In this document: positions 1 through 64,000 of the stretch, in pieces
How the letters are laid out: every line of letters starts with the position of its first letter
Numbering within the stretch: the stretch's first letter is position 1
Source of the DNA: Candidatus Micrarchaeia archaeon
GTDB lineage: Archaea > Micrarchaeota > Micrarchaeia > Anstonellales > Anstonellaceae
DNA: 64,000 nucleotides
NCBI GenBank assembly: GCA_041659465.1
Contig: JBAZYD010000001.1
Coordinates: forward strand, 4,281-68,280
Direction: 5' to 3'
Position numbers and translations under genes: made by a program
Notes under the pieces: generated by a model
Databases searched by the model: none
What the model saw: the letters and a program-made list of their open reading frames with translations, nothing else
Told to the model about the DNA's origin: nothing

Positions 1-1
1 A

Positions 2-616
2 GGGGGACTGTGCTCCACCTGCGTGCAGGGCGGCAACAGCTGCAGCCAGGGGGAAACCTGCTGCTCCAATCTGTACTGCGACGGCGACTCGTGCACGGCG
101 TGCCTCCCGGCCACGTACAGGTGCGCAAGCAGCGACGAATGCTGCAGCGGGCTGTACTGCGACCCCGACCTGCAGGCGTGCGCATGCAGGGATGCGGGAG
201 GCAGCTGCAGCAATGGCGAGGCATGCTGCAGCGGGCTGACGTGCAACGGCGCCACCTGCGAGCTGCCATGCACACCGCAGGACAATGAATGCAAGGAAAC
301 GGGCGAATGCTGCAGCGGGCTGTACTGCGACAATGAGCAGAAGATATGCACCTGCAGGGTGGAGGCGGGCGACTGCAGCAGAGGCGAAATTTGCTGCGAC
401 GGGCTGGCGTGCAACTCGAAATTGGCATGCGCCGTCTGCAGCCAGGCGGCTGAAAAATGCGACGGGAACGTCCCGTGCTGCACCGGGCTGTTCTGCGTGG
501 ACAGCGCATGCGCCTCCTGCGTGCCCGAGAAGGGGGATTGCAGCCTGGGCCAAACCTGCTGCGACGGGCTCACTTGCAACGGCGCAGCTTGCGAGATTGG
601 CATTGGCGCGGGGTAG
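2..616 (+). CDS. Cysteine-rich secreted repeat protein, 5'-partial (continues upstream of the window). About six tandem ~33-aa modules, each with six Cys, of the form G-x-C-S-x-G-x-x-C-C-x-G-L-x-C-x(4-7)-C-x-x-C
   Basis: The reading frame is open from nt 2. The repeated motif CCSGLYC / CCDGLTC is visible directly in the translation. No match to a named family that I can assert. Confidence 0.6.
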   Translation, partial: GGLCSTCVQGGNSCSQGETCCSNLYCDGDSCTACLPATYRCASSDECCSGLYCDPDLQACACRDAGGSCSNGEACCSGLTCNGATCELPCTPQDNECKETGECCSGLYCDNEQKICTCRVEAGDCSRGEICCDGLACNSKLACAVCSQAAEKCDGNVPCCTGLFCVDSACASCVPEKGDCSLGQTCCDGLTCNGAACEIGIGAG

Positions 617-651
617 CTCTTATTTTAAACAAAACGGATGATAATGGAAGC

Positions 652-1500
652 ATGAAACTGGGCAGCGTGAAGGAACTAACGCTCATGGCAAACTCCATGC
701 GGCAAGACGTGGTGCGCATGCTATTGCCCGCGGAGTCAGGGCACACCGCAGGCCCGCTTGGAATGGCGGATATTTTTTCGATACTTTTTTTCCACGAGAT
801 GGAATACAATGCATCGCAGCCGGAGTGGGAGGGGCGCGACAGGTTCGTGCTTTCAAACGGGCATATCTGCCCCATACTTTATGCCGCAATGGCGCGCGCG
901 GGCTTTTTCCCCCTAGACGAGCTGTCCACGCTTCGGAAGCTTGGGAGCAGGCTGCAGGGGCACCCGAGCCGCGCGAAGCTGCCGGGAATTGAGAATTCTT
1001 CGGGGCCGCTGGGGGAGGGCCTCGCAATCGCGTGCGGCATGGCGCTTTCAGGCAAGATGGACAAGGCGGAGTGGCGCGTGTACTGCGCGATGTCGGACGG
1101 CGAGCACCAGGAAGGGAGCACATGGGAGGCGGTGATGCTTGCAGCAAAGTACAGGCTTGACAATTTGGTGGCGATTTGCGACAGGAACTACATACAGATA
1201 GACGGCAATACCGAGGACATCATGCCGCTTGGCGACATGGCGGAAAAATACCGCGCGTTCGGCTGGCATGCGATTGATGTGGACGGGCATGACTATGCCG
1301 CGCTGATGGCTGCGCTTGACGAGGCCAGGGCCACAAAGGGAAAGCCCACCATGATAATTGCAAAGACAGTGCCGGGCAAGGGAGTGTCGTTTGCGGAAAA
1401 CAACTACAAATGGCACGGCATGGCGCCCAAGCAGGAGGAAGCGGCAAAGGCGCTTGCGGAACTGGAAGCGGAAAGGGGAAAAATAGGGCAATCAGGATGA
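652..1500 (+). CDS. tktN: Transketolase, N-terminal (thiamine-diphosphate-binding) subunit
   Basis: The motifs GHTAGPLGMADIF, SNGH and GPLGEGL are typical of the transketolase N-terminal half. Its 3' end overlaps the start of the C-terminal subunit gene by ATGA. The first in-frame ATG at 652 follows the upstream gene. Confidence 0.88.
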   Translation: MKLGSVKELTLMANSMRQDVVRMLLPAESGHTAGPLGMADIFSILFFHEMEYNASQPEWEGRDRFVLSNGHICPILYAAMARAGFFPLDELSTLRKLGSRLQGHPSRAKLPGIENSSGPLGEGLAIACGMALSGKMDKAEWRVYCAMSDGEHQEGSTWEAVMLAAKYRLDNLVAICDRNYIQIDGNTEDIMPLGDMAEKYRAFGWHAIDVDGHDYAALMAALDEARATKGKPTMIIAKTVPGKGVSFAENNYKWHGMAPKQEEAAKALAELEAERGKIGQSG

Positions 1501-2541
1501 TTGCAAGAGGCTTCGGGCGGATGCCCGGAGGGGATAGAGGCGGAATGGATGGAATTTGCGCTCAACAATGAAATGCATCTCCTTGACATCAGGTCGCAGA
1601 GCCTGAAAAAGGCAGCCACAAGGAACGGCTTTGGCGAGGCGCTTTGCGAGGTCGGCGCTAAGGATGCGGCAGTGGTCGCGCTTTGCGCGGATGTCTCGGG
1701 CTCTGTGCAGATTTCCGGGTTTGCAAAGAAGTTCCCTGACAGGTTTTTCCAGGTGGGCGTTGCAGAGCAGAACATGGCTTCTGTTGCCGCGGGGCTGGCA
1801 TACTCGGGAAAGAAGCCCTACATCGGCGCTTTCGCCGTGTTTTCCCCGGGCAGGAACTGGGAGCAGATCAGGACCACGATTTGCTATGCGAACGCCAATG
1901 TGAAGATAGAGGGCTCGCATGTCGGGCTTGATGTGGGCGAGGACGGGGCGACCCACCAGGCGCTCGAGGACGTGTCGCTCATGCGGACGCTCCCCAACAT
2001 GGCCGTGGTTTCGCCCTGCGATTTCGAGGAGACGAAAAAGGCGGTCCATGCCGCGTGGAAAACCCCGGGGCCATTCTACATAAGGTGCACCAGGAACGCC
2101 ACGCCGACATTCACCACCCAGGAAACGCCGTTCGCCCTGGGGAAGATGAACCTGCTCTGCGAAGGGGGGGACGTTGCCATTGTTGCGGCTGGAAGGCTGG
2201 CCTACGACGCGCTTCTTGCCGCATATGCGCTTTCGCAGGAGGGCGTGAGCGTTGCTGTTGCAAACATGCACACCATTTCCTCGCCAGATTATGCCGCGCT
2301 TGAAAAGCTGGCGCGCAAGTGCGGCACCATAATCACAGTGGAGGACCACCAGGTGAAAGGGGGGCTGGGAAGTGCGGTGTGCGAGGCGCTTGCTGACACC
2401 TATCCGGCGCGCGTGAGAAGGATGGGGATGCAGATGAAGTTCGGCGAGTCGGGAAAGGGCGGCGAAGTGATGGGGAAGCACGGGCTTTCCAAGGAAGGCA
2501 TTATTAAAACGGCAAGGGAAGAAGTTGCCAGGAAGAAGTAG
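1501..2541 (+). CDS. tktC: Transketolase, C-terminal (pyrimidine-binding) subunit
   Basis: FGEAL...FPDRFFQVGVAEQNM...EDGATHQALEDV is the transketolase pyrimidine-binding and C-terminal domain signature. The split two-gene arrangement is typical of archaea. The start is uncertain (TTG at 1501 or ATG at 1497). Confidence 0.88.
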   Translation: MQEASGGCPEGIEAEWMEFALNNEMHLLDIRSQSLKKAATRNGFGEALCEVGAKDAAVVALCADVSGSVQISGFAKKFPDRFFQVGVAEQNMASVAAGLAYSGKKPYIGAFAVFSPGRNWEQIRTTICYANANVKIEGSHVGLDVGEDGATHQALEDVSLMRTLPNMAVVSPCDFEETKKAVHAAWKTPGPFYIRCTRNATPTFTTQETPFALGKMNLLCEGGDVAIVAAGRLAYDALLAAYALSQEGVSVAVANMHTISSPDYAALEKLARKCGTIITVEDHQVKGGLGSAVCEALADTYPARVRRMGMQMKFGESGKGGEVMGKHGLSKEGIIKTAREEVARKK

Positions 2542-2576
2542 CCGATGGGCGAAACGATGCATTTCGGGGTGGAAAC

Positions 2577-3224
2577 ATGAAGATTTTCCTTGACACGGCG
2601 GACGCTGCCAAGATAAAGAAATATGCCGGGATGGGCATGGTGGACGGGGTCACCACCAACCCCACGCTCATACTCAAGTCAGGAAGGCGCCAGGAGGACG
2701 TCACCAAGGAGATATGCGGGATGGTGGACGGGCCAGTCTCGGCCGAGGGGAACTGCGAGCGCGCCGAGGACATGGTGAAGGAGGGCGAGATTTTCGCCTC
2801 GTGGGCGAAGAATGTGGTGGTGAAGGTGCCCATGACTCTCGAAGGGCTCAAGGCCGTCCGCGCGCTTTCGAAAAAGGGGATAAGGACGAACGTGACGCTC
2901 GTGTTCACCCCTGCGCAGGCGCTTCTTGCCGCCAAGGCAGGCGCAACCTTCGTTTCCCCGTTCGTGGGGAGGCTGGACGACGCAGGCGAGGACGGCATGG
3001 CGCTTGTCGAGGACATAATGGGCATCTACAAAAACTACTCCTGCAAGACGCAGGTGATTGTGGCATCAGTGCGCTCGGTTGCGCACATCGTGCGCGCCGC
3101 AAAGGCAGGGGCGGACATCGCCACCGTGCCGCTGAATGTGATGGACGAGATGTTCGCGCACAAGCTGACGGATGCCGGCATAAAAAAATTCCACGACGAC
3201 TGGGAAGCCGCGAAGAAAAAGTAG
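2577..3224 (+). CDS. tal: Transaldolase / fructose-6-phosphate aldolase (short TalC/FsaA type)
   Basis: The 215-aa product starts MKIFLDTAD...TTNP and contains the Schiff-base Lys region VVVKVP, as in archaeal-type transaldolases. It is adjacent to tkt. Confidence 0.88.
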   Translation: MKIFLDTADAAKIKKYAGMGMVDGVTTNPTLILKSGRRQEDVTKEICGMVDGPVSAEGNCERAEDMVKEGEIFASWAKNVVVKVPMTLEGLKAVRALSKKGIRTNVTLVFTPAQALLAAKAGATFVSPFVGRLDDAGEDGMALVEDIMGIYKNYSCKTQVIVASVRSVAHIVRAAKAGADIATVPLNVMDEMFAHKLTDAGIKKFHDDWEAAKKK

Positions 3225-3321
3225 GCGGCAAGCAGGGGGCGGCTGCGGATGGGGCGGCGCAGTGAAGGAATGCCTGCCGGCAGTGGCAATCGTTTTTAAA
3301 GCAGCCTGAGAAAGGGCTTCC

Positions 3322-4692
3322 ATGAAACCGGACAATGGCGCGAAAGCGCGCGCTGTTTTTGCAAAGGCGCTTCCAAGGATAACCCCCAGCAGGCGCGAGG
3401 CCGCGGAATGCTTTGCGACCGCGGCAGCGATGGCAAAAAAGCTCGAGCGCGTGCTGCCCCCGGCAGTCGAGGTGCGCCTTGCAGGCTCGCTTGCCAAGGG
3501 CACTGCCCTCGCGGGCAACAACGAGTTCGACATCTTCATGCTTTTCCCGCGCCATTACTCCCACCATGAGATGACCATGATGGGCATGCAGTATGCCAGG
3601 CGCGCGTTCGCAGGCATGCGCGTAGAGGCGCGCTATGCGGAGCACCCATACCTGCAGGTGTTTTACCGGGACTACCATGCGGACATCGTGCCGGCATACA
3701 GGATAGAGCGCATCTCGGAGCGCGGCTCGTCGGTCGACCGCTCGCAGCTGCACACGGCGTACATCAATGCCAAGTTGGACGCGGCTGCGAAGGGGGACGT
3801 CAGGCTGCTCAAGCGCTTCATGAAGAACTTCGGCATTTACGGCGCGGAGCTGCGCGTCGAGGGGTTCTCGGGCTACCTTTGCGAGCTCCTCATCGTGCAC
3901 CACGGCTCGCTTTTTTCGCTCATGTCCGCAGTTTCGCAGTGGCATGCTCCGGTCGTGGACACCGAGAAGCACCTGAGCGAGGACGCTGCAAGGCGGAAGT
4001 TCCCGCAGGCGCCCCTCATCGTGGTGGACCCCACCGACCCGAACAGGAATGTCGCCGCGGTGGTGGCGCACACGTCGCTCTCGCGGTTCATATTCGAGTG
4101 CCGCCGCTTCCTCGCCGCGCCATCCGAGAAATTCTTCTTCGCCAAGAAAACAGTGAGGAGCCCGCGGGAAATCGCCAGGGCGATGAAGGAGCGGGGGACA
4201 ATGTGCCTTGCCGTGCGCTTTCCCGCGCCCAAAGTGGTGCCGGACGTGCTTTGGCCGCAGCTTAGGAAGACCGCGCAGGCGCTTTCCAGGAGGCTGTCCG
4301 AGCAGGGCTTTTCGGTGTTCGGCTCCTACCATTGGAGCGACGGGGCGGAGTGCGCCGTGCTTTTCGAGATTGACAGGTGGGAGCTCCCCGCGGTGGCAAA
4401 GGCGATTGGCCCGTCCGTGCGGTTTGCGCGCGACTGCGAGTCTTTCGTGAAGAAGCACAAGTCGGCGCTCAACATGCACATAGAGCACGACAGGATGGTG
4501 GCGGTGGAGATCCGCAAGGTGAGGCAGGCGCGCGCCGCGCTTTTGCATGCATGCCGCCACCCGCACGGCGCAGGCATACCCGGGAACATGGAGCATGCGA
4601 TGGCGCGCTGCGAGGTTGCCGGGGCGGAAAGGCTGCTTTCGAAAAAGTACGCCGAGTTCCTGTCCGACTATTTCTTCGCGAAAATCGCCTGA
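3322..4692 (+). CDS. cca: CCA-adding enzyme (tRNA nucleotidyltransferase, archaeal class I)
   Basis: GSLAKGTAL...DIFMLFP is the class-I nucleotidyltransferase G-S/D-x-D motif. Length (~456 aa) and overall layout match archaeal Cca. Confidence 0.8.
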   Translation: MKPDNGAKARAVFAKALPRITPSRREAAECFATAAAMAKKLERVLPPAVEVRLAGSLAKGTALAGNNEFDIFMLFPRHYSHHEMTMMGMQYARRAFAGMRVEARYAEHPYLQVFYRDYHADIVPAYRIERISERGSSVDRSQLHTAYINAKLDAAAKGDVRLLKRFMKNFGIYGAELRVEGFSGYLCELLIVHHGSLFSLMSAVSQWHAPVVDTEKHLSEDAARRKFPQAPLIVVDPTDPNRNVAAVVAHTSLSRFIFECRRFLAAPSEKFFFAKKTVRSPREIARAMKERGTMCLAVRFPAPKVVPDVLWPQLRKTAQALSRRLSEQGFSVFGSYHWSDGAECAVLFEIDRWELPAVAKAIGPSVRFARDCESFVKKHKSALNMHIEHDRMVAVEIRKVRQARAALLHACRHPHGAGIPGNMEHAMARCEVAGAERLLSKKYAEFLSDYFFAKIA

Positions 4693-4747
4693 CGCACCCA
4701 TTAGCTTTTTATTATTTGGATGGAAATCCGTTGCAGAGGCGATTGTG

Positions 4748-5587
4748 ATGAGATTTTTTGCGTTCGTTCTGGCATTTGCGGCATTTGCGCTTGGCATGGC
4801 ATATGCGTACGGGAGCCCCTGCGCGGACGGGACGCCATACGGGCAGTGCTCCAGCGCCAACCCTGGCAGCTGGTGCACAGGGATTGCGCAATCCCCGAGC
4901 CTGGGGCTGCTGCTTTCCAAGTGCCCCTGCTCCAAATACAACGGCTATGTCCAGGAAGGGACCGGCGATGACGCGACCTGCGTGCAGGCAAAGTGCGCTG
5001 ACGGGACGATGAACGGGCAATGCTCGGCAGTGACCAAGCCAAAGGTGTGCGTGGGCGGAACGACCTATTCCGACAACGCCACGAAGTGCGGCTGCCCGGC
5101 AGGCAAGAGGGCGGCTGCAGGCGGGATATTCTGCGAGTTCATACCATGCACGGACGGGGACGTGAGCGTGCCTGAAGGGACGTGCTCCGCAAAGAAGCAG
5201 AAGAAGTGCGTGGGAGGGGTGCTGGTGGACAAGGCATCCGAATGCGGCTGCGCGACAGGCCAGACGCTGCAGGGCGAAACCTGCGGCGTGGTGTGCCTGG
5301 ACGGCACAAAGGACGGCGCGTGCTCCGCCACCAAGCCGAAGGAGTGCACGAACGGATACCTGCTTGACAACGCGGTGAAATGCGGCTGCCCCGAAGGGCT
5401 TAGCGCAGTGGGCAAGCAGTGCACCAACTCGATATTGGGGAGCACGAACGGCGCCGACCTGCTGGGCGGCGCCGGCAATGGCACGGGCGTGGGCGCAGGG
5501 GGTTCAAGCGCGCTTTCATGCTGCTGCCTGCCGACCGCGCTCATAGGCATCATAGGCGGGTTTGCGTTCTTCAGGAAGAATGGGTAG
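4748..5587 (+). CDS. Secreted cysteine-rich repeat protein with a C-terminal membrane anchor
   Basis: N-terminal signal peptide MRFFAFVLAFAAFALGMA. About four ~45-aa modules of the form C-x-DGT-x-x-GQCS...KPK-x-C-x-GG...KCGCP-x-G. The C-terminus reads ...SALSCCCLPTALIGIIGGFAFFRKNG, a hydrophobic helix followed by a basic tail. Confidence 0.65.
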   Translation: MRFFAFVLAFAAFALGMAYAYGSPCADGTPYGQCSSANPGSWCTGIAQSPSLGLLLSKCPCSKYNGYVQEGTGDDATCVQAKCADGTMNGQCSAVTKPKVCVGGTTYSDNATKCGCPAGKRAAAGGIFCEFIPCTDGDVSVPEGTCSAKKQKKCVGGVLVDKASECGCATGQTLQGETCGVVCLDGTKDGACSATKPKECTNGYLLDNAVKCGCPEGLSAVGKQCTNSILGSTNGADLLGGAGNGTGVGAGGSSALSCCCLPTALIGIIGGFAFFRKNG

Positions 5588-5786
5588 GCTGCCTCTTTCT
5601 GTTTTTCTTTTCCTGTTTTTTACCCGTTTTGTTTTTCCCTTTTTGCTTCTCTCTTTCCCTGCATTGCCTTTTCCTTTCTTGCCTTTCTTTCCCTGCTTTC
5701 CATTCCGTTTTGTTTTTATCTTTCTTGCTTTTCCTGCTTTTTATTCTGCATCCTCGGCTTTGCTTTTTTCCCCGTCGGCAGGCGCA
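5588..5786 (+). repeat. ~190-bp polypyrimidine (C/T) tract on the + strand, between convergent genes
   Basis: More than 85% C+T across ~190 bp (ctttctgtttttcttttcctgtttttta...ctttcttgcttttcctgc), inside an otherwise ~60% GC, balanced-composition genome. Confidence 0.9.
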
Positions 5787-6958
5787 TCGCCCTCGCTGAT
5801 TTTCCTTTTCAGGGAGTAGGGCTTGCCGTTGGAGTCGGTCCCCACGAGGTCCAGCTCAAGCCTTGAGATGGCCGCCTTGTCCGCCGGCGAAAAGGCAAGG
5901 CGGATGCCCTGCTCCCCGCCCTTTATCTTGGTGCGCGAGGACAGGGATGCTTTTTTTCCTGCGCCTTCCTGCGAAAAGTACGTGACGGACGATGCCGTCT
6001 CCAGGATGCCTCCGCTCTCGCCCGTGTTCTTGAAGGAAAGCAGCAGCGCCCCTGACTCGAATGCTGCGCTGCCCCGCCTGTATTGCAGGCCCATGGTGGA
6101 CTTGACCTGGGAGGACAGGGAAACCGGGTTGCTCTGCGCCGCCTGCCTGTCCATATAGATTGCGTTTTCCTTCAGGATGGCGGTGAACGACAGCATCCCG
6201 CGCGCAGCGTCCTCCGGCAGGTCGAACGCCACCTTGATTTTTGATTCCCCCTCAGGCTCGATTGTGCAGGTGCGCGGCTCGGCTTTCGCGGCAATTGTGC
6301 TTTTCTGGGAGTCCAGTATGGTGGATTCGAGCCCGACCGCCATGGGCGATGTGGACGCGTTCTTCCCGACCAGCAAGACCTGGACCTGCTTCTGCCCGAC
6401 TGACAGGGAAACCGGCAGGCCTGCGGCCACTGCAAGCGAAAGGCTTGACTGCTCGACGGGCTTTGGAAGGGGCTTTGGCTTTTTCTTCATGTCGGTTTTC
6501 CCGCGCTGCAGCAGGCGCACGGAATAGGCGGCCTGCTCGTCCTTTTTCTTCTGCGCCGGGGCGGGAAACTGCTTTTTCTTCCTGCCCACAGGTGTGAATA
6601 TCTGCAATTCCTCGCCCATCACCCTGTTCTTGGGCTTGTCATTACCCCACCTTCTTTTTTTTCTGAGCTGCTCGGACTCCACGCGCATCTTGGCGACCTG
6701 CAGCAGGTCCTGCCTGCGCTCCTCGCCCGTGCGCTCTTCGCGCCCGCGCTGCAGCCTTGCGGCATCGCGCGCAAGATAGCCCTGGTAGAGCAGGTGCTTC
6801 CTCTCGTCGGCCTGCCTTTGGCGCCGCTTTTCCTCCTCCATGCGCTTTTTCATCTCCTCCTGCCTGAGCTGGTTGTAGCATGTCATGCAGTAGTCGTGCC
6901 CGCCGAGGTCCGCGCCCGACTCGTATGTTGTCCTGCACTTGTCGCACCGCCTTGTCAT
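5741..6958 (-). CDS. Hypothetical protein with an N-terminal zinc ribbon, a highly charged coiled region and a C-terminal globular domain
   Basis: The N-terminus reads MTRRCDKCRT...HDYCMTCYN (C-x2-C...C-x2-C). A K/R/E-rich segment follows. Alternative TTG start at 6979. Confidence 0.55.
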   Translation of the reverse strand: MTRRCDKCRTTYESGADLGGHDYCMTCYNQLRQEEMKKRMEEEKRRQRQADERKHLLYQGYLARDAARLQRGREERTGEERRQDLLQVAKMRVESEQLRKKRRWGNDKPKNRVMGEELQIFTPVGRKKKQFPAPAQKKKDEQAAYSVRLLQRGKTDMKKKPKPLPKPVEQSSLSLAVAAGLPVSLSVGQKQVQVLLVGKNASTSPMAVGLESTILDSQKSTIAAKAEPRTCTIEPEGESKIKVAFDLPEDAARGMLSFTAILKENAIYMDRQAAQSNPVSLSSQVKSTMGLQYRRGSAAFESGALLLSFKNTGESGGILETASSVTYFSQEGAGKKASLSSRTKIKGGEQGIRLAFSPADKAAISRLELDLVGTDSNGKPYSLKRKISEGDAPADGEKSKAEDAE

Positions 6959-7380
6959 GGCAGGGGCATGCGCGCCCAAGGATTAAAAAACGCGCATGTC
7001 CCAAAAGGGCGCACAGGGGCGTTGGCTCTGCTTTTTATATATTTTGCCTTCTATCAACCGTCAGAGTCCCGCCATAACTCAACCTGGTAGAGTGCTTGGC
7101 TGTAGTAAAACAACGGCCGTCGGCGATTGTGCTGGCAGTCATCAAGATGTTGTGTGTTCAAGAACCCTTTTTGCTCCTCCCGCAAGCGCTCGTCGCAAAA
7201 AGCGCTCCCGGAAAAGCAAATGTGCGAAAAGGCGTTGAACAAATCACACTGGCGGGATTTTATATTCTTCCTTTAAACAGAAAGGGAAGCGCGCGCCAAA
7301 TCCTCGTGGATTTGTCGATCCAGGCGAACGGCGATCCGTTCGCCTGCTCCACCCATTTTGCCCGCAGGCAAAATGGCTGT

Positions 7381-7452
7381 GCCTCGATGGTGTAGTGGTT
7401 AGCATCCCAGATTGTCGATCTGGTGACCCGGGTTCGAATCCCGGTCGGGGCG
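7381..7452 (+). tRNA. tRNA-Asp (anticodon GTC)
   Basis: Manually folded cloverleaf. Acceptor stem GCCTCGA/TCGGGGC. Anticodon arm CCAGA-TTGTCGA-TCTGG. T-arm CCGGG-TTCGAAT-CCCGG. CCA is not encoded. Confidence 0.85.
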
Positions 7453-7510
7453 TTCCAGGCTTTTTTTCATTATTTTACGGCGTAGAGATTGCAGTGGGTT
7501 CGAATCCCCG

Positions 7511-7596
7511 TTTGGGCGTGGATTTACAAGACCATGTGCATTTTGCGCAGCAAAATGCATCAGACATCGAACTGAGGTTCGATGCTGAACGCCCAG
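7511..7596 (+). ncRNA. Structured element, copy 1 (two hairpins: GCATTTTGC-GCA-GCAAAATGC and CATCGAAC-TGAG-GTTCGATG), preceded by a degenerate tRNA 3'-like fragment (GGGTTCGAATCCCC)
   Basis: The core ACCATGTGCATTTTGC...GCAAAATGCATCAGACATC-hairpin-GATGCTGAACGC is shared with copy 2 at 9240-9338. The second hairpin shows compensatory changes between the copies. Confidence 0.5.
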
Positions 7597-7700
7597 CCAG
7601 ACTATTTTAATTTTACATCTGCAACAGTGCAACAGGATTATTTAATACATATACATACATTTTTAAACACTTGCATGCATATCGAAATAGAGGAGAGACA

Positions 7701-9053
7701 ATGCAGAAGATTAGTGTACGCGAGAAAATATCATCTGAGCAAGCAATTCGGCACCCGTGGCAAACTGCACGGAAATACAACAAATTGGCCAATGAAAATA
7801 CACAATTAAAGGTGCAACTGAAACGAGATGCGACAAAGCCTTCCAAAATGTCCCCCAACTGGGCATTTTGGTACCCTCAGAGGACTGCACGGATAATCAA
7901 CAGCCTAATTGAAGAACAGAGCTTGCTAAAAGAAAAGATTGCGGAACAAACGTTCCAGTCTGTCCCTAAGAGTGAGCCCATATCTGATATGACTATCGTG
8001 AAAGATGCCACCCCTCAAAACGTTTTGAAAAATGTTGTGCCCGAAGGAATGACCCCTCACGAACAATGGGCCCATCTTTTAGGTTGGCGTATGCCTACTG
8101 TAAATCTCGAGAGCATGAAACTGCTTGCCTCGGGGGATACTAGGCTATCCACAGAAGAAATAATCGCCCTTTACACTGGCTGGCGCATTTGCGATGCCAT
8201 ACCTGATAAGGAAAAGGCACGGAGAATTGTGGAAAATGCCAATTCCTGGTTGCCCAAGATAAATCAGCAGAAAATCAGCGAGAATAGCCAGATAGCTTAC
8301 TTGATGGCAGCCATGCTCACTCTTCGGGATGCAAATGCAGTCAAATCGAATTTTAATAACTACGTGCCAGTATCTGACCAGCTATTTGTCACTATGGAAG
8401 TTGGAACCACTTTTTACGAGGCAAACATGATAAGTGGTGGCAAATATTTCATATCAAGAGACATCCGAACCAGCCAATTGTGGGCTTTTGAGCTTCCGGA
8501 AAGATATTTCGGACCTGACGGAAACGAGATTGACATTGTTAAAGAAATCAGTGGAAAGCAAAAATCTGACATATCGGCAGTCATGACAACGCCGCTTGGC
8601 AATGTAAAGGGAATAAATGCACGGGCAATAAAGACAGAGGATCTCCAAAAACTAGGCCAGAACCCGGGCGCATGCGTATATGTTCTGGACATTGACCCGT
8701 CGGCTTGGCGGACGTTCATTGTAGATGAGAGAAACAGCGAGGCTACTGGATGCAGCATCCAATATGATGAAAATGGAAGGCTCACCCACTACGAAGGAGA
8801 AACAGGTGGCTCTTTGTCATCTCCCTTCTATATGCAATTATCATACAGAAGTGTTAGCGCTAATAATCCTCGACCGAGCTGGCTCGGACTTCTTGTGGCA
8901 GGGAAGCATTATGATAATTATTACGCTCACGAAACTGCAGTTAAGAGGTCACGGGTATCGGACAAGTTTATTTTTTCAGCCGCTCACCCGCAGTCATTGC
9001 CCATGGACGTAATCATTGATACCGGAAAACTCAGCCGGAGCCGCTCAGACTGA
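7701..9053 (+). CDS. Hypothetical protein (orphan, low-GC gene)
   Basis: 450-aa ORF with much lower GC than its surroundings. A GGAGG-like RBS sits before the ATG at 7701. No recognisable motifs. Confidence 0.55.
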   Translation: MQKISVREKISSEQAIRHPWQTARKYNKLANENTQLKVQLKRDATKPSKMSPNWAFWYPQRTARIINSLIEEQSLLKEKIAEQTFQSVPKSEPISDMTIVKDATPQNVLKNVVPEGMTPHEQWAHLLGWRMPTVNLESMKLLASGDTRLSTEEIIALYTGWRICDAIPDKEKARRIVENANSWLPKINQQKISENSQIAYLMAAMLTLRDANAVKSNFNNYVPVSDQLFVTMEVGTTFYEANMISGGKYFISRDIRTSQLWAFELPERYFGPDGNEIDIVKEISGKQKSDISAVMTTPLGNVKGINARAIKTEDLQKLGQNPGACVYVLDIDPSAWRTFIVDERNSEATGCSIQYDENGRLTHYEGETGGSLSSPFYMQLSYRSVSANNPRPSWLGLLVAGKHYDNYYAHETAVKRSRVSDKFIFSAAHPQSLPMDVIIDTGKLSRSRSD

Positions 9054-9239
9054 TGGAATGCGCAAGCTAGGCAATTCAAAGCCATCTTATTGCGCGCGCG
9101 ACAATCATAACGCGGACGGAAGTTCCGGGAACGTTGGCGGGCAACCACTGTTTTGAACCAAAATTTCCTAGGAAATGCACTGTGTGTCCGGCCAAGCGCA
9201 GCATTTCCGCTTGGAAGCCGTTTTTTCCTCGACGTGGGA

Positions 9240-9338
9240 ATTTGGGCGTTAGGTCGCCCGGACCATGTGCATTTTGCTGCGCAAAATGCATCAGACATCT
9301 TCGTTGCGACGAAGATGCTGAACGCACGGTCGGGGCGT
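9240..9338 (+). ncRNA. Structured element, copy 2 (GCATTTTGC-TGC-GCAAAATGC and CATCTTCGT-TGCG-ACGAAGATG hairpins), ending in a 13-nt copy of the tRNA-Asp 3' end (CGGTCGGGGCGTT)
   Basis: Diverged direct repeat of 7511-7596 with covarying stems. Its 3' flank duplicates nt 7442-7454 of tRNA-Asp. Confidence 0.5.
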
Positions 9339-9415
9339 TGGCTAAATGGTTAGGCTTTGAAATGCCAACGTCTGCTGGGCACTCTTTTTTATATGTTCTT
9401 TTTGCTTGTTAGCGC

Positions 9416-10198
9416 ATGCCAAAAGCCATTGTTTTCGACCTGGACGGGGTGGTATACCTGGGAGCGCAGGGGATTCCCGGCGTTGCAGCCGAGATTGCGC
9501 GGCTGCAGGAAAAGACAACGGTGCTTTTCCTCACCAACAACACGACAAAGGGAAGGATAGAGTATGTGCGCCACCTCGAGCGCTTCGGCATCAAGGCTAA
9601 TTCAAAGGATGTGATGACCTCGGCGTACGGATGCGCCTGCTACCTGGAGGACAAGTACGGCAGGGGCAGAAAAGTGCTTGTCATCGGGGAGTCGGGCCTG
9701 CGCTACGAGCTTGAGGGGGAGGCGATGGCTGAAATCGTGGAGGAAGGGGCGGAGTTTGTGGTGTGCGGCCTGGACAGGCAGCTCACATATGACAAGCTGG
9801 ACAAGGCGCTGCACAGCCTGGATGCGGGCGCTGCATTCATTCTTGCCAATTCCGACCCCACATTGCCGCGCGAGCATGGGGCATCGCCTGGCTCGGGCGC
9901 GATTGCGGCGTCGCTCATTTACGCAAGCGGAAGGAAGCCCGACGTGACAATAGGCAAGCCGTCGGCGTATCTCATCAACAAGCTGCTCCGGATGCATGGG
10001 ATTGCCGCGAAGGACGCTGTTTTTGTCGGCGACAGGCTGGACATTGACATCAGGATGGCGAACAAGGCAGGCATGAAATCCGTGCTTGTGCTTACAGGAG
10101 TTGCGAAAAAATCCGACCTGAAGCGCGCGCCAAAAGGCGACAAGCCGGACATTGTGGTAGCATCGGCCGCAGAGGTCGGCAAGGCGCTGGGGATTTGA
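9416..10198 (+). CDS. HAD-superfamily hydrolase, subfamily IIA (NagD / p-nitrophenyl-phosphatase-like)
   Basis: HAD motif I (FDLDGVVY), a TNNT motif II-like segment, and VGDRLDIDI (motif IV). Confidence 0.8.
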   Translation: MPKAIVFDLDGVVYLGAQGIPGVAAEIARLQEKTTVLFLTNNTTKGRIEYVRHLERFGIKANSKDVMTSAYGCACYLEDKYGRGRKVLVIGESGLRYELEGEAMAEIVEEGAEFVVCGLDRQLTYDKLDKALHSLDAGAAFILANSDPTLPREHGASPGSGAIAASLIYASGRKPDVTIGKPSAYLINKLLRMHGIAAKDAVFVGDRLDIDIRMANKAGMKSVLVLTGVAKKSDLKRAPKGDKPDIVVASAAEVGKALGI

Positions 10199-10749
10199 TG
10201 AAGGTCGTAATAATCCACGGATACGGGGGGCAGCCCATGAGTGGCTTTCGCCCGTGGCTCAAATCCGAGCTTGAGGCAAAAGGCTTTTCCGTCAGCGTGC
10301 CTGCCATGCCTTCCCCTGATGCGCCGCGCGCGGGGGAATGGATTGCAGCTATTGAAAAGGAAGTGGGCGATGCCGGGAAGGATTGCATCCTCGTGGGGCA
10401 CTCGCTTGGCTGCACCGCAATTCTCCGCTATCTTGGGCGCACTGAGGGGAAAGTGGCTGGCGCGGTGTTCGTGGCTGGGTTTGCAGGGAAGCTGGGCGGG
10501 GAATTTTCCGTGCTTGACAATTTCTTTGAAAAGCCGTTTGATTTTGCTGCCGTGAAAAAGGTGTGCCCTAAATTCGTTGCCATCTTCTCAGACAATGACC
10601 CTTATGTGCCGCTGTCGCAGGAAAAAATTTTCAGGAAGAGGCTTGGCGCAAAAACAATGGTGCTCCATGCGCGCGGGCATTTCTCGTCAAGCGAAGGCAC
10701 CGTGGAGCTGCCTGAGGCGCTTGAGGCTGTTTTGGAAATCGCGCGCTGA
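10195..10749 (+). CDS. Alpha/beta-hydrolase, RBBP9/YdeN-family serine hydrolase
   Basis: Nucleophile elbow GHSLG and the ~185-aa length. ATGA overlap with the upstream HAD gene. Confidence 0.7.
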   Translation: MMKVVIIHGYGGQPMSGFRPWLKSELEAKGFSVSVPAMPSPDAPRAGEWIAAIEKEVGDAGKDCILVGHSLGCTAILRYLGRTEGKVAGAVFVAGFAGKLGGEFSVLDNFFEKPFDFAAVKKVCPKFVAIFSDNDPYVPLSQEKIFRKRLGAKTMVLHARGHFSSSEGTVELPEALEAVLEIAR

Positions 10750-10866
10750 TTGTGCCCTGGCGGTTGGGGCAATGCCTTGGATGGCGCGCTGATTGTGCCA
10801 GAGGCGCCCGATGCAGTGCTCTGGATTGCAGATATGTTTCCCAGCGCTGCGCAGCCTCATCTGCTT

Positions 10867-11142
10867 TTACCTGAACAGGTCGCGCACAGCCTGCTCCACG
10901 TTCTCCTTTGTCTCCGCGTCGTGCTCGGCTGATGCCTGCGCGACGACCTCGGTGGTTGCAGGCGTGACCGCCTGGGCGGGAGGGGAATTCGACAGGAGCG
11001 CGCTGATGCTTATGCACACGCTTGCGCCGCACGAGGGGCAGCGCGCGGTGAGAGTGAGGTCTTCCACGGACAGGTCGGATGAGAAGTCAAACGAGTTGTT
11101 CGCGCCGCACTTGCAGGGGACGTATTTTTTCAGGGACACCAT
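10867..11142 (-). CDS. Small zinc-ribbon protein (C-x-C...C-x2-C)
   Basis: CKCG...CPSCG cysteine pairs. Function unknown. Confidence 0.45.
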   Translation of the reverse strand: MVSLKKYVPCKCGANNSFDFSSDLSVEDLTLTARCPSCGASVCISISALLSNSPPAQAVTPATTEVVAQASAEHDAETKENVEQAVRDLFR

Positions 11143-11176
11143 CAAACCACCACCTTGAATCAGTCTGCCATCATGC

Positions 11177-12352
11177 TCAATCCGCAACTATGAAATACCA
11201 CCAGGGAAGGGTCTGCTCCACTGTTTCGCTTGTCTCGGCATCCACCTTGGAGCTGACCTCGACGTCAAGGGGGATGAGCCCGAAGAGTATGCGCACTGTC
11301 CTTATCGACGTGACATTGAAGTATTTTTTCCCGCCTGCATAAAATTCCGTGGAGGATACCACGCGCTGCCTTGCCTGGACGGCGCTGCCGGGGGATTCCT
11401 GCGTGCCTGATGCGCCATAGCCGTCCTGCCCGGGCGCGCCATTTGCCGAGCCATGGCCGCTTTGCCCTGGCGCCACGCCATCGTCACCGGAGCCGCCAGG
11501 GGGGGCGGGCGGGGAATCGCCGGATGCGTGATTGGAATCGGATGCCGTGCCGGGCAGCAGGGGGCTGCCGGGCTGGGCTGATGCGCCGGGCTGCGGCTTT
11601 GAGGACGGCTTGCCTGCGCCTGCAAGCGCAAGGATTTCATTGTCGTCAAGCGCGCACTGGTAGAAGGAAATGCCGCTTATCGCTATGCCGCCGTCAGACA
11701 GGCGCATTTCGGTGGCAGGCACGAGCATGCCGCCGGCGGATAATTCGCCGCGCCAGCCGCTTGGCCGGAAAGCCACGGAGAATGCCGAGAACAGCCTGCT
11801 TCCGTCGTCATATTTTTCCGAGTAGGGCTTGCTTCCGGCAAGCGCGCCATCAAAGTAGATGCCGACCTTGCCGTTGGGCGAGCCCTCCCACGTCATGGCA
11901 ACAGAGTGCCATTCGCCTTCAGGGAATTTCACCGGGGAATACCAGGCATGGCGGTAGTCGGAGAGGGTGCCGCCATTGTCGATTATTATGGATGCCTCGG
12001 GAAAATTGCCTGCATCATAGCCGCTGTCAATTGCCCGCCTGTTGCCCCCTGCGCGGGCGCCCAGGCGCAGTATTTCAACCCCTTTGCCGGAGGAATAGAA
12101 CGTGTCAAAGAGGAGGGCTATGCGGCTGTCGTTTGTCTGGAATACCACGTGGTCGCGCCGTGGCGCGCCTTCCTGCAGGTAAACCCATGCAAAGGCCGTG
12201 CCCCCGTCCTTGCTTATCACCCCGTCAGACGGATATATTTTTTCCTCGTTTGGGAATGCTTTTGGCGAGGAGATGCAGGAGGACGGGAAGGCGAGCGATG
12301 ATGCCAGGGCAAGCGCGAGCAGAAAAGCAATGCAGCGGAATGGGTTTGCCAT
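11177..12352 (-). CDS. Secreted protein with a concanavalin-A/LamG-like jelly-roll domain, a Gly/Pro/Ser-rich linker and a C-terminal domain
   Basis: Signal peptide MANPFRCIAFLLALALASSLAFPSSC. The segment WHSVAMTWEG...GKVGIYFDGALAG is a typical LamG-like core. The linker is low-complexity and PGS-rich. Confidence 0.55.
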   Translation of the reverse strand: MANPFRCIAFLLALALASSLAFPSSCISSPKAFPNEEKIYPSDGVISKDGGTAFAWVYLQEGAPRRDHVVFQTNDSRIALLFDTFYSSGKGVEILRLGARAGGNRRAIDSGYDAGNFPEASIIIDNGGTLSDYRHAWYSPVKFPEGEWHSVAMTWEGSPNGKVGIYFDGALAGSKPYSEKYDDGSRLFSAFSVAFRPSGWRGELSAGGMLVPATEMRLSDGGIAISGISFYQCALDDNEILALAGAGKPSSKPQPGASAQPGSPLLPGTASDSNHASGDSPPAPPGGSGDDGVAPGQSGHGSANGAPGQDGYGASGTQESPGSAVQARQRVVSSTEFYAGGKKYFNVTSIRTVRILFGLIPLDVEVSSKVDAETSETVEQTLPWWYFIVAD

Positions 12353-12387
12353 GGAAGGGTTTCCAGGGCAGAAAATAAAAAGGCACA

Positions 12388-14142
12388 TCACTCTACCGTT
12401 ACAGATTTTGCCAAATTGCGCGGCTTGTCGGGGTCCTTTTTCATTTTCACCGCCATGTAGTATGCAAGGAGCTGGAGGGGCACGGCGTAGACTATGGGGA
12501 TGGCAATGGATGGCACGGAAGGCATCCTGAAGGAAAGCGCGCTTTTGCCCAATGCCGACTCGCTGTCGGAAAAGGCGACGAGAAGCGCGTCGCGCGCGGC
12601 GCATTCGCTCATGCTGGATATTGTCTTTTGAAGCGACTCGTCGCTCGGGGCGAGGGCCACCACCACGACATCCTTTTGCAGGAGGGAAAGCGGGCCGTGC
12701 TTGAGCTCGCCTGCCGCGTATGCCTCTGCGTGCAGGTAGGTGATTTCCTTCATCTTGAGAGCGCCCTCAAGCGCGGACGGGAAGGAAAGCGAGCGGCCTA
12801 TGAAGAAGAAGTCCTTGTGCGCGACCAGCTTGCCTGCGAGCGCCTCAAGCTCGCCTGCGCGGGAAAGGATTTGCTCTATCGCTTCGGATGCGTCAGAGAG
12901 CTGCAAAAGCCCCTGCTTTTCGCCGGAAAGCGAAAGCGCGATTTTTGAAAGCACCGCCACCTGCGAGGTGAAGGACTTGGTCGCCACCACCGCAATCTCG
13001 GGGCCGGCGGCGATGTTCACGCATGCGTCGGATTCGCGCCAAAGCGAGCTTCCTGTCACGTTTGTGATGCCGATTATTTTTGCCCCGCCTTTCCTCGCAA
13101 GGCGCACCGCTGAAAGCGTGTCCGCAGTCTCCCCCGACTGCGAAATCGCCACAACGACTCTCTCCTTGCCCGTGCGCGCATATGCGAATTCCGAGCCGAT
13201 TATCACGTCGCAGTTCACTGCGCCGCGGGACTGGAGGAGCTGCTTGAAGACAAGCCCTGCGTAATAGGAGGTGCCGCAGGCGACCACTGCCACCTGCTGC
13301 TGGTTGCGCAGGAGCGCGACCGCGGCAGAGGCATCCGCGGCAAGGGCTTCGCGCATCTTCCCCCCCTGCTCGTGTATCTCCTTTAGCATGAAATGCGCAA
13401 AGCCCTCCTTTTCCGCCATCGCGGCGGTCCAGGCGACAGTGTGCACTTTGCGCCTTGCTTTCTTTCCGCTGTTCCTTATCTCGTAGCCCTCGCGCGTGAA
13501 GCGCACCAGGTCGCCGTCCTCCACGTAGATTACGCGCTTCGTGTACTCGAGGAGCGCGGGGACGTCGGATGCGCAGAACATCTCGCCCTTGCCGATGCCC
13601 AGGATGAGCGGCGGGCCGTTCCTGGAGAGGTAGATGGCCTCCTCGCCCTGGTGCATGCACACGAGGGACCAGGAGCCCGAAAGCTTTGCAACTGCGTTCG
13701 AGAATGCGGCGCCAAAATCCTTCGTTGCCTTGCTTTCCTCCTCCACAAGGTGCGCAATCACCTCGGTATCGGTTTCGGATGCGAACTTGTGCCCCTTGCG
13801 CGAGAGCGCCGTGCGCAGCGAATCGAAATTCTCGATGACGCCGTTGTGCACGAGGTGGATTTTTCCGGAAGAATCGGCGTGCGGGTGCGCGTTTTCCTGC
13901 GTGACGCCGCCGTGCGTCGCCCAGCGCGTGTGCCCTATGCCCATGCTGCCCTCAAGCCGGAGGAAGTTTTGCCTTGCGTGGATGTCGTCTATCCTCCCTA
14001 TGTCCTTTATCGAGGAGATACTGCTGCCCGACACCGTGGCGATGCCTGCGGAGTCGTAGCCGCGGTATTCGAGCTTCTGAAGCCCCCTGAAGATGACCTC
14101 GGAGGCTTTCCGAAAGCCTATGTAGCCGATTATCCCGCACAT
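12388..14142 (-). CDS. glmS: Glutamine--fructose-6-phosphate aminotransferase (isomerising)
   Basis: N-terminal MCGIIGY (Ntn glutamine amidotransferase) followed by two SIS domains. 584 aa. Confidence 0.93.
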   Translation of the reverse strand: MCGIIGYIGFRKASEVIFRGLQKLEYRGYDSAGIATVSGSSISSIKDIGRIDDIHARQNFLRLEGSMGIGHTRWATHGGVTQENAHPHADSSGKIHLVHNGVIENFDSLRTALSRKGHKFASETDTEVIAHLVEEESKATKDFGAAFSNAVAKLSGSWSLVCMHQGEEAIYLSRNGPPLILGIGKGEMFCASDVPALLEYTKRVIYVEDGDLVRFTREGYEIRNSGKKARRKVHTVAWTAAMAEKEGFAHFMLKEIHEQGGKMREALAADASAAVALLRNQQQVAVVACGTSYYAGLVFKQLLQSRGAVNCDVIIGSEFAYARTGKERVVVAISQSGETADTLSAVRLARKGGAKIIGITNVTGSSLWRESDACVNIAAGPEIAVVATKSFTSQVAVLSKIALSLSGEKQGLLQLSDASEAIEQILSRAGELEALAGKLVAHKDFFFIGRSLSFPSALEGALKMKEITYLHAEAYAAGELKHGPLSLLQKDVVVVALAPSDESLQKTISSMSECAARDALLVAFSDSESALGKSALSFRMPSVPSIAIPIVYAVPLQLLAYYMAVKMKKDPDKPRNLAKSVTVE

Positions 14143-14164
14143 GGAAATACCCGTCCCAAACCCT

Positions 14165-14359
14165 TCAGATTTTTTCGCCGAGGGCGAATGTCCTTTTCAC
14201 GGACGTTATCCTTACCTTCGCCTTCTCGCCGACAATCCCGCCGGCAACAAAAACCACGAACCCTTCGACATGGGCGATGCCGTCCCCCTTGGCGCCTTTT
14301 GCGTCGATGGTGACAACGTACTCCTTGCCCTCCTCAACCGGGCGTCCAATGCCGTCCAT
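14165..14359 (-). CDS. TRAM-domain protein (small, stand-alone)
   Basis: The ~64-aa product contains GKEYVVTIDAKGAKGDGIAHVEGFVVFVAGGIVGEKAKVRI, which is the TRAM fold pattern. Confidence 0.7.
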   Translation of the reverse strand: MDGIGRPVEEGKEYVVTIDAKGAKGDGIAHVEGFVVFVAGGIVGEKAKVRITSVKRTFALGEKI

Positions 14360-14473
14360 GCGCCCACCTCCCATCCAGTCTTCCGCGCCATTATTAATAA
14401 ATCATTACCCGGGCAGGCGCCCGCATCCGCGCGGGGAGGGGAATGCTGCAGGGGCGGGGCAGCATGGCGCAAA

Positions 14474-14545
14474 TATGCCGCAGGCGGCACCCTATATGCC
14501 GCAGGCGGCACTATATGTCACATATATAAATATTAAGTGCGATTT
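14474..14545 (+). promoter_or_regulatory. Promoter region of the giant surface-protein gene: two tandem copies of TATGCCGCAGGCGGCAC followed by a TATA-like box (ATATATAAATATTAAG) about 30 bp upstream of the ATG
   Basis: Exact 17-bp direct repeat at ~14476-14492 and ~14497-14513. An A/T-rich box lies immediately upstream of the 14566 start. Confidence 0.5.
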
Positions 14546-14565
14546 TTGGAGCAAGGCGACTGCAA

Positions 14566-17500
14566 ATGAGCGATTCCGCACAAATAGGCAAGGCATGCCT
14601 TAGTGGCAACCCTGAAGCGCGCGGCCTTTCCGCGCATTTTTCCCCATTTTTTGTTTTTTTCGCATCCCTGCTGCTGTTTTCAGGAGCCGTGCATGCCGCC
14701 TGCCCCGGAACGGTGTCTGCGGACTACAACATGACCCAGAACGAGACTGCCACCACTACCGCCTGCATAGTCGCCGGCACGGCAGGCATAACAGTCGACT
14801 GCCAGGGGTTCACCATCACACTCAACGGGGGCTCGGCAGTGCCGGCAATCGACGTCAACAGCCAGAACATCACCATCAGGAACTGCGTCATTGCGGAAAC
14901 CAGCGCGACCAACGTGGCATGGGGGGCGCTCCACCTCCGCGCCACCGCCAACAACACCACGGTGACGAACACCAACATAAGCTCGGCCGGCCATTATGCC
15001 ATCTACGCCCTTTCAAGCTACAATAGCTTCACGGACGTGAGGGCGCTCGCCACCACCCAGAACGTCGGCGCAGTGAGGTTCGACGCAAGCAGCTTCAACC
15101 ACCTGGCGAACATGGTGATAAACAAGACGGCAACCGCGAACACGTATGCGCTTTACTGGAACACAGGCGACTCGAACGCGCTTGACAACGTTTTCGCGGA
15201 CGGGTCGGCCGCAGGGACGGCCAAATACGGGGCCTACCTGAACACATTCACCAATGGCAATCTCACCAACTGCGAGTTCAACTCGCTCACCAACTATGCA
15301 GTGTGGCTGACAGGCGGCTCGACAGGGAACAATTTTTCAGCCCCCCAGATAAACACCTCGGGCACTGCGGCCGCGCACGGGTTCTACATCGACTTGTCGT
15401 CTGGCAACAGCATAAGCGACGCCAGCATCAACTCCAGCGGGGTCGGGATATACATCGTCTCAAGCTCCGGCGCGACCAACATCCAGAGGGCGTGGATAAA
15501 CTCCACTGCTAGCTCGGGGATATACATACAGGCGAGCGTGGCATCCGACGCCAACATCATAAACGGAAGCACGGTGAATGCGCTCAACTACCCGCTGTGG
15601 GTGCACCAAAGCTCGTACAACCTCGTGTACAACTCCACGTTCATAAGCGCCGCAGGGCATGCATTCTACACTGACACGGGCACCAACGGCAATGTCTTTG
15701 TCAACAACACGTTCCAGAGCAGGTTCACAACCACTGGCTACTATGGCATGTACTTCGTCTCCGACTCGTCGTACAACCTCATTGAGAACAATACCATATG
15801 GTCGCCCACGTATTACGCCATATATTTCGGCATGAGCAGCAGCTACAACAACATAAGCAGGAACAGCATAACCGCCTCGGCAAACGCAGGCTACGGGGTG
15901 ACGTTTGCGGCAATACCCGCCGACAACAACCAGGTGATAGAGAACAACATAGTGGCGAACGGGTTCGGGATACAGATAATGGGGGATTACAACAACGTGA
16001 GCGGCAACAACGTGGTTTCCAACGCCTCGTCGGGAATCTACCTCTACCTGTCCAATTACAACACGCTGGAAAGCAACAACGTGACTGCGGTGAACAACGG
16101 GATTTACCTCTACACCAGCACCTACAACAACATCACGAACAGCAACTACACGACCAACTCGTCCTACACCGCGTACCTTGCGACCAATGCCGATTACAAC
16201 CGCTTCGCGGGCAACGTGTTCAACCAGACAAGCGGGACTGCGCTCGACGCAAGGATTGGCACCTACATAGTCACCTCCAACTACAACTGGTTCGAGAACG
16301 GCACGATATGGACGTATGGCAGCGACGCGGTGAGGGTAACCACCAGCGCGAACAACAACGTCTTCAGCAACAACATCGTCTACACCAACGCCACCAACTA
16401 CTACGGCGTCCAGGTGACCACCAACTGCCAGTACAACCAGTTCAACGGCAACAACATAACCTCGGAGAAGGGGTATGGCGTGCTGGTGACAACCACCTCG
16501 AAGTACAACACGTTCAACGGGGGCTTCGTGGACGCCTACAGGCAGACGGGCATCACGGTGCAGACCTCGTCCACCTACAACAACTTCTCCAACATGAACG
16601 TGCGCACAGGCATAAACGCCAACGGCGGGTACGGGCTTTACCTGACAGGCTCGGCAAACAACAACAAGTTCACCAACATGACATTCGCCTCGAATGCCAC
16701 CTATTGCGCCTACCTTTACAACGTGGCGAACAACAACGAGTTTTCCAACGTTTCCTTCTTCTCAAACACGTCCATCGCAATCTACATGCTCCAGAACGTG
16801 CAGGGCAACGTGTTTAGGAACTTTTCCGCGACCTCGAACAACACCTACGCGCTGGACCTGAACGGCAACGGCAACGTGGTCAACTACAACTCGTTCAGGC
16901 ACGGGTACCTCCAGAGCAACTCCACGGCAGGCGGGACCGCGGCGCTGTACCTTTACAACGCGGTGAACTACAACAACTTCACCAACATGACAATCACCAA
17001 CCTGGGCGGCATGGGCGTGTACTTTTACGTGGCTGCCAACAACATATTCAACAACACCACGATAAACGCCGGCCCGCTGACAAACGCATACGGCATGCAG
17101 CTGCAGACGCTCTCGCAGAACAACCAGTTGGTGAATTCCGTGATAAACACCGCCGCGCCCATAGTGAGCGGCGGCTATGACATGGTGATAGGGAACTTGG
17201 CGGCCCAGCCTTCCAGCCTGGTCGCGACAAACACCTCGTTCGACACCATGAGCGGGGTGAACATACCCAATGTGGACACCAATTCCTACCTGAACCTCAC
17301 ATGGTACCTGAGGGCAAACGTCTCAAGCCTTGCAGGCGCCCCGGTGGAGGGCACAAGCGTGGCCATCTACAACGCAAACGGGGCATTGGTCTCGAACAAC
17401 GCCACCGACTCGTCCGGGCTCACCCCCTGGGTGGCGGCCATGCAGTACAAGCAGACGCAGTCGGGCTCCGGCCCGTATATCTATACATTATTCTATCCGT

Positions 17501-20500
17501 ACAACTTCACAGCCACCATAGGGGCGGTGTCAATGAACGACACGCTCCCCACGCTCACCGCAAGCACGGTGAAAAGCATAAGCATGAACGCCACGGCATG
17601 CGGGGTGCTCTCGTCGGATTACACGCTCACCAACCCTGTCTACGGAGGCACGGACTGCTTCACCGCGGCCGCATACGGGCTGACGCTGGACTGCAACGGG
17701 TATGCGGTGAACTACTCGCGCACGGGCGCGGGATGCGGGCTGGCCATCGGCTCGTTCACGAACATAACCGCAAGGAACTGCGCGTTCGCGCAGGGCGCCT
17801 TCAACTCCTCCTCATCCGCATCGGTGTGCCTCTCGTCGTATGCCAATGCCACCATCGCAAACAGCACGTTCTCAACGCAGGGGGGCGCGAACGGCTATGC
17901 GTTCTCCCTGTCGGACAGCTTCGCAACCGCGCTCAACGACAGCTTCGCATACTCAAGCGCCCTTGTGTCGGGCGCGTCGCTCCTCCACAGGAAGTGGTAT
18001 GTCTCCACCAACGTCACCGACCTTGCAGGGAACCAGGTGATGTCCGCCAGCCTGAATATCACGGATGCGCAAAACACGACCATCGGCCCGCTTGCGGTCT
18101 CGTACGGCGCGGCAAGCGTGCCGCCGCTGACGCAGTACATGCAGGGCGCATCGGGCGCGACGTATTACAGCAACTACAGCTTCTATTCATGGGTGGGCAA
18201 CTCCAACAGGACGGTCCAGCTGAACCTCACCACGAACTCCGTGGTATCCATCCCGATAAACGCCTCCACCTGCGGGGTGTTCACAGCATCGATGACGCTG
18301 AAGAACGGCATCTACTCCCCGGGAACCTGCCTGGTGGCCGGGGCGCACTCGCTTACCGTGAACTGCAACGGCTACTCCATCAACTACTCGCAGGCGGGCA
18401 ACGGGCACTATGGCATCGACACGGCGGGGTACAACAACATAGAGGCAATCAACTGCTCGTTCGTGTCCGGCAATGCAAGCGCCGCTGATTCCTATGCGGT
18501 GTACATCAACAATTCGGCCGACTTCAGGCTGCACAATTCCACCGTGGAGGGGAGGGCGGCAAGGCTCAACACCACCTCCCAGGCGCAGTTCATAGGCACC
18601 AGGTTCGACAACGGGACCGTGGACTACTCGGACGCCTTAAGCACGCTGACCTCGAAGCAGTATGCGTACGTGCATGCCATAGGGCTTGCGGGCGAGAGCG
18701 TCAACGGCTCGGCCGTGAACGCCACGGACGCGTTCGGGAGCGTGGCGGCAAGCGGCACCACGGACGGGAACGGCACGGTCACGTTCCTGCTCACGCAGTT
18801 TGTCCAGGACCTTTCCGGGCTTGTCCCGTACGACCCCTACAACTTCACTGCGGCGCACCCTGAAACGCAGGTCGTGAATTACACCTACACCCCCATGAAC
18901 GAGAGCAAGGACGTGACAATCGGCCTGATTTCGGCAAACATCGCGATAGACTCGCCCAATGCCGGGCAGATTTTCATCCAGGGCGACCCTGTCCAGGGCG
19001 GGCCTGTGAACATCGTGGTGAACGAGACTAGGGGGCAGGGGTGGATAGACAACGTCACGGTGCAGGTGCAAGGCGACCCGTTCAACTACACCTATCAGGC
19101 AGTGGAGGTATCGCCCAACCAGTGGGGGTACAACTACACCATAGACCTGAGCCAGGTGTCGGCCACGCTCACCATAGTGGCAAGGGGATACAACGGCACT
19201 GCGTTCGTGAGCGCTACCCGTGATTTCGTGGTCACCCGCTCCTCGGGCTCGGGCGTGCTGCCACCCGTCGTAAGCTATTTCTGCCCCGACTACACCTACC
19301 TCAAGGCGAACAGCACGGAAAACATAAGCATATCCGCGGACCTTGACACCGTGCTTTACAGCATGAGCCTCAACGTCACCTACCCGAACGGGTCAAGCTC
19401 GCTCCTGTCGCCCATTGCCTCGTCATCCGGAAGCGACTATGTCTACAACAGGACATGGCAGCTTTCAATCAACCAGACAGGGAACTATACCCTGTATGCC
19501 ACCGTCACGGACGTGAACGGCAACAACGCCAATTCCACGAGGCGCATATATTCGGTGCCGCAGAACGTGACTGCGAGCCTGTCGGCAAACGGGCCTGACG
19601 CGCTTTACATGAACGACGTGTGCAGCGGGCGCACGCTGTTTTCCGGGGCCAACCTGACAGGGGTGTCGGTTGCGCCGGGGAATTACACCATGGTTGCGGA
19701 GGAGTACGGCCGCGCCAAGCTCTCGTTTTTGGACTTCAACGTGACCTCGGCAAGCGGCGTGTTCCTCAACTACTCCCGCGAATCCGCCGTGGGGCTTCTC
19801 CCGCCCACCAACAGGAGGAACGTATTGCTGTTCTCGACCCATGTGCTGGGCGGCAGGTTCAGCTCAGTGGACGTGCGCATGAACTACAGCTCTGAGGCAG
19901 GCAGCCTGGTTGCGGAATACAGCCTGGACGCGTATGCCTGCGCGGACTTCTACAACTGCACCTGGTCGGCCATGAACTACACGCTCAGCGTGCCTGCCAA
20001 GATAATGAACGCCAGCGTCTCCAACCTGAGCGGGCTCTACGGGATATTCGAGCCTGCATACCAGGACCCCATAATCATCCCAATCAACGTGGTGCCGCCG
20101 CAGGTGGCGCTGCTTGCGCCAAGCCCCTCGTACGCAATCGCCAACTCGACCATCACGGTGTACCTCAATGCGGACCTGGACGCGAACTTGTCTGGGGCAT
20201 GGGTCAACATCACCTACCCCGGCGGCTCGGCAGCCAACCTGACCAACCTGACATTCTCGAACGGCACGGGCTACACGTACAACCTCACCTACTCGTTCGT
20301 GGCGAACGAGACAGGAACATATTACATATCCGCGCGCGTGAACGACACCTACCACCAGAATGGCACGGCAATCGCGCAGGCGCACGTGCTGGCGGCTGCG
20401 CAGGAAGTGAACATCACGTCCTACGGCGTGGTTTCCTCGCTTCTCCTCGACCAGGGGATAGGCGCAACCGTGCTTTCAGGCGCGGGCTCCATGTCGGGAA

Positions 20501-23500
20501 GCGCGGCCGTAGGCAACTACACCGCGCGGTTGGGCACGCAGAATGCGAATGCCAGCTTTGACTTTTACCAGCTTGAGGTGCTGGGAGGGAACTTCAGCCT
20601 CCTGAACTTCAGCGAGCTCTCGCTGCTCACCGCGCCCGTGACCCATCCTGCCAACAGGAGCGCGCTCTACCTGTTCGATGCTGCAGCCGCCGGGATGAAC
20701 TACAGCGGCGCAGGGGTGAGGGTGAACTACACGCAGAGCCTGCCAAGCATAATTTCCGAGGTGGCCCTTGAGGCATGGCATTGCGGAAGCATTGGAAACT
20801 GCACAAGCATGTCAAGGGTGAATGCCACAATCGACACTGCGCTGCACACAGCCACGCTCAACCTGTCCGAAGTTTCAGGCGTGTACGGGATTTACCAGCC
20901 GCTCCTGTCCATCACCACCCCTGTGCAGGCGCCGCTGCCAGTGGTGGCAAGGTTCACAGCCAACAGGATAAACGCCGCCCAGAACGCCAATGTCACAGTC
21001 TACCTCGACCTGGAGATGGGCGCCAACCTGTCGCTTGCCAATGTAAGCGTGGCAAGGCCTTCGGGCGGCGTCCAGTTCCTCTCGAACAGCTCGTATGCCA
21101 ATGGCACCAACCACACCTACAACCTGACATATACGGTATACACGAATGAAAGCGGCACCTACTCGCTTTCCGCGTTTGTAAGGGACGTCTACGCGCAGAA
21201 CACCACGGCAAACGCGACATTCTTTGCAGCCGCCAACGACCTGGTGATGATTACATCGTACGGCCTGGACAACTCAAGCCTGATTGACCCGGGGACGGGC
21301 GCCGTTGCGCAGACCGGCGGGAATTTGCTTGCTGCAAGCCTGCCGCTTGGCAACTACACGTTTGCCGCAAATGCCTCGATTGTAAACATCACGCTGTACC
21401 AGCTGCAGGTGACAGGGGTGATGAATGGAATCAACCACACCAACCTGTCAACCTCGGCAGTGGCTGCGCCTGCGAACAGGAGCGGGCTTTGCCTCTTCAG
21501 CGCTGCCTCGCTTGCCGGCGCCGCCTATGGCAGGGCAAGCGTGGCGATAAGGTATGGAAGCCTTGTTGGAAGCATAGTGTCCGAGGCATCCCTTGAGGTA
21601 TGGCAGTGCGAAAGCGTGGCGAACTGCTCCAGCATGGAGCGGGTGAATGCCACAATCGACTCAGCGCTCCACACCGCCACGTTCAACCTTTCCACAGTTT
21701 CCGGCGTGTACGGGCTTTACCAGCCGCTGCACACGGTGAGCACCTCGGTGCAGGCAGCTGCGCCGCAGATAGCGCTTTTTGCGCCAAGCAGGGCAAGCCC
21801 AGTGAGGAACACCAATGTGACCGTGTACCTGAACGCCGCGCTGGGCGCCCAGCTGTCAAGCGCCGTGGTCACCGTAGCCAAGCCCTACAGCGGGCTGCAG
21901 ACGCTGGTGAACGCGACGTATTCCAACGGCACCAACTACACCTACAACTACACGTATGTCGTGTATGCCAACGAGCCCGACACCTACACGCTCACCGCGG
22001 TGGTGACGGACATCTATGGCCAGAACGCCACTGCCACAAGCTCCTTTGACGCGCAGTACAACACCAATGTGGTGGTGACCTCGTACGGCATGGAAGCCAC
22101 GCGCGTGGTGGACTCCGGGGTCGGCACTGCGCTTCTCTCGGGCGGCAACGTGCTTTCAGGCAGCATCCCCCCGGGAACATACACGTATGCCGCTGACGCA
22201 AGGAACGTAACGTTCACGCTTTTGCAGCTGCCGATAAGCGCAAGCCTGGCAGTGCTCAACTACACCAACTGGTCGGATTCCGCAATCCCCTCCCTCAACA
22301 ACAGGAGCACGCTGTATGTGTTTAGCGTCGGCAACCTGAGCGCGGGGTATTCGCATGCAAGCGCCGCGATAAACTACACCTGGCTTTCTGCAAGGGTGAT
22401 ATCCGAGCCATCGCTTGAGGTCTGGCAGTGCCCAAGCGTTGCAAACTGCTCGGGCATGTCAAGGGTGGATGCCGCAATCGACACGGCATCAGACACAGTC
22501 ACGTTCAACATGACGGATGTTTCCGGCGTGTACGGGCTTTACCAGCCGTCGCAGACCGTGACCCAGACAGTGCACGCAGGGCTTCCGGTAATAACCAGGC
22601 TTGCGCCAAGCGCATACAACACGCTTCTGGGCGAGAATGTCACCATCTACCTGGATGCCACCCTGAGCGTCAACCTGTCCTCCACCCTGGCAAGCCTGTC
22701 CTACCCGTCAGGGGCGGTTGCGAACCTGACCAACGTGACATTCGCCAACGGGAGCGGCTATGACTACAACTACACATATGCGTTCATTGCGAACGAGACC
22801 GGGCGCTATGGCATCACAGCAACAGTATACGACATATACGGCCAGAATGCGACCGCAAACGCCTCGGTGTGGGTGGCTGCCGCGAACGAGAGCGTGTCCA
22901 TTGCCTCGCCAGGGGCGAATTCCTCGCTCCTTTATGATTCGGGAATGGGCACTGCCGTGCTTTCAGGCAACTCCACCATGGAGGGGAACATCACCCCTGG
23001 GAACTACAGCGCGCAGGTCAATGCGTCAAGCGTGGCATTCAGCTTCACTTCGCTTGAGGTGCAAGGCGGGAACCACACCCTCCTGTCGTTTTCCAGCCTT
23101 GCAACAGGCAGCGCTACTGCGCCTGCCAACCGGAGCGAGATGTATGCGTTTTCCGCAAATGCGACAGGCATGGCGTTTGGCTCTGCGGGTATGGAGATAG
23201 ACTACTCGGCTTTGCTTGGCGGCGTGGTGTCGGAATCCGCGCTTGAGGTCTGGGCATGCGAAAGCGTGGCGAACTGCAGCAACATGACCAAGCTTTCCGC
23301 CGCCATCAACACGGCCTCCGATAAAGCCGTCGCGCAGTACTCGGCAGCATACGGGGTCTATGGCCTGTACCAGGCGTCCCAGACCGTCACAGTGACCGAA
23401 ACCGTGACCAATATAGTGCACCAGAGCAACACGAACACCGTGACTAAGGAGGTCAAGACAAACGTCACGGTTGTGAAGAACGTCCCTGTGCCATTCGAGG

Positions 23501-24234
23501 TCCCGGTAGAGGTGAGCGTGCCCTCCTACACCACGGTGCGGCTGCTCTCCGGCCCGCAAAGCGTGGAGATGCACCCGGGCGAAACCACCAATGTCGAGAT
23601 AACGGTGCAAAACAGCCTGGGCAAGGACATAGGCACGGTGACACTTACTGTGCAGCACGGGGACGGGGTGGAGGCGAGCCTTTCCAGGGACACGTTCACC
23701 CTTGCTTCGGGCGCATCGGAAAAGGCAATGCTTGCCATCAAGGCAAGCGCAGGCACAGGCAGCACGAGCGTGAGGATAGCCGCGGACGCGCCATCGATAA
23801 AGATAAAGGACGAGATGTCATTAGCGGTGATGGTGTCAGCGGGCCTTGAAAAGGACAAGCTCGCTGCGCAGCAGAAGATAGAGTTTGCAAAGAAGCTGAT
23901 AGCCGACAACCCCGAGTGCCTGGATTTGCAGGAGGGGCTTGCCAGCGCGGCGATGTACATAGGCAGCGGCAAGTACGCAAGCGCCGAGGCAAGGGCGCAA
24001 AGCACCATATCCAGCTGCTCGGGCATTATGGCGCTGCGCGGCAAGGCCGTCATCCAGACCGAGAAGGTGCCGCAGGTCGACCTTGCGGCAAGCCTGGCAA
24101 TACCTGTGGCGTTCATGGGGGCCGCAGGCGCAGCCGCCCTGGTGGTCTTCATGTTCGCAAAGAGCAGGGAAAGGAGGAAGCGGGACATAGGCAAGCGCAT
24201 TGCTGCAACCCACGGCAAGGGCAGCGCCCAGTGA
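14566..24234 (+). CDS. Giant (3222 aa) cell-surface protein. It has an N-terminal signal/anchor, a right-handed parallel beta-helix (PbH1 / NosD-like) repeat region, dozens of N-glycosylation sequons, five tandem ~276-aa Cys-pair repeats, and a C-terminal TM helix with a basic tail
   Basis: PbH1-type repeats such as ENNTIWS, SRNSITAS, SGNNVVSNASSGIYLYLSNYNTLESNNVTAVNNGIYLY lie at roughly aa 330-800. N-x-S/T sequons are extremely dense. Each repeated module carries LEVWQCESVANCS-M-RVNATIDTA...VSGVYGLYQP. The C-terminus reads ...AALVVFMFAKSRERRKRD. Confidence 0.85.
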   Translation: MSDSAQIGKACLSGNPEARGLSAHFSPFFVFFASLLLFSGAVHAACPGTVSADYNMTQNETATTTACIVAGTAGITVDCQGFTITLNGGSAVPAIDVNSQNITIRNCVIAETSATNVAWGALHLRATANNTTVTNTNISSAGHYAIYALSSYNSFTDVRALATTQNVGAVRFDASSFNHLANMVINKTATANTYALYWNTGDSNALDNVFADGSAAGTAKYGAYLNTFTNGNLTNCEFNSLTNYAVWLTGGSTGNNFSAPQINTSGTAAAHGFYIDLSSGNSISDASINSSGVGIYIVSSSGATNIQRAWINSTASSGIYIQASVASDANIINGSTVNALNYPLWVHQSSYNLVYNSTFISAAGHAFYTDTGTNGNVFVNNTFQSRFTTTGYYGMYFVSDSSYNLIENNTIWSPTYYAIYFGMSSSYNNISRNSITASANAGYGVTFAAIPADNNQVIENNIVANGFGIQIMGDYNNVSGNNVVSNASSGIYLYLSNYNTLESNNVTAVNNGIYLYTSTYNNITNSNYTTNSSYTAYLATNADYNRFAGNVFNQTSGTALDARIGTYIVTSNYNWFENGTIWTYGSDAVRVTTSANNNVFSNNIVYTNATNYYGVQVTTNCQYNQFNGNNITSEKGYGVLVTTTSKYNTFNGGFVDAYRQTGITVQTSSTYNNFSNMNVRTGINANGGYGLYLTGSANNNKFTNMTFASNATYCAYLYNVANNNEFSNVSFFSNTSIAIYMLQNVQGNVFRNFSATSNNTYALDLNGNGNVVNYNSFRHGYLQSNSTAGGTAALYLYNAVNYNNFTNMTITNLGGMGVYFYVAANNIFNNTTINAGPLTNAYGMQLQTLSQNNQLVNSVINTAAPIVSGGYDMVIGNLAAQPSSLVATNTSFDTMSGVNIPNVDTNSYLNLTWYLRANVSSLAGAPVEGTSVAIYNANGALVSNNATDSSGLTPWVAAMQYKQTQSGSGPYIYTLFYPYNFTATIGAVSMNDTLPTLTASTVKSISMNATACGVLSSDYTLTNPVYGGTDCFTAAAYGLTLDCNGYAVNYSRTGAGCGLAIGSFTNITARNCAFAQGAFNSSSSASVCLSSYANATIANSTFSTQGGANGYAFSLSDSFATALNDSFAYSSALVSGASLLHRKWYVSTNVTDLAGNQVMSASLNITDAQNTTIGPLAVSYGAASVPPLTQYMQGASGATYYSNYSFYSWVGNSNRTVQLNLTTNSVVSIPINASTCGVFTASMTLKNGIYSPGTCLVAGAHSLTVNCNGYSINYSQAGNGHYGIDTAGYNNIEAINCSFVSGNASAADSYAVYINNSADFRLHNSTVEGRAARLNTTSQAQFIGTRFDNGTVDYSDALSTLTSKQYAYVHAIGLAGESVNGSAVNATDAFGSVAASGTTDGNGTVTFLLTQFVQDLSGLVPYDPYNFTAAHPETQVVNYTYTPMNESKDVTIGLISANIAIDSPNAGQIFIQGDPVQGGPVNIVVNETRGQGWIDNVTVQVQGDPFNYTYQAVEVSPNQWGYNYTIDLSQVSATLTIVARGYNGTAFVSATRDFVVTRSSGSGVLPPVVSYFCPDYTYLKANSTENISISADLDTVLYSMSLNVTYPNGSSSLLSPIASSSGSDYVYNRTWQLSINQTGNYTLYATVTDVNGNNANSTRRIYSVPQNVTASLSANGPDALYMNDVCSGRTLFSGANLTGVSVAPGNYTMVAEEYGRAKLSFLDFNVTSASGVFLNYSRESAVGLLPPTNRRNVLLFSTHVLGGRFSSVDVRMNYSSEAGSLVAEYSLDAYACADFYNCTWSAMNYTLSVPAKIMNASVSNLSGLYGIFEPAYQDPIIIPINVVPPQVALLAPSPSYAIANSTITVYLNADLDANLSGAWVNITYPGGSAANLTNLTFSNGTGYTYNLTYSFVANETGTYYISARVNDTYHQNGTAIAQAHVLAAAQEVNITSYGVVSSLLLDQGIGATVLSGAGSMSGSAAVGNYTARLGTQNANASFDFYQLEVLGGNFSLLNFSELSLLTAPVTHPANRSALYLFDAAAAGMNYSGAGVRVNYTQSLPSIISEVALEAWHCGSIGNCTSMSRVNATIDTALHTATLNLSEVSGVYGIYQPLLSITTPVQAPLPVVARFTANRINAAQNANVTVYLDLEMGANLSLANVSVARPSGGVQFLSNSSYANGTNHTYNLTYTVYTNESGTYSLSAFVRDVYAQNTTANATFFAAANDLVMITSYGLDNSSLIDPGTGAVAQTGGNLLAASLPLGNYTFAANASIVNITLYQLQVTGVMNGINHTNLSTSAVAAPANRSGLCLFSAASLAGAAYGRASVAIRYGSLVGSIVSEASLEVWQCESVANCSSMERVNATIDSALHTATFNLSTVSGVYGLYQPLHTVSTSVQAAAPQIALFAPSRASPVRNTNVTVYLNAALGAQLSSAVVTVAKPYSGLQTLVNATYSNGTNYTYNYTYVVYANEPDTYTLTAVVTDIYGQNATATSSFDAQYNTNVVVTSYGMEATRVVDSGVGTALLSGGNVLSGSIPPGTYTYAADARNVTFTLLQLPISASLAVLNYTNWSDSAIPSLNNRSTLYVFSVGNLSAGYSHASAAINYTWLSARVISEPSLEVWQCPSVANCSGMSRVDAAIDTASDTVTFNMTDVSGVYGLYQPSQTVTQTVHAGLPVITRLAPSAYNTLLGENVTIYLDATLSVNLSSTLASLSYPSGAVANLTNVTFANGSGYDYNYTYAFIANETGRYGITATVYDIYGQNATANASVWVAAANESVSIASPGANSSLLYDSGMGTAVLSGNSTMEGNITPGNYSAQVNASSVAFSFTSLEVQGGNHTLLSFSSLATGSATAPANRSEMYAFSANATGMAFGSAGMEIDYSALLGGVVSESALEVWACESVANCSNMTKLSAAINTASDKAVAQYSAAYGVYGLYQASQTVTVTETVTNIVHQSNTNTVTKEVKTNVTVVKNVPVPFEVPVEVSVPSYTTVRLLSGPQSVEMHPGETTNVEITVQNSLGKDIGTVTLTVQHGDGVEASLSRDTFTLASGASEKAMLAIKASAGTGSTSVRIAADAPSIKIKDEMSLAVMVSAGLEKDKLAAQQKIEFAKKLIADNPECLDLQEGLASAAMYIGSGKYASAEARAQSTISSCSGIMALRGKAVIQTEKVPQVDLAASLAIPVAFMGAAGAAALVVFMFAKSRERRKRDIGKRIAATHGKGSAQ
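19900..23400 (+). repeat. Five in-frame tandem repeats (period ~825-850 bp, ~276 aa) inside the giant gene
   Basis: Conserved blocks start at ~19921, 20768, 21594, 22418 and 23247, each reading gag g(c/t)(a/c) tgg ca. tgc ... gtgtacgg. ctttaccagcc. Confidence 0.8.
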
Positions 24235-24311
24235 GTTTGGGGAAAATCCAGGATGGCATGGCAAGCCGCCGGGCATGGAGTTTCCAATATTATCGTTCTG
24301 GAGGGATTTGG

Positions 24312-25328
24312 ATGGCAATCGAGGCGAAAAAGGCAGGGGCAACCGAGCAGCACCTTGACAAGAAGACGGTCGAGAAATACTCCGAGAAGTTCGCAAAGAT
24401 AAGGGACGGCATGAAAAAGGCGGTCGTGGGCCAGGAGCACGCGGTGGACGCCATATTGCGCGGTCTCATCGCGAACGGGCACGTGCTCATCGAAGGGTAC
24501 CCAGGCGTTGCAAAAACCCTGATAATGATGAGCATGGCCACGCTCACGGGCTGCAAGTACAAGAGGATACAGTTCACGCCAGACATGCTGCCCTCGGACA
24601 TAACGGGCGTGACATCCTATTCGCCCGAGAAGGGCTTTTACACAATCAAGGGCCCAGTGTTCACCAACTTCGTCCTCGCCGACGAAATCAACCGCGCGCC
24701 GGCCAAGGTGCAGTCCGCGCTTCTCGAGGCCATGCAGGAGAAGAAGGTGACCATCGGGAGCACCACGTACGACCTTGACCTGCCCTTCGTGGTGCTTGCC
24801 ACGCAGAACAACATAGAGTCGCTGGGCGTATATCCCCTTCCCGCCGCGCAGCTGGACAGGTTCATGTTCAAGATAAACATGGGCTACCCCGAGCCCGTGG
24901 AGGAGCGGACGATATTGCGGCACAACATAACGTCCGCAACGTTCGAGTCGCTGGGCGTGGAGCCGGTCATGACGCCTTCCGAGATACTGGAGATACAGTC
25001 GAACGTGAAGAGGATATACTGCACCGAGGAGATAGAGGAGTACATCGTCTCCATAGTGCACGCGACAAGGGACCACAAGGGGGCGGGCATAGACCTTGGC
25101 AGGCATGTGGAGTACGGAGGGAGCCCGCGCGCGTCCATTGCCATCTACATGGGCGCGCAGGCCAACGCCATGATGAGGGGAAGGACGTTTGTGACCCCGC
25201 AGGATGTCAAGGATGTGGCGCACGACGTGCTGCGGCACAGGATAATCCTGAACTACGAGGGGCAGGCGGAGATGGTGAGCATCGACGCGCTGATAACCGA
25301 GGTGCTCGAGAAGGTAAGGGTGCCGTAA
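24312..25328 (+). CDS. MoxR-family AAA+ ATPase
   Basis: Walker A EGYPGVAKT, Walker B VLADEINRA, ...LATQN, and a C-terminal MoxR helical domain. Alternative start at 24258. Confidence 0.88.
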   Translation: MAIEAKKAGATEQHLDKKTVEKYSEKFAKIRDGMKKAVVGQEHAVDAILRGLIANGHVLIEGYPGVAKTLIMMSMATLTGCKYKRIQFTPDMLPSDITGVTSYSPEKGFYTIKGPVFTNFVLADEINRAPAKVQSALLEAMQEKKVTIGSTTYDLDLPFVVLATQNNIESLGVYPLPAAQLDRFMFKINMGYPEPVEERTILRHNITSATFESLGVEPVMTPSEILEIQSNVKRIYCTEEIEEYIVSIVHATRDHKGAGIDLGRHVEYGGSPRASIAIYMGAQANAMMRGRTFVTPQDVKDVAHDVLRHRIILNYEGQAEMVSIDALITEVLEKVRVP

Positions 25329-25356
25329 ATCGGAACATCAGGAATGGAAAAATCCG

Positions 25357-26256
25357 GTGCAGACCATGATGAAGCTAGATATCGACCCGAAGCCCAGGAT
25401 TGAGAACCTGGAGCTGACCACGCACAGGCTGGTGACGTCCAACTTCATGGGCGACTACCAGTCGGTGTTCCGGGGCAGGGGCGTGATTTTCGAGTCATAC
25501 CGCGAGTACAGCAACAGCGACGACGCGTCCGAAATCGACTGGAAGGCGTCCATGCGCTGCGGCAAGACCATGGTGAAGGAATACGTGGAGGAGAGGAACC
25601 TGGACGTGTTCTTCCTCATGGACTCGTCCTACACCATGGTGTTCGGCTCGCAAAAAAAGCTCAAGCACGAGTATGCCGCGGAGATGGTGGCGTCCATGGC
25701 GTTTGCGATACTTGACAGGGGCGACGCTGTGGGGCTGGGCATGTTCTCGGACAAAGTGCAGGGCTTCCTTCCGCCCGAAAGGGGGCATGCGCAGTACAGA
25801 AGGCTGCTGCGCGAGATAGCCAGGCCTGAGAATTACGACGGGCCATGCAACTTCGAGGCAGCGGTGCGCACCTGCCTGCAGAGGCTCAAGCCCCAGACGC
25901 TCCTCGTGCTTGTGACTGACGGGGTGAACATGGACGGGAACTGGCGCATACCCCTCAAGGTGGCGAACAGGAAGTTCGAGGTGCTGCTCATGCTGGTGCG
26001 CGACCCGCGCGACGACGAGCTGCCATCTGGGGTGGGGCACGTGTCGGTGGAGAACCCGAGCACGGGCGAGCAGATGCTTTTGGACACCGAGGGGATAAGG
26101 GGCGAGTATGCCGCCGCGGCAAAGGGGATACTGGACTCGAACATGGCGCTTTTCCACCACTGCGGCATTGCGGACGTGCCTGTCATGAGGACGGACGAGG
26201 ACTTCACCAAGCACGTGGTGGGTTATTTCCAGAGAAGGAAGATGCGCATGAGATGA
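25357..26256 (+). CDS. DUF58-domain protein (MoxR partner)
   Basis: FRGRGVIFESYREYSNSDDASEIDWKAS is the DUF58 core. It sits between a MoxR gene and a VWA gene, the canonical arrangement. Confidence 0.8.
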   Translation: MQTMMKLDIDPKPRIENLELTTHRLVTSNFMGDYQSVFRGRGVIFESYREYSNSDDASEIDWKASMRCGKTMVKEYVEERNLDVFFLMDSSYTMVFGSQKKLKHEYAAEMVASMAFAILDRGDAVGLGMFSDKVQGFLPPERGHAQYRRLLREIARPENYDGPCNFEAAVRTCLQRLKPQTLLVLVTDGVNMDGNWRIPLKVANRKFEVLLMLVRDPRDDELPSGVGHVSVENPSTGEQMLLDTEGIRGEYAAAAKGILDSNMALFHHCGIADVPVMRTDEDFTKHVVGYFQRRKMRMR

Positions 26257-26327
26257 TGCAGTGGCGGCGCATTGCCGGCATTTGCCATGGAAGGGAAAAT
26301 AGGATGACGTAATACCGGGGCAATCCA

Positions 26328-27266
26328 ATGGACTTCACATTCGAGCACAGCATTTACCTGCTTTTCCTCCTGCTTATCCCGCTCCTTGTCGCGCTGCACT
26401 TCTACAGCCTGCATTTCGTGCGCCAAAAAGCCATGCGGTTCGCGAACTTCGAGGCGCTTGAGAAGATAGTGCAGGCAAGGCAGGTGGTGCCGAACAACTA
26501 CCTCATACTTGCCATGAGGGCGCTCACGCTGGTGGGCTTCACGCTTGCGGCATCGGGAATCACCGCGCATTACCAGGCCCAGGCGTCAGCATACGACTAC
26601 ATAGTGGCCATGGACATCTCCAACAGCATGCAATCGTCCGACCTGCTGCCAGACAGGCTGGGGGCGTCGAAAGCTGCGGTTGCAGGGTGGGTATCCGCGC
26701 TGCCGCAGGGTACGCATGTGGGGATTGTCACGTTCTCCTCGCAGGCCAACCTTTTTGCAGAGCCGACAGGCGACCTGTGGATGGCCGCGCTCAAGACCGC
26801 GGGCATTATAGGGGACAGGAGCGGCGGCACGGCGATTTGCGAGGCCCTCAAGGCAGGCACCAACTGGCTTTCCAGCGCCAAGAACCCAGGCGCCATAGTG
26901 CTGGTTTCCGACGGGCAGAACAATGCCGGCTGCCTGCTTGAGGAAGGGATTGCCTATGCCAAGGGCAGGGGCGTGAAGGTGTATTCCATAGGGGTTGGAA
27001 GCGCCGCAGGCGGGGCGGTGGAAGGGCTCCCAGGCACTGTCTTCACGCTTGACGAGGCAGACCTGAGGAAGGTTGCGGACGGCACAGGCGGGGCATATTA
27101 CCGCGCATCCGACTCGGACGGCCTGAAGGCGGCGTTTGCCAGCCTGGTGGCGCCAGGCATGAGGGAGGAAAGCGTGCCGCTTGCCATCCCGCTCATGATG
27201 CTCTCGTTCCTGTTCGTGTTCATCGACTGGGGGCTTTCAATCTCAAGGTACAGGGCGATACCTTAA
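26328..27266 (+). CDS. von Willebrand factor A (VWA) domain membrane protein (BatA-like)
   Basis: N-terminal TM helices, a MIDAS-like DISNSM...SGGT motif, and a C-terminal TM. Confidence 0.8.
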   Translation: MDFTFEHSIYLLFLLLIPLLVALHFYSLHFVRQKAMRFANFEALEKIVQARQVVPNNYLILAMRALTLVGFTLAASGITAHYQAQASAYDYIVAMDISNSMQSSDLLPDRLGASKAAVAGWVSALPQGTHVGIVTFSSQANLFAEPTGDLWMAALKTAGIIGDRSGGTAICEALKAGTNWLSSAKNPGAIVLVSDGQNNAGCLLEEGIAYAKGRGVKVYSIGVGSAAGGAVEGLPGTVFTLDEADLRKVADGTGGAYYRASDSDGLKAAFASLVAPGMREESVPLAIPLMMLSFLFVFIDWGLSISRYRAIP

Positions 27267-27333
27267 GGGAAACGGCAGCCCAAGGAAAAAAACAGCCCAG
27301 CCTAAGGAGAAATGTTTGCTTCAGGCAAACTAA

Positions 27334-27906
27334 TCAGAAAATCTGGTGCAAAAGCAGCCTGAACTTGTCGGCCATGGAGAGCAGGAACTCGCGGTCGTTT
27401 CGGGGGATGTTCTCTGAGACGATTCCGGATATCTTCTTTTTCGTGGCGCCCTTGATGTGGTCGCCCTCGCTTTCCATTTCCGCGATGTACTGGTGAAGCA
27501 TCTTCTCCTGCGCGTGGCGCTTCTCCTCGGCAATCTTGCGGAACTCCTCGCAGCCGTATTCCATCATGGCAAGCTCGTCGAGGAATGCATTGACCTCGTC
27601 GCGAAGCGAGGGGGGGAAGTGCTTCTTGCTTGCTATCTCCTCCATTATCTCCTGGAATGTGACCTCGTACTTTATGCCAAGCGCCTCGCGGAAAGCTGCC
27701 TTCACAAGAGAGTAGAACTCCTTTGCCTTGAGGTGGACGTTCTTGTCAGTCACGGTGTCGCGGAGCTCCTGCAGCTGGGCGCTGAATTTCTGGACGGATT
27801 CGCGCTTCAGGCCGGCATGGTGCTCGGAAACCGGCTTTGGGGCCGGCTTTTTCCGCAGGAAGAAATTGAAAACGCCTTTGAGCATGGAATCACGTGGTTT
27901 TTCCAA
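27334..27906 (-). CDS. Hypothetical protein
   Basis: 190-aa ORF with plausible composition and no recognisable motif. Confidence 0.45.
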   Translation of the reverse strand: MEKPRDSMLKGVFNFFLRKKPAPKPVSEHHAGLKRESVQKFSAQLQELRDTVTDKNVHLKAKEFYSLVKAAFREALGIKYEVTFQEIMEEIASKKHFPPSLRDEVNAFLDELAMMEYGCEEFRKIAEEKRHAQEKMLHQYIAEMESEGDHIKGATKKKISGIVSENIPRNDREFLLSMADKFRLLLHQIF

Positions 27907-28064
27907 CAGATAACCGGTTGATGATTAAGCAGGGCTAGACTTTTAATGTTATCCATTGCCCCAACGTCGGGCGTGTTTTGTTTGGGACAGAAGCGCGCTG
28001 CGCGGCAGGCGCAAGAATGCGCTCCGGGGGGAACGGTTCACTCCCGGGGGAACACCGCGCCGCC

Positions 28065-28267
28065 GCAAGCCCTGCGCGCATGTGCTCCGCCGCCTTGCGC
28101 CGCGCCATTATGCATCTTCCGCGCCGCAGTTTTACCTGAATGGGCGCTCGTTCCTGCGCAGCCGCCGCCCGCTGCTGCAAGCCCTGCGCGTATGTGCTCC
28201 GCCATCTTGCGCCGCGCCATTATGCATCTTCCGCGCCGCAGTTTTACCTGAATGGGCGCTCGTTCCT
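28065..28267 (+). repeat. Tandem direct repeat, 2 x 91 bp (period 112 bp, ~97% identical), intergenic
   Basis: Copy A (28065-28155) and copy B (28177-28267) both read gcaagccctgcgcg.atgtgctccgcc...ttgcgccgcgccattatgcatcttccgcgccgcagttttacctgaatgggcgctcgttcct. Confidence 0.85.
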
Positions 28268-29293
28268 TCTCAGCCGCATGAGGGACGCGCTCCTCCCAAG
28301 GCGCGAGAAAAGGCTTCCGTACGCGCGCTCGAACTCGTCGGGGGGCATTGCCGCGCGCAGGTCGGCCTCTATGAGTATGGCAGGGTAGGCGTATGCCTTG
28401 TGCTGGCAGGAAAGCGAATGCACGAACGACGCGATTTCTGAGAATGTGCGCTGCCCTGACAGGAATTCCACGCGAAGCGGCCTGTCGTCCTTCACGGGCT
28501 TGAGGTAGAAGGAGAGGATTTTTTCGCTCCACTGCCCCAAATCCTTGAGCACGGGGTGCTTGGACGACGAGGAGGAATAGGGGAATGCGCAGGTGCGCTC
28601 GCCAGATTCGAGCATGAAGTAAAGGAAATTCGTGTCTGACGTGTGCATAAAGCCCTGCTCGTTTTGCGAGTGCTTCTGCACGATGTCTATGAAGCGGCGG
28701 GAGCGGCTGTCCTTTATCACGCCCAAAAGAGTGGTGTTTGATTTCCAGGCTGATTCGTAGAGCGACTGGTAGGCTGCTAGCACTTCCTCGTACAGCGGGC
28801 GCATCTCCGAATCCTCTGACGGCTTGTCGGACAGGAGCGGCGCAATCGAGCCGTCCATCATGAGGTAGGATGGAGAGTGCTTCTGGATGAGGGAAGCTGC
28901 AAGGGAGAGCTCGCCCTTGAGGCGGAAAAGAGAGTTGTGCAGCATCACGTCGTGCGAGTCCAGCCCGCTTCTCACGTCGTACTGCATCGGGGGCGATGGG
29001 GAGGGGAAATAGGAGTAGGAGACTGTCCTTGAGGCGCGGTAGGTGAAAAGCGCGCCCACAGCGCGCATGAGGAGGAAATTGAAGCCATGCAGCTCCTCCC
29101 CCGCGATGCCGCCGTCCACAGCGGCAATGGTGCCCTCCACAGGCACAGGGGGCACCTTGTGCACAAGCTCGCGCTCCAGCGTCTCCTCGTACTCGATTTT
29201 CCCGGAATTGAAGCGCAGGCGGCGGGCAAGCTCCTCGCGCGCGCTTTCGGTGGAGGCAATCTGCGCTGCTATTTCTGACAAGCGGTCGGGCAT
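28244..29293 (-). CDS. NurA-like nuclease domain protein (putative)
   Basis: AAVDGG...LLMMDGSI resembles the NurA 5'-3' nuclease catalytic Asp motifs. It was chosen over the overlapping Arg-rich frame 28038..29360 because its composition is realistic. Confidence 0.45.
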   Translation of the reverse strand: MPDRLSEIAAQIASTESAREELARRLRFNSGKIEYEETLERELVHKVPPVPVEGTIAAVDGGIAGEELHGFNFLLMRAVGALFTYRASRTVSYSYFPSPSPPMQYDVRSGLDSHDVMLHNSLFRLKGELSLAASLIQKHSPSYLMMDGSIAPLLSDKPSEDSEMRPLYEEVLAAYQSLYESAWKSNTTLLGVIKDSRSRRFIDIVQKHSQNEQGFMHTSDTNFLYFMLESGERTCAFPYSSSSSKHPVLKDLGQWSEKILSFYLKPVKDDRPLRVEFLSGQRTFSEIASFVHSLSCQHKAYAYPAILIEADLRAAMPPDEFERAYGSLFSRLGRSASLMRLRRNERPFR

Positions 29294-29374
29294 GGCAGTA
29301 TAATGAGCGCAATCGTTTTATGCGCATGGGCTGGCAGGCATAGCAATATAATTTGTGCAACCGTTTCTATCCGC

Positions 29375-29725
29375 ATGGCACTCAAGCAGGCGATAGTCAT
29401 CAGGAACGACCTTGGCATGGGAAAGGGCAAGGCGGCAGGGCAGACGGCCCACGCCTCGGTCTCAGCCTATGCGCTTGCCAGGAGCCGCAGCCCCGAGGAT
29501 GCGCGCGAGTGGGAGGAGGAAGGGCAGAAGAAAATTGTCCTCAAGGTCGGCTCGGAAGAGGAGCTGCTTTCCCTTTACGAGCGCATGAAGCGCGAGATGC
29601 CCTGCGCGCTCATACGCGACGCGGGAAAGACGCAGCTTGAGCCTGGGACAATCACCTGCTTTGGCGCAGGCCCGGCGGAAGAGTCGCTAATCAACAAGTA
29701 CACCAAGGACCTCAAGCTTCTTTAG
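29375..29725 (+). CDS. pth2: Peptidyl-tRNA hydrolase, archaeal type (Pth2)
   Basis: MALKQAIVIRNDLGMGKGKAAGQTAHAS...ITCFGAGP is the classical Pth2 signature. ~116 aa. Confidence 0.88.
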   Translation: MALKQAIVIRNDLGMGKGKAAGQTAHASVSAYALARSRSPEDAREWEEEGQKKIVLKVGSEEELLSLYERMKREMPCALIRDAGKTQLEPGTITCFGAGPAEESLINKYTKDLKLL

Positions 29726-29868
29726 CGGCAGGCAGGGGACCTCAAGCCGCTCAGAATGCGCTAATTTTGTGAAAAGTGTCAGCGCGTGTAGATAACCTTA
29801 AAAACAGGTGCCAGCACATCCCAACTCCCTTCCCCTTAAGGGAAGCCAGCTAAGAGGTATTGTTTGTT

Positions 29869-30123
29869 ATGTCACACCCATATAACGCTTTGAGTGCAAT
29901 TGCGGAGAAGCCGCAAAAGTTCCAGCAAGGCCCCACGAAAGCCACCTATGTTGCGGACTGGCACATGAACGGCAAGGAAGTGAAGCTTGTGCCAGTGAAG
30001 CAGAATGACAAGAAAGGGCCGATGAGCCAATTCGCAAAGGAGAATGTGGTTGCAGAACCCATGCAGCCCCGCCTCCTCAATGCCAAAGAGCCAGAGCGCA
30101 CCGGCGCCGAGCACTATTTCTGA
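29869..30123 (+). CDS. Hypothetical small protein (85 aa)
   Basis: ORF with a GAGG-like RBS upstream. No recognisable domain. Confidence 0.35.
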   Translation: MSHPYNALSAIAEKPQKFQQGPTKATYVADWHMNGKEVKLVPVKQNDKKGPMSQFAKENVVAEPMQPRLLNAKEPERTGAEHYF

Positions 30124-30262
30124 AAGATGCAGCGGCGCCTTGTTCCCTTTTTCGTGTTTCCTTTTTGTTTTTTCCCCCGATACACCTGACAGAAGTGTGC
30201 AGCTTTAAAAGTCTTGCGCGGAAAATGGGGAAAACATTCGTTTTTACTATGGAGGTGAGACG

Positions 30263-31123
30263 ATGGCAGCAGAGAAAATGGAAGGCAAAGCAATTGAGAA
30301 AGGGGAATACGTCATAGGGATCGCGATAATACTTGCCGCGCTTCTTGTGTCGGGCACCGTTTTCATGGGCGTGGGCTCGATAACCGACGCCATAGGCAAG
30401 GTCAAATTGACCGTGAGCTCGGGCACGACCCCGACGCCATCGCCAACCCCGACACCCACGCCAACGCCCACCCCGACGCCGACCGTCCCGACGGTGCAGA
30501 AGCTGTCGGCCATCGACTACAGCTCGGCGCCGTTCCAGGGCAAGGCTGACGCAAGCGTGATAATGGTGGAGTACTCGGACTTCCAGTGCCCGTACTGCGA
30601 GAAGGTGCTTCCGGCAATCGCGCAGGTGAAGGCGGCATACCCGGACATGAAGTTCATCTTCAGGCAGTTCCCGCTCTCGTTCCACCCCAATGCGCAGAAG
30701 GCGGCAGAGGCCTCCCTTTGCGCGCTGCAGCAGGGCAAGTTCTGGGAGCTCCATGACAAGATGTACGCAAAGCAGGATGCAATCGCGGTGAGCGACATAA
30801 AGGGCTACGCGGCGGCAATAAGCGGCATGGACACTGCCAAGTTCAACGCATGCCTTGACGGCGGCTCGATGGCTGCAAAGGTCGCGGCTGAGGAGACCGA
30901 GGGCGCAGGCATAGGCATCCGCGGGACGCCAGGCTTCATGGTATACGCAAAGAGCGCCAAGAGCGACGCGCTTGTCGCCAAGCTCCAGTCAATCGCAGCC
31001 AACCTCCAGTCACTCGGAGTGGACGCATCGGTTGTCGAGGTCTCTGGGGCAGGCAACGGCATAGTGTTCGCAGGCGCGCTGCCATACGCGAACTTCCAGG
31101 AAGTCATGAACGCGTTCAACTAG
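30263..31123 (+). CDS. DsbA-like thioredoxin-fold thiol:disulfide oxidoreductase, membrane-anchored with a Pro/Thr-rich linker
   Basis: N-terminal TM, a (TP)n linker, the CPYC active site and a DsbA-like fold. Confidence 0.78.
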   Translation: MAAEKMEGKAIEKGEYVIGIAIILAALLVSGTVFMGVGSITDAIGKVKLTVSSGTTPTPSPTPTPTPTPTPTPTVPTVQKLSAIDYSSAPFQGKADASVIMVEYSDFQCPYCEKVLPAIAQVKAAYPDMKFIFRQFPLSFHPNAQKAAEASLCALQQGKFWELHDKMYAKQDAIAVSDIKGYAAAISGMDTAKFNACLDGGSMAAKVAAEETEGAGIGIRGTPGFMVYAKSAKSDALVAKLQSIAANLQSLGVDASVVEVSGAGNGIVFAGALPYANFQEVMNAFN

Positions 31124-31129
31124 GCGCGT

Positions 31130-31165
31130 TCCTTCTTTTTTTCTTCTTGTTTTTTTCCTTTCCGA
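31130..31165 (+). terminator. T-rich tract downstream of the dsbA-like gene (possible archaeal terminator)
   Basis: ttccttctttttttcttcttgtttttttcc lies immediately after the stop codon. Confidence 0.3.
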
Positions 31166-31262
31166 GCACGCTTTTTGCGCGTACCCACCTGGAGCGCAAA
31201 AAGGGTGCAGTTTCATTTTTATATTTGCCTAATGCACTATAGCACAAGACAGGTGAGATGTC

Positions 31263-31853
31263 ATGAAACAACCGGAAAAGCCAGGAGCTGACCGCATCAC
31301 GTACCTCATAGGCGTTGTGGCGATTGTGGCGCTTTTGCTGCTGGGCATATCAGCATATTTCGGCGCAGGCAAGGCAGGGGCAGGAGGCGCTGGCAATGCA
31401 GGCGGGCCCCAGGCAGGCGCGCAATTGGCAAACAAGAGCCTGCAGCCCCTGAAGAATTCCTCCTACATGCCGCCCAATGGCAGCGTTGCCACAGGCTCGG
31501 GAGGGGAGGCGCAGGTGCCGAATGCCAACGCCACCAAGGCGAAAAAGGAAGTTACGCTTGACTTTTTGTATGCGGACTGGTGCAGCCACTGCCAGGCAAT
31601 GAAGCCTGTTGTTGCCAAGCTCGAGTCCGAACTACCCAAGGACAGGTTCGTGGTGCGCTACTGGAACGAGGCGTCAAGGAGCAATGCCGATGTGGCGGCC
31701 GTGTACGCGGATTACAGCGCCAAGGGGTATTTCCAGGGCTTCCCGACATTCGTGGCAAACTGGGAGGATTACCGCGTGGGCGAGATGCCAGAGGCTGAGA
31801 TTCGGGCATGGGTGTGCTCGAAGTTTTCTGCGCCAAAGCCATCGGCATGTTGA
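31263..31853 (+). CDS. Thioredoxin-like protein, membrane-anchored (WCSHC active site)
   Basis: N-terminal TM helix, a Gly/Ala-rich linker, a WCSHC C-x-x-C motif and a thioredoxin-fold C-terminus. Confidence 0.72.
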   Translation: MKQPEKPGADRITYLIGVVAIVALLLLGISAYFGAGKAGAGGAGNAGGPQAGAQLANKSLQPLKNSSYMPPNGSVATGSGGEAQVPNANATKAKKEVTLDFLYADWCSHCQAMKPVVAKLESELPKDRFVVRYWNEASRSNADVAAVYADYSAKGYFQGFPTFVANWEDYRVGEMPEAEIRAWVCSKFSAPKPSAC

Positions 31854-31989
31854 AACTGGCAGGGGGTTTGGGCGGGCTCTCGGGATTTCCTGCCCAGAAG
31901 CCAGGCGCCTGTCAAAGGCAGCAGGGGGCCGGGCGGGCGCTTGAAGTTCTCGGCCCAAAAACCATCGGCATGCTGAAGCTCTCTTTTTA

Positions 31990-32811
31990 TTGTTTCCCTT
32001 CGTTCACCAGTGCATGTCGGAAATGGAAACGTTCATCCGCGGCTGCCTCCTTGGCGCGGCGCAGGAGATTGGGAAGGCAAGGCGCGCGGGGCTGTCTATC
32101 CGGGCAAAGGCAAGGAACGATATGGCTACATCAGCCGACCTTGCCGCGGAAAACTTCATAGTCGGCAGGATCAGGCGCGAATTCCCAGGCTCGGTCGTGC
32201 TTTCCGAGGAGTCCTACCTGAAGGCTGACCTTGAGCATGACTCGCTTTTCATCATAGACCCCATAGACGGCACGCACAATTTCATACAGGGGATACCGCT
32301 CTGGGGGATTTCGGTTGCGCATTATTCAGGCGGCAGGCCTACCGCAGGGGGCTGCCACTTTGTCCCGCAGAAGGAGATTTTCTATGCAGAGAAGGGGAAG
32401 GCTGCAACCCGCAACGGGAAAAGGGCATCGGTTTCAAAAATTGAAAAGCTCGAGGATTTTTTCCTGCTTTGCGACAGCAGGCTGCACCTTGCAAAGGAAA
32501 TGGGCTACATGGACCCTGTGCTTGCGCTTGAGAAGATGAGCCAGCACACGCGCTTTTTGGGCTCGGCGGTGTACAACGAATGCTATGTCGCGTGCGGCAT
32601 GGCGGACGCGCAGTTCGATTTCCGCCTCAAGCCCTATGACTTTGCCGCAGGCGCATTCATCGTGGAGCGCGCGGGCGGCACTGTGACTGATTTTGAGGGG
32701 AAAAGGTGGAGCCTTGCCACCGAGAAGGTCCTGTGCTCCAACGGAAGGCAGCACAGGAGGATAATCGACATGCTGCACGGGAAGGAAAACGCGCAGCCTG
32801 CCCAGGCTTAG
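31990..32811 (+). CDS. Inositol-monophosphatase family protein (IMPase/FBPase, SuhB-like)
   Basis: IIDPIDGTHNF motif plus the metal-binding WGISVA region. ~270 aa. Confidence 0.8.
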   Translation: MFPFVHQCMSEMETFIRGCLLGAAQEIGKARRAGLSIRAKARNDMATSADLAAENFIVGRIRREFPGSVVLSEESYLKADLEHDSLFIIDPIDGTHNFIQGIPLWGISVAHYSGGRPTAGGCHFVPQKEIFYAEKGKAATRNGKRASVSKIEKLEDFFLLCDSRLHLAKEMGYMDPVLALEKMSQHTRFLGSAVYNECYVACGMADAQFDFRLKPYDFAAGAFIVERAGGTVTDFEGKRWSLATEKVLCSNGRQHRRIIDMLHGKENAQPAQA

Positions 32812-32873
32812 CCGTCTGCATTCTGAACAGGAAGGAGCGGATAGTGAGCCTGTTTCTGAGCAAGCTGCGCTGC

Positions 32874-33587
32874 TTACTTTTGCTGCTTTGCAGCCGCTGC
32901 CTTTTCCTTTTCAGCGTGCTGCAGCATATTGGGATAGTGCGAGAGCATCGCGGAAACCGACAGCAGCATCACGGAGCAGAAGAGCGCGAAGAGGCAGACG
33001 GAAAAGAGGAGCGCGAGCAGGTTGATTGCCGAGAGCGCGGACTTGAAGCTCTGCTTTGCGGCGGAAAGCGAGGACGATGCATTGTCGATGTCTGCCGACA
33101 CGGCCTGCAATGAGGAGAGGGCAGCCTGCGTTGAGGCCGCCATCTGGGACGCGGATTGCGAGGCGTTGGAGAACTGCGCGGATGCTGTGCGCATGTCGTC
33201 CGCGGCCGACTGTAGGCGGGTGTCCAGGGAGAAAAGGGGCAGCGCTGCGATGTCGGAAAGCGATAATGAAAGCTTGGCAGTGGAATCCGAGTAGGACTGA
33301 AGGCCCGACGACAGGTTGCTAATCGTGCTGTATGCCGATGAGGAGGAGCCTGACATCATGAGCACGGACGCGCCTGCATCGGAAAGCGCCACCGATGCCG
33401 AGTCGAACTGGGGCATCAGTGCGGCTTCCGCGCTTGACAGCGCAAAGTACGCCGAGGCATAAATCGACAGGGAGGCCACCATGCCTGCAAGCGAAAGGAG
33501 GAAGGCCAGAAGCGCAAGCGCCGCCGAGGTGTTCTCCAACATGCCTTCGGGTATGCGCATGCTACATCCCCTGCTTTTTCTTCCCAA
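32874..33587 (-). CDS. Ser/Ala-rich membrane protein (TM helices at both ends), hypothetical
   Basis: N-terminal TM ALALLAFLLSLAGMVASL, a long S/A-rich low-complexity middle, and a C-terminal TM LLALLFSVCLFALFCSVMLL. Confidence 0.5.
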   Translation of the reverse strand: MGRKSRGCSMRIPEGMLENTSAALALLAFLLSLAGMVASLSIYASAYFALSSAEAALMPQFDSASVALSDAGASVLMMSGSSSSAYSTISNLSSGLQSYSDSTAKLSLSLSDIAALPLFSLDTRLQSAADDMRTASAQFSNASQSASQMAASTQAALSSLQAVSADIDNASSSLSAAKQSFKSALSAINLLALLFSVCLFALFCSVMLLSVSAMLSHYPNMLQHAEKEKAAAAKQQK

Positions 33588-35508
33588 GTATGTGGAAGAG
33601 GAATCCTGCAGCTATGAGCGCTATGAAGAACAGCACCACGGCAACCGAGGCCGCAGCGAGCGAGAGGGCCTGCGAGTCGCGGGATTTCGACTCTGCCGCT
33701 GCCTTTGCCTGGGATGCCATCTGCAGGGCTGAGGACGGGGAGGAATAGACTGTTTCCCTTGCCTGCGCCATGAGCGCGCGCTCCTTTGCCAGGTCGGGGG
33801 CGAACAGCATGGAGCGGCCTGCGGATGCGTTGAGCTCTATTTCCGAGATTGCTAGGGAGGCAATGGCCGCGTCGATGTCCTTAATGGATGCGCCCAGTGT
33901 GGCCTCGTATGCCGTTATCTCAAGGCCGGCAAGCCCAAGAGAGTGGTTTGCGGCCGCAAAGTCCCCGGCATCCGCGCTCTTCTGCGCAAGCGCCAGAAGG
34001 CCGTGCGAGCCCGAGAGGTTTATCCCCTGGCGGTAGGCGTCGGACTTTGCCTGGAGGGCGGCAATCCTTGAGGAAAGAGAGGTCATCTCGGATGCCAGAA
34101 GCGCCGTGGACTGGTTCTGCTTCCTCTCCTCCTCGACAGCCGCCCTTGATTCCGAGCCAGTCACGATGGAATCGGCAAGCGAGGGGAGGGAAAGCGCAAG
34201 GTCTGTCGCCGCCGCGTAGTTCTTCGAGGCAAGCGCCGAGGATGCCGCTGCAGCCTTGTTGTCGAACTGCACCACATAGGATGCGTTGGTGGCGGGCAAT
34301 GCCCTGTAGGGCGCGACCGTTGCCTGGGAGGACTGTATGAGGTACTTTACCCTAAGCTCCACGCTTTGCGTGAGCGCGGACTGGGCAGAGGTGCAGGAGG
34401 ACTTGGCGTTCTGCGCAATCGAGGATGCGGACGAGAATGCAAATGCGTCGTAGTATTGCCGCGCGGCCGAGACGAGGGTGTCGGATACCGAGTCGGGGGT
34501 GAATGAGACATTGAGCCTTGCTGCGACGGATTGCATGGTGCGGAGGCTTATGCAGGACGCGTTCGCGTCGGAAATCAGCTGGAGGATGACAGGGTCACCG
34601 CCCGTCTTGGTAATTGAGAACGCCTTGACGAGCCTGTTCTGCGTGTCCGCCACGTAAAGGGTGCCGTTGGCCGCCACCACGTCCTCAGGGTAGGACAGGT
34701 TGCCCCCTGCGGTGGACGAGTTCAGGACGTCCACCGGGTAGCCGTCAAGCGAGAACGCCACCACGCTTTTCAGGCTTGCATCGGCCACATAGAGGCGGTT
34801 GTCGGAAAAGTCCATGCCGCGCGGGGAGGCGAGGCTCACCCCTCCCTTTCCCCTGCCCATGGTGTACAGGAACGTGAAGTTGCGGTCATAGACGAAAATC
34901 AGCCCCTTGGCAGAGTCAGAGATGTACACCAGCCCGCCCTGGAAGATGATGTCCTGGGGGGAGGTGAGCTGCCCGTCAGAGCCGCCTGACTGGAGGATGG
35001 TGCTTGAGAATGCCTTGGTGGTGCGGGAGAACGCCACCAGCTGCCCGCGCGACGCGTCGGTCACGTATATCGTGCTGTTCGAGAAGGCAAGCCCTGATGC
35101 CCTCTGCACATTGGTGGCGCCGTTGTTCCACTTGTCCACCATGGAGCCCTGGCCAGTGTAGTAAAGTATGTTGCCCGAGCTGCCCCCGGCAATGTAGAGG
35201 AGGCTGCTGTAGCTGTCGAATGCCATGTGCATGGGGTTGCTAAGGTACGGCTCTGACGACGGGCTGGATGCGGTCTTTATGCGCGAGAGGCCGTCGCTCG
35301 CGTTCAGCGCATACACCAGGCTGTTGCCGCCGTCGGCCACATACAAGATGTCGCCCATGAGGTAAAGCGAGGAAGGCTGGGCGAACGCATAGTAATCGTC
35401 AGGGTCTGCGGCATTGGTGCCGTTTGTCATGTAAAGGAAATCGAACGAGGCCGACGCGAACGGGCAGAGAAGCAGAAGCGCCAGGGCAACGAATGCGAGA
35501 TACCTCAT
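33562..35508 (-). CDS. Cell-surface NHL-repeat (six-bladed beta-propeller) protein with an Ala/Ser-rich stalk and a C-terminal TM anchor
   Basis: Signal peptide MRYLAFVALALLLLCPFASA. Repeated LYVAD / IYVTD / VYISD blades. The C-terminus reads AVVLFFIALIAAGFLFHILGKKKQGM. Confidence 0.7.
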   Translation of the reverse strand: MRYLAFVALALLLLCPFASASFDFLYMTNGTNAADPDDYYAFAQPSSLYLMGDILYVADGGNSLVYALNASDGLSRIKTASSPSSEPYLSNPMHMAFDSYSSLLYIAGGSSGNILYYTGQGSMVDKWNNGATNVQRASGLAFSNSTIYVTDASRGQLVAFSRTTKAFSSTILQSGGSDGQLTSPQDIIFQGGLVYISDSAKGLIFVYDRNFTFLYTMGRGKGGVSLASPRGMDFSDNRLYVADASLKSVVAFSLDGYPVDVLNSSTAGGNLSYPEDVVAANGTLYVADTQNRLVKAFSITKTGGDPVILQLISDANASCISLRTMQSVAARLNVSFTPDSVSDTLVSAARQYYDAFAFSSASSIAQNAKSSCTSAQSALTQSVELRVKYLIQSSQATVAPYRALPATNASYVVQFDNKAAAASSALASKNYAAATDLALSLPSLADSIVTGSESRAAVEEERKQNQSTALLASEMTSLSSRIAALQAKSDAYRQGINLSGSHGLLALAQKSADAGDFAAANHSLGLAGLEITAYEATLGASIKDIDAAIASLAISEIELNASAGRSMLFAPDLAKERALMAQARETVYSSPSSALQMASQAKAAAESKSRDSQALSLAAASVAVVLFFIALIAAGFLFHILGKKKQGM

Positions 35509-35559
35509 AATAAACACCGTCATTGAATTGCGCGGGGGGGTTAAAAAAGATGAGTGTGC

Positions 35560-35722
35560 CCGCCTGAGTTCCCCTGTGGCGCTGCCTAAATGCTTGTTTT
35601 CGTCTTGTTTTTTATTTATTTTAACTAAAATAGGCATTAAATGTGAATTGACACATTAATTTCGTTACAAATCAGCGATTTATTTATAAATGAATGCCAT
35701 AAGAAAAGATTAGAGTGGAAAC
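35560..35722 (+). promoter_or_regulatory. AT-rich divergent promoter region containing the palindrome AATGTG-AATTGA-CACATT
   Basis: ~160 bp at under 30% GC between divergently oriented genes. An inverted repeat is visible at ~35650-35668. Confidence 0.4.
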
Positions 35723-36877
35723 ATGGTGAACGGGCATTCATTTGGAAGCAAGCTGCCTTCTTCGGAAGGGCTGCAAGGCTCAGCCTTGTCGCAGGCGATT
35801 CCCCAGCCCGGGGCTTCCAGCCAGAGGAAAGTGAGGATTGCCTACGTCACCTCGCCGCGCGAGCTTGAGGGAGAGGGAGTTGGATATGACGCGCGCATCG
35901 CCCCCACGCTTGGCTTCCTCCTGCAAAGGATTGCGCAGCGCGCGCCTGGCCTGGAAAACGCCGAGATTGCAGCCGTGATGGTGGATGATGACGGCACAGA
36001 GAGGCGCGAGCGCGTGCCTGGAAGCGGGGCGGGAACCACCCCGTCCGAGACATTCTCCTACCTTAGGCAGTCGTGCGAGCAGCACGGGATGATTTTCCAC
36101 CTCGAGCCCTCCAGAGGGTGGAGGGGCATACCGAGGAGCAGAAGTGAAGAGAAGCACAATGCCAAGATGGAGTTCGAAGGGAGGATACTGTCATTCATGA
36201 GGGAGAACGACATAGACGTCATTTTCTCGGATTCCTACGTGGTGCTGTTCAACTCTGCGATGCTTGATGAGAAGACGGGCTTCCGCGGGCTCATAATCAA
36301 CGTGCACCCTGCGCTTGCAACCGAAGTGCCTGGCGTTTTCCCGAACTTCGACGCGCTTGCAAGGGCAAGGCACTTCACGGATGACCCCGCGGAGAGGCAG
36401 GGGATAATAAGCGCAATCGAGGCAGGCGATGCCATTGTGGCAATACGCCGCGGCAAGTACGACGAAAGCATCCAGAGGATTTGCAGGAAGCAGGGAGTGG
36501 AGATAGAGCAGGATGGCGCTTACAACTATGTGCCTGTGAAGGAAAGCAACATAGGGTATGCTTTCACAGGCGCGACCGTGCACGAGGTGGACGAGCTTAT
36601 AGACCACGGGCCCACGGTAACGATGCTAAGGAGCACCCCGATAAGCGTTTCCGACAGCGTGCACGAGCTTCGCATCAGGAACTATGCCACCAAGAACGAG
36701 GCTGCCGCGCACGGGCTTGGCGCATTCATCACCAGGGAAAGCACCGCGCAGCTTATAACCGCCAACAGGATAATGAACCGCGCGTTCCAGGGGGAGCGCG
36801 CGCTTGCCGTCACGCTCCGTGCTCCAGCCGCCAGGGCGGTTGCGCAGCCGATGGGCAGGATGCGCATGCAGCAGTGA
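35723..36877 (+). CDS. Formyltransferase-family protein (PurN/PurU/Fmt-like catalytic domain) with a ~120-aa low-complexity N-terminal extension
   Basis: LIINVHPALATEVPGVFPN resembles the N-x-HPSLLP motif. DELIDHGPTVTMLRST...HELRIR resembles the D-x-G-P-I...E-H motif of the formyl-transferase C-terminal domain. Confidence 0.5.
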   Translation: MVNGHSFGSKLPSSEGLQGSALSQAIPQPGASSQRKVRIAYVTSPRELEGEGVGYDARIAPTLGFLLQRIAQRAPGLENAEIAAVMVDDDGTERRERVPGSGAGTTPSETFSYLRQSCEQHGMIFHLEPSRGWRGIPRSRSEEKHNAKMEFEGRILSFMRENDIDVIFSDSYVVLFNSAMLDEKTGFRGLIINVHPALATEVPGVFPNFDALARARHFTDDPAERQGIISAIEAGDAIVAIRRGKYDESIQRICRKQGVEIEQDGAYNYVPVKESNIGYAFTGATVHEVDELIDHGPTVTMLRSTPISVSDSVHELRIRNYATKNEAAAHGLGAFITRESTAQLITANRIMNRAFQGERALAVTLRAPAARAVAQPMGRMRMQQ

Positions 36878-36881
36878 GGGG

Positions 36882-38048
36882 ATGTTCATGAAAAGGGATG
36901 GGCAGGCCGGGGCAATGCCCCTTCTTCGCAGGCTGGTCTCCATAAATTCCGTTTTTCCGCATGAGAGGCAGCTTGCGCTTTTCGCTGCGGCGCACCTCAA
37001 GCGCTGCGGCTGCAGCGTTCGGCTTCAGGAGTTTGCGCCCGGCAGGCACAATGTCATCGCGCAGAAAGGGAGGAGGGAAGGCGCGGTGCTGCTTACCTCG
37101 CACCTGGACACCGTACCGCCTTACAATTACGGGAAGCGCGACCCTTTTTCCCTGAAGGAGGAGGCAGGGCGCATGCGCGGGCTTGGCGCATGGGACATGA
37201 AGGCAGGGCTTGCCCTTGTGCTCAGGTGCGCAGAGGAATGCACCCCTGGAAAGAAGGGGCTGCGGATTGTGCTTACGGCAGACGAGGAGAACATCTCCGA
37301 GGGCACGTGGTTTGCAAAGAAGCAGGGGGAGTTTTCCAACTGCAGCGCTGCCATTTGCCACGAGATACCCGATGCCATAAGGCCTCCGCGCGCAGGTGAG
37401 AGGCCGCCTATCATACTTGGCAGGCGCGGAAGGTGCGTATACAGATTCTCCGTTAACGGCGTGGGCGCGCACGCGGCAGGGGATGGCGGGAAGTCCGCGC
37501 TTGTGCTTGCCATGAGGCTTGCAGCCGCGCTTGAGGCAATCCCGATGCCGGATGGGAAAACAGGCCCGTGCAGGCTGTTTGTGAGGAAATTCTCGTCCGA
37601 GTCCCGCTCGCTTTCAGTGCCCACCGAGGCAGTGCTTGAGGCGGACGTGCACTATGTGCCGCCGTTCACCAAGGAAAGCTTCCTTTCGCACATAAGGAGG
37701 AGCCTCGCGCGCGCAAAGTTCTCCGTGCCTTCCGGCTGCTCATGGGGCGTGGAAATCCCCGCGCGAAAAACCCCTTACCTTCCCGCGTATGAAATAAGGA
37801 AGGAAAGCCCGTCAGCCGCGCGCTTCCTGTCAGCCTACAAAAAGCACATCGGCAGCTACGCGCTTTCCTACGGCCTTACCGTTGCGGATGAGAACGTGCT
37901 TTCGACCGAAGGGAAGAGGATGCCCATAATCACCGTCGGGCTGGAAGGCGGCAGCGCGCACAGCGCAGGCGAATGGGTGTCGAAGAAGGACTACCTGCTT
38001 CTTTGGGCGCGCATGCCGAAAATCGTGCAGGAAATGCTGGACGGATAG
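36882..38048 (+). CDS. M20-family metallopeptidase / deacylase (ArgE/DapE-like)
   Basis: SHLDTVP and GAWDMKAG metal-binding motifs. Confidence 0.75.
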   Translation: MFMKRDGQAGAMPLLRRLVSINSVFPHERQLALFAAAHLKRCGCSVRLQEFAPGRHNVIAQKGRREGAVLLTSHLDTVPPYNYGKRDPFSLKEEAGRMRGLGAWDMKAGLALVLRCAEECTPGKKGLRIVLTADEENISEGTWFAKKQGEFSNCSAAICHEIPDAIRPPRAGERPPIILGRRGRCVYRFSVNGVGAHAAGDGGKSALVLAMRLAAALEAIPMPDGKTGPCRLFVRKFSSESRSLSVPTEAVLEADVHYVPPFTKESFLSHIRRSLARAKFSVPSGCSWGVEIPARKTPYLPAYEIRKESPSAARFLSAYKKHIGSYALSYGLTVADENVLSTEGKRMPIITVGLEGGSAHSAGEWVSKKDYLLLWARMPKIVQEMLDG

Positions 38049-38298
38049 CAAGCAGCAGCGCCAATGGCTAGAACTAGTCTTCTTCTGAATCCTCGGACTC
38101 ATCCCATTGCTTGTCCTCGCGCCAGGGGAACATGAAACCTTGCTGGGGGGAATGGTTTAAAACGGTTTCTAAAAACGCCTGATAGCCGGTGCCGGCGGGA
38201 GCGCGAAGGCGAGCGGGATGGTTGAGAAAGATTGTAAAGCTGAATGGCTGACGAGGTGGTTTATTCTTACGCCCCGACCGTGCGTGGGACTTGATGCC

Positions 38299-38910
38299 CT
38301 ATGCCTCAGCACGCACCTCTGACTTCTGCTTCTTTTGGGCATTCTTGATGCTCACTATTTCTGCAACAACGACGCCCACCATCGGATTAGAGTTCGCATA
38401 GAGGTAGATTTGCCTTTTTGTTTCATTTTGCCAAGTTTCATACAACTTTGGCAAACCTTCTTCTGTAAGAATAGCAACTGTTAGATTGAAGCTTCCAGTA
38501 GAGTATTCTCGCATATCTACTGCAAAAATACCCTGACATTTTTTGAGCTTGTAGTCAGAATAGAGATGAGGGAGACTATCGAGGCCAAACGCTTGTGTGC
38601 CAAGAAACTCTATCCCTGTAAAATTTTCAATAGGGACGCGTTTGCCCATAGAATATTTGTAGTTGAGAGAACGGCTAATGAGATGAGTTTCGCCAGACTT
38701 GTGGCGTGAAAGGTGAGAATCACCGTTGCGTATGTTGTGGGTGAAATATACGTCTCTATTACGAGTAATAATAACTGCACCGGCAGAGTAAGCTTTGTTC
38801 TCACCAAGAGCAACTATTTCAATCCTTATTTGTCGTGGATTTTGGCTCATACGGTTATCCTCCCCATAAAGACACAGAGAAGGGAAGGTTTTTACGGGTT
38901 TTGAACGCAA
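38299..38910 (-). CDS. Hypothetical protein (low-GC island)
   Basis: 203-aa ORF in a ~45% GC region. No recognisable motif. Confidence 0.45.
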   Translation of the reverse strand: MRSKPVKTFPSLCLYGEDNRMSQNPRQIRIEIVALGENKAYSAGAVIITRNRDVYFTHNIRNGDSHLSRHKSGETHLISRSLNYKYSMGKRVPIENFTGIEFLGTQAFGLDSLPHLYSDYKLKKCQGIFAVDMREYSTGSFNLTVAILTEEGLPKLYETWQNETKRQIYLYANSNPMVGVVVAEIVSIKNAQKKQKSEVRAEA

Positions 38911-38917
38911 TCAGCGT

Positions 38918-39460
38918 TTGAGGGCGTGTATGGTTGGTTTGGCTCCTGAAATTGTCATTACTATTTCTTCTGGCTTCTTATGCGGAGGATTCATTCTATT
39001 TCAAGTAGTAATATCTGGCGATTTTACAAAACGCTTTAAAGTGTTTAATTTGGCTGCTCAAAAAGAGATAAACAAGGGATATAGTGGAATAATTACATCT
39101 TTGTCAAAGCTGAAGAATGCACCGATTGAAGACAAGGTACGAAAATTGGAAGCTGCGACTGAGATACTATACATAATTCCAGATTTGCAGAACCAGTTGC
39201 TTGAAGTTGGAAAGAAAACAGTCTGGGCATATCTTCTTTTTTTAGCGGCGCTATTATCAGGCATTATTCAGTTGACAGCTTACATCACTTTAGACCCTGC
39301 TATCCCGTTCTGGTGCCTCATCTTAGGAATCTTGTATAGTGCCACGCTCGGTAAGGATCTTTTTGACCTCAACGCCACAATGATGAAATATGAATCTGGG
39401 AAAACGATGAAGCAAACGCTAAAGGATATTTTGGCTGAACTCGCAGAGGAGGAAGAATAA
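38918..39460 (+). CDS. Hypothetical membrane protein (low-GC island)
   Basis: Three to four predicted TM helices. Orphan. Confidence 0.45.
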   Translation: MRACMVGLAPEIVITISSGFLCGGFILFQVVISGDFTKRFKVFNLAAQKEINKGYSGIITSLSKLKNAPIEDKVRKLEAATEILYIIPDLQNQLLEVGKKTVWAYLLFLAALLSGIIQLTAYITLDPAIPFWCLILGILYSATLGKDLFDLNATMMKYESGKTMKQTLKDILAELAEEEE

Positions 39461-39477
39461 CTACTTGGTGATTTTGC

Positions 39478-40482
39478 ATGGCTGGAAAGAAAAAGCAAAG
39501 CAAGCCAAAACCCGCAAGACAGATGCCGCAAGTTCCACCTGCCACTCCAACAACTGAACCAATCCCCGAATATCAAAATATACTTCAAAATATACTCAAT
39601 AGCTTGCAAGCAATGGCACCTGACAAAAAAAACAGCCGGATGGATAGAGAGATTCAATTTGCAAATATCTACATGGTTACTGGGAGCCTATTGTTTCTTG
39701 CGTTTATTTCAGCTCTGACGATTCCAGCCCAAAAAGATTCGAGATGGGTTTACAATTTTCATCAAATAGCATACTTAATGTATGGAACCTTTCCTGTTGC
39801 ATTACTATCACTATATCTTGGTTTTAAACACCTATCAAATGCGGAAGAGATTGAAAAAAAGATTAGAGACCATAAAAGTTTTTATGAGAAATTCCCAGAT
39901 GCAATCGTTCTTTTTTGGAACTTGTTAGTAACCGCGGCTGTTATTTTCATTATTGTGGTTTGTGTATTTCTTGTATTAACTGTGGTTAGTTTATTGCTGT
40001 CGATGCTCGCCGAATTTTTAATGTCCCCTGGTTTTAATTTTTCTATATCTTTAACTTCGATATTAACATCAATTGAGGCATATTCCAAAGACTTTGTGGT
40101 GTATTTCTTTCAAATATTCATCACACTTGTTGTATTGGGCGGAGTCACTATTGTAGCTGTTATTCCGGCTATTATTGGACTCGCGGTAATCCATTTCGGT
40201 TCAGGCCTATTAGAAGAAGTTGCATCAATTAAGCAAGGTGAACTTATGGAATTAGTGGTGTTTATTGTTGGCATTGTGATTCTATTGCCAGCAATAGGTA
40301 ATCTATTGGGTCTTCATGATTGGGGGAGTTGGATAAATCCAAATAATGTTGTCTCATTCGTATTTTTTCTAAATCTTGATGACCCATATCATTTGACAGT
40401 TATTGGACTGATAGTTAGTCTAACGATTATGGTTATTGCTGGCGTTCACTCAAGAGCCGAATTAAAAACAGACCCAATATAA
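39478..40482 (+). CDS. Hypothetical polytopic membrane protein (low-GC island)
   Basis: A Lys/Pro-rich N-terminus followed by at least seven hydrophobic helices. Confidence 0.5.
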   Translation: MAGKKKQSKPKPARQMPQVPPATPTTEPIPEYQNILQNILNSLQAMAPDKKNSRMDREIQFANIYMVTGSLLFLAFISALTIPAQKDSRWVYNFHQIAYLMYGTFPVALLSLYLGFKHLSNAEEIEKKIRDHKSFYEKFPDAIVLFWNLLVTAAVIFIIVVCVFLVLTVVSLLLSMLAEFLMSPGFNFSISLTSILTSIEAYSKDFVVYFFQIFITLVVLGGVTIVAVIPAIIGLAVIHFGSGLLEEVASIKQGELMELVVFIVGIVILLPAIGNLLGLHDWGSWINPNNVVSFVFFLNLDDPYHLTVIGLIVSLTIMVIAGVHSRAELKTDPI

Positions 40483-40495
40483 GCCAAACATTTTT

Positions 40496-40939
40496 TTAAA
40501 CCGATTTCGGCGCAGGTGTTTGCTCATTTTTTGATTCCTTGTAAGTCAGAGTTAACTTGTAGTGGATAGTGTTCACACACCTACGGCCTATTTTTCTCCC
40601 CTTGGGCGTGCCTTCGTCTCCATGGCACACTATAAAACCCTCCTTTTCAGTTTGCTTGGAACCTGTCATCGCGCTGATTGCGAAGTCGATTTCATATCCT
40701 CCACGACGACAAGACGGATTACTACACCGTAAGAGTCCCCCTCGTTCTTTGATGGAAACTTGGCGGTCATATTTACGTTTTTTTTCCTCTTCGGATTGAT
40801 ATTGTTCATAAGTTCCATAGCCAGTTTCGCGATATTCGAGTATCGCATCTTCTAGCGCTGGGAATGCTTTATCAAATGTAGTTAACTCTCCAAAAACTCT
40901 CATGCTCCTATCCATAGGTTCTCCCATAAAGACCCCCAT
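40496..40939 (-). CDS. Hypothetical protein with a Cys cluster (CSNPSC...CHGDEG...C) (low-GC island)
   Basis: 147-aa ORF with a possible zinc-binding arrangement. Confidence 0.4.
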   Translation of the reverse strand: MGVFMGEPMDRSMRVFGELTTFDKAFPALEDAILEYRETGYGTYEQYQSEEEKKRKYDRQVSIKERGGLLRCSNPSCRRGGYEIDFAISAMTGSKQTEKEGFIVCHGDEGTPKGRKIGRRCVNTIHYKLTLTYKESKNEQTPAPKSV

Positions 40940-40944
40940 ATTTG

Positions 40945-41568
40945 CTACCTTGGCTCTCTAATTAAACTTCTTTCCAATATCTTTGTATAGCTCAGAAACA
41001 TCAATAAAATAATAAAGAAGCCGGAAACAAATCCATCGACTAAAATATTGGAATTGTAAGTAATAGCGATGACGAAGAAAAGGAAGATTCCGCCCCATAT
41101 AGATAGGGACATTCTTTTTGAGTTACTAGAATCTAGAGGGTCGTTTTGACTGAGCAATTTGGAGATATATGCATCTAGTTTTTTCACAGCTCTCGTAGAA
41201 GAGGCTATCTTGAACTGTTTATGTACAAATTTATGTCTCATTTTTGCATATATGAGCCCTTGGGCTGGAATAAATGGGATTAATTCTAATAAAATCCAAA
41301 TCAAGGTATATATCAACACCATCGAATGGATGGCAGAACTTGAAGCGGACGGGTCACCCGCCCACGCTCCTTGAAGTTTAGAGAGCGCATCAACCACAAG
41401 TAGTATTATGCCAAGAACAGCAACGAAAACCCCCATTTGCTGATAGGTAGAGTCAGTGAGAAGATTTGTAGTGAAGTCGCCTTGAGAAAGAAGAGCTTCA
41501 AAAGCATTCTTGTCCTTTGGCATCTTTAAAGATTGAGTTTGACCTCTCTTTGCTTTTGTTTTAGCCAT
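40945..41568 (-). CDS. Hypothetical membrane protein (low-GC island)
   Basis: Four predicted TM helices and a basic N-terminus. Confidence 0.45.
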   Translation of the reverse strand: MAKTKAKRGQTQSLKMPKDKNAFEALLSQGDFTTNLLTDSTYQQMGVFVAVLGIILLVVDALSKLQGAWAGDPSASSSAIHSMVLIYTLIWILLELIPFIPAQGLIYAKMRHKFVHKQFKIASSTRAVKKLDAYISKLLSQNDPLDSSNSKRMSLSIWGGIFLFFVIAITYNSNILVDGFVSGFFIILLMFLSYTKILERSLIREPR

Positions 41569-41696
41569 TTACTCTCCCTTCTGCGTGTGGGCTTCCGAAC
41601 CATAAAAACCTTCCCTATGCGAGCTGGCAGCCATGCCACCGAGCAATATTTGTCCCTACCTTTACGGCGAGAAGATAGCTTTTTAACGGCTTATGT

Positions 41697-42062
41697 GTGA
41701 TGGGGCATGGAGGTCATTTTATGGCGGATGAAAAAAGAATTGAGATAGTAGCCGCTCCGAAAGATTTTTTCGCAGTGGTGTGCATAGAGGAAGATACTGA
41801 CGATGGAAAAAAAGTAATGGATTATGAAATTCGCCCTGTCCTGTTTTTCAGATGGGAATGTGTTGAAGAATATTCCAAAGTAGACGAAAGTGAATACATA
41901 CCGATTCTGTTGGTGAACAACCGCGTAGTTTCCGAACCAGCGTCAAATGAAGCGGTTAGTTTTTTCGGGAGTTATGAGAAATGTAAAACAGAAGTTGCCC
42001 AGCTCTATGCAAATGCAGTAAAGGAAGAAGAGTCCGAGACTGTTTCTTCCCCTTCCGATTAA
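41697..42062 (+). CDS. Hypothetical acidic protein (low-GC island)
   Basis: 121-aa ORF with no recognisable motif. Confidence 0.4.
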   Translation: MMGHGGHFMADEKRIEIVAAPKDFFAVVCIEEDTDDGKKVMDYEIRPVLFFRWECVEEYSKVDESEYIPILLVNNRVVSEPASNEAVSFFGSYEKCKTEVAQLYANAVKEEESETVSSPSD

Positions 42063-42130
42063 CCCGTCACAGACCAAAGCAGGCAAACACCGCCTCAAGC
42101 AAGAAAAAAGAGCTGGAGATGCCAGACTTG

Positions 42131-43198
42131 TCAACCCTTCTTCTTCACCATCCCCTTCACCGCGCCCTTGAGGACAGCTATCGCGCGCTTGTAATCCGCG
42201 ATGTCTATCACTTCGTTGGGCGTGTGGTCGAGCGCGGAGTCGCCAGGCCCGTAGGCGATTGTGGGGATGCCCGCGTGTATGGTGATGTTCATGTCCGCGC
42301 TTCCGCTCTTCTTCACGTAGCGCGGGGAGAGCGCGCACTCGCGCATGGAGGCGACCATTGCGCGGCAGAGCGCGTGGTTGGGGTCGGTCTCCACGCCCGG
42401 AAGGCTTTCGTGCACCTGCACGGACACGGACGAGGGCGCAAGCGAGCGGAAGGTGCGCGTGACATCGCTGTTCCGTATGGACGGGGGCACGCGCACGTCT
42501 ATCACGAAGTCAAGCGTTGCAGGGACCACGTTTATGGCATCGCGCGAGCCGCCTGCTATCTGGGTGAGGTTCATGATGACGCTGTCAAAGTTGTTCTTGT
42601 GCGCTGGGTAGGTGGCGCGAAGGCGCTGGTAGTATTCTATTGTGCGCTCAATGGGGTTTTCCGACGCCATGCCTGCGTGAGAGGACTTGCCGTGCGTGCG
42701 GCACTCCACCACAAGCCTTCCCTTGTAGGCTATGGTTATTCCATTAGTGTTGGATGGCTCGCCGTTTATTGCCATTTTTGGCTTGGCATAGGTGAGAAGG
42801 TGGCGGATGCCCTTTGAGGTGGGCGCCTCTTCCTCTGTCACGCCTGCCACCATTATCTTGAGAGGGGAGCTGCAGCTCTCTGCGCCTGCCGTGAGAAGCG
42901 CGGCAAGCGGGGATTTGGCATCCACTGCGCCCCTGCCGTATATCTTGCCCTCCGCGCGCTTGTAGGGCATGGGGTCTGATATGGTGTCCATGTGCCCAAA
43001 GAGTAGGAGGTCTGGCGAGTCGCCTTTCTGGTGAGGGTAGTTTGTGGCAACTGCGTTGCCTGCTGCGTCAATCCACACTTTTTCAAAGGGGAACTGTTTG
43101 AGGTACGACTCACAGAGCTTTGCCACCTTTTGCTCCTGCCCTGATGGGCTGGGGGTGGAGACAAGGGAGGCGAGAAAGTCCACGGAGTCTGGTTTCAT
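42131..43198 (-). CDS. lysK: [LysW]-lysine/ornithine hydrolase (M20-family ArgE/LysK-like deacylase)
   Basis: M20 motifs GHMDTI and GAVDAK. It is the last gene of the lysW-X-Y-Z-J-K block, with a 4-bp overlap with lysJ. Confidence 0.75.
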   Translation of the reverse strand: MKPDSVDFLASLVSTPSPSGQEQKVAKLCESYLKQFPFEKVWIDAAGNAVATNYPHQKGDSPDLLLFGHMDTISDPMPYKRAEGKIYGRGAVDAKSPLAALLTAGAESCSSPLKIMVAGVTEEEAPTSKGIRHLLTYAKPKMAINGEPSNTNGITIAYKGRLVVECRTHGKSSHAGMASENPIERTIEYYQRLRATYPAHKNNFDSVIMNLTQIAGGSRDAINVVPATLDFVIDVRVPPSIRNSDVTRTFRSLAPSSVSVQVHESLPGVETDPNHALCRAMVASMRECALSPRYVKKSGSADMNITIHAGIPTIAYGPGDSALDHTPNEVIDIADYKRAIAVLKGAVKGMVKKKG

Positions 43199-44376
43199 TG
43201 GATGACCTCGGAGATTGTTGCGGCAACACTGTCCAGTGAGCCACGCGAGATGATGTAGGGCGGAAGCAGCCGCACCACCTGCTCGCCGGCGGGAAGCGCA
43301 AGCACTCCTTTTTGAAGGAGTGCTGCAAGGGGCTCTCTTGCCATTATCTTGAGCTCAATTGCCATCATGAAGCCCATGCCGCGCACCTCGCGGAACTGGG
43401 ATTTTGAGGAAAGGGAGGCGGACAGTTTTTGCATCATGTATTTGCCGTCCTCGCTCACTTTTTGCAGCAGCTTGTCCTTTTCAATGGTGTCAAGCACGGC
43501 ATTTGCCGCTGCTGCGGCAAGAGGGTTGCCGCCAAAGGTGCTGCCGTGCTCAAGCGGCGTGAAGGCGGCAACTTCTTCTGCCGCGATTGTGGCGCCTATG
43601 GGCACTCCGCCGCCAAGCCCTTTTGCTAGGCATACTATGTCAGGGCGGATGCCGAAGTGCTCGAATGCGAAGAATTTGCCTGTCCTGCCGCTGCCTGTCT
43701 GTACTTCATCGCAGATGAGAAGCGCGCCCTTGTCAGTGCAGATGTCGCGCGCCGCCTTCATGTACTCGGATGTTGCTGGGCGGATGCCGCCCTCGCCCTG
43801 TATGGGCTCAAGTATGAGTGCGGCTGTTTCGGAAGTCACTGTAGTTTTGAGGGACTCCATGTCATTGAAGCGCGTTCGCACCACTGGACCAAGCAGTGGC
43901 TCGAAGGGGGCGCGGTATTTTTCCTTGAAGGTGACTGAAAGCGCGCCTGAGGAGCGGCCGTGGAATGCGTTCATTGCCGCTGTGAATGCCTTCCTGCCGG
44001 TTTTCTTGCGGGCAAGCTTGAGCGCGGCTTCTATTGACTCGGTGCCGCTGTTGCAGAGGAATACCTTGCTGGGAGTGCCGAAAAGCATGCTGAGGCGCTC
44101 AAGTAGGCGAGCGCGCTCAGTGTTGGCGAATGGCGACTGGCAGGTCATGAGTTTGCTTGCTTGGGAGCTTACTGCTGAGACAACTGCGGGGTGGTTGTGC
44201 CCCATGATGGCAACGCCCACGCCGGTGTTGCAGTCTATGTAGCGCTTGCCCTCTATGTCCCAGACGAATTCCTTTTCGCCCCGCTCCAAAGCAATGCCGC
44301 GCTTGCCGTAGAGGTTCATTTCGTATTTGAGCTCCTGTGCGCATAGTTCTTGATTGTTCATAGTACCACGTTCCAT
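43195..44376 (-). CDS. lysJ: [LysW]-aminoadipate-semialdehyde / acetylornithine aminotransferase (class-III PLP)
   Basis: The class-III aminotransferase signature CDEVQTGSGRTGKFFAFEHFGIRPDIVCLAKGLGGG, including the PLP-binding lysine. Confidence 0.85.
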   Translation of the reverse strand: MERGTMNNQELCAQELKYEMNLYGKRGIALERGEKEFVWDIEGKRYIDCNTGVGVAIMGHNHPAVVSAVSSQASKLMTCQSPFANTERARLLERLSMLFGTPSKVFLCNSGTESIEAALKLARKKTGRKAFTAAMNAFHGRSSGALSVTFKEKYRAPFEPLLGPVVRTRFNDMESLKTTVTSETAALILEPIQGEGGIRPATSEYMKAARDICTDKGALLICDEVQTGSGRTGKFFAFEHFGIRPDIVCLAKGLGGGVPIGATIAAEEVAAFTPLEHGSTFGGNPLAAAAANAVLDTIEKDKLLQKVSEDGKYMMQKLSASLSSKSQFREVRGMGFMMAIELKIMAREPLAALLQKGVLALPAGEQVVRLLPPYIISRGSLDSVAATISEVIQ

Positions 44377-44379
44377 TCC

Positions 44380-45174
44380 TCATTTCACGAAATGCGTGCC
44401 TGCGCCTGCTAGCGCGCTTGTTGCCGGCTTGTCTTTTGTGCCGCTGCAGATTATCACTTCAGGCACGCTGCCGGACAAAGCCTCGGACACTGCAACGAGC
44501 TTGCGCTTCATGCCTGCGGAGGCGCCTTTTTGGAAGTCCGGTATCTCCGCACTGGTGGCTCGCGCCACCAGGTCGTTGGGGAAGTTGCGGAAATAGCCTT
44601 CCACGTCTGTGAAAAGGATAAGCTTTTGCGCCTTGAGGGAACTGGCGATTGCCGCTGCTGCGCGGTCGCCGTCCACGTTCAGGGGCTCGAACTCTTCTCC
44701 TAGTGCAATGGGAGCTACAATGGGAACGAACCCGCGCTCAAGGAGCGCAAGGAGTGGCGAGGCGTCTATGCGGGAGATTTTGCCTGAGTAGTCGTCGCGC
44801 ACCATGCGCTCCTTGCCGTTTTCCACGCTTATGAGGATTTTGCGCTTTGCGTGCACTATTCCGCTGGCGCCTGAGACGCCCACTGCGTTCACGCCGGCTT
44901 TTCTGAGCTGGAGCACAAGGGACGTGTTCACCCCGCCCCCTACTGCCATCACGAAGTTTTGCATTGTTTGCTTGTCAGTGTGGCGGGACTTGAAGCCATC
45001 TTTTGAGTAAATGTAAGTGGGCTCCCTGCCGGATGCTTTCTCAAGCGCGGACACTTGGGGACCGCCGCCGTGCACGAGCACGATTTTTTCGCCGGAGGAA
45101 ACGAGGGAGGCTATGTCTGAGGCAAGTGCTGACGCATTGTCTGCCATGCTGCCACCGATTTTCAGTACAAGCAT
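44380..45174 (-). CDS. lysZ: [LysW]-aminoadipate / acetylglutamate kinase (amino-acid kinase family)
   Basis: MLVLKIGGS...VLVHGGGPQ...NVDGD motifs of the ArgB/LysZ family. Confidence 0.82.
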   Translation of the reverse strand: MLVLKIGGSMADNASALASDIASLVSSGEKIVLVHGGGPQVSALEKASGREPTYIYSKDGFKSRHTDKQTMQNFVMAVGGGVNTSLVLQLRKAGVNAVGVSGASGIVHAKRKILISVENGKERMVRDDYSGKISRIDASPLLALLERGFVPIVAPIALGEEFEPLNVDGDRAAAAIASSLKAQKLILFTDVEGYFRNFPNDLVARATSAEIPDFQKGASAGMKRKLVAVSEALSGSVPEVIICSGTKDKPATSALAGAGTHFVK

Positions 45175-45259
45175 AATAGCACCTATTGCTGCGCCCCTAT
45201 CGCGCGGCTGCATGGAATGCTGCCGCCTATTTTTAGCACAAGCATTAGAACACCGGAAA

Positions 45260-46312
45260 CTAGAGCGGGTGGAAGCCGGGCTGCCAGAGCCCGAGCTTTT
45301 CGTCAAAGCCGTTCATGAGGTTGAAGCACTGCAGCGCCTGGCCGCCGCTTCCCTTCACAAGGTTGTCTATCGCGCTCATGAGTATTATCCTCTTTTTCTC
45401 AGGGTCGATTTCAAAGCCCAGGTCGGCAAAATTGGTGCCAACCACTGGCTTGGGCTCGGGGTAGCGGTAGAGCGTGTCCTTGTCCTTTACTATGCGCACG
45501 AAGGGAGAGCCTGTGTAGAAGCTGCGGTAGGCCTTCCAGATGTCCACGTCCTTTGCCTCCTGGGGAAGGGAAGCGTGCACTGTGGACATGATGCCGCGCA
45601 CCATTTCAATCCCGTGGGGGGTCATGCCAACGGATATCGGCGAGCCGGCTATTTCGGAAAGCTCCTGCTCAATTTCCGCAGTGTGGCGGTGCCCGTGCGG
45701 CTTGTAGGAGCGCACTGTCCCGCTCCTCTCAGGGTGGTGCGTGGAAATGTCAAACGAGGCGCCGCCTGCTGCAGAGCCGATTTTGCTGTCCGCGATTATG
45801 CCTTCCGTTGCAATGAGCTTGTTCTTTATGAGGGGGGCAAGCGGAAGGATGATGGATGTTGCAAGGCAGCCTGCGCATGCCACGAGCTTTGCAGAGCGGA
45901 TTTTCTCGCGGTGGAGCTCGGGTATTCCGTACACTGCCTTGTCAAGAAGCTCTGGCGCTGGGTGCTCCTGGTAGTATTTTGCATAGGTGTCCTTGTTGTG
46001 CAGGCGGAAGTCAGCGGACAGGTCGATTATCTTGGCGCCTGTTTCCCAGAACTGCTTCACGTAGGGCGAGGCAGCCTTGTGGGGCGTGCAGATGAAAACG
46101 GCGTCAATGTCTATAGACAGCTGCTTGACCGGCACAAATGCAAGTGAGGTGAAGCCCCTTAGATTTGGGTTGAGTTTCGTTGCCGCTTGCCCTGCAAAGC
46201 GCTCGGAAGTAATCTGCGATACCTCTATCTCAGGATGCATAAGCGCCCAGCGAAGGAGCTCGCCCCCTGTGTAGCCTGATGCGCCGATGATTGCGATTTT
46301 CTTTTTGGCCAT
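45260..46312 (-). CDS. lysY: [LysW]-aminoadipyl-phosphate / N-acetyl-gamma-glutamyl-phosphate reductase
   Basis: IAIIGASGYTGGEL and the active-site region GCLATSIILPL (ArgC/LysY). Confidence 0.85.
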   Translation of the reverse strand: MAKKKIAIIGASGYTGGELLRWALMHPEIEVSQITSERFAGQAATKLNPNLRGFTSLAFVPVKQLSIDIDAVFICTPHKAASPYVKQFWETGAKIIDLSADFRLHNKDTYAKYYQEHPAPELLDKAVYGIPELHREKIRSAKLVACAGCLATSIILPLAPLIKNKLIATEGIIADSKIGSAAGGASFDISTHHPERSGTVRSYKPHGHRHTAEIEQELSEIAGSPISVGMTPHGIEMVRGIMSTVHASLPQEAKDVDIWKAYRSFYTGSPFVRIVKDKDTLYRYPEPKPVVGTNFADLGFEIDPEKKRIILMSAIDNLVKGSGGQALQCFNLMNGFDEKLGLWQPGFHPL

Positions 46313-46317
46313 AAACG

Positions 46318-47169
46318 TTACCTCTTTGCGCGCTTTATGAAGTACTCAATCATTTTGTCCCCAATGTCCACGCCCGTGACAGGCGAGGAGTTGCGGAATT
46401 CAGTGGTGTGGTTCACTTCATGCACCACCATGCCGTTTGAGGATTCCATCAAGTCCACGCCGTAAATGCCTTCGTCGAGGAAGGAAACCGCCTTGAGGGA
46501 AAGCTCGCGAAGCTCGGGCGTTACCGGGCAGTTGCTTGCCGTGCCGCCCCTGCCGGTGTTTGTAATCCAGCCTGATTTCTCGGTGGAATGACGGTAGATT
46601 GCGGCAATCACCTCGTTTCCCACCACGAATGCGCGGATGTCCCTGCCAGGCTTGTTGATGTGCTCCTGGAGGTAATAGACTTTTTGCGAAGGGCTGCCCA
46701 TTTCCTCGCGCGATTCAAGCGCAGCGTCAAGGGCGTCCTTGTCGTTGATTTTGTGCACCATGCGCGCCCACGAGCCGGTTGTAGGCTTCATCACAAGGGG
46801 AAAGCCTAGCTTCTCCGCAGCCTGCCTTGCGGTTTCGGGCGTAAGCGCCACATATGTCTTGGGGGTGGGAACACCTGCTGCCGCAAGCTCTATTGATGTT
46901 ATCATCTTGTCCCCGCAGATGCGCGCGGCATCATAGGAGTTCATCATGAGCGTGCCCTGCTTCTCAAAGTAGTAGGTGAGCGCCTGGCTGCGGGAGTATG
47001 AGACTGAGCGCTGGAGGATGGCGTCGTATTCCTTCTTCTTGTTCCCAGTAATCGCAAGCAGCGCCTCGCCGTCCACAATGCGCTCAAGTTCCGCCCCGCG
47101 CTTTTTCGCGGAGTCAAAAAGCATCTTGTTCTCGGCAGAGACTATGGTGTAGCATAGGGCTAGCTTCAT
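46318..47169 (-). CDS. lysX: RimK-type ATP-grasp ligase (LysX/ArgX paralogue 2): [carrier protein]-amino acid ligase
   Basis: ATP-grasp fold motifs MKPTTGSWARMV and DLMESSNGMVVHEVNHTTEF. It lies immediately downstream of the second lysW. Confidence 0.78.
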   Translation of the reverse strand: MKLALCYTIVSAENKMLFDSAKKRGAELERIVDGEALLAITGNKKKEYDAILQRSVSYSRSQALTYYFEKQGTLMMNSYDAARICGDKMITSIELAAAGVPTPKTYVALTPETARQAAEKLGFPLVMKPTTGSWARMVHKINDKDALDAALESREEMGSPSQKVYYLQEHINKPGRDIRAFVVGNEVIAAIYRHSTEKSGWITNTGRGGTASNCPVTPELRELSLKAVSFLDEGIYGVDLMESSNGMVVHEVNHTTEFRNSSPVTGVDIGDKMIEYFIKRAKR

Positions 47170-47269
47170 TCAGTTCGCCTCGCGGTTGGGAAGCAAGGCT
47201 GCGGCTAGTCGCATTCATCGTCGCCCCATTGCTTTTCCTCGTTCCAGACAAATTGCATTTTCCCACTCC

Positions 47270-47440
47270 TTACTCGCCCCAGTCCTCTTCCACTCCGGGG
47301 GCCTTCTCAAGCTTTGCAGGAGCCACCGAGCGCACTTCGAGGCGCGTGCCGCAGTCAGGGCAGGAAAGTATCTCGCCTACCTCGGTGTTCGCAGCGATTG
47401 ATATAGGTGACGCGCATTCAGGGCATTCTGCATCTGCCAT
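47270..47440 (-). CDS. lysW: Amino-group carrier protein LysW/ArgW (copy 2, 56 aa). Absent from the supplied ORF track because it is under 60 aa
   Basis: Translation is MADAECPECASPISIAANTEVGEILSCPDCGTRLEVRSVAPAKLEKAPGVEEDWGE. It has an N-terminal zinc ribbon (C-x2-C...C-x2-C) and the diagnostic C-terminal EEDWGE tail. Confidence 0.75.
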   Translation of the reverse strand: MADAECPECASPISIAANTEVGEILSCPDCGTRLEVRSVAPAKLEKAPGVEEDWGE

Positions 47441-47554
47441 GGTATCATGCCTCCTGATAGGCTGTATGGCAAATGGTTTATATGAGTTTCGCCCGAATGA
47501 ACAAAAGCGTATTTTTAAGTTGTTTTTTCAACTATTTTAGTCATTTTTGAAATT

Positions 47555-48484
47555 TCAAATTACTAAATTAGTTGATTTGTTCAAATCAAGCCAGGCAAGG
47601 AGTCCTTTCTGCGCATGCAGCCGGTTTTCTGCCTGCTGGAACACCACGCTTTGCGGCCCGTCGATGACGCCTGCGCTCACTTCCTGCCCTCTGTGCGCAG
47701 GCAGGCAGTGCATGAATATTGCATCCTCCTTTGCGTAGGACATCATTTTGGCATCCACTGTGTAGCCTGAAAATTCATCGATGAGCGAGGCTGCGTCCTT
47801 TTCCATTCCCATGGACACCCAGGTGTCGGTGTAGATTGCGTCCGCGCTGCAAAGCGCTTCCTGCGGGTCTTCGGAGAAAACCACGCTTGCGCCGAATGCT
47901 TGCGCTTTCTTGACATACTCGGAAAGGGGCGCGTGCGTGCTTGGGCCTGTGAAAGAGACCGACACGCCTGCCATGGCGCACGCAAGCAGAAGCGAGTTTG
48001 CCACGTTGTTTTTGCAGTCGCCCACGAATGCGAGCTTTGCGCCAGGATGGAGCTTGCCGCATTCCTGCAGCGTGAGAAGGTCGGCAAGCGCCTGGCACGG
48101 GTGCTCGATGTCGGAAAGCCCGTTTATGGTGGGGACAGGGGAGCCTTTTGCAAGCTCCTCGATGTCCGAATGTGAGTTCACGCGCGCCATCAGGAAGTCG
48201 GCCATGGCACCTGCAGCGGCGCCGGTGTCGTAAAGAGTTTCACCGCGCGAACCTTGAGAGTCTGACATGGAAAGGAATATGGCATGCCCGCCCAAGTGTG
48301 TCATCGCCGTCTCGAACGAGACGCGCGTGCGCGTGCTGTTCTTGGCAAAGAACATGAGGAGCGTTTTGCCCAAAAGCAATGGCTGGCTTTTGCCTTGCTT
48401 GTGCGCTGCCTTGAGGGAGGAAGAAAGCGAGAGCATCTCCATAAGCTGCGGCTGGGAGGCATCCGAGATTTTGAGGAAATCCAT
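47555..48484 (-). CDS. argF: Ornithine carbamoyltransferase
   Basis: STRTR carbamoyl-phosphate-binding motif, the HCLP motif, and ~309 aa length. Confidence 0.88.
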   Translation of the reverse strand: MDFLKISDASQPQLMEMLSLSSSLKAAHKQGKSQPLLLGKTLLMFFAKNSTRTRVSFETAMTHLGGHAIFLSMSDSQGSRGETLYDTGAAAGAMADFLMARVNSHSDIEELAKGSPVPTINGLSDIEHPCQALADLLTLQECGKLHPGAKLAFVGDCKNNVANSLLLACAMAGVSVSFTGPSTHAPLSEYVKKAQAFGASVVFSEDPQEALCSADAIYTDTWVSMGMEKDAASLIDEFSGYTVDAKMMSYAKEDAIFMHCLPAHRGQEVSAGVIDGPQSVVFQQAENRLHAQKGLLAWLDLNKSTNLVI

Positions 48485-48493
48485 GCAATCGCC

Positions 48494-49360
48494 CTAGTTC
48501 TTTGCAGATGATATTGCGAATGCCGCGATTTTCTGCGCAACGTCGTGTATCTTCGCCCCTGATGACTTTGAGAACTCCGGCGAGTGGTTCACTTCAAGCA
48601 CGAAAAACCCGCCTTGCTTGTCCTCAATCAAGTCTATGCCGTAGATGCCGCTTCCTAGCAGCTTGCCCACCTTGTGCACGGTCTCAGCCATTTCAGGAGA
48701 AAGGGAAAATCCGCTTGCAGTGCCGCCGGCATTCAGGTTGGTGAGGAATGCATCGGGCGTGGAGGCGCTTCGGAATACTGAAAGAGCTATTTCATCGCCC
48801 ACCAGGAGCACGCGTATGTCCCGGCCTGGCTTGTCCACGTATTCCTGGATATAGTATATCTTGTCGGTGAAGTGCCCGAGGGAGCTTTTCAGCCCCACCA
48901 CGGCCTGCGCGCACTCCGCGTCGGTGACTTTGTACACCATCCGGCCCCAGCTCCCTATGGGCGGCTTGATGACGCAGGGATAGCCCATGCTGCTCGCAGC
49001 TGCAAGCGCGGACTGCGCGGAGAACGCCAGCATCACTTTAGGCGTGGGAATCCCTGCCTTGGAAAGCTTTGCGCTGCAAAGCACCTTGTCCCCGCACACC
49101 TGCTGGGAGGCGTGCGAGTTCATGACATGGATGCCGTGCTGCTCAAGCAGGAATGAGAGGCAAAGCGAGCGGGAAAAGCTGCTGGAGCGGCAAAGTAGCG
49201 CGTCCAGCCCGGCGTGCTCCTCGGAAAGCGCGTGGAGCATGAATTGCTCGCGCTCGTCGTTTACCAGGACGGCGTCCGCCCCGCTGTTCTCAAGCGCCGA
49301 CTTTATCGCCGCGTTCTCGGGAGTGAGCATGGTGATAGCCATGCCTATCTTGGATGGCAT
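48494..49360 (-). CDS. lysX: RimK-type ATP-grasp ligase (LysX/ArgX paralogue 1)
   Basis: ATP-grasp motifs VIKPPIGSWGRMV and DLIEDKQGGFFVLEVNHSPEF. It follows lysW copy 1. Confidence 0.78.
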   Translation of the reverse strand: MPSKIGMAITMLTPENAAIKSALENSGADAVLVNDEREQFMLHALSEEHAGLDALLCRSSSFSRSLCLSFLLEQHGIHVMNSHASQQVCGDKVLCSAKLSKAGIPTPKVMLAFSAQSALAAASSMGYPCVIKPPIGSWGRMVYKVTDAECAQAVVGLKSSLGHFTDKIYYIQEYVDKPGRDIRVLLVGDEIALSVFRSASTPDAFLTNLNAGGTASGFSLSPEMAETVHKVGKLLGSGIYGIDLIEDKQGGFFVLEVNHSPEFSKSSGAKIHDVAQKIAAFAISSAKN

Positions 49361-49537
49361 TCACTCACCAAAGTCCTCCTCGATGTGAGGAGCCTTGCCA
49401 ATGGCCAGCGGCTGGAGCGAGAGTATCTCGAGCAGCGTGCCGCAGCACGCGCAGGACATTATCTCCCCAGTCTCGGCCTTTTCAGGCAATTCCTTTTCAG
49501 CCCCGCAGTCAGGGCATTCTATTTTCCCTTGCAACAT
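49361..49537 (-). CDS. lysW: Amino-group carrier protein LysW/ArgW (copy 1)
   Basis: MLQGKIECPDCGAEKEL...MSCACCGTLLEI...HIEEDFGE shows the zinc ribbon plus the acidic EDFGE C-terminus. Confidence 0.7.
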   Translation of the reverse strand: MLQGKIECPDCGAEKELPEKAETGEIMSCACCGTLLEILSLQPLAIGKAPHIEEDFGE

Positions 49538-49663
49538 CAAAACCACCTCTGGCGATTTGTGAGGCAGACTTGTCAAGAGAGCCGGATTTAAAAGCTCCGT
49601 GGCAGGGAAGACAGAAGAAGAACAGGATGTTTTATATGGGACATTATCGCTTTTGCTTGGGGA

Positions 49664-50089
49664 TTACTTCCACTTCTTGAGCACCATGTTTGTCTTTGTC
49701 GCCGTGATTTCAGGGTGGTGGCGCAGCGCGTCTATCCTGCGATTGAGCTCCTCCATGTCTGGCGCGGCGAGGCGCACCACAAGGTCGGTGTCGCCGGAAA
49801 TCTCGAAAAGCGCGGTGATGCCGGGCGCGTGCATGAGCTCCTTTATTATCTTCTCGGAAGTCGCAGAGGGGAGGAATGTGACAAAGACAATCGCCTGGAC
49901 TGCGCCGCCTTCCTCGACATCAACTGTGAAGCGGCGTATCACGCCGCGCGTGACCAGGTTTGCCACGCGCCTTCTCGCGGCAGGCTCGGATAGGCCGACC
50001 TTTTTCCCGAGCGCAACGTTTGCAATGCGCGCATCCTCGCGGAGGATTTCGAGAATCTTGCGGTCGATTTCGTCAAGTTTCCATGCCAT
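49664..50089 (-). CDS. lrp: Lrp/AsnC-family transcriptional regulator
   Basis: N-terminal HTH (LDEIDRKILEILREDARI...VALGKKVGLSEPAARRRV) and a C-terminal RAM domain. Confidence 0.85.
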   Translation of the reverse strand: MAWKLDEIDRKILEILREDARIANVALGKKVGLSEPAARRRVANLVTRGVIRRFTVDVEEGGAVQAIVFVTFLPSATSEKIIKELMHAPGITALFEISGDTDLVVRLAAPDMEELNRRIDALRHHPEITATKTNMVLKKWK

Positions 50090-50195
50090 ATCCGCCTTTT
50101 TGTGCGAAAAGGATTAAATTGTAGGCTAAAGAGTTGCGAAAGAGTGGTTTAAGATAGTATTTTAAGCGGATAGTGCCCGAATTCGCGCAAGAGGT

Positions 50196-51311
50196 GTGGG
50201 AATGATTAGCGCAATTCCAAAAGGAACGATTGAAATACGCGGAAAGAAATACGAGAAGCAGAGAGTCTACTTCAAGGGGGAGAACGGGAAGGAAAGCAAG
50301 GTGACTGCATTGGGCTGCTTTTTCAGGGGCATGCAGTACAGCCCAAACAGGCTTGATGAGTTCAATAGCGGCACCTATGCCATGGGAGAGCTGGCGCGCG
50401 AGCTTATGCGCGGGGTGAAGGAAAGCCGCGCCACCGCGGGGAGCACAATGGGCGCGCAGGTGGAATATGCCAAAAAGCTGCATGAATCCGGGCTGCTGGA
50501 CGGAAACGACGTTGCTTTCAAGATGCTCGAGGCAGGCAGGGTGACCAACTACTATGCCGCTTTCATCCTCTGGAACAAGGTGCCGGATGATAAAAAGAAC
50601 GCGCTTGTCGCGCTCTCATATCTTCCGAAAGCGCTGGTCCACAACCACATCAGGGATAACTTTGTACAGTTTGTGGAAAATTTCCAGCCAAGCCTTAGCA
50701 TATTTACGATGCCCAACATCCGGGAAATTGCAGACACGCTGGTTGAGCAGCTGAAAGAGGGGCGCGCGAACGAGCTTGGCGGCAAGCAGATTGCAAAGCT
50801 GACAGCGCTTATGTGCAGCCTCGGCGCGCTGAACGATGCGATGGGCATTGACACGGCGCTTTTGGGCAAGATAATCGCCGCAGGGGAAAAGGAAGGCATC
50901 CAAGGCAAGGTGGGGATAATCAAGGCGCTTGCAGAGGCATACCAGAGCGAGGGTGCAAATGAGGCGGCAGCGAGATATTTCACAAGCAGCGAAACCGGCG
51001 CCTTATTGCCAAAGGAAATGAAGCCCGAGGAGCTGCTTGAGCTTGCCCGGGGGTTCATGGCGTTTGAAAATGGCAAAGGGGCGCAGGAAGTGATGCTGTC
51101 GGCGATTAATTCCAATTTGGAGAGGCTCAGGCACCTCAGCAGCGACATCTCGCAGGAATGGAAGCTGGAAATGTGCAGCTTGCTCTCCGATGAGAATGTT
51201 GCGAAAAAAACGCATGGCTTGGAGGATGGCCAGAGGGCAGGCCTGATTGCAGCCTCGAAAACTGCGGGCAGCATAGTTCCCATGAAGGGAGTGAAGTGGA
51301 TTGAGATTTGA
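50196..51311 (+). CDS. Hypothetical protein
   Basis: 371-aa ORF with normal composition and no motif recognised. Confidence 0.5.
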   Translation: MGMISAIPKGTIEIRGKKYEKQRVYFKGENGKESKVTALGCFFRGMQYSPNRLDEFNSGTYAMGELARELMRGVKESRATAGSTMGAQVEYAKKLHESGLLDGNDVAFKMLEAGRVTNYYAAFILWNKVPDDKKNALVALSYLPKALVHNHIRDNFVQFVENFQPSLSIFTMPNIREIADTLVEQLKEGRANELGGKQIAKLTALMCSLGALNDAMGIDTALLGKIIAAGEKEGIQGKVGIIKALAEAYQSEGANEAAARYFTSSETGALLPKEMKPEELLELARGFMAFENGKGAQEVMLSAINSNLERLRHLSSDISQEWKLEMCSLLSDENVAKKTHGLEDGQRAGLIAASKTAGSIVPMKGVKWIEI

Positions 51312-51350
51312 GGGCGCCCGGGCATAGGTATATAATTTTGAAAAGCCCGA

Positions 51351-52703
51351 TTGCACCCCGATAGCATGGGAATCCCAAGAATCAGGCAGGACGAGATTGC
51401 AGGCAAGGCAAAGCTTTACGCGGCGCTGCTATTTTTCGCGCTTGCGCTTCTCTTGTTCCTGTCGGTTTTCCGCGCGAGCATCTTCACGGATGTTTCCGAG
51501 GGCAAGAAAATCTGGTTCGAGCTTTCCTTCCTTTTCCTTGCAGCGATAACCGCTGAGATGCTGGTATCCTACCTTCGGCAGCCGCTTGTCATGGTGCTTC
51601 TTCTTGTGGGCGTTGCCATCTCGCCTTCCATGATTTCCGCAGCCTATTCGTTCCTGGGCGGGACAGGAAGCGCGCCTGTGCTTGTGGGCACAAGCGAGAT
51701 TGTGATGATATTTGCAAAGCTTGGCGCCATTCTCCTGCTTTTCAAGATTGGCCTCCATTCGGAAACCAGGAAGATTTTCAACCTGAAGAACCTCGCGATT
51801 GCAGCGTGCGGCGTCATTGTGCCTTTCCTTGGCGGCTATTTGTTTGCAATTGCAGGCGGGCATGATTTCTACTATGCGATGTTTTTGGGAGCTGCGCTCA
51901 CTGCCACATCGGTTGGCGTGACGGTCGCGGTGCTTGAGGAGCTTCGCCTCATGCAGTCGGACATGGCGCAGGCGCTTTTGGGCGCGGCGGTGATAGACGA
52001 CGTGCTGGCGCTCCTTGTGCTGTCATTTGTCTTGCAGGCGCCATCGGGCGCGGGCGCCTTTTTCGCGCTTGCCTCGATTGCAGGCACTGCGTTTGTGTTC
52101 GTGGTGGGAGGCATATTGCTCGGGAAGTTCGTGGTGGAAAACTACTTTGACCCCATGGCCGGAGGGGGGAAGGGCGGCAGCAGGGGATTCCTTGCAATGC
52201 TGATGTACCTTCTCTTCTATGCGTATGTTGCGGAATACATAGGCCTGTCAGCCATTGTGGGCGCGTTCGTGGCAGGCATCAGCATGGGCTACAGCAGGAA
52301 AGTGGGCGAGGTCCAGGGGATGTTTTATCCTCTTGAGGCGCTTTTCACGCCCGTGTTTTTCATTTCGCTTGGCCTCCTGGTTGACGTGAACGCGCTTGCG
52401 GCAAACTGGCTGCCCATACTTGCCATAACCGCGATTGCCATAATCACGAAAATAATCGGCTGCGGCGCAGGCGCGCTTGCAGTCGGCGTGAAGGCGCGCG
52501 ACTCGCTTGCGATAGGAGTTGGGATGATTCCGAGGGGAGAGATTGCGCTCATCATCGGCTTGTACGGGCTTACCGCGCTCACGCCATCAGGCGCGCCCGT
52601 TCTTGGCGCGGCAGAATATGCAACGATTGCGTCCATGGCGTTCCTTACCACGATAATCGCGCCTGCGGCAATACAGGCGGTTGCAAAAGCGGGGCGAAGA
52701 TGA
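51351..52703 (+). CDS. Monovalent cation:proton antiporter (CPA family, Kef/NapA-type Na+(K+)/H+ exchanger)
   Basis: About 12 TM helices with the family-typical GIDDV-like region and Gly-rich helices. Confidence 0.75.
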   Translation: MHPDSMGIPRIRQDEIAGKAKLYAALLFFALALLLFLSVFRASIFTDVSEGKKIWFELSFLFLAAITAEMLVSYLRQPLVMVLLLVGVAISPSMISAAYSFLGGTGSAPVLVGTSEIVMIFAKLGAILLLFKIGLHSETRKIFNLKNLAIAACGVIVPFLGGYLFAIAGGHDFYYAMFLGAALTATSVGVTVAVLEELRLMQSDMAQALLGAAVIDDVLALLVLSFVLQAPSGAGAFFALASIAGTAFVFVVGGILLGKFVVENYFDPMAGGGKGGSRGFLAMLMYLLFYAYVAEYIGLSAIVGAFVAGISMGYSRKVGEVQGMFYPLEALFTPVFFISLGLLVDVNALAANWLPILAITAIAIITKIIGCGAGALAVGVKARDSLAIGVGMIPRGEIALIIGLYGLTALTPSGAPVLGAAEYATIASMAFLTTIIAPAAIQAVAKAGRR

Positions 52704-53329
52704 TGTATTCCAACAGCAAAAAAACAGGGCATTGGAACGTTGAAGTAAAGCACTGGAACGACCCTGGGCAATGCTATGTAGGGCAAAACAAGCACGATTT
52801 TGCCGACCGCAAGAAGAAAGAGGACGCGGACAGCCTGTTTCGGAGCGGGATGGCTGCGCTCATGCAAGGGAAGCTGAGAAAGGCAAAAAATGAATTCAAC
52901 CTGTGCCTTTCGCACAACCTCGCGCACAGGCAGGCGCCCGAGCACCTGGAAGTGGTGGAATTCTGCTCAAAGTCGCAGCGCGTGGCGAATGCGGCGATAA
53001 AGTTCCTCGGCAAGAAAGGCATGCTTTTCAAATTGGACGGCGAAAGCGCCAAGGCGGTAAAAGCCGGGATGGCGCACGCTGGATTTGACACAAAAAGCGC
53101 GGCAGTGGCATTCGGGATCGGGCAGGCGTACCTTGCAATGGGCAAGACGCTTGACATGAACGTTTGGGCAAGAAACGAGTTTGAGCGCGCGCTTTCACTT
53201 CTTGGCAGCTCAAGGGCGGAGAAATACATGAAGGCGGCAGTGCACAGGATTTACGCGCAGGCTGAGAACGAGGAATTCCACCGGGCACAGATGCGCAGGC
53301 TGGACCCGCACATACCGGCTGATTGGTGA
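52700..53329 (+). CDS. Hypothetical protein
   Basis: 209-aa ORF with a 4-bp overlap with the antiporter gene. No motif. Confidence 0.45.
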   Translation: MMYSNSKKTGHWNVEVKHWNDPGQCYVGQNKHDFADRKKKEDADSLFRSGMAALMQGKLRKAKNEFNLCLSHNLAHRQAPEHLEVVEFCSKSQRVANAAIKFLGKKGMLFKLDGESAKAVKAGMAHAGFDTKSAAVAFGIGQAYLAMGKTLDMNVWARNEFERALSLLGSSRAEKYMKAAVHRIYAQAENEEFHRAQMRRLDPHIPADW

Positions 53330-53407
53330 ATTTTTAATACCTTGGTCGCAAAAGGCGAATAGCGCGGATGTCCGCATGCCTGCAGGCATTGGGCACCGCA
53401 TTAACAT

Positions 53408-53503
53408 GCGGATGTAGTATAACCTGGCTAGTATTTTGGCCTTCCATAATTTGGTTCTGCTTGAAGAAAGTCAAAGGTCCGGGTTCAAATCCCGGCATCC
53501 GCA
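53408..53503 (+). tRNA. tRNA-Gly (anticodon TCC) with a ~22-nt intron after anticodon-loop position 37
   Basis: Acceptor GCGGATG/CATCCGC. D-stem GTAT/GTAT with G.U pairs. Anticodon arm TTGGC-CTTCCAT. T-arm CCGGG-TTCAAAT-CCCGG. Total 96 nt versus ~74 expected. Confidence 0.7.
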
Positions 53504-53629
53504 TTTTATTTTTATACGGCTGAAGAGGCACACATTTAAATTCTGCTGCCGCCATAATGCCTTGTGGGGGTCGGCAAGGCAAATTGATTGGTCTAGCCTG
53601 GGGACTTTTCCACGTTCGGAGGTTTTTCC

Positions 53630-54949
53630 ATGGTGGTGTCGCCTATTGAAAGCCGTTACAGTACAGGCATGAACTCTCTTTTTGACGAGTCTGCGCGCAT
53701 AGGCTCATGGATGGAGGTAGAGGTTGCGCTTGCGCGCGCGCATGCCAAGCTTGGCAACATGCCATCTGCCGCCGCTGAGGAAATCGCGGCGGGGGCAAAA
53801 AAGGTTGCACTTTCGCGCGTGAATGAAATAGAGGCGGAAATACACCATGACCTGATGGCAATGGTGAAGGCATTGGCCGAAAAATGCCCGAAATACGGGG
53901 GCTTTGTGCACCTTGGCGCAACTTCCTATGATATTGAGGACACTGCTACAGGCTTGACAATGAAGCGCGCGATTGGCATTGTGCGAAAGGAGCTGCTTGA
54001 GACAAAGGCAATCCTTCGGAAGCGCGCAAAGGAAACTGCCTCGCTTGTCTGCATTGGAAGGACGCACGGGCAGCACGCAGTGCCCACCACATACGGCATG
54101 AAGTTCGCGATTTGGTACACCGAGGTGAAACGCGACCTTGCCAGGCTGGATGCGGCTGAGGAAATCATCTCGGTGGGCAAGATGGCAGGCGCTACAGGCA
54201 CCATGGCGACATTTGGCGGCAAGGGAAGGAAGATGCAAGAGCTTGTCATGAAGGAGCTCGGCTTGAAGGCAGCCGAAGTGTCCAACCAGGTGGTGCAGAG
54301 GGACAGGCATGCGCAGGTGATGTTCACCCTTGCGCTCACTTGCGCCACGCTTGAGAAAATCGCCAAGGAGCTGAGGAATCTGCAGAGAAGCGAGATACTC
54401 GAGGTTGCAGAGCCGTTCGGAGCAAAGCAGGTGGGCTCGTCCACCATGCCGCAGAAGAGGAACCCGCACAAGAGCGAGCGCGTGTGCTCCATTGCGCGCA
54501 TGGTGAGGGGCAATGTCGCGGTTGCGATGGAAAACATCGCCTTGGAGCATGAGCGCGACCTCACCAACTCGGCAAACGAGCGGTTCATCTTCCCTGACAG
54601 CTTCATTCTCACGCACTACATAATACTGGAGATGAACAGGATACTGGGAGGGCTCACGTTCTACCCTGGGAACATTGAGAAAAACCTAAACCTCACCGGC
54701 GGCGCGGTGCTTTCCGAGCGCGTGATGATTGCACTCACTGAAAAAGGCATGGGAAGGCAGGAGGCGCACGAGCTCATGAGAACCTGCAACATCGAGGCGT
54801 TCGAGGGAAGGAAAAAGCTTTTGGATGTCCTTTGCGCGAGGAAGGAAGTCACCTCGCTCATCCCAAAGGAGGAGTTGGCGCGCCTGTTCGACCCGCACAC
54901 GTACATAGGGGAGGCAAAGGAAATCGTGGAGGCGGCAATCAAGGAATAG
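53630..54949 (+). CDS. purB: Adenylosuccinate lyase
   Basis: The fumarate-lyase signature GSSTMPQKRNP plus the PurB C-terminal domain. Confidence 0.9.
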   Translation: MVVSPIESRYSTGMNSLFDESARIGSWMEVEVALARAHAKLGNMPSAAAEEIAAGAKKVALSRVNEIEAEIHHDLMAMVKALAEKCPKYGGFVHLGATSYDIEDTATGLTMKRAIGIVRKELLETKAILRKRAKETASLVCIGRTHGQHAVPTTYGMKFAIWYTEVKRDLARLDAAEEIISVGKMAGATGTMATFGGKGRKMQELVMKELGLKAAEVSNQVVQRDRHAQVMFTLALTCATLEKIAKELRNLQRSEILEVAEPFGAKQVGSSTMPQKRNPHKSERVCSIARMVRGNVAVAMENIALEHERDLTNSANERFIFPDSFILTHYIILEMNRILGGLTFYPGNIEKNLNLTGGAVLSERVMIALTEKGMGRQEAHELMRTCNIEAFEGRKKLLDVLCARKEVTSLIPKEELARLFDPHTYIGEAKEIVEAAIKE

Positions 54950-55049
54950 GAATGGAGCAGCAGCCCGTCTTTTTTGGAAGCGTCGCTGCCCCTTGTTTTG
55001 AATAGGCTGGCGCGTGCCTGCCTTGGGAAGCCGTTGCTGGCAGAGCGCC

Positions 55050-55844
55050 CTACTGCTTGGCAGTGGCTTCCAAGCTGATTATCCCGCCAGCAGGGAGGCT
55101 GGGCGGGAGCGTGCAGACGCTCAAGTGCGGGTGGGCAGAATAGTGCCCGAAGACCAGGAGGCCGACATATTTTGGTAGCCTGTCCAGAACCCGGACATCA
55201 TTGCCAGGCAGGGAAATCTCCTCGCCCAAAGGGATACCGAAATCATTGCCTGCATGATAATACCCATTGCCGGCAGGGAAGTGCCGGAAAAGGCGGATGC
55301 TGCCCTTGTCGACGATATCATACGTTATCGTGCTTCCCTTTTTGCGTGGGATGATGAGCTCGCGCCCGTCTGCAAGAAAGCCGTGGTTCACGGCAAGGAT
55401 TGCATCCTTTTCATTCCGGTAGTCGATTGGGACCTCGAGGCGGTAGGATATCTCGGTTCGTGAGTCCTTGTATTCCACCAAGTCGCCAAGCTTTGCGCCG
55501 CCTTCCCTGAAAGCCACGAGCGTGCCGTTCCGCGCAGGGAGGGCTTCCTTATACAGTTGCCAGGCATCATTCATATTTCCATCAGGGAGGTTGTGGAGCC
55601 TGTCGGATTCCTTGTTGCTTAAAATCCTCCCTTTTATCGAGCCTTCGGGCTCAATTGCATTTATTCCCGCTTTCACAAGCTCAACATTGAGCAGGCGTGT
55701 GAATTCCAAAAGATGCTTTTTTTCCAAAATGACTTTGTTTATGGGGGTTCCGTTTGCTATCCGGATTAGGCCGTCCTGCGCCAGCCCCTTGCCTTTGCCG
55801 CACTGTGCAAGCACTATAACGTTTGACATGTGATACGCCTCCAC
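55050..55844 (-). CDS. Hypothetical protein (possibly a divergent metallophosphoesterase-like protein)
   Basis: 264-aa ORF. VNHGF and GHYSAHPH are reminiscent of phosphoesterase motifs, but the N-terminal motifs are missing. Confidence 0.4.
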   Translation of the reverse strand: MEAYHMSNVIVLAQCGKGKGLAQDGLIRIANGTPINKVILEKKHLLEFTRLLNVELVKAGINAIEPEGSIKGRILSNKESDRLHNLPDGNMNDAWQLYKEALPARNGTLVAFREGGAKLGDLVEYKDSRTEISYRLEVPIDYRNEKDAILAVNHGFLADGRELIIPRKKGSTITYDIVDKGSIRLFRHFPAGNGYYHAGNDFGIPLGEEISLPGNDVRVLDRLPKYVGLLVFGHYSAHPHLSVCTLPPSLPAGGIISLEATAKQ

Positions 55845-56018
55845 TGCGCATCAGCGGCAAAGAATTTATAAATGCTGTGGTAATATGTAAAAAATTGGAT
55901 GACGGGAGAATCGCCTTCATCCAGGAACAGTGTGCACGTTTTTTAAGCTCTTGAGTGGAAATGCCCTTGCTGGGAGGAAGGGATTTTAACTGCGCCTAGC
56001 CTTGAGACTTGGCGCAGG

Positions 56019-57281
56019 GTGGGGGCTGGTGAGCACATGTCGTTTTTGCAAAAAATGGACCCGGAAATCTACGGAATCATGCGCTTGGAGCTTTCGCGCC
56101 AGCGAGAGGGCCTTGAGCTTATCCCCTCCGAGAATTTCACCTCGCTTGCAGTGATGGAGGCGCAGGGAGGGGTGATGACAAACAAGTACGCCGAGGGCTA
56201 CCCTGGCAAGAGATACTACGGAGGGAACGAGTTCATCGACCAGTCCGAGGCGCTTGCCATAGGGCGCGCGAAGAAGATATTCCATGCAGACCATGCAAAC
56301 GTGCAGCCGCACGCAGGCTCGCAGGCGAACATGGCGGCATATTTCGCGCTTCTGCAGCCAGGCGACAAGGTGATGGGGCTCAATTTGTCATCAGGCGGGC
56401 ACCTGACGCACGGCTCGCCAGTGAATTTCTCTGGAAAGGTGTACAATGTCGTGCCTTACAATGTGGACGAAAAAACGCACCTGCTTGATTTTGGCGCAAT
56501 GGAAAAACAGGCTAAGGAGGAAAAGCCCAAGCTCATAGTGGCAGGCTTCACAGCATATCCTAGGCAGGTGGACTTCAAGCGCTTCCGCGAGATTGCGGAT
56601 GCAAGCGGCGCTAAATTGATGGTGGACATGGCGCACATTGCAGGCCTGATTGCAGGCGGAGCGCACATGCAGCCGTTCCCCTACGCAGATATTGTCACAT
56701 CCACCACGCACAAGACGCTGCGCGGCCCGCGCGGCGCCATCATACTTTGCAGGCAGGAATACCAGGTGCAGATTGACAAGGCTGTTTTCCCGGGGCTGCA
56801 GGGCGGGCCGCTTGAGCACGCGATTGCAGCAAAGGCGGTTTGCTTCCACGAGGCAATGCAGCCGGAGTTCTCGCAATACGCGCACCAGATTGTGAAGAAC
56901 GCAAAGGCAATGGCGGACGAGTTGATGGCGCAGGGCATGGTGCTGGTGTCAGGCGGCACGGACACGCACCTGCTTCTAATCGACCTTCGCAACATGAATA
57001 TCACGGGCAAGGAGGCGCAGCTTGCGCTTGACGAGGCAGGGATTACCTGCAACAAGAACACCGTGCCCTATGACACGCAGTCGCCTTTCATCACTTCAGG
57101 CATTCGCCTTGGCACGCCCGCGCTCACCACGCGCGGCATGTTGGAGGGCGAGATGAAGGAAATCGCGAGGATGATAAAGCGCGTGTGCAGCGCGCACACC
57201 GATGCTGCGCTTAAGCAGAAGGTGAGGCAGGAAGTGCTTGCGATGACTGGTAGGTTCCCGCTTTACCCTGAGCTTGGATGA
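56019..57281 (+). CDS. glyA: Serine hydroxymethyltransferase
   Basis: The PLP-lysine region [14 protein letters not shown] and length. Alternative start at 56037. Confidence 0.92.
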
Positions 57282-57305
57282 ATGAATGCAGGATAGCTTC
57301 GCTGG

Positions 57306-58163
57306 ATGGTGCTTGTAATGGCCGCAAAAATCATCGACGGGAAAAAGATGGCGGACGCGCTGCTTGCCAGAGCGGCGGAGAAAGTCGCCGCGCTTAACTT
57401 CAGGCCCTGCGTTGCCATTGTGCTGGTGGGCGACGACTTAGCATCGCAGACGTACACGAAGAAGAAGCATGATGCATGCGCGCGCGTGGGGATGGACTCG
57501 AAGAACGTGAGGCTTCCAGCAAGCGCAACGCAGAAGGAGATAATCGCGCAGGTGCAGCACCTCAATGAGAGCCCTGAAGTGGATGCCATACTTGTGCAGC
57601 TCCCTCTTCCGGACGGCATTGATGAGGATGCAGTGCTTGCCGCAGTGGCGCGCGAAAAGGATGTGGACGGGTTCCACCCTGAGAATTTCGGGAGGCTTGC
57701 GCTGGGAATTGGGAATATTGCGCCCTGCACGCCCAAGGGAGTCACCTACATGCTCAAGGAAAGCGGCGTGCCACTGCCGGGAAAGCACGCAGTGGTGATT
57801 GGCAGGAGCAGGATTGTGGGAAAGCCGCTTGCGCTCCTGCTGCTTAACGGGGGATGCACCGTTACAGTGTGCCACAGCAAGACGAGGGACATGGCTGCAA
57901 TTGTAAAGACGGCTGACATCATTTGCTCAGCTGTGGGAAAGCCGCGCCTTGTCACGGCAGACATGGTAAAGCCGGGCGCGGTTGTGATTGACATCGGCAC
58001 CAGCAAGGAGAACGAAAAGCTCATCGGAGATGTGGACTTTGAGGCGGTTGCCAAGAAGGCATCGCTCATCACGCCCGTGCCGGGCGGCGTGGGGCCCATG
58101 ACGATTGCCATGCTCATCGAGAACACGCTTGTTTGCTACGAGGAAAGAAGGAAGAGGAAGTGA
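57306..58163 (+). CDS. folD: Bifunctional methylene-THF dehydrogenase / methenyl-THF cyclohydrolase
   Basis: DVDGFHPEN motif and the GRSRIVGKP NAD(P)-binding region. Confidence 0.9.
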   Translation: MVLVMAAKIIDGKKMADALLARAAEKVAALNFRPCVAIVLVGDDLASQTYTKKKHDACARVGMDSKNVRLPASATQKEIIAQVQHLNESPEVDAILVQLPLPDGIDEDAVLAAVAREKDVDGFHPENFGRLALGIGNIAPCTPKGVTYMLKESGVPLPGKHAVVIGRSRIVGKPLALLLLNGGCTVTVCHSKTRDMAAIVKTADIICSAVGKPRLVTADMVKPGAVVIDIGTSKENEKLIGDVDFEAVAKKASLITPVPGGVGPMTIAMLIENTLVCYEERRKRK

Positions 58164-58167
58164 GCGC

Positions 58168-59364
58168 GTGGCGATTGCCTACCCGCGCGCCCTGAAGGAA
58201 ATCTACTCACTGGGCAAGTTCGGAAGCAAGCCTGGGCTTGTCAGGATTCGCGCCATCCTGAAGGAACTGGGCAACCCGCAGCGGAAATACAAATGCATAC
58301 TCGTGGGAGGGAGCAACGGCAAGGGCTCCACCACAGAAATGATTGGCGCAATATTGCAGGAGGATGGCGCGCGCGTGGGCACTTATTTTTCGCCGCAGAT
58401 AGAAAGGTTTGAGGAAAGGTTCAGAGTCAATGGGAAAAATGCAAGCAGGCAAGAGATTGCGGGCGCTTATGCCCGTGTTAGGGCGGCTGCGGACAATGTT
58501 GCGCCAGAGGCGACATTTTTCGAAGTGGTGACTGCGATGGCGCTTGCCATTTTTGCTGAGAGGAAAGCCGGCTATGCCGTGCTTGAGGTCGGCTTGGGAG
58601 GGAGGCTTGATGCTGTCAATGCCGTGGAGCCGGAAGTTTCAGTGCTCACGTCGCTGTCATTGGAGCACACCGATGTGCTGGGCGGCACGATTGGGAAAAT
58701 CGCGCATGAGAAGTGCGGCATTGCAAGGAAAGGGAAGATACTGGTTTGCGGAAAGCTGGGCAGGGAGGCAAAGCGAGCAGTGGGAGAGGAATGCCTGAGG
58801 ATAGGCGCGAAAGAGGAGTTTGCCTCCCCATACAGGGGCAGGGTGGCTGCGGAAGGCGAATTCCAGAAGTCGAATGCAGCCGTTGCGGCTGCAGCCTGCG
58901 AAGCGCTTGGCGTTGGGAAAAGGGCGATTGCACGCGGGCTCCTGCAATGCAGGCCGAGATTCCGCCTGGAAAGGAGGGGGAACGTGCTCCTGGACTGCGC
59001 GCACAACCCCGAGGCGGCATCGGCGCTTGCAGACGAGGTCGCGCGCATAGGGGTGCGAGGGAAGAGGGTGCTTTTGTTTTCCGCGATGAGGGACAAGGAT
59101 TATGCGTCCGTGCTGCGCACATTGGCCCCGCTGTTTGATGAAGTCGTGATTGCCGAGGTGAAGCTGGAAAGGGGGGAGAGGGCGGAAAAGCTTGCGGCGG
59201 CGGCAAAGGAAGCTGGCGCGCAGGCGGAAATTGTGCGCGATTCGCAAAAGGCGCTGCTGCTTGCAAAGGGGCGGGCTGGAAAGGGCGGGTTGGCAGTGGT
59301 GGCAGGCTCGATATACCTGCTTGCCGAGCTGTACGGTAGGGATAAAATACGATTGGCACAATAG
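58168..59364 (+). CDS. folC: Folylpolyglutamate synthase / dihydrofolate synthase (Mur-ligase family)
   Basis: P-loop VGGSNGKGST and Mur-ligase central and C-terminal domains. Probable GTG start at 58168; the ATG at 58105 would overlap folD. Confidence 0.8.
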   Translation: MAIAYPRALKEIYSLGKFGSKPGLVRIRAILKELGNPQRKYKCILVGGSNGKGSTTEMIGAILQEDGARVGTYFSPQIERFEERFRVNGKNASRQEIAGAYARVRAAADNVAPEATFFEVVTAMALAIFAERKAGYAVLEVGLGGRLDAVNAVEPEVSVLTSLSLEHTDVLGGTIGKIAHEKCGIARKGKILVCGKLGREAKRAVGEECLRIGAKEEFASPYRGRVAAEGEFQKSNAAVAAAACEALGVGKRAIARGLLQCRPRFRLERRGNVLLDCAHNPEAASALADEVARIGVRGKRVLLFSAMRDKDYASVLRTLAPLFDEVVIAEVKLERGERAEKLAAAAKEAGAQAEIVRDSQKALLLAKGRAGKGGLAVVAGSIYLLAELYGRDKIRLAQ

Positions 59365-59551
59365 GTGGACGTCAACAACCCAAGCCTAAAGGCCTGGGCT
59401 TGCTGATAGATTATGAAAAATGTGTGATGACGATGAAGCTGCCTTTACCCACGCCGGACATGCGTCCCAATTTTTGCCCTCGGGCAAAAATGGGCCCATT
59501 CGAGTCAAAGGCTCGAATAGGGGGGCTTCGGGCTTGGGTTGTTGTGGGAAC

Positions 59552-60709
59552 ATGAAGGATGCAATGAGGAAGGAAATGCTTGCAAAGCGCGAGTTCCACC
59601 ACTCGTCGGGCGGGCACGTGAACTGCATCGAGATAATGGACAGGTTCCTGCGGCTTCCCTGCTTCAATTCGGCAAAATGCGTGCTGCTTTATGCCTCAAA
59701 AGGGGGAGAGGTGCACACTGACGGGATAATCCAGTCGGCGCTTTCGCTTGGCAAGAAGGTGGCGCTGCCCGTGACCGTCCAGGAGGGGCATGCACTGGAG
59801 CTTTACGAGATAAAAAGCATAAGCGAGCTGTCCGAGGGGGCGTTTGGCATACTTGAGCCTGCAAGGAACCCTGAGAGGCGCGTGCAGCCCGAGGAGGTGG
59901 AGCTTGTCGTGGTGCCTGGCGTCACGTTCGACAGGCGCGGGCACAGGCTGGGTTATGGCAGGGGCTATTACGATTCACTGCTGAAGAGAATAAAGGGATG
60001 CAAGGTGGGGCTTGCATACGACATGCAGATTGTGGGGCATGTGCCTGATGAGCCGCATGACGTTGCGGTGGACATGGTGGTTACGCAAAGTGAAACCATA
60101 AGGTGCGGAAATGCAGGGGCGGGCGCAGGATGCAGGAAATTCCGCGTGGCAGTGCTTGCCTCGGGCAGGGGAAGCGACTTTATGTCCATAGTGGATGCTG
60201 TGAAAGGCGGGAAGCTGGACGTTTTCATAGCTGGCCTGGTAACCGACAACCCTGATGCGCCTGCCATGAAGGGGGCTGAGAAGAACGGCATACCCGCGTT
60301 CTTCATCCCGCATGCCTCGAGGGAGGAGCTGGATGCGGGCGTGATGAAAAAACTGTCCGAGCTTGAGCCTGACCTCGTGGTGCTTGCAGGCTACATGAAA
60401 ATCATCAGGAACCCCGAGCTTCTTTCGCGCTACAAGGGGAGGATGATAAACATCCACCCCTCGCTCCTTCCAAAATACCCTGGCGCGCACGCGCAGAAGG
60501 ACGCCTTTGACGCGCATGAGAAAGTGTCGGGCTACACCATACACCTTGTGGACGAGTCGCTTGACGGCGGGAAGATACTGCACCAGGAGAAGGTGGACAT
60601 TTCAGGATGCATTAGCGCGGACGAGGCTGCCGCGAAGATACTGGAGAGGGAGCATGTCGGGCTGCCAGAGGTTGTCGGGAAGATTGCACGCGGCGAAATC
60701 AGGCAGTAA
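59552..60709 (+). CDS. purN: Fusion protein: 5-formyltetrahydrofolate cyclo-ligase (MTHFS) at the N-terminus and phosphoribosylglycinamide formyltransferase (PurN) at the C-terminus
   Basis: The N-terminal half has FDRRGHRLGYGRGYYD (the MTHFS signature). The C-terminal half has VLASGRGSD...NIHPSLLPKYPG...GYTIHLVDESLDGGKI, which are PurN motifs. Confidence 0.8.
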   Translation: MKDAMRKEMLAKREFHHSSGGHVNCIEIMDRFLRLPCFNSAKCVLLYASKGGEVHTDGIIQSALSLGKKVALPVTVQEGHALELYEIKSISELSEGAFGILEPARNPERRVQPEEVELVVVPGVTFDRRGHRLGYGRGYYDSLLKRIKGCKVGLAYDMQIVGHVPDEPHDVAVDMVVTQSETIRCGNAGAGAGCRKFRVAVLASGRGSDFMSIVDAVKGGKLDVFIAGLVTDNPDAPAMKGAEKNGIPAFFIPHASREELDAGVMKKLSELEPDLVVLAGYMKIIRNPELLSRYKGRMINIHPSLLPKYPGAHAQKDAFDAHEKVSGYTIHLVDESLDGGKILHQEKVDISGCISADEAAAKILEREHVGLPEVVGKIARGEIRQ

Positions 60710-60777
60710 TTGCGAAAACCGCAAGCCCCGCGCCCTGCTTTATAATTTTTTACCATGGAACAAGGGATAGACGTGGT

Positions 60778-61401
60778 ATGATGCTGGAAAAGCTGCTGGG
60801 ATGGCTCAAGGGAATATTCAGGAAGAAAAAGGCGGTGAGCCTTGGCATCTACGGCAGCCCGAACGTCGGGAAGACCACGCTTGCAAACAGGATATGCGTG
60901 GATTTGGCCGACGAGCCCATGGGCGCGGTAAGCCCGGTGCCGCACGAGACAAGGCGCGTGCAGAAAAAGGACAACATGACATTGAAGCTCAAGGGCTTCA
61001 CGCTCTCCATGAATCTTCTTGACATGCCCGGCATTGCAGTGAAGGTGGACTACCGCGACTTCCTGGGGTATGGCATTCCCAAGGACGAGGCGCAGAAGAG
61101 GGCGCGCGAGGCGACATTAGGCGTGGTCGAGGCTGTGAGGAGCCTGGACAAGATAGACGCCGCGCTTTTCGTCATCGACGCCACCGAAGACCCGTACACA
61201 CAGGTCAACATTACAATAATAGGGAATATAGAGGCGCGGGACATCCCCATCGTGGTGGTGGCTAACAAGATAGACCTGCCCAATGCCAACACGCAAAGGA
61301 TAAGGGAGGCGTTCCCGGGCTACGAGTTCGTGGAGGTCTCGGCAATGACAGGCGAGAACCTCACCAAGCTTTATTCCACCATCGCAAACAAGCTTTCCTA
61401 G
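60778..61401 (+). CDS. Small GTP-binding protein (Era/EngB-like P-loop GTPase)
   Basis: G1 GSPNVGKTT, G3 DMPG, G4 NKID. Confidence 0.7.
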   Translation: MMLEKLLGWLKGIFRKKKAVSLGIYGSPNVGKTTLANRICVDLADEPMGAVSPVPHETRRVQKKDNMTLKLKGFTLSMNLLDMPGIAVKVDYRDFLGYGIPKDEAQKRAREATLGVVEAVRSLDKIDAALFVIDATEDPYTQVNITIIGNIEARDIPIVVVANKIDLPNANTQRIREAFPGYEFVEVSAMTGENLTKLYSTIANKLS

Positions 61402-61416
61402 GCAGGGCGGATTTAC

Positions 61417-61995
61417 ATGCACAAATGCTCAAAATGCGGACGGGCTGCCTCCAGCCTCGAGGAAATAGACGCGGGCTGCCCGTGCGGCTCCAAGGTGTTC
61501 ATCTTTGACAGGCAGATTGCGCAGGCTGTTGTTGAAGGGAATGCCGCTGCACCGGCCGCATTTGAAGGGAACGGCGGCTTTGCAGGCGAAGCAGGGGCGG
61601 CAGGCGCAGCGCCCGGGAACGGCAATGGGAGCGCGGTGGCAACAGGCGCATCAGGCAATGGCGGCAGCGCAAATCCAGCAGCCGTTATGGGCGCGCCATC
61701 GACTTTTGCGGTGCCTGAAACCGCAAAGGGCAAGGCGCAGGAAGCGCCCGATGGGCAGGAAGGAAAGGTGCCGGAATCCTATTTCGCGCGCACATCGTTC
61801 ACCAACGACGATATTGAAAACATAAAAGTCCTCACGCAGGGCGTGTTCATCCTTGACGTGAATGCGATTTCAAAAAACCCCGTAGTCCTGAAGGACGAGG
61901 ACGAGATATACTACGTGAAGCTGCCCCTTGTGCAGAAAAAGGCGCAGGCGGCAGCGCCCGAGCAGAAAAGCGAAGGGAACGGGAAGAAGCAGTAG
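61417..61995 (+). CDS. Zinc-ribbon protein with a Gly/Ala-rich linker and a C-terminal domain, hypothetical
   Basis: N-terminus CSKCGR...CPCGS. Low-complexity GA-rich middle. Confidence 0.5.
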   Translation: MHKCSKCGRAASSLEEIDAGCPCGSKVFIFDRQIAQAVVEGNAAAPAAFEGNGGFAGEAGAAGAAPGNGNGSAVATGASGNGGSANPAAVMGAPSTFAVPETAKGKAQEAPDGQEGKVPESYFARTSFTNDDIENIKVLTQGVFILDVNAISKNPVVLKDEDEIYYVKLPLVQKKAQAAAPEQKSEGNGKKQ

Positions 61996-61997
61996 CA

Positions 61998-62405
61998 TTA
62001 AACGTCGAGAAGTATCCTGATTGTCCAGCCTTCCTTGTCTTTTTTCACCATAAGCTCATGGTAGGTGACAGCTTTTACCGTGTCGCGCGGCTGCTTCTTT
62101 TCCCCGAATGCCTCGATTTTTACAGAATGGCGGGCGGCATCGTATTCCGTCACTTTCGCACGGGAGAAAATCAGCTCGCCTGTGTCCATGTAGGCAAGCA
62201 TATCTGCAAGCGCCTGCACGGTGAGCTCCTCGATGTTGTGCGCGGCTACTGAAAATGTCGCGCGCTCGCTTTCCCCTGCCGAGCCGAAAACGGAAAACAT
62301 GGCGTGCGCGGAATTCTCAAGCGCCTCCTCGTATGACTTGCCGTATGCCTCGAACATTATGTCGGCGGTGTGCTCCAGGAAACGGTACTTTTCTTTCTGC
62401 ATCAT
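61998..62405 (-). CDS. Archease
   Basis: The EHTADI motif near the N-terminus. ~135 aa. Confidence 0.82.
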   Translation of the reverse strand: MMQKEKYRFLEHTADIMFEAYGKSYEEALENSAHAMFSVFGSAGESERATFSVAAHNIEELTVQALADMLAYMDTGELIFSRAKVTEYDAARHSVKIEAFGEKKQPRDTVKAVTYHELMVKKDKEGWTIRILLDV

Positions 62406-62497
62406 ATCACAAACAGGAATGGAAGAAAAGGACAAATTTCAAGAGAAATTTGCCCGCATTCGGAAATTCGATAGAATTCACGAATACAATAAAAAAA

Positions 62498-63031
62498 TCA
62501 AAACGCCTTTTCACGGTTGATGGTGATTTTTGACACATCTATCAACCGCACGATGTTCAATGTCCCATTTTCTTCCTTTATATAAATCACTTTGGGAGAT
62601 ATGTCCTTGCGCTCCTTGTTGCTGTCAAATGCGGCTATGAGCGGCTTGTTCATGCTATCATCAGCAGGGATGAGAAGGCCTGTCACGCTGCTGCCGTCCT
62701 TGGTTTTTACCGTGGCATTGGTGACGCCGGGGGTTATTTTGTTCATGTCGATTATTTTTCCGAAGCCTACAACGGAAACATCCCACCCTGTAAAGCCAAC
62801 TGACGTCTGCGCATATATGTCCTTTCTGGGGGTGATTTCGTTCACCTGGCCCATGGTATAGTAGTTCCCCCTTTCGCCAAATAGCGGTTTTGCATTAATC
62901 TGGACGAGCACCAAGTCGTTTTTGGAAATGCCCTCCCTTTTCACCGCATTCCCTACGTTGTCTTCCACGGCAACCTTGACTTTTGTCACTTGGCAAACAA
63001 AGACCATTCCATCACCATTTGGCTTATGCAT
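62498..63031 (-). CDS. Hypothetical protein (lower-GC gene)
   Basis: 177-aa ORF with no motif. Confidence 0.45.
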   Translation of the reverse strand: MHKPNGDGMVFVCQVTKVKVAVEDNVGNAVKREGISKNDLVLVQINAKPLFGERGNYYTMGQVNEITPRKDIYAQTSVGFTGWDVSVVGFGKIIDMNKITPGVTNATVKTKDGSSVTGLLIPADDSMNKPLIAAFDSNKERKDISPKVIYIKEENGTLNIVRLIDVSKITINREKAF

Positions 63032-63113
63032 CTAAAAAATTATAAACGGCATAGCATTTGCATTGCTATAAAATGAGGGAAAAAACCGGGGAAATGAAAG
63101 GAAAAATGAAAAA

Positions 63114-63371
63114 TCAGGAAATATCGACTTCGGTGCCTATCGCCTGGCCGGGCAGGCCCTTGTCGAAGCGCGCGAGCACCGCGCCGGAGTTGCCGTGCGC
63201 CTTGGATATCTTGCCCACGATTTCCTTGCCGGTCGCGGTTTTCCAGCACACGCGCTTGCCGATGACGCCGTTTGCAGACGCCCTGTCGGCAACGCCGTCT
63301 ATTTTCACGACAAACTGGTTGGTGTATGCAGTGTGGACGCCGCGCCTGTTGCCTGAGAGAATGCCTTTCAT
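63114..63371 (-). CDS. rpl35ae: 50S ribosomal protein L35Ae (eL33)
   Basis: The ~85-aa product MKGILSGNRRGVHTAYTNQFVVKIDGV...GKRVCW...HGNSGAVLARF is typical of L35Ae. Confidence 0.85.
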   Translation of the reverse strand: MKGILSGNRRGVHTAYTNQFVVKIDGVADRASANGVIGKRVCWKTATGKEIVGKISKAHGNSGAVLARFDKGLPGQAIGTEVDIS

Positions 63372-63430
63372 TGTAAAAACCTCCTGATAATGCCCCCGAC
63401 GGAGCATGTCATCTATTGGGGCAAGCCTAT

Positions 63431-64000
63431 TTAAACTCTGCGCCGCGCGCAGGCAAAGGCGAAAAGCAGGAGCGGGACGGCGATGAGCGAGGGGAGGCAG
63501 GGAATGGCGGGCGGCTGCCCCACAGGCGGAGGCGGGGAGGTGGAATTCCCGGCCGAGGATGCCTTGGCTGAGATTTCCGCATCAAGCGCGTTGCCCATTT
63601 CAGAAAGCGCATCGCTTGCCGAGGATATCCTGGAAAGCGTGAGCGGGGCGCTGTAGTTTGCCTTGAGCGAGGCGAGCTGCGAAAGGTAGCTGCCTGCGGA
63701 CGGCTTGCCAATCAGCCAGGCGCTGCTTTGCACCTTGGATGAAAAGCCGTCCATGGCAAGGAGGAGCGAGGAGTAGCGCTTGGCGTCCGAGGCGATTGCC
63801 GATGCTGCGCCGCTGGAAACTTCGTCGAACTGCGCGCGGAGAGCGAGCGCTGGCCTGTATTTGCCCTGGCTTGACAGGTTTTGCGAAAGCGCCGAGATGT
63901 TCTCAAGCGCCGAAATCATGGGCGCGATGGAAGGGTCTTTCACGTTTTTTGCAAGCGCGGTGCTGTTCGCCTTGAGGTTGCGGATGCTGTTTTGCATCCT
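63431..64000 (-). CDS. Secreted Ser/Ala-rich surface protein, N-terminus beyond the window. The C-terminus is P-rich followed by CLPS + TM helix + RRRV
   Basis: The ORF is open to the window edge. C-terminus ...PPPPVGQPPAIPCLPSLIAVPLLLFAFACARRRV. Confidence 0.55.
   Translation of the reverse strand, partial: RMQNSIRNLKANSTALAKNVKDPSIAPMISALENISALSQNLSSQGKYRPALALRAQFDEVSSGAASAIASDAKRYSSLLLAMDGFSSKVQSSAWLIGKPSAGSYLSQLASLKANYSAPLTLSRISSASDALSEMGNALDAEISAKASSAGNSTSPPPPVGQPPAIPCLPSLIAVPLLLFAFACARRRV

Follow-up and report, generated by a model that had tools for sequence, protein, structure and literature searches.

Among the archaeal integrative elements that target tRNA genes are those with tyrosine integrases of the SSV type or the pNOB8 type. 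The genomes of DPANN archaea are very small, and little is understood about gene gain and loss in these organisms. In the biology of bacterial ICEs and IMEs, cis-mobilisable elements (CIMEs) are recognised by the retention of attL and attR together with the loss of the genes for integration and transfer (PMC5704250). CALINs are clusters of attC sites lacking an integrase, and they have been reported in Archaea too (PMC9668308). Here, a locus that shares features with each of these systems is described in a 64-kb window (the whole stretch of DNA that was analysed), the source of which is the chromosome of a member of the Micrarchaeota, a DPANN archaeon.

In this window, the slot between a tRNA-Asp gene and a HAD-family hydrolase gene holds a single horizontally acquired gene with its own promoter (~7601-9161). 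The slot is framed by two direct repeats, the left repeat (LR) and the right repeat (RR), each of which comprises sequence derived from the tRNA-Asp 3' end and an 84-nt element termed U, and like frames enclose unrelated cassettes in sister genomes. The features are as follows.

7068-7257, plus strand: tRNA-Tyr(GTA), with two introns at 7106-7140 (position 37/38) and 7160-7240 (T-loop)
7380-7453, plus strand: tRNA-Asp(GTC), called by ARAGORN (Rfam 7381-7452, 63.9 bits), with a 3' end that anchors the slot on the left
7456-7600, plus strand: LR, from alignment against 9190-9400, repeats D1, D2, and D8, and a covariance model (93.1 bits)
7514-7594, plus strand: left copy of U, from its fold z-score (-4.2), covariance model R1, and the covariation count
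7654-7674, plus strand: putative promoter block ACATACATTTTTAAACACTTG, with the TATA-like TTTTTAAA at 7660-7667; travels with the ORF
7701-9053, plus strand: cassette gene, 450 aa, ATG start
9162-9264, plus strand: conserved non-coding block bounding the cassette on the right, with the palindrome-bearing motif AATTTCCTAGGAAATGCACTGTGTGTCCGG (9162-9192) and a T-run
9218-9340, plus strand: RR, from repeat and alignment comparison and a covariance model (65.1 bits)
9244-9327, plus strand: right copy of U, within RR
9416-10198, plus strand: HAD-family hydrolase gene (Pfam Hydrolase_6, Hydrolase_like, and Hydrolase), the conserved right neighbour of the slot
38269-38285, minus strand: third copy of the RR tail, ACGCACGGTCGGGGCGT, matching at 17/17 bases (blastn and pattern search)

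The intact tRNA-Asp and the 450-aa ORF agree with a first-pass annotation of this DNA, and the ATG start at 7701 is supported because the N-terminus is kept in homologues. The ORF has a GC content of 45.6%, compared with 58-62% in its flanks and a window mean of 56.5%, and its GC3 is 0.47 versus 0.72 in the neighbouring HAD gene; the low GC that had been reported against a background of ~60% is thus borne out. The foreign composition begins at most ~50 nt past the end of tRNA-Asp (7453), which places the slot immediately 3' of the tRNA gene. These values support a segment that is foreign by composition directly 3' of tRNA-Asp. No integrase or recombinase was found in the segment, where the sole conserved ORF is the 450-aa gene, itself without a match in Pfam, PHROG, or PADLOC, so that the earlier statement that no integrase is present holds for the segment in the ORF, Pfam, PHROG, and PADLOC checks. 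Similarly, there is no tnpA or tnpB near the slot, and no IntI in or beside it.

Eight syntenic loci were recovered via the HAD gene, and slot contents were read from the tRNA-Asp-to-HAD interval of syntenic relatives (L010, L011, L012, L014, L016, and L019). The slot holds a 541-aa J-domain ORF on the opposite strand in L010, a 464-aa ORF in L012, a 462-aa ORF in L016, and a ParE toxin with a DUF7557 protein in L019. In L011 and L014 there is no cassette between the tRNA block and the HAD gene, and the tRNA block is inverted. Five genomes thus carry five different inserts of 0.7-1.8 kb with one or two genes each. No cassette is related to another, all have a lower GC content than their own flanks, and their orientation differs between genomes. 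Additionally, L016 has an RR-type tail that runs straight into the trailer and LR, which indicates tandem cassettes, and the L012 cassette is present without an LR/RR frame. The comparison with related genomes that had been proposed as a check therefore yields orthologous loci that lack the 450-aa gene and carry other cassettes or none; relatives with the same gene at the same position and of native composition, which had been named as evidence against an insertion, were not found. Judged from synteny, the tRNA-Asp-HAD interval is a variable cassette slot. A decayed element in the sense of a decayed prophage, as had been suggested, is unlikely because the five genomes carry different small inserts of one or two genes.

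LR is made up of the trailer with its T-run, ACGGCGTAGAG, a degenerate duplicate of the T-arm and 3' end of tRNA-Asp (7496-7519), U, and an LR-specific tail, ACGCCCAGCC. The degenerate 3'-end copy, GGGTTCGAATCCCCGTTTGGGCGT, is 88% identical to 7430-7453 and corresponds to a tRNA-3'-like fragment previously placed at ~7494, which is thus real. RR consists of a T-run, CGACGTGGGAA, TTTGGGCGT, U, and a tail, ACGCACGGTCGGGGCGTT, that includes the 13-mer CGGTCGGGGCGTT. This 13-mer is present exactly at 7442-7454 (the tRNA-Asp 3' end) and at 9327-9339, one base off the position given in the first-pass annotation (9326-9338). Matches of this kind are expected 0.10 times by chance and none of 100 shuffles reached three, so the repeat is not a chance occurrence; the fallback explanation of a random match, which assumed ~30 random 13-mer pairs in 64 kb, fails at this expectation. 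The 39-nt core of the repeat is likewise far beyond chance. What had been overlooked is that the 13-mer is merely the 3' tail of a direct repeat of ~120-145 nt (LR and RR in full), which contains two hairpins with compensatory differences.

The LR-type arm and tail are also found in L010, L016, and L019, and the RR-type arm and tail in L010 and L019; in L016 the RR-type arm is kept and the tail is more diverged. RR of L010 and L019 ends in ACGCACGG(T/C)CGGGGCG, like that of the window. The duplicated tRNA 3' end had been interpreted as the footprint of the ORF's own integration. However, like repeats frame unrelated cassettes (L010 and L019, and L016 with its diverged tail), and the duplication is thus older than the cassette of the window and a standing feature of the slot. 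As LR and RR surround three unrelated cassettes, the repeats belong to the slot and not to the 450-aa gene. Overall, the first-pass interpretation of the locus is partly supported.

At the right edge of the cassette, positions 9162-9264 are 94% identical to L010 5730-5832, compared with ~75% for the adjoining HAD gene. The AATTTCCTAGGAAATGCACTGTGTGTCCGG motif is found in L010, L016, and L019, with two copies in L019. A structured RNA in the block 9128-9245 was rejected (RNAalifold gave only -4 kcal/mol, with little covariation), and the block looks more like a protein-binding palindrome.

The U element has 84 positions and four helices in a cloverleaf-like arrangement: a closing stem (GGGCGT/ACGCCC), a small arm, hairpin A (TGCATTTTGC-GCA-GCAAAATGCA), and hairpin B (CATCGAAC-TGAG-GTTCGATG). 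Its sequence core (TGCATTTT/AAAATGCATCAGACA and GCTGAACGC) is invariant. A covariance model identified 13 strong copies in Micrarchaeota genomes and metagenomes, with pairing in 93.6% of pair cells and compensatory change at 16 of 28 pairs, as counted on a model-fitted alignment in which some copies are closely related (L014/L020/L022 and L018/L021). These values were reached by none of 500 shuffles, and slid controls pair at 29-46%. Approximately nine of the 13 copies adjoin tRNA-Asp, a remnant of its 3' end, or the HAD gene, and single copies are present in L013, L014, L020, and L022. There is no Rfam family for U, in that only tRNAs pass in the window and a permissive scan of 6900-9500 gave nothing credible over U, and the U pattern is absent from IMG/VR. 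U is a previously undescribed family of structured elements with strong covariation. A known ribozyme, a C/D-box or H/ACA small RNA, and a tRNA-like gene were each rejected (no Rfam match, and no C/D or ACA box by eye), as was a permuted or split tRNA made up of the degenerate T-arm and U, since no D-arm or 5' half follows. Different genomes combine the U cores with the LR-specific and RR-specific arms in different ways, and this mosaic suggests exchange within U.

The 450-aa gene is also present elsewhere. L003 and L004 are closely related (their ribosomal-protein operons are 88% identical) and yet carry the gene at different loci, in both cases without any U element. The L003 homologue has 48% GC in a 58% background and is bracketed by the neighbouring tRNA-Thr gene and an 11-nt duplicate of its 3' end, for which 0.06 matches are expected. 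Judged by the different loci and the tRNA-Thr bracket, the gene itself is mobile. The DNA shared with homologues elsewhere comprises the promoter, the ORF, and a few bases past the stop (7645-9061) and excludes the repeats; between the window, L003, and L004, conservation begins at the block 7654-7674, a putative promoter by the archaeal TATA consensus. A scan for sigma-70 promoters and intrinsic terminators was set aside as uninformative for an archaeon. Adjacency to tRNA genes was rejected as a rule for the whole family, as L004 and the distant members L023 and L026 are away from tRNAs and L006 is without a 3'-end duplicate.

Within the window, the third RR-tail copy falls precisely on the border of a second low-GC island (~38.3-42.1 kb; GC 37-41%), the ORFs of which have no Pfam matches, and the corresponding third copy of the 13-mer has one mismatch (38268-38280, minus strand). 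Additionally, in Logan contigs from one sequencing run, a contig starts at 7424 and ends at 9191 (L001) and the next starts at 9269. If these contigs are k=31 de Bruijn unitigs, which is an assumption, then the ends at 7424 and 9191 make two 31-mers branch nodes, namely 7423-7453 (the last wholly within the tRNA) and 9162-9192 (the first of the shared block), and alternative slot contents would coexist in one population.

The slot is a real gene-acquisition hotspot and not a classical integrated virus or plasmid. The window contains a foreign single-gene cassette in a tRNA-linked cassette slot that lacks an integrase, and it is reasonably probable that cassettes enter and leave the slot by recombination between the repeats. 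The exchange between LR and RR would join one U to the other or use the tRNA 3'-end cores. As none of the cassettes encodes a recombinase, the enzyme would act in trans. Without a cassette, the slot would keep a single U beside tRNA-Asp or the HAD gene. The element would behave as a cis-mobilisable islet that has no integrase and lies at the 3' end of a tRNA gene, or as one position of an integron-like array, and not as a decayed provirus. Several observations count against this explanation: neither an excised circle nor a read from an empty site was seen, the L012 cassette is frameless, the gene in L003 and L004 is without U, L023 and L026 are not at a tRNA, and L006 has no duplicate; the 94% identity of 9162-9264 to L010 could also reflect homologous exchange.

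A more specific proposal, which is put forward tentatively and with considerable doubt, is that U is the site at which an as yet undescribed archaeal system captures cassettes by recombination at tRNA-Asp, and that a trans-acting recombinase would read the folded site as IntI reads attC. Such a system would move cassettes of one or two genes in and out and rearrange them in Micrarchaeota, the cargo being toxin-antitoxin pairs, chaperone-like proteins, and binding proteins. Alternatively, U would be a novel small RNA with a defined structure, lying beside tRNA-Asp and cut by the broad-specificity splicing endonuclease of the lineage.

If DNA from related Micrarchaeota had recombined via conserved flanks, with the tRNA block and LR to the left of the gene and the palindrome block, RR, and the HAD gene to its right, then the gene could have been swapped without a site-specific recombinase, and the repeats would be plain conserved intergenic elements. 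Such homologous replacement is improbable on balance and still has an appreciable chance of being correct: integrase is absent, the flanks are conserved over hundreds of bases, U cores are mosaic relative to the arms, and the block 9162-9264 is much closer to L010 than the adjoining gene is. However, replacement leaves three observations unexplained: LR and RR are mutual direct repeats that end in sequence of the tRNA 3' end, the border of a second island 30 kb away has an identical 17-nt RR tail, and the L003 homologue has a tRNA-Thr 3'-end bracket at an unrelated locus. The tandem RR|trailer-LR junction in L016 resembles accretion rather than replacement. A larger virus or plasmid that integrated at the tRNA-Asp 3' end by its own integrase and then decayed to one gene, with the 13-nt repeat as attR, would account for the classical order of tRNA, foreign DNA, and partial 3'-end repeat, and the extra degenerate copy at 7496-7519 would hint at repeated events. 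This origin is nevertheless quite unlikely, as five genomes hold different inserts of 0.7-1.8 kb, each with one or two genes and set in an identical or similar frame, the RR tail is common to L010 and L019 and so older than the cassette of the window, neither IMG/VR nor BFVD contains the gene family, and the segment contains no integrase fragment, the 450-aa gene being its only conserved ORF.

Two further explanations are very improbable. The hairpin-bearing ends are direct and on the same strand, and their structure is conserved while the stem sequence is variable, as would be expected of a non-autonomous IS200/IS605-like (PATE-type) transposon with same-orientation hairpin ends, acted on in trans by a Y1 transposase on single-stranded DNA, with the ORF as a passenger. 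However, the hairpins stay at the tRNA-Asp/HAD slot and homologues of the gene move without them, no tnpA or tnpB is nearby, U also occurs singly in L013, L014, L020, and L022, and the ends include tRNA-derived sequence, which is atypical of the IS200/IS605 family. A native, vertically inherited gene of atypical composition, beside repeats that are due to chance or are ordinary intergenic hairpins, would fit the distant family members in stable chromosomal contexts without tRNAs. It is already contradicted by synteny, given the orthologous loci without the 450-aa gene, and it is hard to reconcile with a 13-mer and 39-nt core far beyond chance, with the different loci in L003 and L004, or with the GC3 difference.

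For the preferred reading, a cassette slot served by repeat recombination, CIMEs and their tandem accretion in bacteria are among the closest counterparts: foreign DNA lies at a tRNA 3' end between att-like direct repeats, here LR and RR with tRNA-end cores and no recombinase; there are no integration or transfer genes of its own, mobilisation being presumed to occur in trans; and tandem arrays share att sites, as at the L016 junction (PMC5704250). Unlike bacterial CIMEs, the slot is in a DPANN archaeon, its cassettes have one or two genes in 0.7-1.8 kb, its repeats are ~120-145 nt with a conserved four-helix element, no cognate integrase-bearing element was found for it, and there is no sign that the cassettes derive from decayed larger elements. 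Similarly, as in integron cassettes and CALINs, the cassettes are small and mostly of one gene and include a toxin-antitoxin pair, the separators resemble recombination sites with conserved structure and variable sequence, a neighbouring integrase can be missing, and related genomes differ in the cassette at the same position (PMC9668308). An attC site folds as one imperfect hairpin bearing R''/L''/L'/R' boxes and extrahelical bases. U differs from it in having four helices and an invariant sequence core, and the canonical RYYYAAC...GTTRRRY arrangement was not found in U by eye. The slot is anchored at a tRNA gene and not at attI and intI, and, unlike integron arrays of promoterless cassettes in the same orientation, it has one or two cassettes per locus in variable orientation and, for the cassette of the window, a conserved promoter of its own.

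The slot also shares with SSV-type and pNOB8-type elements a tRNA target, a tRNA 3' segment duplicated at the far border, and foreign composition; the insert is 3' of the tRNA with a distal direct repeat, and unoccupied relatives exist. Unlike them, it has no integrase of its own and no split halves, the insert is 5 to 20 times smaller, and the frame persists while the contents change. It differs from IS200/IS605 (PATE) elements in that U stays at the slot, homologues of the gene are elsewhere without U, and there is no tnpA or tnpB. The locus is a defined hotspot, conserved across genomes, that swaps single foreign genes, and U is absent from the RNA and mobile-element catalogues searched. 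If U is a recombination site, then the locus would represent an archaeal system akin to integrons or CIMEs and new in design, and a true capture system would give genome-reduced Micrarchaeota symbionts a dedicated gene-sampling locus. A conservative reading still yields a new structured-element family, a new protein family, and clean cassette turnover at a Micrarchaeota tRNA gene.

Two repeats of ~40 aa (W-x-P-x3-AR...N-L...EN..LK) make up the N-terminal part of the 450-aa protein, and its C-terminal part is a conserved alpha/beta domain of ~320 aa. The ORF has no match in Pfam, PHROG, PADLOC, or PDB sequences. It had been described as an orphan with no recognisable domain; the lack of a domain stands, but it is not a strict orphan, as ~8 relatives are detectable, all in Micrarchaeota or unidentified metagenome contigs. 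A search for viral contexts had also been proposed, and the family is absent from IMG/VR and BFVD, with no viral context. AF2 gave a pLDDT of 36 from a 3-sequence alignment and a confident fold only once remote homologues were added, and Foldseek of the predicted fold against BFVD and PDB gave no significant match. With a confidently predicted fold and no convincing structural counterpart, the protein represents a new family. At most, the fold has a weak resemblance to C-type lectins, through a match to AvpA (PDB 5ioo), one of the C-type-lectin-fold variable proteins of diversity-generating retroelements (DGRs); a DGR target protein, prompted by the AvpA match, was rejected because there is no template repeat and no second copy of any part of the ORF in the 64-kb window. 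No invariant catalytic-type residues were found across nine family members. The protein is soluble and probably non-enzymatic, and the coiled-coil-like N-terminal repeats and a predicted C-terminal domain that is at best weakly C-type-lectin-like make a binding or adaptor role most likely.

The tRNA-Tyr and tRNA-Asp genes form a tRNA block on the left side of the slot, and the tRNA-Tyr region is kept in L010, L012, L011, and L014. The unspliced tRNA-Tyr gene is missed by both ARAGORN and Rfam. Spliced in silico, it forms a perfect 74-nt cloverleaf that ARAGORN calls as tRNA-Tyr(gta).

The segment between tRNA-Asp(GTC) (7380-7453) and a HAD-family hydrolase gene (HAD; 9416-10198, plus strand) is foreign in composition, with 40-47% GC over 7450-9200 vs 58-62% in the flanks, and the 450-aa ORF that it carries (7701-9053) has a GC3 of 0.47 vs 0.72 in the next gene. 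The first-pass annotation had proposed a small integrated element here, consisting of a low-GC orphan ORF between a degenerate and an exact copy of the tRNA 3' end, and these features were recovered: the last 24 nt of tRNA-Asp are repeated at 7496-7519 with 88% identity, 13 nt (the tRNA 3' end plus two bases) are copied exactly at 9327-9339, and Pfam, PHROG, PADLOC, and PDB-sequence searches with the ORF were all empty. Chance had also been raised as an explanation for the 13-mer. However, only 0.10 matches to that fixed pattern are expected in the window, three were found, and none of 100 shuffles reached three.

The 13-mer is the tail of a far longer direct repeat, missed in the first-pass annotation, whose left and right copies (LR, 7456-7600; RR, 9218-9340) frame the slot. 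Both have the same order of parts: a T-run, the motif CG(A/G)CGT(A/G)G(A/G)GA, TTTGGGCGT, and a structured core that terminates in GCTGAACGC. Hairpin 1 of the core is the same in LR and RR save for its loop (TGCATTTTGC-NNN-GCAAAATGCA), and hairpin 2 keeps its pairing with wholly different stem sequences (CATCGAAC/GTTCGATG vs CATCTTCGT/ACGAAGATG). A 39-nt core pattern occurs at only two sites in the window, LR and RR, and in no shuffle; each copy also has a much more stable fold than shuffled sequence does (z-scores, -4.2 and -4.7). Additionally, GGGGCGTTGGCT is present at 7016-7027, left of the tRNA block, and at 9332-9343, at the RR end, each time followed by a TATA-like box.

The core within these repeats, here called the U element, is structured and covarying. 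It is present at seven additional loci from a metagenome scan with the conserved core and in two syntenic genome loci (L013 and L014), and a covariance model built from five copies recovers 13 strong copies (35-107 bits). The consensus has 84 positions and four helices in a cloverleaf-like arrangement. In an alignment that was fitted to the model and includes some copies from closely related lineages, pairing holds in 93.6% of pair cells and compensatory changes affect 16 of the 28 pairs; in hairpin B every pair cell is paired (100%) and 6 of the 8 pairs covary. None of 500 shuffles reached the observed values, and slid controls paired at 29-46%. G-U pairs on the written strand and the much weaker scores of its reverse suggest that the written strand is functional. 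U had no match among Rfam families in the window scan. Approximately 9 of the 13 copies adjoin tRNA-Asp, a tRNA-Asp 3'-end remnant, or the HAD gene.

The contents of the slot change within its conserved frame. GTDB genomes were searched with the HAD protein, yielding eight syntenic loci that were mapped by blastn, and the arrangements in related genome or metagenome loci were as follows:

L010: a 541-aa ORF on the opposite strand, unrelated to the window ORF and with a C-terminal J domain; tRNA-Tyr/tRNA-Asp block and HAD conserved
L012: a 464-aa unknown ORF; LR/RR frame absent
L016: an RR-type tail fused straight to the trailer and LR, followed by a 462-aa ORF and an RR-type repeat
L019 (metagenome): tRNA-Asp end, trailer, LR, a ParE toxin and a DUF7557 protein, RR, HAD
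L011 and L014: no cassette; tRNA block inverted relative to HAD

The cassettes are mutually unrelated, and the GC content of each is below that of its flanks (45% vs 61% in L010). The frame of L010 consists of simpler hairpin versions of LR and RR with the same LR-specific and RR-specific tails, and the fusion in L016 indicates tandem cassettes. When the window is compared with L010, the variable DNA ends on the right at 9161/9162. In the block that follows (9162-9264), identity to L010 is 94%, vs roughly 75% for the adjacent gene. This block holds a motif with a palindrome (AATTTCCTAGGAAATGCAC...), seen again at the edges of cassettes in L010, L016, and L019. The perfect palindrome TTTCCTAGGAAA lies in this non-coding block (window 9162-9264; L010 5730-5832; L016 2025-2125; L019 260-300 and 900-990); little RNA structure is predicted for the block, and it may serve as a site for protein binding or recombination. 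L019 also has a third U copy, inverted and partial, between RR and the HAD start (1080-1179, minus strand). The inverted promoter/tRNA-Tyr/tRNA-Asp block (equivalent to window 7030-7454) spans 3817-4162 in L011 and 608-967 in L014.

Contigs assembled from a single public run cover the slot from 7424 to 9191 and resume at 9269. If these are k=31 de Bruijn unitigs, then the 31-mers 7423-7453 (the last wholly within the tRNA) and 9162-9192 (the first of the shared block) would each be a branch node. Coexistence of alternative slot contents in one population would produce such a pattern, and on this assumption it may be inferred from the contig ends.

The cassette gene is mobile between loci, and tRNA 3'-end duplicates lie at the cassette boundaries. 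Only two close homologues of the 450-aa protein were present among 5.8 billion proteins (52-59% identity, both in Micrarchaeota MAGs; L003 and L004), and a profile search of 1.8 billion representatives added six remote members, one from Candidatus Gugararchaeum and the others from unidentified metagenome contigs. At the DNA level, what the window shares with the two close homologues is limited to a conserved promoter block (ACATACATTTTTAAACACTTG) and the ORF with a few bases past its stop; L003 and L004 share about 70 nt more with each other, and LR and RR lie outside all similarity shared by the three. L003 and L004 are closely related (ribosomal-protein operon 88% identical), yet the gene is at different loci. 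In L003 it adjoins an intron-bearing tRNA (Rfam; anticodon read from sequence as Thr(UGU)) and 11 nt of this tRNA's 3' end are duplicated so as to bracket the gene (expected matches, 0.06). In Gugararchaeum the homologue comes after tRNA-Thr(GGU), with no detectable tRNA 3'-end duplicate. Family members in L004 and in the more distant L023 and L026 are not adjacent to tRNAs, and thus tRNA linkage across the family is frequent, not universal. The L004 homologue borders a defence-type island inserted beside rpoN (1-9600; a type I restriction-modification system and a Schlafen/AlbA_2 protein), and its left flank (9620-9710) has several TTATGAGCA repeats in both orientations. The 450-aa protein has no transmembrane segment, two N-terminal repeats of approximately 40 residues each and a conserved C-terminal domain, and there are no invariant catalytic-type residues across nine family members; it is therefore tentatively assigned to a new family of soluble proteins and, with low confidence as to function, to a binding or adaptor role.

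The RR tail (17 nt, ACGCACGGTCGGGGCGT) is found again on the minus strand at 38269-38285, where it sits exactly at one edge of a second island of low GC (37-41%; about 38.3-42.1 kb). Its reappearance there is an argument for a recombination-related boundary sequence that this genome has used repeatedly. The second island (approximately 38286-42100) has six small ORFs without Pfam matches; several encode putative membrane proteins, and the island lies between two putative M20-family peptidase genes. Two other compositional dips are present in the window, at 5400-6000 (GC 0.51-0.53, AT skew down to -0.59) and 62000-63500 (GC 0.48-0.50).

No recombinase gene was found within the cassettes. Cassettes would be inserted and excised by recombination between the frame repeats, catalysed in trans, and a single U would represent the empty state of the slot. 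The U cores are mosaic relative to the LR-specific and RR-specific arms, which fits exchange within U and is equally compatible with gene conversion or homologous exchange. Site-specific recombination is given about twice the weight of pure homologous replacement, on account of the cores with tRNA-end sequence, the L016 tandem junction, and the second island.

Functionally, the slot most resembles a cis-mobilisable element that shows accretion at a tRNA 3' end (PMC5704250); in architecture it comes closest to integron cassette arrays or CALINs, reported in Archaea in a text that does not mention Micrarchaeota (PMC9668308). However, the slot fails to fit either class on defining features, because no evidence ties its cassettes to an ICE or IME, it has neither an attC-type site nor IntI, and the cassette has its own promoter. 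The locus is rated as a tRNA-linked integrase-less islet; that it is a truly new cassette-capture system seems unlikely.

The window is archaeal (a class I CCA-adding enzyme gene, intron-bearing tRNAs, and TATA-type promoter boxes), and the nearest relatives of its genes are in MAGs labelled Candidatus Micrarchaeota or Micrarchaeia. One further tRNA precedes tRNA-Asp:

7068-7257, plus strand: tRNA-Tyr(GTA), interrupted by a 35-nt intron at position 37/38 and an 81-nt intron within the T-loop

Spliced in silico, it forms a perfect cloverleaf; unspliced, the gene is invisible to ARAGORN and Rfam. Such a gene is in keeping with the report of heavily disrupted tRNAs in ARMAN-2 (PMC3239211). A second intron-bearing tRNA (53408-53503, plus strand) scored 52.2 bits with Rfam and was missed by ARAGORN. 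The tRNA-Asp leader (7297-7379, plus strand) has three perfect hairpins in succession, one sharing an ATTTTG/CAAAAT motif with U; these hairpins account for a spurious, sub-threshold ROSE match (32.9 bits vs a gathering score of 45). In L010 (3661-3784 and 3380-3540), a 50-nt intron interrupts the anticodon loop of tRNA-Asp, and a hairpin array expands the first tRNA-Tyr intron to about 120 nt. Hairpin modules seem to build up both in tRNA introns and in tRNA flanks. After the tRNA-Asp 3' end, a 68-77-nt array of two or three hairpins (L010 3775-3862, L012 4320-4412, L014 524-608) precedes a second copy of the tRNA's final 13 nt, after which comes the T-run terminator. The array sequences differ with hairpins kept, and the U model matches one array weakly. 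A non-canonical intron, a processed trailer, and a miniature insertion are all candidate explanations for the array; in L010, perfect acceptor pairing of tRNA-Asp is restored only by the second 13-nt copy.

Follow-up and report, generated by a model that had tools for sequence, protein, structure and literature searches.

A module of about 55 bases, composed of two perfect hairpins, occurs twice in the 64,000-nucleotide stretch of Candidatus Micrarchaeia DNA analyzed here (hereafter, the window), and its most likely identity is that of a very small DNA passenger, not of a tRNA relic. We tentatively favor, with slightly less than even confidence, the reading that it is a non-autonomous, hairpin-ended miniature mobile element that acts at the DNA level and resembles the PATE and SMR elements of haloarchaea.

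Architecture of the two copies

Inspection of the sequence confirmed that the elements are real and read as earlier described. Copy 1 (7534–7588) and copy 2 (9265–9321) both lie on the plus strand and are composed of ATG, hairpin A (7537–7559 and 9268–9290, respectively), TCAGA, hairpin B (7565–7584 and 9296–9317), and CTGA; they scored 94 and 84 bits with the R1 covariance model. The blocks common to both were found at 7530 and 9261 (GACCATGTGCATTTTGC), at 7550 and 9281 (GCAAAATGCATCAGACATC), and at 7581 and 9314 (GATGCTGAACGC), and a search of the 64 kb allowing up to three mismatches revealed no third occurrence of GACCATGTGCATTTTGC or GCAAAATGCATCAGACATC (chance expectation, 0.29 and 0.01 matches). 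The first-pass annotation had described two homologous copies sharing one layout, and this was borne out by the sequence comparison and by the further family members presented below. The extents that it assigned to them (7531–7592 and 9261–9324) were too narrow, given that the alignment of the flanks showed a longer repeated unit, which runs from GTGGGTTCGAATCCCCGTTTGGGCGT in copy 1, or GTGGGAATTTGGGCGT in copy 2, to the ACGC that follows CTGA.

In both copies, hairpin A is a perfect 10-bp stem, TGCATTTTGC/GCAAAATGCA; its perfect pairing had been recognized before, with the length given as 9 bp. The loops differ, as had also been noted, and are exact reverse complements (GCA in copy 1 and TGC in copy 2), hence the entire 23-mer of copy 1 is the reverse complement of that of copy 2. 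Hairpin B has 8 bp in copy 1 and 9 bp in copy 2, and is lengthened by a CAG/CTG clamp with one bulged A, which spans 7561–7587 and 9292–9320; its stems differ between the copies while the pairing stays perfect, just as had been proposed. Hairpin A (TGCATTTTGC) shows no sequence relationship to hairpin B (CATCGAAC), and the ends of the module, ATG.. and ..GCTGA, are not mutual inverted repeats. Hairpin A begins 3 nt from the left end, and the clamped hairpin B stops 1–4 nt from the right end. Three copies were folded on both strands, and their minimum free energy and centroid structures consisted of a closing helix plus the two perfect hairpins; the folding z-scores for the module ranged from −4.3 to −7.6 for either strand. 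The window contains 14 perfect hairpins of at least 8 bp, six of which fall within 7321–9317; shuffled sequences contained 2–11 per window.

Several known classes of element were compared with the module and rejected. An archaeal BHB is a bulge–helix–bulge (3-4-3) motif that positions both intron borders; the folds of the module had no 3-nt bulges 4 bp apart at its borders, the module lies outside any tRNA body, and neither Rfam nor ARAGORN gave a match, so the tRNA-intron or BHB relic suggested in the first-pass annotation was discarded. A tRNA gene, permuted or split, was also discarded, given that ARAGORN and the Rfam tRNA models matched only 7380–7453 and 53408–53503 and reported nothing at the copies, even at E values up to 10. 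C/D-box sRNAs carry box C (RUGAUGA) and box D (CUGA), which form a K-turn, plus guide regions. The module has a CUGA, but the 5′ candidate for box C, AUGUGCA, has no G–A dinucleotides and no Rfam C/D family matched, which leaves this identity unsuitable. Integron attC sites are formed by one long imperfect hairpin (R″-L″/L′-R′) with extrahelical bases and are located near an IntI gene and cassette ORFs; here the hairpins are two, separate and perfectly paired, and neither a pattern of extrahelical bases nor an integron integrase was observed.

Palindromic context at a tRNA-Asp gene

Judging from the comparison with related contigs (designated here by L numbers), the copies sit in att-type palindromic units at both ends of what appears to be a decayed element integrated at tRNA-Asp. 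The integration target would be tRNA-Asp(GTC) (7380–7453, plus strand; detected by ARAGORN and by Rfam with 63.9 bits), whose 3′ end, CGGTCGGGGCGTT (7442–7454), represents the att core repeat. This gene is preceded by the first member of the pair, a tRNA-Tyr(GTA) gene with two introns (7068–7257, plus strand; exons 7068–7105, 7141–7161, and 7243–7257), which is conserved in L012, L010, L018, L032, and L038. ARAGORN and Rfam missed it in the unspliced genomic DNA, but its in silico splicing yielded a canonical 74-nt tRNA-Tyr(gta) according to ARAGORN. The spacer between both genes contains, on the plus strand, three perfect hairpins (7297–7376): C (7297–7314), B (7321–7346, of the CAG..CTG type), and A (7353–7376, core CATTTTGC). 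A weak match to the Rfam family ROSE at 7297–7385 corresponds simply to these three hairpins.

Upstream of each copy, a tRNA-derived segment had been correctly anticipated. For copy 1, it is a decayed T-arm and 3′ end of tRNA-Asp, GTGGGTTCGAATCCCCGTTTGGGCGT (7494–7519, plus strand), 88% identical to 7430–7453 and probably displaced by a later event; this arrangement is common to L020 and L017, and a homologous one is present in L043. For copy 2, the segment GTGGGAATTTGGGCGT (9234–9249, plus strand) is further decayed and aligns with 7494–7519 with two deletions. Copy 1 is included in a Type-I palindromic unit (7514–7594, plus strand), GGGCGTGGAT-TTACAAG-ACC, module, ACGCCC, which would be the left-end, integrase-proximal 10-7-10 palindrome. 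Its intact, empty homologue in L012 reads GGGCGTAGTT-CTACAAG-ACCTACGCCC, with the integrase gene directly after it, and the sequence that follows the unit in the window, AGCCAGACTATTTTAATTTTACATCTG (7595–7640, plus strand), is homologous to the L012 stretch that runs from the att palindrome to the start codon of the integrase, suggesting a remnant of the integrase promoter or leader. A low-GC cargo cassette (7655–9062, plus strand) comes next, with a conserved promoter-like stretch, CATACATTTTTAAACACTTG, and an ORF of 450 aa (7701–9053). Copy 2 is included in a Type-II unit (9244–9327, plus strand), GGGCGTTAGGT-CGCCCGG-ACC, module, ACGCAC, the putative right-end palindrome that abuts the att core; its empty homologues are GGCGTTAGT-CGCCCGG-ACTTACGCGC-GGTCGGGGCGT in L018 (5297–5335) and GGGCGTAGGT-TCTCCAG-ACCTACGCAC-GGTCGGGGCGT in L043 (5672–5712). 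Both window copies split the right arm (ACC^ACGC) of 10-7-10 palindromes of the form GGGCGT..AGGT-N7-ACC^ACGCNC. Directly after copy 2, an attR-type core (9327–9339, plus strand) repeats exactly the 13 nt of the tRNA-Asp 3′ end, and it is followed by host flank and a HAD hydrolase gene (9416–10198); an attR-type remnant upstream of the HAD gene or the host flank was also observed in L007, L018, and L043. The GC content is 40–48% inside the element versus 55–65% in the flanks, and the drop spans 7450–9100. The earlier suggestion that the copies are terminal repeats of a putative insert was therefore close to right, with the qualification that they lie in att-type palindromes at both ends of the element.

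Pfam and PHROG domain searches, and tblastn with the L012 integrase, detected no integrase in the window, and no relative of the integrase was found in viral contigs. The intact tyrosine integrase of L012/L013, a 415-aa Phage_integrase protein, begins 60 nt downstream of tRNA-Asp, and its counterpart in L043 is 67% identical. Since the integrase is gone and only the promoter-like stretch at 7595–7640 is left, the window would contain a remnant and not an intact element. Integrative elements in tRNA genes are known in tandem or decayed forms, or as CIME-like attL–attR remnants, in which direct repeats of the tRNA 3′ end bracket foreign DNA. The window resembles them in its tRNA 3′-end repeats around low-GC DNA, its successive displaced 3′ ends, and the integrase at the homologous position in relatives; nevertheless, this likeness explains only the context, whereas the module is an extra insertion in the att-adjacent palindromes that is also found away from att.

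This context could also mean that the module is an integral att accessory of elements that integrate at tRNA-Asp, providing arm-type or architectural protein-binding palindromes or a cruciform for synapsis or directionality, in which case the "empty" palindromes would represent losses. In agreement with this possibility, five of the six sequence-similar copies and all of the diverged ones are no more than about 15 nt from GGGCGT/ACGCCC palindromes beside tRNA-Asp core repeats, the insertion point is identical in left-end and right-end palindromes, and in L038 and L035 the module and a short palindrome lie between perfect 16–17-nt direct repeats of the tRNA 3′ end, forming an attL–attR mini-insert of about 75 nt. 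However, the visible palindromes of elements with an intact integrase are uninterrupted (the integrase-proximal one in L012, and in L043 only the distal one, as only 35 nt of this contig precede the integrase), the module interrupts a palindrome arm of 10 bp rather than adjoining it, and the copy in L010 occupies an unrelated locus with no att-like sequence and with six empty orthologous sites. We consider an accessory role of this kind quite unlikely.

Filled and empty sites in related genomes

A covariance-model search, which had been recommended as a check, recovered further members in related Micrarchaeota contigs: L018 (4590–4665, minus strand; 86 bits), L020 (1–34, minus strand; cut by the contig end), L043 (8971–9045, minus strand; E = 1.2e-9), and L010/L011 (25 bits, E about 1e-5). 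Diverged members with the same layout and position were detected in L037/L038 and L035. The members are 48–57 nt in length and comprise a perfect 10-bp hairpin with a 3-nt loop, TCAGA, a perfect 7–9-bp hairpin with the CAG/CTG clamp, and a CTGA end. The copy number is low (2 per 64-kb window), and none was found in eight further HAD-locus contigs from other relatives (80 kb). The strict pattern CCATGTGC-N-GCATCAGA-N-CTGAACGC had no matches in genome, metagenome, and viral collections, but it is too narrow, since the first block has a one-base difference in L018; looser patterns retrieved from viral contigs only unrelated phage coding sequence or high-GC chance matches. From these searches, the family appears to be confined to some Micrarchaeota genomes of one clade.

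At three different sites, the module was either present or absent at the same point in otherwise homologous DNA. The site of copy 1 is empty in L012, and both flanks are common to the two sequences, including the integrase-promoter stretch. The site of copy 2 is empty in L018 and L043, at the positions given above. The third site is filled in L010, where the module separates the ribosome-binding site of a conserved 91-aa gene from its start codon, and is empty in the window, L007, L009, L012, L032, and L037. The three junctions (GACCT|ACGCCC, GGACTT|ACGCGC, and CACCA|TCAAACC) fit an insertion without duplication, but they show microhomology of 1–4 nt, and at the L010 site an imperfect 10–12-nt direct repeat, TGATAATCAC/TGATCAAACCAC, leaves up to about 10 nt of uncertainty in the boundaries. 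GACC(A/T) or GACT(A) flanks the left side of both window copies and of those in L018, L020, L010, and L038, several of these sites being homologous and hence not independent; in L043 this flank is TTTACA, and L035 has another sequence again. Taken at face value, the alignments indicate that the module is a discrete DNA insertion, without an evident target duplication, that in most cases lies immediately 3′ of GACC(A/T). Most of the copies share the tRNA-Asp att-palindrome context, and for this reason several of them may descend from one or two ancestral insertions.

Stem covariation and the nature of the module

The first-pass annotation had also interpreted the stem differences between the copies as compensatory, and the added homologues (L018, L020, L043, L010, L038, and L035) upheld this: across the stem comparison, 100% of the cells are paired; both partners have changed in eight pairs, and in no pair has just one of them. 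The module stems contain 136 Watson–Crick pairs and four G–U pairs, the latter at helix ends only. In L010 the sequence of hairpin A is wholly replaced, and the 10-bp stem and 3-nt loop are kept. The window and L018 have identical linkers (ATGTGCATTTT, AAAATGCATCAGACA, and TGCTGAACGC), although the neighboring 10-nt spacers are unrelated.

Invariant linkers and stems that covary across species are what would be observed if the module were a structured RNA, that is, a small ncRNA or a cis-acting leader or trailer element related to the tRNA-Asp spacer, with the linkers binding a protein or RNA partner. The link to the spacer comes from the reverse-complemented module (B then A, CAG..CTGAT), whose layout is that of the spacer hairpins B-A; the spacer, presumably the tRNA-Asp leader, is conserved in nine relatives, always with three perfect hairpins of differing stem sequence (269 Watson–Crick pairs and one G–U), and in about 150 kb the only perfect CAG..CTG hairpins are those of the module and the spacer. 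The C(UUCG)G loops of some members (L018 and L038), the low folding z-scores, and the location of the L010 copy in a 5′ leader, immediately ahead of the start codon, point in the same direction. On the other hand, G–U pairs are essentially absent and both strands fold equally well; the orientation relative to tRNA-Asp and the neighboring genes is inconsistent (plus in the window, minus in L018 and L043); the copies have no promoter or terminator in common; no Rfam family corresponds to them, at either gathering or E-value thresholds; and close relatives lack the module at orthologous sites, where a needed RNA would be expected to be retained. A structured RNA thus seems to us a doubtful explanation, although one with some chance of being right.

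Covariation had originally been taken as an argument for selection on an RNA or a DNA cruciform, and three observations weaken the step to RNA selection: G–U pairs are almost absent in the stems, the module behaves as a present/absent DNA insertion, and the exact loop inversion between the copies is a signature of template switching during replication, which creates and repairs perfect stems and inverts loops in a single event (PMC8794818). This process could also suggest that the copies persist neutrally, with neither function nor mobility, after a local duplication of an att flank that happened to contain palindromes, the arms being kept complementary by template switching. The inverted loop and the fact that all the hairpins are perfect Watson–Crick palindromes fit such an origin, but it does not account for linkers that are identical between species whose neighboring non-coding DNA is unalignable, for the same module at the non-homologous L010 locus, or for a 10-bp stem with a 3-nt loop that survives complete replacement of the stem sequence. 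We regard it as very improbable.

According to the mobile-element reading that we favor, the module would move at the DNA level, and a transposase acting in trans would probably process its single-stranded hairpins, in an IS200/IS605-like manner. Its short preferred target would happen to occur in the recombinase-site palindromes of another mobile element, and the consistently perfect stems and the inverted loop may be due to constraints on a DNA hairpin, or to repair by template switching, instead of selection on an RNA. Insertion would probably also leave the palindromes unusable, and thereby fix the remnant in place. Some observations go against mobility: the copy number is low, most copies share the att-palindrome context, and the L010 boundaries are ambiguous; sites read as "empty" could have lost the module precisely; hairpin A does not resemble hairpin B and is replaced in L010, which would be unusual if a transposase must recognize both; and conserved single-stranded linkers with covarying stems are also a classic functional-RNA signature. 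As for the transposase, tblastn of 258 kb of Micrarchaeota DNA with the TnpA proteins of IS200 and IS608 and the L012 integrase retrieved nothing relevant; the single weak TnpA match falls in an aminotransferase gene, and the sole hint of a Y1_Tnp domain comes from the Pfam annotation of a related contig.

The bacterial REP/BIME sequences are extragenic palindromes mobilized by RAYT (Y1 HUH) transposases. They resemble the module in being short, extragenic, and often paired, in their covarying stems, and perhaps in being handled as single-stranded hairpins; they differ in their high copy number (tens to hundreds), GTAG-type head, and linked RAYT gene, none of which was seen for the module. A closer likeness was found with the haloarchaeal PATEs, which lack inverted terminal repeats and target duplications, carry palindromes close to their termini, and have a targeting sequence of 4–6 bp, and which in Haloquadratum walsbyi derive from IS200/IS605-type transposons and include 52-bp forms that retain only the termini (PMC3119063). 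Like them, the module is archaeal, about 50 bp long, and non-coding, has a palindrome near each end with no terminal inverted repeats, and is present or absent between related genomes; it may also resemble them in the apparent lack of a target duplication and in a short specific sequence on the 5′ side. In contrast to PATEs, its two palindromes are unlike each other, one varying freely in sequence, no IS200/IS605-type parent or TnpA/TnpB was found for it in the 258 kb searched, its copy number is apparently low, its host is a DPANN archaeon, and its preferred site is inside recombinase-type palindromes. In this last respect it recalls the SMR-A repeats of Haloquadratum, which insert in the near-terminal palindromes of other mobile elements (PMC3119063). 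Both are small, have no transposase and no evident target duplication, and preferentially occupy mobile-element palindromes, with probable inactivation; however, SMR-A is about 110 bp long with prominent inverted terminal repeats, and it targets IS605-type elements and PATEs, whereas the module would target the att palindromes of integrase elements.

Micrarchaeota are symbiotic archaea with tiny genomes whose mobile DNA is poorly charted. If the mobile reading is true, the module would be, as far as could be found, the first small transposase-free palindromic element described in this group, and a case of one selfish element inserting in the recombination sites of another, which bears on how elements become fixed beside tRNA genes. 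It is unlikely, though conceivable, that the family constitutes an undescribed DPANN class, either of double-hairpin mobile elements of about 55 nt that home into and lock recombinase palindromes and look-alikes, or of a new structured RNA common to tRNA leaders and integrative elements. The family also carries a methodological warning, given that perfect stem changes of the "compensatory" kind, which are usually taken to prove a functional RNA, can arise from palindrome maintenance at the DNA level. Complete genomes and metatranscriptomes can be searched with the covariance model and the target motif that it provides, which makes the RNA-versus-DNA question directly testable.

Two coding features were also considered. 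A minus-strand micro-ORF (MSDAFC...) was dismissed, as its start codon and frame are not kept in L018. The cargo ORF at 7701–9053 had no match in Pfam or PHROG and gave an AlphaFold2 pLDDT of 36 with an alignment of three sequences. Its only three homologues are all from Micrarchaeota, in unrelated contexts, and because those in L001 and L002 are not accompanied by the module, the cargo ORF and the module appear to be independent.

Two double-hairpin copies beside tRNA-Asp

Re-reading of positions 7530–7592 and 9261–9325 returned both copies with the sequence described in the first-pass annotation. Searches of the 64-kb window returned exactly two occurrences of the 17-mer GACCATGTGCATTTTGC and two of the 19-mer GCAAAATGCATCAGACATC, where 0.29 and 0.01 matches with up to three mismatches, respectively, are expected by chance, and both copies close with GATGCTGAACGC. 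In each module (7534–7588 and 9265–9321), the first hairpin (A) is perfect, as had been noted, but its stem is 10 bp long rather than 9 bp. Its loops, GCA and TGC, are mutual reverse complements, so that the 23-mer at 7537–7559 is the exact reverse complement of 9268–9290. A CAG/CTG clamp, in which one A is bulged, extends the second hairpin (B). The repeated unit continues as far downstream as ACGC and as far upstream as the decayed 3′ end of a tRNA (7494–7519 for copy 1, 9234–9249 for copy 2), in agreement with the tRNA-like segment previously observed at each copy. Directly 3′ of copy 2, CGGTCGGGGCGTT (9327–9339) exactly reproduces the 3′ end of tRNA-Asp, whose intact gene lies at 7380–7453. 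Of the 14 perfect hairpins in the window with stems of 8 bp or more, six lie within 7321–9317; shuffled windows contain 2–11. GC content falls from 55–65% to 40–48% across 7450–9100.

A family of discrete insertions

A covariance model built from three module copies recovered further copies in related Micrarchaeota contigs (designated L plus a number). The window copies scored 94 and 84 bits; matches were obtained in L018 (4590–4665, minus strand, 86 bits), L043 (8971–9045, minus strand, E 1.2e-9), L010/L011 (25 bits, E about 1e-5) and L020 (1–34, minus strand, cut by the contig end). Diverged modules in L037/L038 and L035 consist of a 10-bp hairpin (3-nt loop) and, after it, a CAG..CTG hairpin, with GACC and ACG as flanks. 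Each is found in a mini-insert of ~75 nt (L037/L038 8326–8414; L035, minus strand, about 330–170) made up of nothing but the module and a short palindrome, with the tRNA-Asp 3′ end directly repeated, perfectly over 16–17 nt, on either side. In L035 the distal repeat is followed by a second hairpin pair.

Filled and empty sites could be compared in three cases: copy 1 with L012, copy 2 with L018 and L043, and L010 with six orthologous sites. In L012 and L013, a 415-aa tyrosine integrase gene starts 60 nt after tRNA-Asp and is followed by methylase, T4SS-pilin and TraC-like genes; the L043 integrase is 67% identical to it. The 60 nt of L012, GGGGCGT AGTT-CTACAAG-ACCTACGCCC AGCCATACCATTTTAAATTTTAC, comprise a 10-7-10 palindrome, which overlaps the end of the tRNA, and then the integrase promoter region. 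The flanks of copy 1 match this sequence (GGGCGTGGAT-TTACAAG-ACC ... ACGCCC AGCCAGACTATTTTAATTTTAC), with the module between ACC and ACGCCC. The distal end of L043 reads GGGCGTAGGT-TCTCCAG-ACCTACGCAC-GGTCGGGGCGT before the host flank, its L018 counterpart reads GGCGTTAGT-CGCCCGG-ACTTACGCGC-GGTCGGGGCGT, and copy 2 reads GGGCGTTAGGT-CGCCCGG-ACC [module] ACGCAC-GGTCGGGGCGT. These comparisons indicate that each window copy splits the right arm of a palindrome. The split palindromes adjoin tRNA-3′-end core repeats at either end of a remnant that has no integrase; a search across the 64 kb confirmed that the integrase is gone. The additional tRNA 3′ end at 7494–7519 is common to L020, L017 and L043, and points to integration having occurred successively.

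The module in L010 (7546–7600, equal to L011 3605–3660) is far from any att (integration-site) sequence; it separates the Shine-Dalgarno sequence of a conserved gene, encoding a 91-aa Cys-rich protein, from the start codon. The junctions are compatible with duplication-free insertion 3′ of GACC(A/T), with microhomology blurring a few bases, more in L010. Taken together, these sequences present the module as a family and, by all appearances, a discrete insertion. On the gene strand, the L010 module supplies an in-frame ATG (MSDNHGVII-) and the Shine-Dalgarno-like GGAGTGAT, so the 91-aa gene may still be translatable.

Structured RNA or mobile palindrome

The copies do not differ in the linkers ATGTGCATTTT, AAAATGCATCAGACA and TGCTGAACGC, while their stems vary: TGCATTTTGC, TGCATTTTCGC, TGCATTTTGCC, CAGTTGCGC and TGATAATCAC in hairpin A; CATCGAAC, CATCTTCGT, CACTGAAC, CATCGCC and CATCGCCC in hairpin B. 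The observation that the stems differ yet remain paired holds with the added homologues. All cells pair in the model-based alignment, with both partners altered in eight pairs and a single partner in none, although these counts are somewhat inflated by two palindrome self-hits. The first-pass annotation had taken the covariation as evidence of selection on structure, an interpretation that we support only in part: the covariation is real, but it does not prove selection on an RNA.

Constant linkers combined with covarying stems are the classic mark of a structured RNA. Moreover, read in reverse complement (B then A, CAG..CTGAT), the module mirrors hairpins B–A of the spacer preceding tRNA-Asp, and no CAG..CTG perfect hairpins beyond the module and spacer classes were found in about 150 kb. 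Nevertheless, we consider an RNA less likely: G-U pairs are virtually absent, both strands fold equally well, orientation to neighbouring genes is inconsistent, the copies have no Rfam match, and orthologous sites lack the module. In addition, replication template switching can yield multi-base "compensatory" changes in one step, and loop inversion, as seen between the window copies, is its product (PMC8794818). That the palindromes are simply maintained neutrally seems very improbable to us, and a role of the module as an accessory site of att is rather doubtful. Our tentative preference is for a small palindromic mobile element that is non-autonomous and has inserted into the att palindromes of a tRNA-Asp integrative element, itself now decayed.

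The nearest described counterparts of the module are the PATEs of Haloquadratum, which have near-terminal palindromes, a 4–6-bp targeting sequence, and neither inverted terminal repeats nor target duplication; they include 52-bp terminal-only forms, possibly still mobile (PMC3119063). SMR-A repeats come close as well: they have near-terminal palindromes of other mobile elements as their insertion sites (PMC3119063). That the module belongs to the IS200/IS605-derived group is not established. A search of 258 kb of Micrarchaeota DNA yielded neither a Y1 nor a TnpB gene, and the two hairpins are dissimilar to each other. A related Micrarchaeota contig, ENA ERZ1426827, has a 160-aa Y1_Tnp Pfam call (IS200-type transposase) three genes upstream of the homologue of the HAD hydrolase that flanks the insert; it could be the mobilising enzyme, and is the only such hint. 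As a tRNA, C/D-sRNA, attC, REP or BHB-intron, the module fails at least one defining feature; the tRNA-intron-like or BHB relic suggested earlier is not supported.

The ORF between the copies and the tRNA locus

For the ORF at 7701–9053, between the copies, database searching gave only three relatives, each from a Micrarchaeota MAG, and its 450-aa product matched no known family. Together with a promoter-like stretch (CATACATTTTTAAACACTTG), it forms a cassette present in three unrelated Micrarchaeota contexts (window 7655–9062, L001 5870–7210, L002 5715–7030), flanked in L001 by 31-nt imperfect inverted repeats (5721–5751 and 7333–7363). The protein has a repeated N-terminal FWxPxxTAR motif (DNA repeat 7743–7782/7863–7902). 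The HAD hydrolase gene (9416–10198) has more than 100 Micrarchaeota homologues.

The window contains intron-containing tRNAs, which, together with the relatives of the ORF and of the HAD hydrolase, assign it to a DPANN archaeon of the Micrarchaeota. Upstream of tRNA-Asp, an unannotated tRNA-Tyr(GTA) (7068–7257, plus strand) has a 35-nt intron at the canonical 37/38 position and an 81-nt intron in the T-loop; in-silico splicing gives a canonical cloverleaf, and neither ARAGORN nor Rfam detected the gene on genomic DNA. The spacer between both tRNAs (7297–7376) contains three perfect hairpins. The tRNA pair with a three-hairpin spacer was found again in nine related contigs; spacers of this kind were recorded in L010, L012, L014, L017–L020 and L032. 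Spacer stems vary in sequence between genomes while pairing is always perfect (269 Watson-Crick pairs versus one G-U); the hairpins may form a leader structure of the pre-tRNA or descend from old insertions of the hairpin elements described above. A like triplet lies upstream of another intron-containing tRNA in L001 (7507–7582).

A third att-like remnant, CGCAC..GGGGCGTTGGCT (7009–7027, compared with 9321–9343), is located upstream of the tRNA-Tyr promoter. The tRNA pair and the HAD gene are on the same strand in the window and L037/L038, and on opposite strands in L010, L012 and L032. Both observations suggest that the pair may have been inverted between such sites.

In L018 (4444–4492 and 4088–4135), tRNA-Asp has a 49-nt canonical intron, whereas that of the window has none. 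About 40 nt of this intron (CCCTTTTCGGCGNTCCGAAAAGCGTTCACGGAAAA, including a perfect 8-bp hairpin) are repeated in intron 1 of the adjacent tRNA-Tyr, as if an intron had transposed from one tRNA gene to another. A 1.5-kb insertion in L018 (2543–4068), with a 412-aa ORF (2691–3929), has 19 nt of the tRNA-Tyr 5′ end (TCCCGCCATAACTCAACCT) duplicated at its flanks, and its site, on the 5′ side of the tRNA pair, would be a second hotspot for integration. Downstream of the locus in the window, one uninterrupted reading frame of 3222 aa spans 14566–24234 (plus strand).

What the first reader, a model, noticed from the sequence alone, without database searches (positions are those of the whole stretch)
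14566..24234. 9.7-kb gene for a 3222-aa parallel-beta-helix surface protein, sequon-dense, with five tandem ~276-aa repeats
This is a single ORF of 3222 codons. The N-terminal ~800 aa carry many PbH1-type right-handed beta-helix repeats (NosD, pectate-lyase or adhesin-like). The remainder carries dozens of N-x-S/T sequons, pointing to a heavily N-glycosylated S-layer or adhesin-type protein. Five near-periodic modules each hold a conserved Cys pair (LEVWQCESVANCS) and VSGVYGLYQP. The C-terminus is a single TM helix followed by an Arg/Lys-rich tail. Such giant proteins in small archaea (e.g. DPANN) are thought to mediate host or cell-cell attachment. The internal repeats give scope for recombinational length variation.
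Basis: partly seen in the sequence, partly recalled or inferred. Interest (0 to 1): 0.6.

Follow-up and report, generated by a model that had tools for sequence, protein, structure and literature searches.

The report
Giant DPANN surface protein, MoxR-linked
This is a real 3222-residue, membrane-anchored, sugar-coated surface protein of a tiny symbiotic archaeon (Micrarchaeota); such proteins are expected there, but it ends in an undescribed anchor module and always sits in front of a MoxR ATPase operon whose function is still unknown.

Summary
The ORF at 14566-24234 is intact and encodes a signal peptide and a parallel beta-helix (Pfam Beta_helix 110 bits). It has 171 N-x-S/T sequons, against 67±7 in shuffles. 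It carries five ~276-aa modules, each with a Cys pair, one C-terminal TM helix and a basic tail.

Full-length orthologues at 37-56% identity occur in Candidatus Micrarchaeota MAGs, so it is not an assembly artefact. The modules are old: 51-64% DNA identity, longest shared word 30 bp. Fast recombinational length variation is therefore unlikely. Across species the layout is M1 plus 0-4 Mx modules.

Two points are new.
- **Anchor cassette.** The last ~280 aa hold a CARDB-like beta-sandwich, a three-helix domain with an invariant NPEC...C Cys pair, then the TM helix and tail. No Pfam or PDB match covers the helical domain or the cassette as a whole. It ends proteins of 0.36-6.4 kaa recovered from Micrarchaeota, Aenigmatarchaeota, Woesearchaeota and Nanoarchaeota MAGs.
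- **Operon link.** All 11 Micrarchaeota-type loci with downstream sequence read giant gene, MoxR, DUF58, BatA-type VWA. Two other lineages pair a cassette gene with the same operon in different arrangements.

Best reading: a glycosylated adhesin or fibre whose anchor works with a Bat-like MoxR/VWA system. Function is inferred, not shown.

The parts
14473..14514 (.). Two tandem 21-nt copies, each containing the palindrome TGCCGCAGGCGGCA, just upstream of the promoter. Possible regulator binding sites. Specific to this window.
   Evidence: absent from the orthologous upstream region of L009
14520..14537 (+). TATA-box-like element ACATATATAAATATTAAG, about 30-45 nt upstream of the ATG. This implies a very short leader.
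   Evidence: Sequence. The element, the leader and the first codons are conserved in L009.
14566..24234 (+). Giant surface-protein gene, 3222 codons plus stop
   Evidence: collinear 48%-identical orthologue P0004
14566..14697 (+). Signal peptide: long n-region, then h-region FSPFFVFFASLLLFSGAVHA
   Evidence: N-terminus conserved in L009
14698..17205 (+). Right-handed parallel beta-helix 1 (aa 45-880), Asn-rich
   Evidence: Pfam Beta_helix and NosD above cutoff
17206..19230 (+). Middle region (aa 881-1555). Beta-sandwich domains alternate with two short beta-helix segments (aa 1011-1135, 1236-1350). An Ig-like 'pre-module' domain follows (aa ~1440-1552) and is shared with distant family members.
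   Evidence: Internal repeats; sub-threshold Pfam hits bMG3, CarboxypepD_reg, Beta_helix, Big_7; shared with P0002 and P0007
19231..20055 (+). Module M1 (aa 1556-1830): Ig-like domain plus a larger beta-sandwich with a CxxxxxC pair. It is a distinct type, orthologous in all eight relatives compared.
20065..23376 (+). Four Mx modules (aa 1834-2937), 41-51% identical to each other. 79% of Asn across the five modules lie in sequons.
   Evidence: AF2 model of M5
23377..23532 (+). Linker rich in Thr/Val/Glu/Lys/Asn, predicted disordered
   Evidence: pLDDT 28-36
23533..23841 (+). Cassette part 1: CARDB-like beta-sandwich (aa ~2990-3092) with an invariant Asn
   Evidence: AF2 pLDDT 87-96; Foldseek matches to Ig-like/MG/PapD-like sandwiches only; weak CARDB or DUF7507 hits in some members
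23842..24045 (+). Cassette part 2: three-helix domain (aa ~3093-3160) with invariant Cys3118 and Cys3151 and a near-invariant Glu3117 (NPEC turn)
   Evidence: no Pfam or PDB match
24088..24231 (+). C-terminal TM helix (aa ~3175-3199) and Arg/Lys-rich cytoplasmic tail
24312..25328 (+). MoxR (AAA_3) ATPase. GGAGGG lies 6 nt before its ATG. It starts 77 nt after the giant gene's stop, with no T-run terminator between.
   Evidence: 52-92% identical copies next to cassette genes in other loci
25357..26256 (+). DUF58 protein (VWA-like, no TM segment)
26328..27266 (+). BatA-type VWA membrane protein: BatA N-terminal domain, three hydrophobic segments, MIDAS motif DISNS
   Evidence: same layout as Borrelia BB0173, whose VWA domain faces the periplasm (PMC5700661)
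27334..27906 (-). Conserved ~185-aa helical protein, convergent on the operon. Found in all Micrarchaeota-type loci that reach it. No Pfam hit.

Best explanation
The gene encodes a Sec-exported, heavily N-glycosylated surface fibre or adhesin of a Micrarchaeota (DPANN) archaeon. A single C-terminal TM helix holds it in the cytoplasmic membrane.

Reading outwards from the membrane, the parts are:
- a sequon-free anchor cassette (CARDB-like sandwich plus a three-helix domain that is probably disulfide-stapled);
- a disordered linker;
- a stalk of one M1 and four Mx modules that is probably glycan-coated;
- alternating sandwich and short-helix domains;
- an ~830-aa parallel beta-helix as the distal, probably ligand-binding, head.

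It is the first gene of a conserved operon with a MoxR AAA+ ATPase, a DUF58 protein and a BatA-type membrane protein. The VWA/MIDAS domain of that protein is expected to face outwards.

The most likely mechanism is that the cassette is the part recognised by this Bat-like system. BatA's external MIDAS site would bind the cassette; the near-invariant Glu of the NPEC turn is a candidate ligand. The cytoplasmic MoxR-DUF58 pair would drive assembly, positioning or remodelling of the anchored protein.

Shown: the anatomy, the homology, the lineage and the gene linkage. Inferred: glycosylation, disulfides, adhesion, and any physical contact with BatA.
For: Anatomy.

Lineage: the closest loci are Candidatus Micrarchaeota/Micrarchaeia MAGs. 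An intron-containing tRNA lies in the window.

Reality of the gene: there are intact orthologues of 3181, 3187 and ~3240 aa with five modules. The promoter and start codon are conserved.

Operon. The order giant, MoxR, DUF58, BatA is found in the window and in L002, L003, L004 group, L006, L009, L010, L013, L031, L033 and L035. That is 11 of 11 Micrarchaeota-type loci with downstream sequence. Upstream flanks differ in L003 and L006. Gaps between the giant gene and MoxR range from a 1-nt overlap to 254 nt, and are ≤117 nt in nine of the eleven.

Independent arrangements:
- About 1400-aa cadherin/Ig proteins share only the cassette and lie divergently 100-170 bp from MoxR-DUF58-BatA in 10 Aenigmatarchaeota-like contigs.
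- In L036/L039 a 1556-aa cassette protein overlaps the start of a 410-aa TM protein, which is followed by MoxR-DUF58-BatA.

Cassette. It is always at the extreme C-terminus, a median of 12 aa from the end. It is sequon-poor across the family: 1.05 per 100 aa against 6.56 upstream.

BatA homologue. BB0173 has the same three-TM layout, with its VWA domain shown experimentally to be periplasmic (PMC5700661).

Disulfides. Exported DsbA-like and thioredoxin proteins are encoded 6 kb away.

Precedent. The bifidobacterial PFNA cluster has the order fn3 (secreted FN3 glycoprotein), MoxR, DUF58, tgm (PMC8430577).
Against: - No experimental datum bears on this protein or on any family member.
- The cassette-MoxR link is not universal. 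L043 and L046 have full flanks, and L007 and L008 have partial flanks; none has a MoxR gene nearby. P0002 is followed instead by a transglutaminase-core gene.
- Many other 'unlinked' loci end at contig edges, so the true frequency of linkage is unknown.
- The collection scans used the pattern NPEC[LQ]DL, which biases the sample of distant loci.
- MoxR-DUF58-VWA operons are common, and their substrates are unknown even in bacteria.
- Beta-helices also occur in polysaccharide-degrading enzymes.
- No AglB gene lies in the window to back the glycosylation inference.
Confidence: 0.6

Rival explanations
1. It is the S-layer (lattice-forming cell-wall) protein of the organism rather than an adhesin or fibre.
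For: It has a C-terminal TM anchor, dense sequons and a high Thr/Ser/Asn content, like many archaeal S-layer glycoproteins. Micrarchaeota show S-layer-like structures (PMC8784108).
Against: No S-layer Pfam or NCBIfam family is hit. The ectodomain in front of the cassette is freely exchangeable across the family: beta-helix, LamG, cadherin, Gly-rich repeats, with lengths of 0.36-6.4 kaa. That fits modular adhesins, not a lattice protein. Module number varies 1-5 between close relatives.
Confidence: 0.12
2. The beta-helix head is an enzyme, a polysaccharide lyase or glycosidase, displayed on a stalk to attack the host envelope.
For: The right-handed parallel beta-helix is the fold of pectate lyases, polygalacturonases and phage tailspikes. 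Pfam Beta_helix is hit.
Against: Only the generic Beta_helix and NosD models are hit. No pectate-lyase or GH28 family appears, and there is no PDB sequence relative at E<0.01. No catalytic motif was identified.
Confidence: 0.08
3. The adjacency to MoxR-DUF58-BatA reflects shared regulation of envelope genes or inherited synteny. The MoxR system does not act on this protein.
For: Within Micrarchaeota the neighbours GlmS/TRAM and NurA/PTH2 are also often syntenic. Some cassette proteins lack a MoxR neighbour.
Against: The link survives where both flanks differ (L003, L006). It recurs in three different gene arrangements in lineages whose cassette proteins share only ~20-27% identity. Start and stop codons overlap or lie 23-80 nt apart.
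Confidence: 0.2
4. The long frame is an assembly artefact, a collapse or chimera of repeats.
For: Tandem repeats in a metagenome-derived sequence.
Against: The modules are only 51-64% identical in DNA. Collinear intact orthologues occur in independent assemblies from Logan, JGI, ENA and NCBI.
Confidence: 0.01

Closest known systems
Large strain-specific secreted surface proteins of Micrarchaeota (Mia14) and beta-helix/PKD/beta-propeller surface proteins of methanogens
   Same: Archaeal, secreted, very large and modular. They contain beta-helix or Ig-like/CARDB domains and are proposed to mediate cell-cell contact (PMC5498576, citing Jing et al. 2002). Adhesin-like proteins of gut methanogens are similar (PMC11532034, title and abstract only).
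   Different: Those descriptions mention neither the 276-aa module, nor the NPEC...C anchor cassette, nor a MoxR link (MoxR has 0 occurrences in PMC5498576 and PMC8784108).
Bat (Bacteroides aerotolerance) operon: MoxR, DUF58, BatA, BatB, BatC, BatD, BatE
   Same: The same core of three genes in the same order, MoxR(AAA_3)-DUF58-BatA. BatA has an identical three-TM plus VWA/MIDAS layout. The bacterial operon also encodes BatD; from my own knowledge this is an extracytoplasmic, TM-anchored beta-sandwich protein.
   Different: There is no BatB, BatC or BatE here. The giant protein scores below the Pfam BatD cutoff (18.3 against 24.1 bits), and that hit lies in a module, not the cassette. The partner protein is 5-10 times larger, precedes rather than follows the ATPase, and is archaeal.
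PFNA cluster of Bifidobacterium (pkb2, fn3, aaa-atp/MoxR, duf58, tgm)
   Same: A large secreted beta-sandwich (FN3) glycoprotein gene lies immediately upstream of MoxR and DUF58. The FN3 protein is thought to be an adhesin and a possible MoxR client (PMC8430577).
   Different: The third partner there is a transglutaminase, not BatA. There is a kinase and no beta-helix, and the lineage is bacterial. One distant family member here (P0002) is likewise followed by a transglutaminase-core gene.
Bacterial giant repeat adhesins (RTX/BIg-type such as LapA and MpIBP; from my own knowledge)
   Same: The logic is the same: membrane-proximal anchor, long stalk of tandem beta-sandwich 'extender' modules, distal ligand-binding region.
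   Different: Those are anchored N-terminally in the outer membrane and secreted by a type I system. Their extender repeats are near-identical and Ca2+-rigidified, not glycosylated. There is no sequence relationship.
NosD (periplasmic copper-binding maturation protein of N2O reductase)
   Same: It shares the PbH1 beta-helix repeat; Pfam NosD is hit at 52 bits.
   Different: NCBIfam NosD_copper_fam scores 18.7 bits against a cutoff of 300. There is no nos context. This is a fold resemblance only.

Membership tests
Right-handed parallel beta-helix (PbH1) proteins, Pfam PF13229 / PF05048 | Several PbH1 repeats scoring above the curated cutoff | tested here: met
   Beta_helix scores 110 bits against 25.9, in 10 stretches. 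NosD scores 52.2 against 23.6.
NosD copper-maturation family (TIGR04247) | Whole-protein score at or above 300 bits | tested here: not met
   18.7 bits; no nos genes nearby.
Archaeal N-glycosylated surface proteins | Sec signal, extracytoplasmic domain, and N-x-S/T sequons enriched beyond composition | tested here: met
   171 sequons against 67±7 in shuffles and 64 for the reversed motif. Cytoplasmic neighbours have 0-0.4 per 100 aa against 5.3 here.
Archaeal N-glycosylated surface proteins | Glycans actually attached by AglB | not testable with these tools
   Needs glycoproteomics. No AglB gene was looked for beyond this window.
Archaeal S-layer proteins | Membership of a known S-layer sequence family | tested here: not met
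   No S-layer family in Pfam or NCBIfam.
Archaeal S-layer proteins | Forms a 2-D lattice | not testable with these tools
   Needs cryo-ET or isolation.
PGF-CTERM / archaeosortase substrates | A PGF motif before the C-terminal TM helix, recognised by the NCBIfam model | tested here: not met
   No such NCBIfam hit. The C-terminus reads ...AIPVAFMGAAGAAALVVFMFAKSRERRKRD, without PGF.
BatD (Pfam PF13584) | Score at or above 24.1 bits | tested here: not met
   18.3 bits, one stretch at aa 2721-2764 inside module 5; 15.9 bits in module 4.
Bat-like MoxR operon (MoxR proper + DUF58 + BatA) | AAA_3 ATPase, DUF58 and BatA-N/VWA membrane protein adjacent on one strand | tested here: met
   AAA_3 186 bits, DUF58 153 bits, VWA_2 57 bits; BatA N-terminal 21.6 bits, just under its 25.9 cutoff. 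Walker A GYPGVAKT, Walker B LADEINR and MIDAS DISNS are read.
DPANN C-terminal anchor cassette (defined here) | At the extreme C-terminus: a beta-sandwich with invariant Asn, a three-helix domain with (N)PEC...C, a TM helix and a basic tail | tested here: met
   Invariant N, C, A, C and near-invariant E in 16-19 sequences. HMM E=1e-77 for the window protein. 57 of 151 retrieved cluster representatives carry it, ending a median of 12 aa from the C-terminus.

The most novel reading that the evidence does not exclude
The ~280-aa C-terminal cassette is the docking module of a surface-protein handling system found in several DPANN lineages. Structurally unrelated ectodomains (beta-helix, cadherin, LamG and others) would be mounted on the same anchor. 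That anchor would be bound by the outward-facing MIDAS site of a BatA-type VWA protein, through the near-invariant Glu of the disulfide-fixed NPEC turn. From the cytoplasm, MoxR-DUF58 would assemble, position or mechanically regulate it. This would be an integrin-like, ATP-coupled 'inside-out' control of an adhesin. It would also give the first defined client for the MoxR-proper/Bat systems, whose function I believe has been unknown since their description in Bacteroides.
Probability: 0.25. Interest if true: 0.75.

Novelty: new variant of a known kind. Interest (0 to 1): 0.55.

Why it matters
DPANN archaea live attached to other cells, and their giant surface proteins are the prime candidates for that contact. 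Almost nothing is known about how these proteins are anchored or controlled.

This locus supplies two things. The first is a recognisable, unannotated anchor module that could be used to list candidate attachment proteins in DPANN genomes. The second is a specific, testable partner set: MoxR, DUF58 and BatA.

If the link is functional, it would also give a concrete client to MoxR-proper/Bat operons. These are widespread in bacteria, including Bacteroides, Borrelia, Leptospira, Mycobacterium and Bifidobacterium, but are mechanistically unexplained.

If the link is not functional, the gene is simply a good example of an expected class.

Tried and rejected
Searches that failed or gave little:
- The full-length search in the 5.8-billion-protein index timed out.
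- The word-indexed search with the C-terminal 563 aa gave only 2 hits, and with a 16-sequence profile only 1. The N/S/T-rich words probably saturate the candidate list. The index-free HMMER search was what worked.
- Its profile unintentionally included P0002's N-terminal Ig repeats. The '4059 hits' therefore overcount the family. I re-counted the cassette with my own HMM.
The closer alignment A4 restricted the scan to NPEC[LQ]DL, a sampling bias.

Structure and family searches:
- Foldseek on the two-part model gave only generic strings of Ig/MG/S-layer domains with TM<0.2.
- On the cassette model, Foldseek matched only the ~100-residue sandwich.
- PDB sequence and profile searches found nothing.
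- Pfam on ten sub-segments gave only sub-threshold hits.

Other checks:
- TRF finds no DNA-level tandem repeat for the modules.
- The bacterial-type promoter and terminator scan was uninformative, at or near shuffle expectation.

Rejected assignments: NosD function, PGF-CTERM anchoring, BatD membership, assembly collapse, and a rapidly recombining repeat array.
Full report
**Observation.**
- The ORF at 14566-24234 (+) is present exactly as described: 3222 codons with an ATG start.
- Pfam places a right-handed parallel beta-helix in the N-terminal part. Beta_helix scores 110 bits in ten stretches and NosD 52 bits, both above their cutoffs.
- The NCBIfam NosD family model scores 18.7 bits against a cutoff of 300. 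The protein therefore shares the fold but is not a NosD.
- N-x-S/T occurs 171 times, against 67.5±7.3 in composition-preserving shuffles and 64 for the reversed motif.
- In the modules 79% of all Asn lie in sequons. In the Asn-rich beta-helix it is 29%. In the last 285 residues there is one sequon.
- Cytoplasmic neighbours carry 0-0.4 sequons per 100 aa, against 5.3 here.
- Only two hydrophobic segments exist: an N-terminal signal peptide and a helix at aa ~3175-3199, followed by KSRERRKRDIGKR.

**Repeats.**
- Tiled self-comparison and an HMM built from the repeats define five tandem modules at aa 1556-2937. Each has a CxxxxxC pair.
- Module 1 is a distinct type, 27-31% identical to the others. 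Modules 2-5 are 41-51% identical to each other.
- At DNA level the modules share 51-64% identity, and the longest exact match is 30 bp. TRF does not see them.
- Other internal repeats exist. aa 907-1100 resembles aa 1138-1325. The N-terminal cap of the beta-helix (aa 45-155) recurs at aa 1011-1119 and again after aa 1236. The middle region therefore alternates short beta-helix segments with beta-sandwich domains.

**Is it real, and whose is it?**
- An index-free HMMER search of 1.84 billion cluster representatives found a collinear orthologue, P0004. It is 3181 aa and 48% identical over 3217 columns.
- A scan of one genome per GTDB species found the closest relatives in Candidatus Micrarchaeota/Micrarchaeia MAGs. 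In L009 the C-terminal 400 aa are 56% identical, and the neighbouring MoxR, NurA and GlmS are 92%, 90% and 83% identical.
- The TATA-like box, leader and first codons are conserved between the window and L009.
- The window also has a 96-nt tRNA that Rfam finds and ARAGORN does not, which suggests an intron.

**Evolution of the module array.**
- In eight relatives the layout is one M1 plus n Mx modules. n is 4 in the window, P0004, L009 and L013; 2 in P0006; 1 in P0012 and P0015; and 0 in P0019.
- M1 modules are orthologous across species, averaging 52% identity against 30% to Mx.
- Mx modules are about as similar within a protein (47.8%) as between proteins (44.8%). There is only a weak positional signal, 48.9% against 45.6%.
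- Copy number has changed over evolutionary time. The present array is old and diverged, and four species keep exactly five modules. This does not look like a fast, recombination-driven contingency locus.

**Structure.**
- An AF2 model of module 5 plus the C-terminus has a mean pLDDT of 70. It shows an Ig-like domain, a larger beta-sandwich carrying the Cys pair, a disordered Thr/Val/Glu-rich linker, a further beta-sandwich, three helices and a long TM helix.
- A second model of the last 263 aa, built with 16 homologues, reaches pLDDT 83, and 87-96 in the folded parts.
- Foldseek against the PDB matched only the ~100-residue sandwich. The matches were the Ig linker of a sialidase, complement MG domains, PapD-like/ASH domains and the Fn3-like domain of subtilases.
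- Nothing matched the helical domain or the whole cassette.
- Sequence and profile searches of the PDB found nothing at E<0.2.
- Pfam gives only occasional weak CARDB or DUF7507 hits in some family members.

**The C-terminal cassette.**
- Alignments of 16-19 sequences, down to 16-20% identity, keep four invariant residues: an Asn in the sandwich, two Cys and an Ala. A Glu in the motif (N)PEC is nearly invariant.
- The NPEC motif falls at the turn between helices 1 and 2. The second Cys lies in helix 3. This suggests a disulfide staple, which is inference.
- My cassette HMM finds the cassette in 57 of the 151 retrieved representatives. It is always terminal, a median of 12 aa from the end, on proteins of 363-6446 aa.
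- The cassette is sequon-poor across the family, with 1.05 per 100 aa against 6.56 upstream.
- In the fetched loci it ends proteins of about 530, 1400, 1560 and 2000-3300 aa. These come from Micrarchaeota, Aenigmatarchaeota, Woesearchaeota, Nanoarchaeota and unclassified MAGs.
- The ectodomains in front of it differ completely: beta-helix, LamG, cadherin/Ig and Gly-rich repeats.

**Gene context.**
- Directly downstream on the same strand lie three genes:
  - MoxR at 24312-25328 (AAA_3, 186 bits), with GGAGGG 6 nt before its ATG;
  - DUF58 at 25357-26256;
  - a BatA-type VWA membrane protein at 26328-27266, with a DISNS MIDAS motif.
- A conserved ~185-aa ORF converges on them at 27334-27906 (−).
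- The same order is found in every Micrarchaeota-type locus that has downstream sequence: the window, L002, L003, the L004 group, L006, L009, L010, L013, L031, L033 and L035. That is 11 of 11.
- Gaps between the giant gene and MoxR range from a 1-nt overlap to 254 nt. The link holds even where the flanks differ (L003, L006) and where the giant protein is only ~26% identical (L006).
- Two further arrangements occur in other lineages:
  - In ten Aenigmatarchaeota-like contigs, a ~1400-aa cadherin/Ig protein sharing only the cassette is transcribed divergently from MoxR-DUF58-BatA, 100-170 bp away.
  - In L036/L039, a 1556-aa cassette protein overlaps the start of a 410-aa TM protein, which is followed by MoxR-DUF58-BatA.
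- The link is not universal. L043 and L046 (full flanks) and L007 and L008 (partial flanks) lack it. P0002 is followed instead by a transglutaminase-core gene.
- Many other loci end at contig edges. The scans were also restricted to NPEC[LQ]DL, so frequencies cannot be estimated.

**Mechanism.**
- Established points:
  - MoxR-family AAA+ ATPases work with VWA-domain partners as assembly or maturation chaperones (summarised in PMC8430577).
  - The Borrelia BatA homologue BB0173 has the same three-TM layout. Its VWA/MIDAS domain was shown to face the periplasm (PMC5700661).
- By homology, the archaeal BatA VWA domain should face outwards, next to the membrane-proximal cassette.
- I therefore propose the following:
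  - The giant protein is a glycosylated stalk-and-head adhesin or fibre.
  - Its sequon-free cassette is the part that contacts the Bat-like system.
  - The invariant acidic NPEC turn is a candidate MIDAS ligand.
  - MoxR-DUF58 acts from the cytoplasm.
- Exported DsbA-like and thioredoxin proteins encoded 6 kb away fit extracellular disulfide formation.
- All of this beyond anatomy and gene linkage is inference.

**Comparison with known systems.**
- Large, strain-specific secreted surface proteins are already described for Micrarchaeota, and beta-helix surface proteins for methanogens (PMC5498576). The protein class is therefore expected.
- The three-gene core is that of the bacterial Bat operon. 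The order 'secreted beta-sandwich glycoprotein, MoxR, DUF58, membrane partner' has a precedent in the bifidobacterial PFNA cluster.
- I found no paper connecting DPANN surface proteins with MoxR. Four papers hold both 'DPANN' and 'MoxR'; none of the three listed concerns DPANN surface proteins, judging by title and abstract.
- No database family covers the module or the helical anchor domain.
- I file this as a new variant of a known kind.

**Verdict.** Interest is moderate. The protein itself is ordinary for DPANN. The conserved anchor cassette and its repeated association with MoxR-DUF58-BatA form a concrete, testable lead.

Noticed in passing
window 14473-14514: Two tandem 21-nt copies (ATATGCCGCAGGCGGCAC...), each holding the palindrome TGCCGCAGGCGGCA, abut the TATA-like box of the giant gene. 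The promoter is conserved in L009 but these palindromes are not. They may be a lineage-specific operator.
   Followed up: partly
window 38000-42000: GC drops to 0.40-0.42, against 0.55-0.60 elsewhere. The four ORFs at 38299-41568 have no Pfam hit. This is probably a foreign or mobile island.
   Followed up: partly
window 53408-53503: A 96-nt tRNA is found by Rfam (52 bits) but missed by ARAGORN. It is probably an intron-containing archaeal tRNA.
   Followed up: no
window 42131-48484 (-): A complete-looking LysW-type Lys/Arg biosynthesis cluster: M20 peptidase, class-III aminotransferase, amino-acid kinase, semialdehyde dehydrogenase, LysX ATP-grasp and ornithine carbamoyltransferase. This is more biosynthetic capacity than is usually credited to DPANN.
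   Followed up: partly
window 30263-31123 and 31263-31853: Two exported thiol-disulfide oxidoreductases, one DsbA-like and one thioredoxin with WCSHC. Each has an N-terminal hydrophobic segment and a low-complexity linker. They are relevant to the conserved Cys pairs of the giant protein.
   Followed up: partly
window 33562-35637 (-): A 691-aa NHL-repeat surface protein with a signal peptide, 14 sequons, a long helical region, a C-terminal TM helix and a KKKQ tail. It lacks the cassette.
   Followed up: partly
window 11177-12604 (-): A 475-aa LamG_3 (concanavalin-like) protein lies next to GlmS, upstream of the giant gene. LamG proteins are reported as expanded in DPANN (PMC5498576).
   Followed up: no
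window 27334-27906 (-); L003, L004, L006, L009, L010, L012, L013, L033-L035: A ~185-aa helical protein with no Pfam hit always converges on the BatA gene in Micrarchaeota-type loci (28-78% identity). It may be a fifth component of the system.
   Followed up: partly
L014 3450-7345; L019 778-4004: Woesearchaeota and Nanoarchaeota contigs carry two tandem ~530-640-aa proteins that each end in the cassette. This small form of the family consists of little more than one domain plus the anchor.
   Followed up: no
L036 10624-11856: A 410-aa helical protein with an N-terminal TM segment is inserted between the cassette protein and MoxR. Its start overlaps the cassette gene's stop. It may be a lineage-specific adaptor.
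   Followed up: no
L004 6734-7894 (-): An IS605 OrfB/TnpB (Cas12f-like) gene sits between TRAM and the giant gene in the P0019 lineage. This shows the upstream junction is a site of insertion.
   Followed up: no
L001 1-1497: P0002 (980 aa) is the tail of a longer gene. That gene is broken by a run of N in the scaffold and continues off the contig, so its annotated length is an underestimate.
   Followed up: yes
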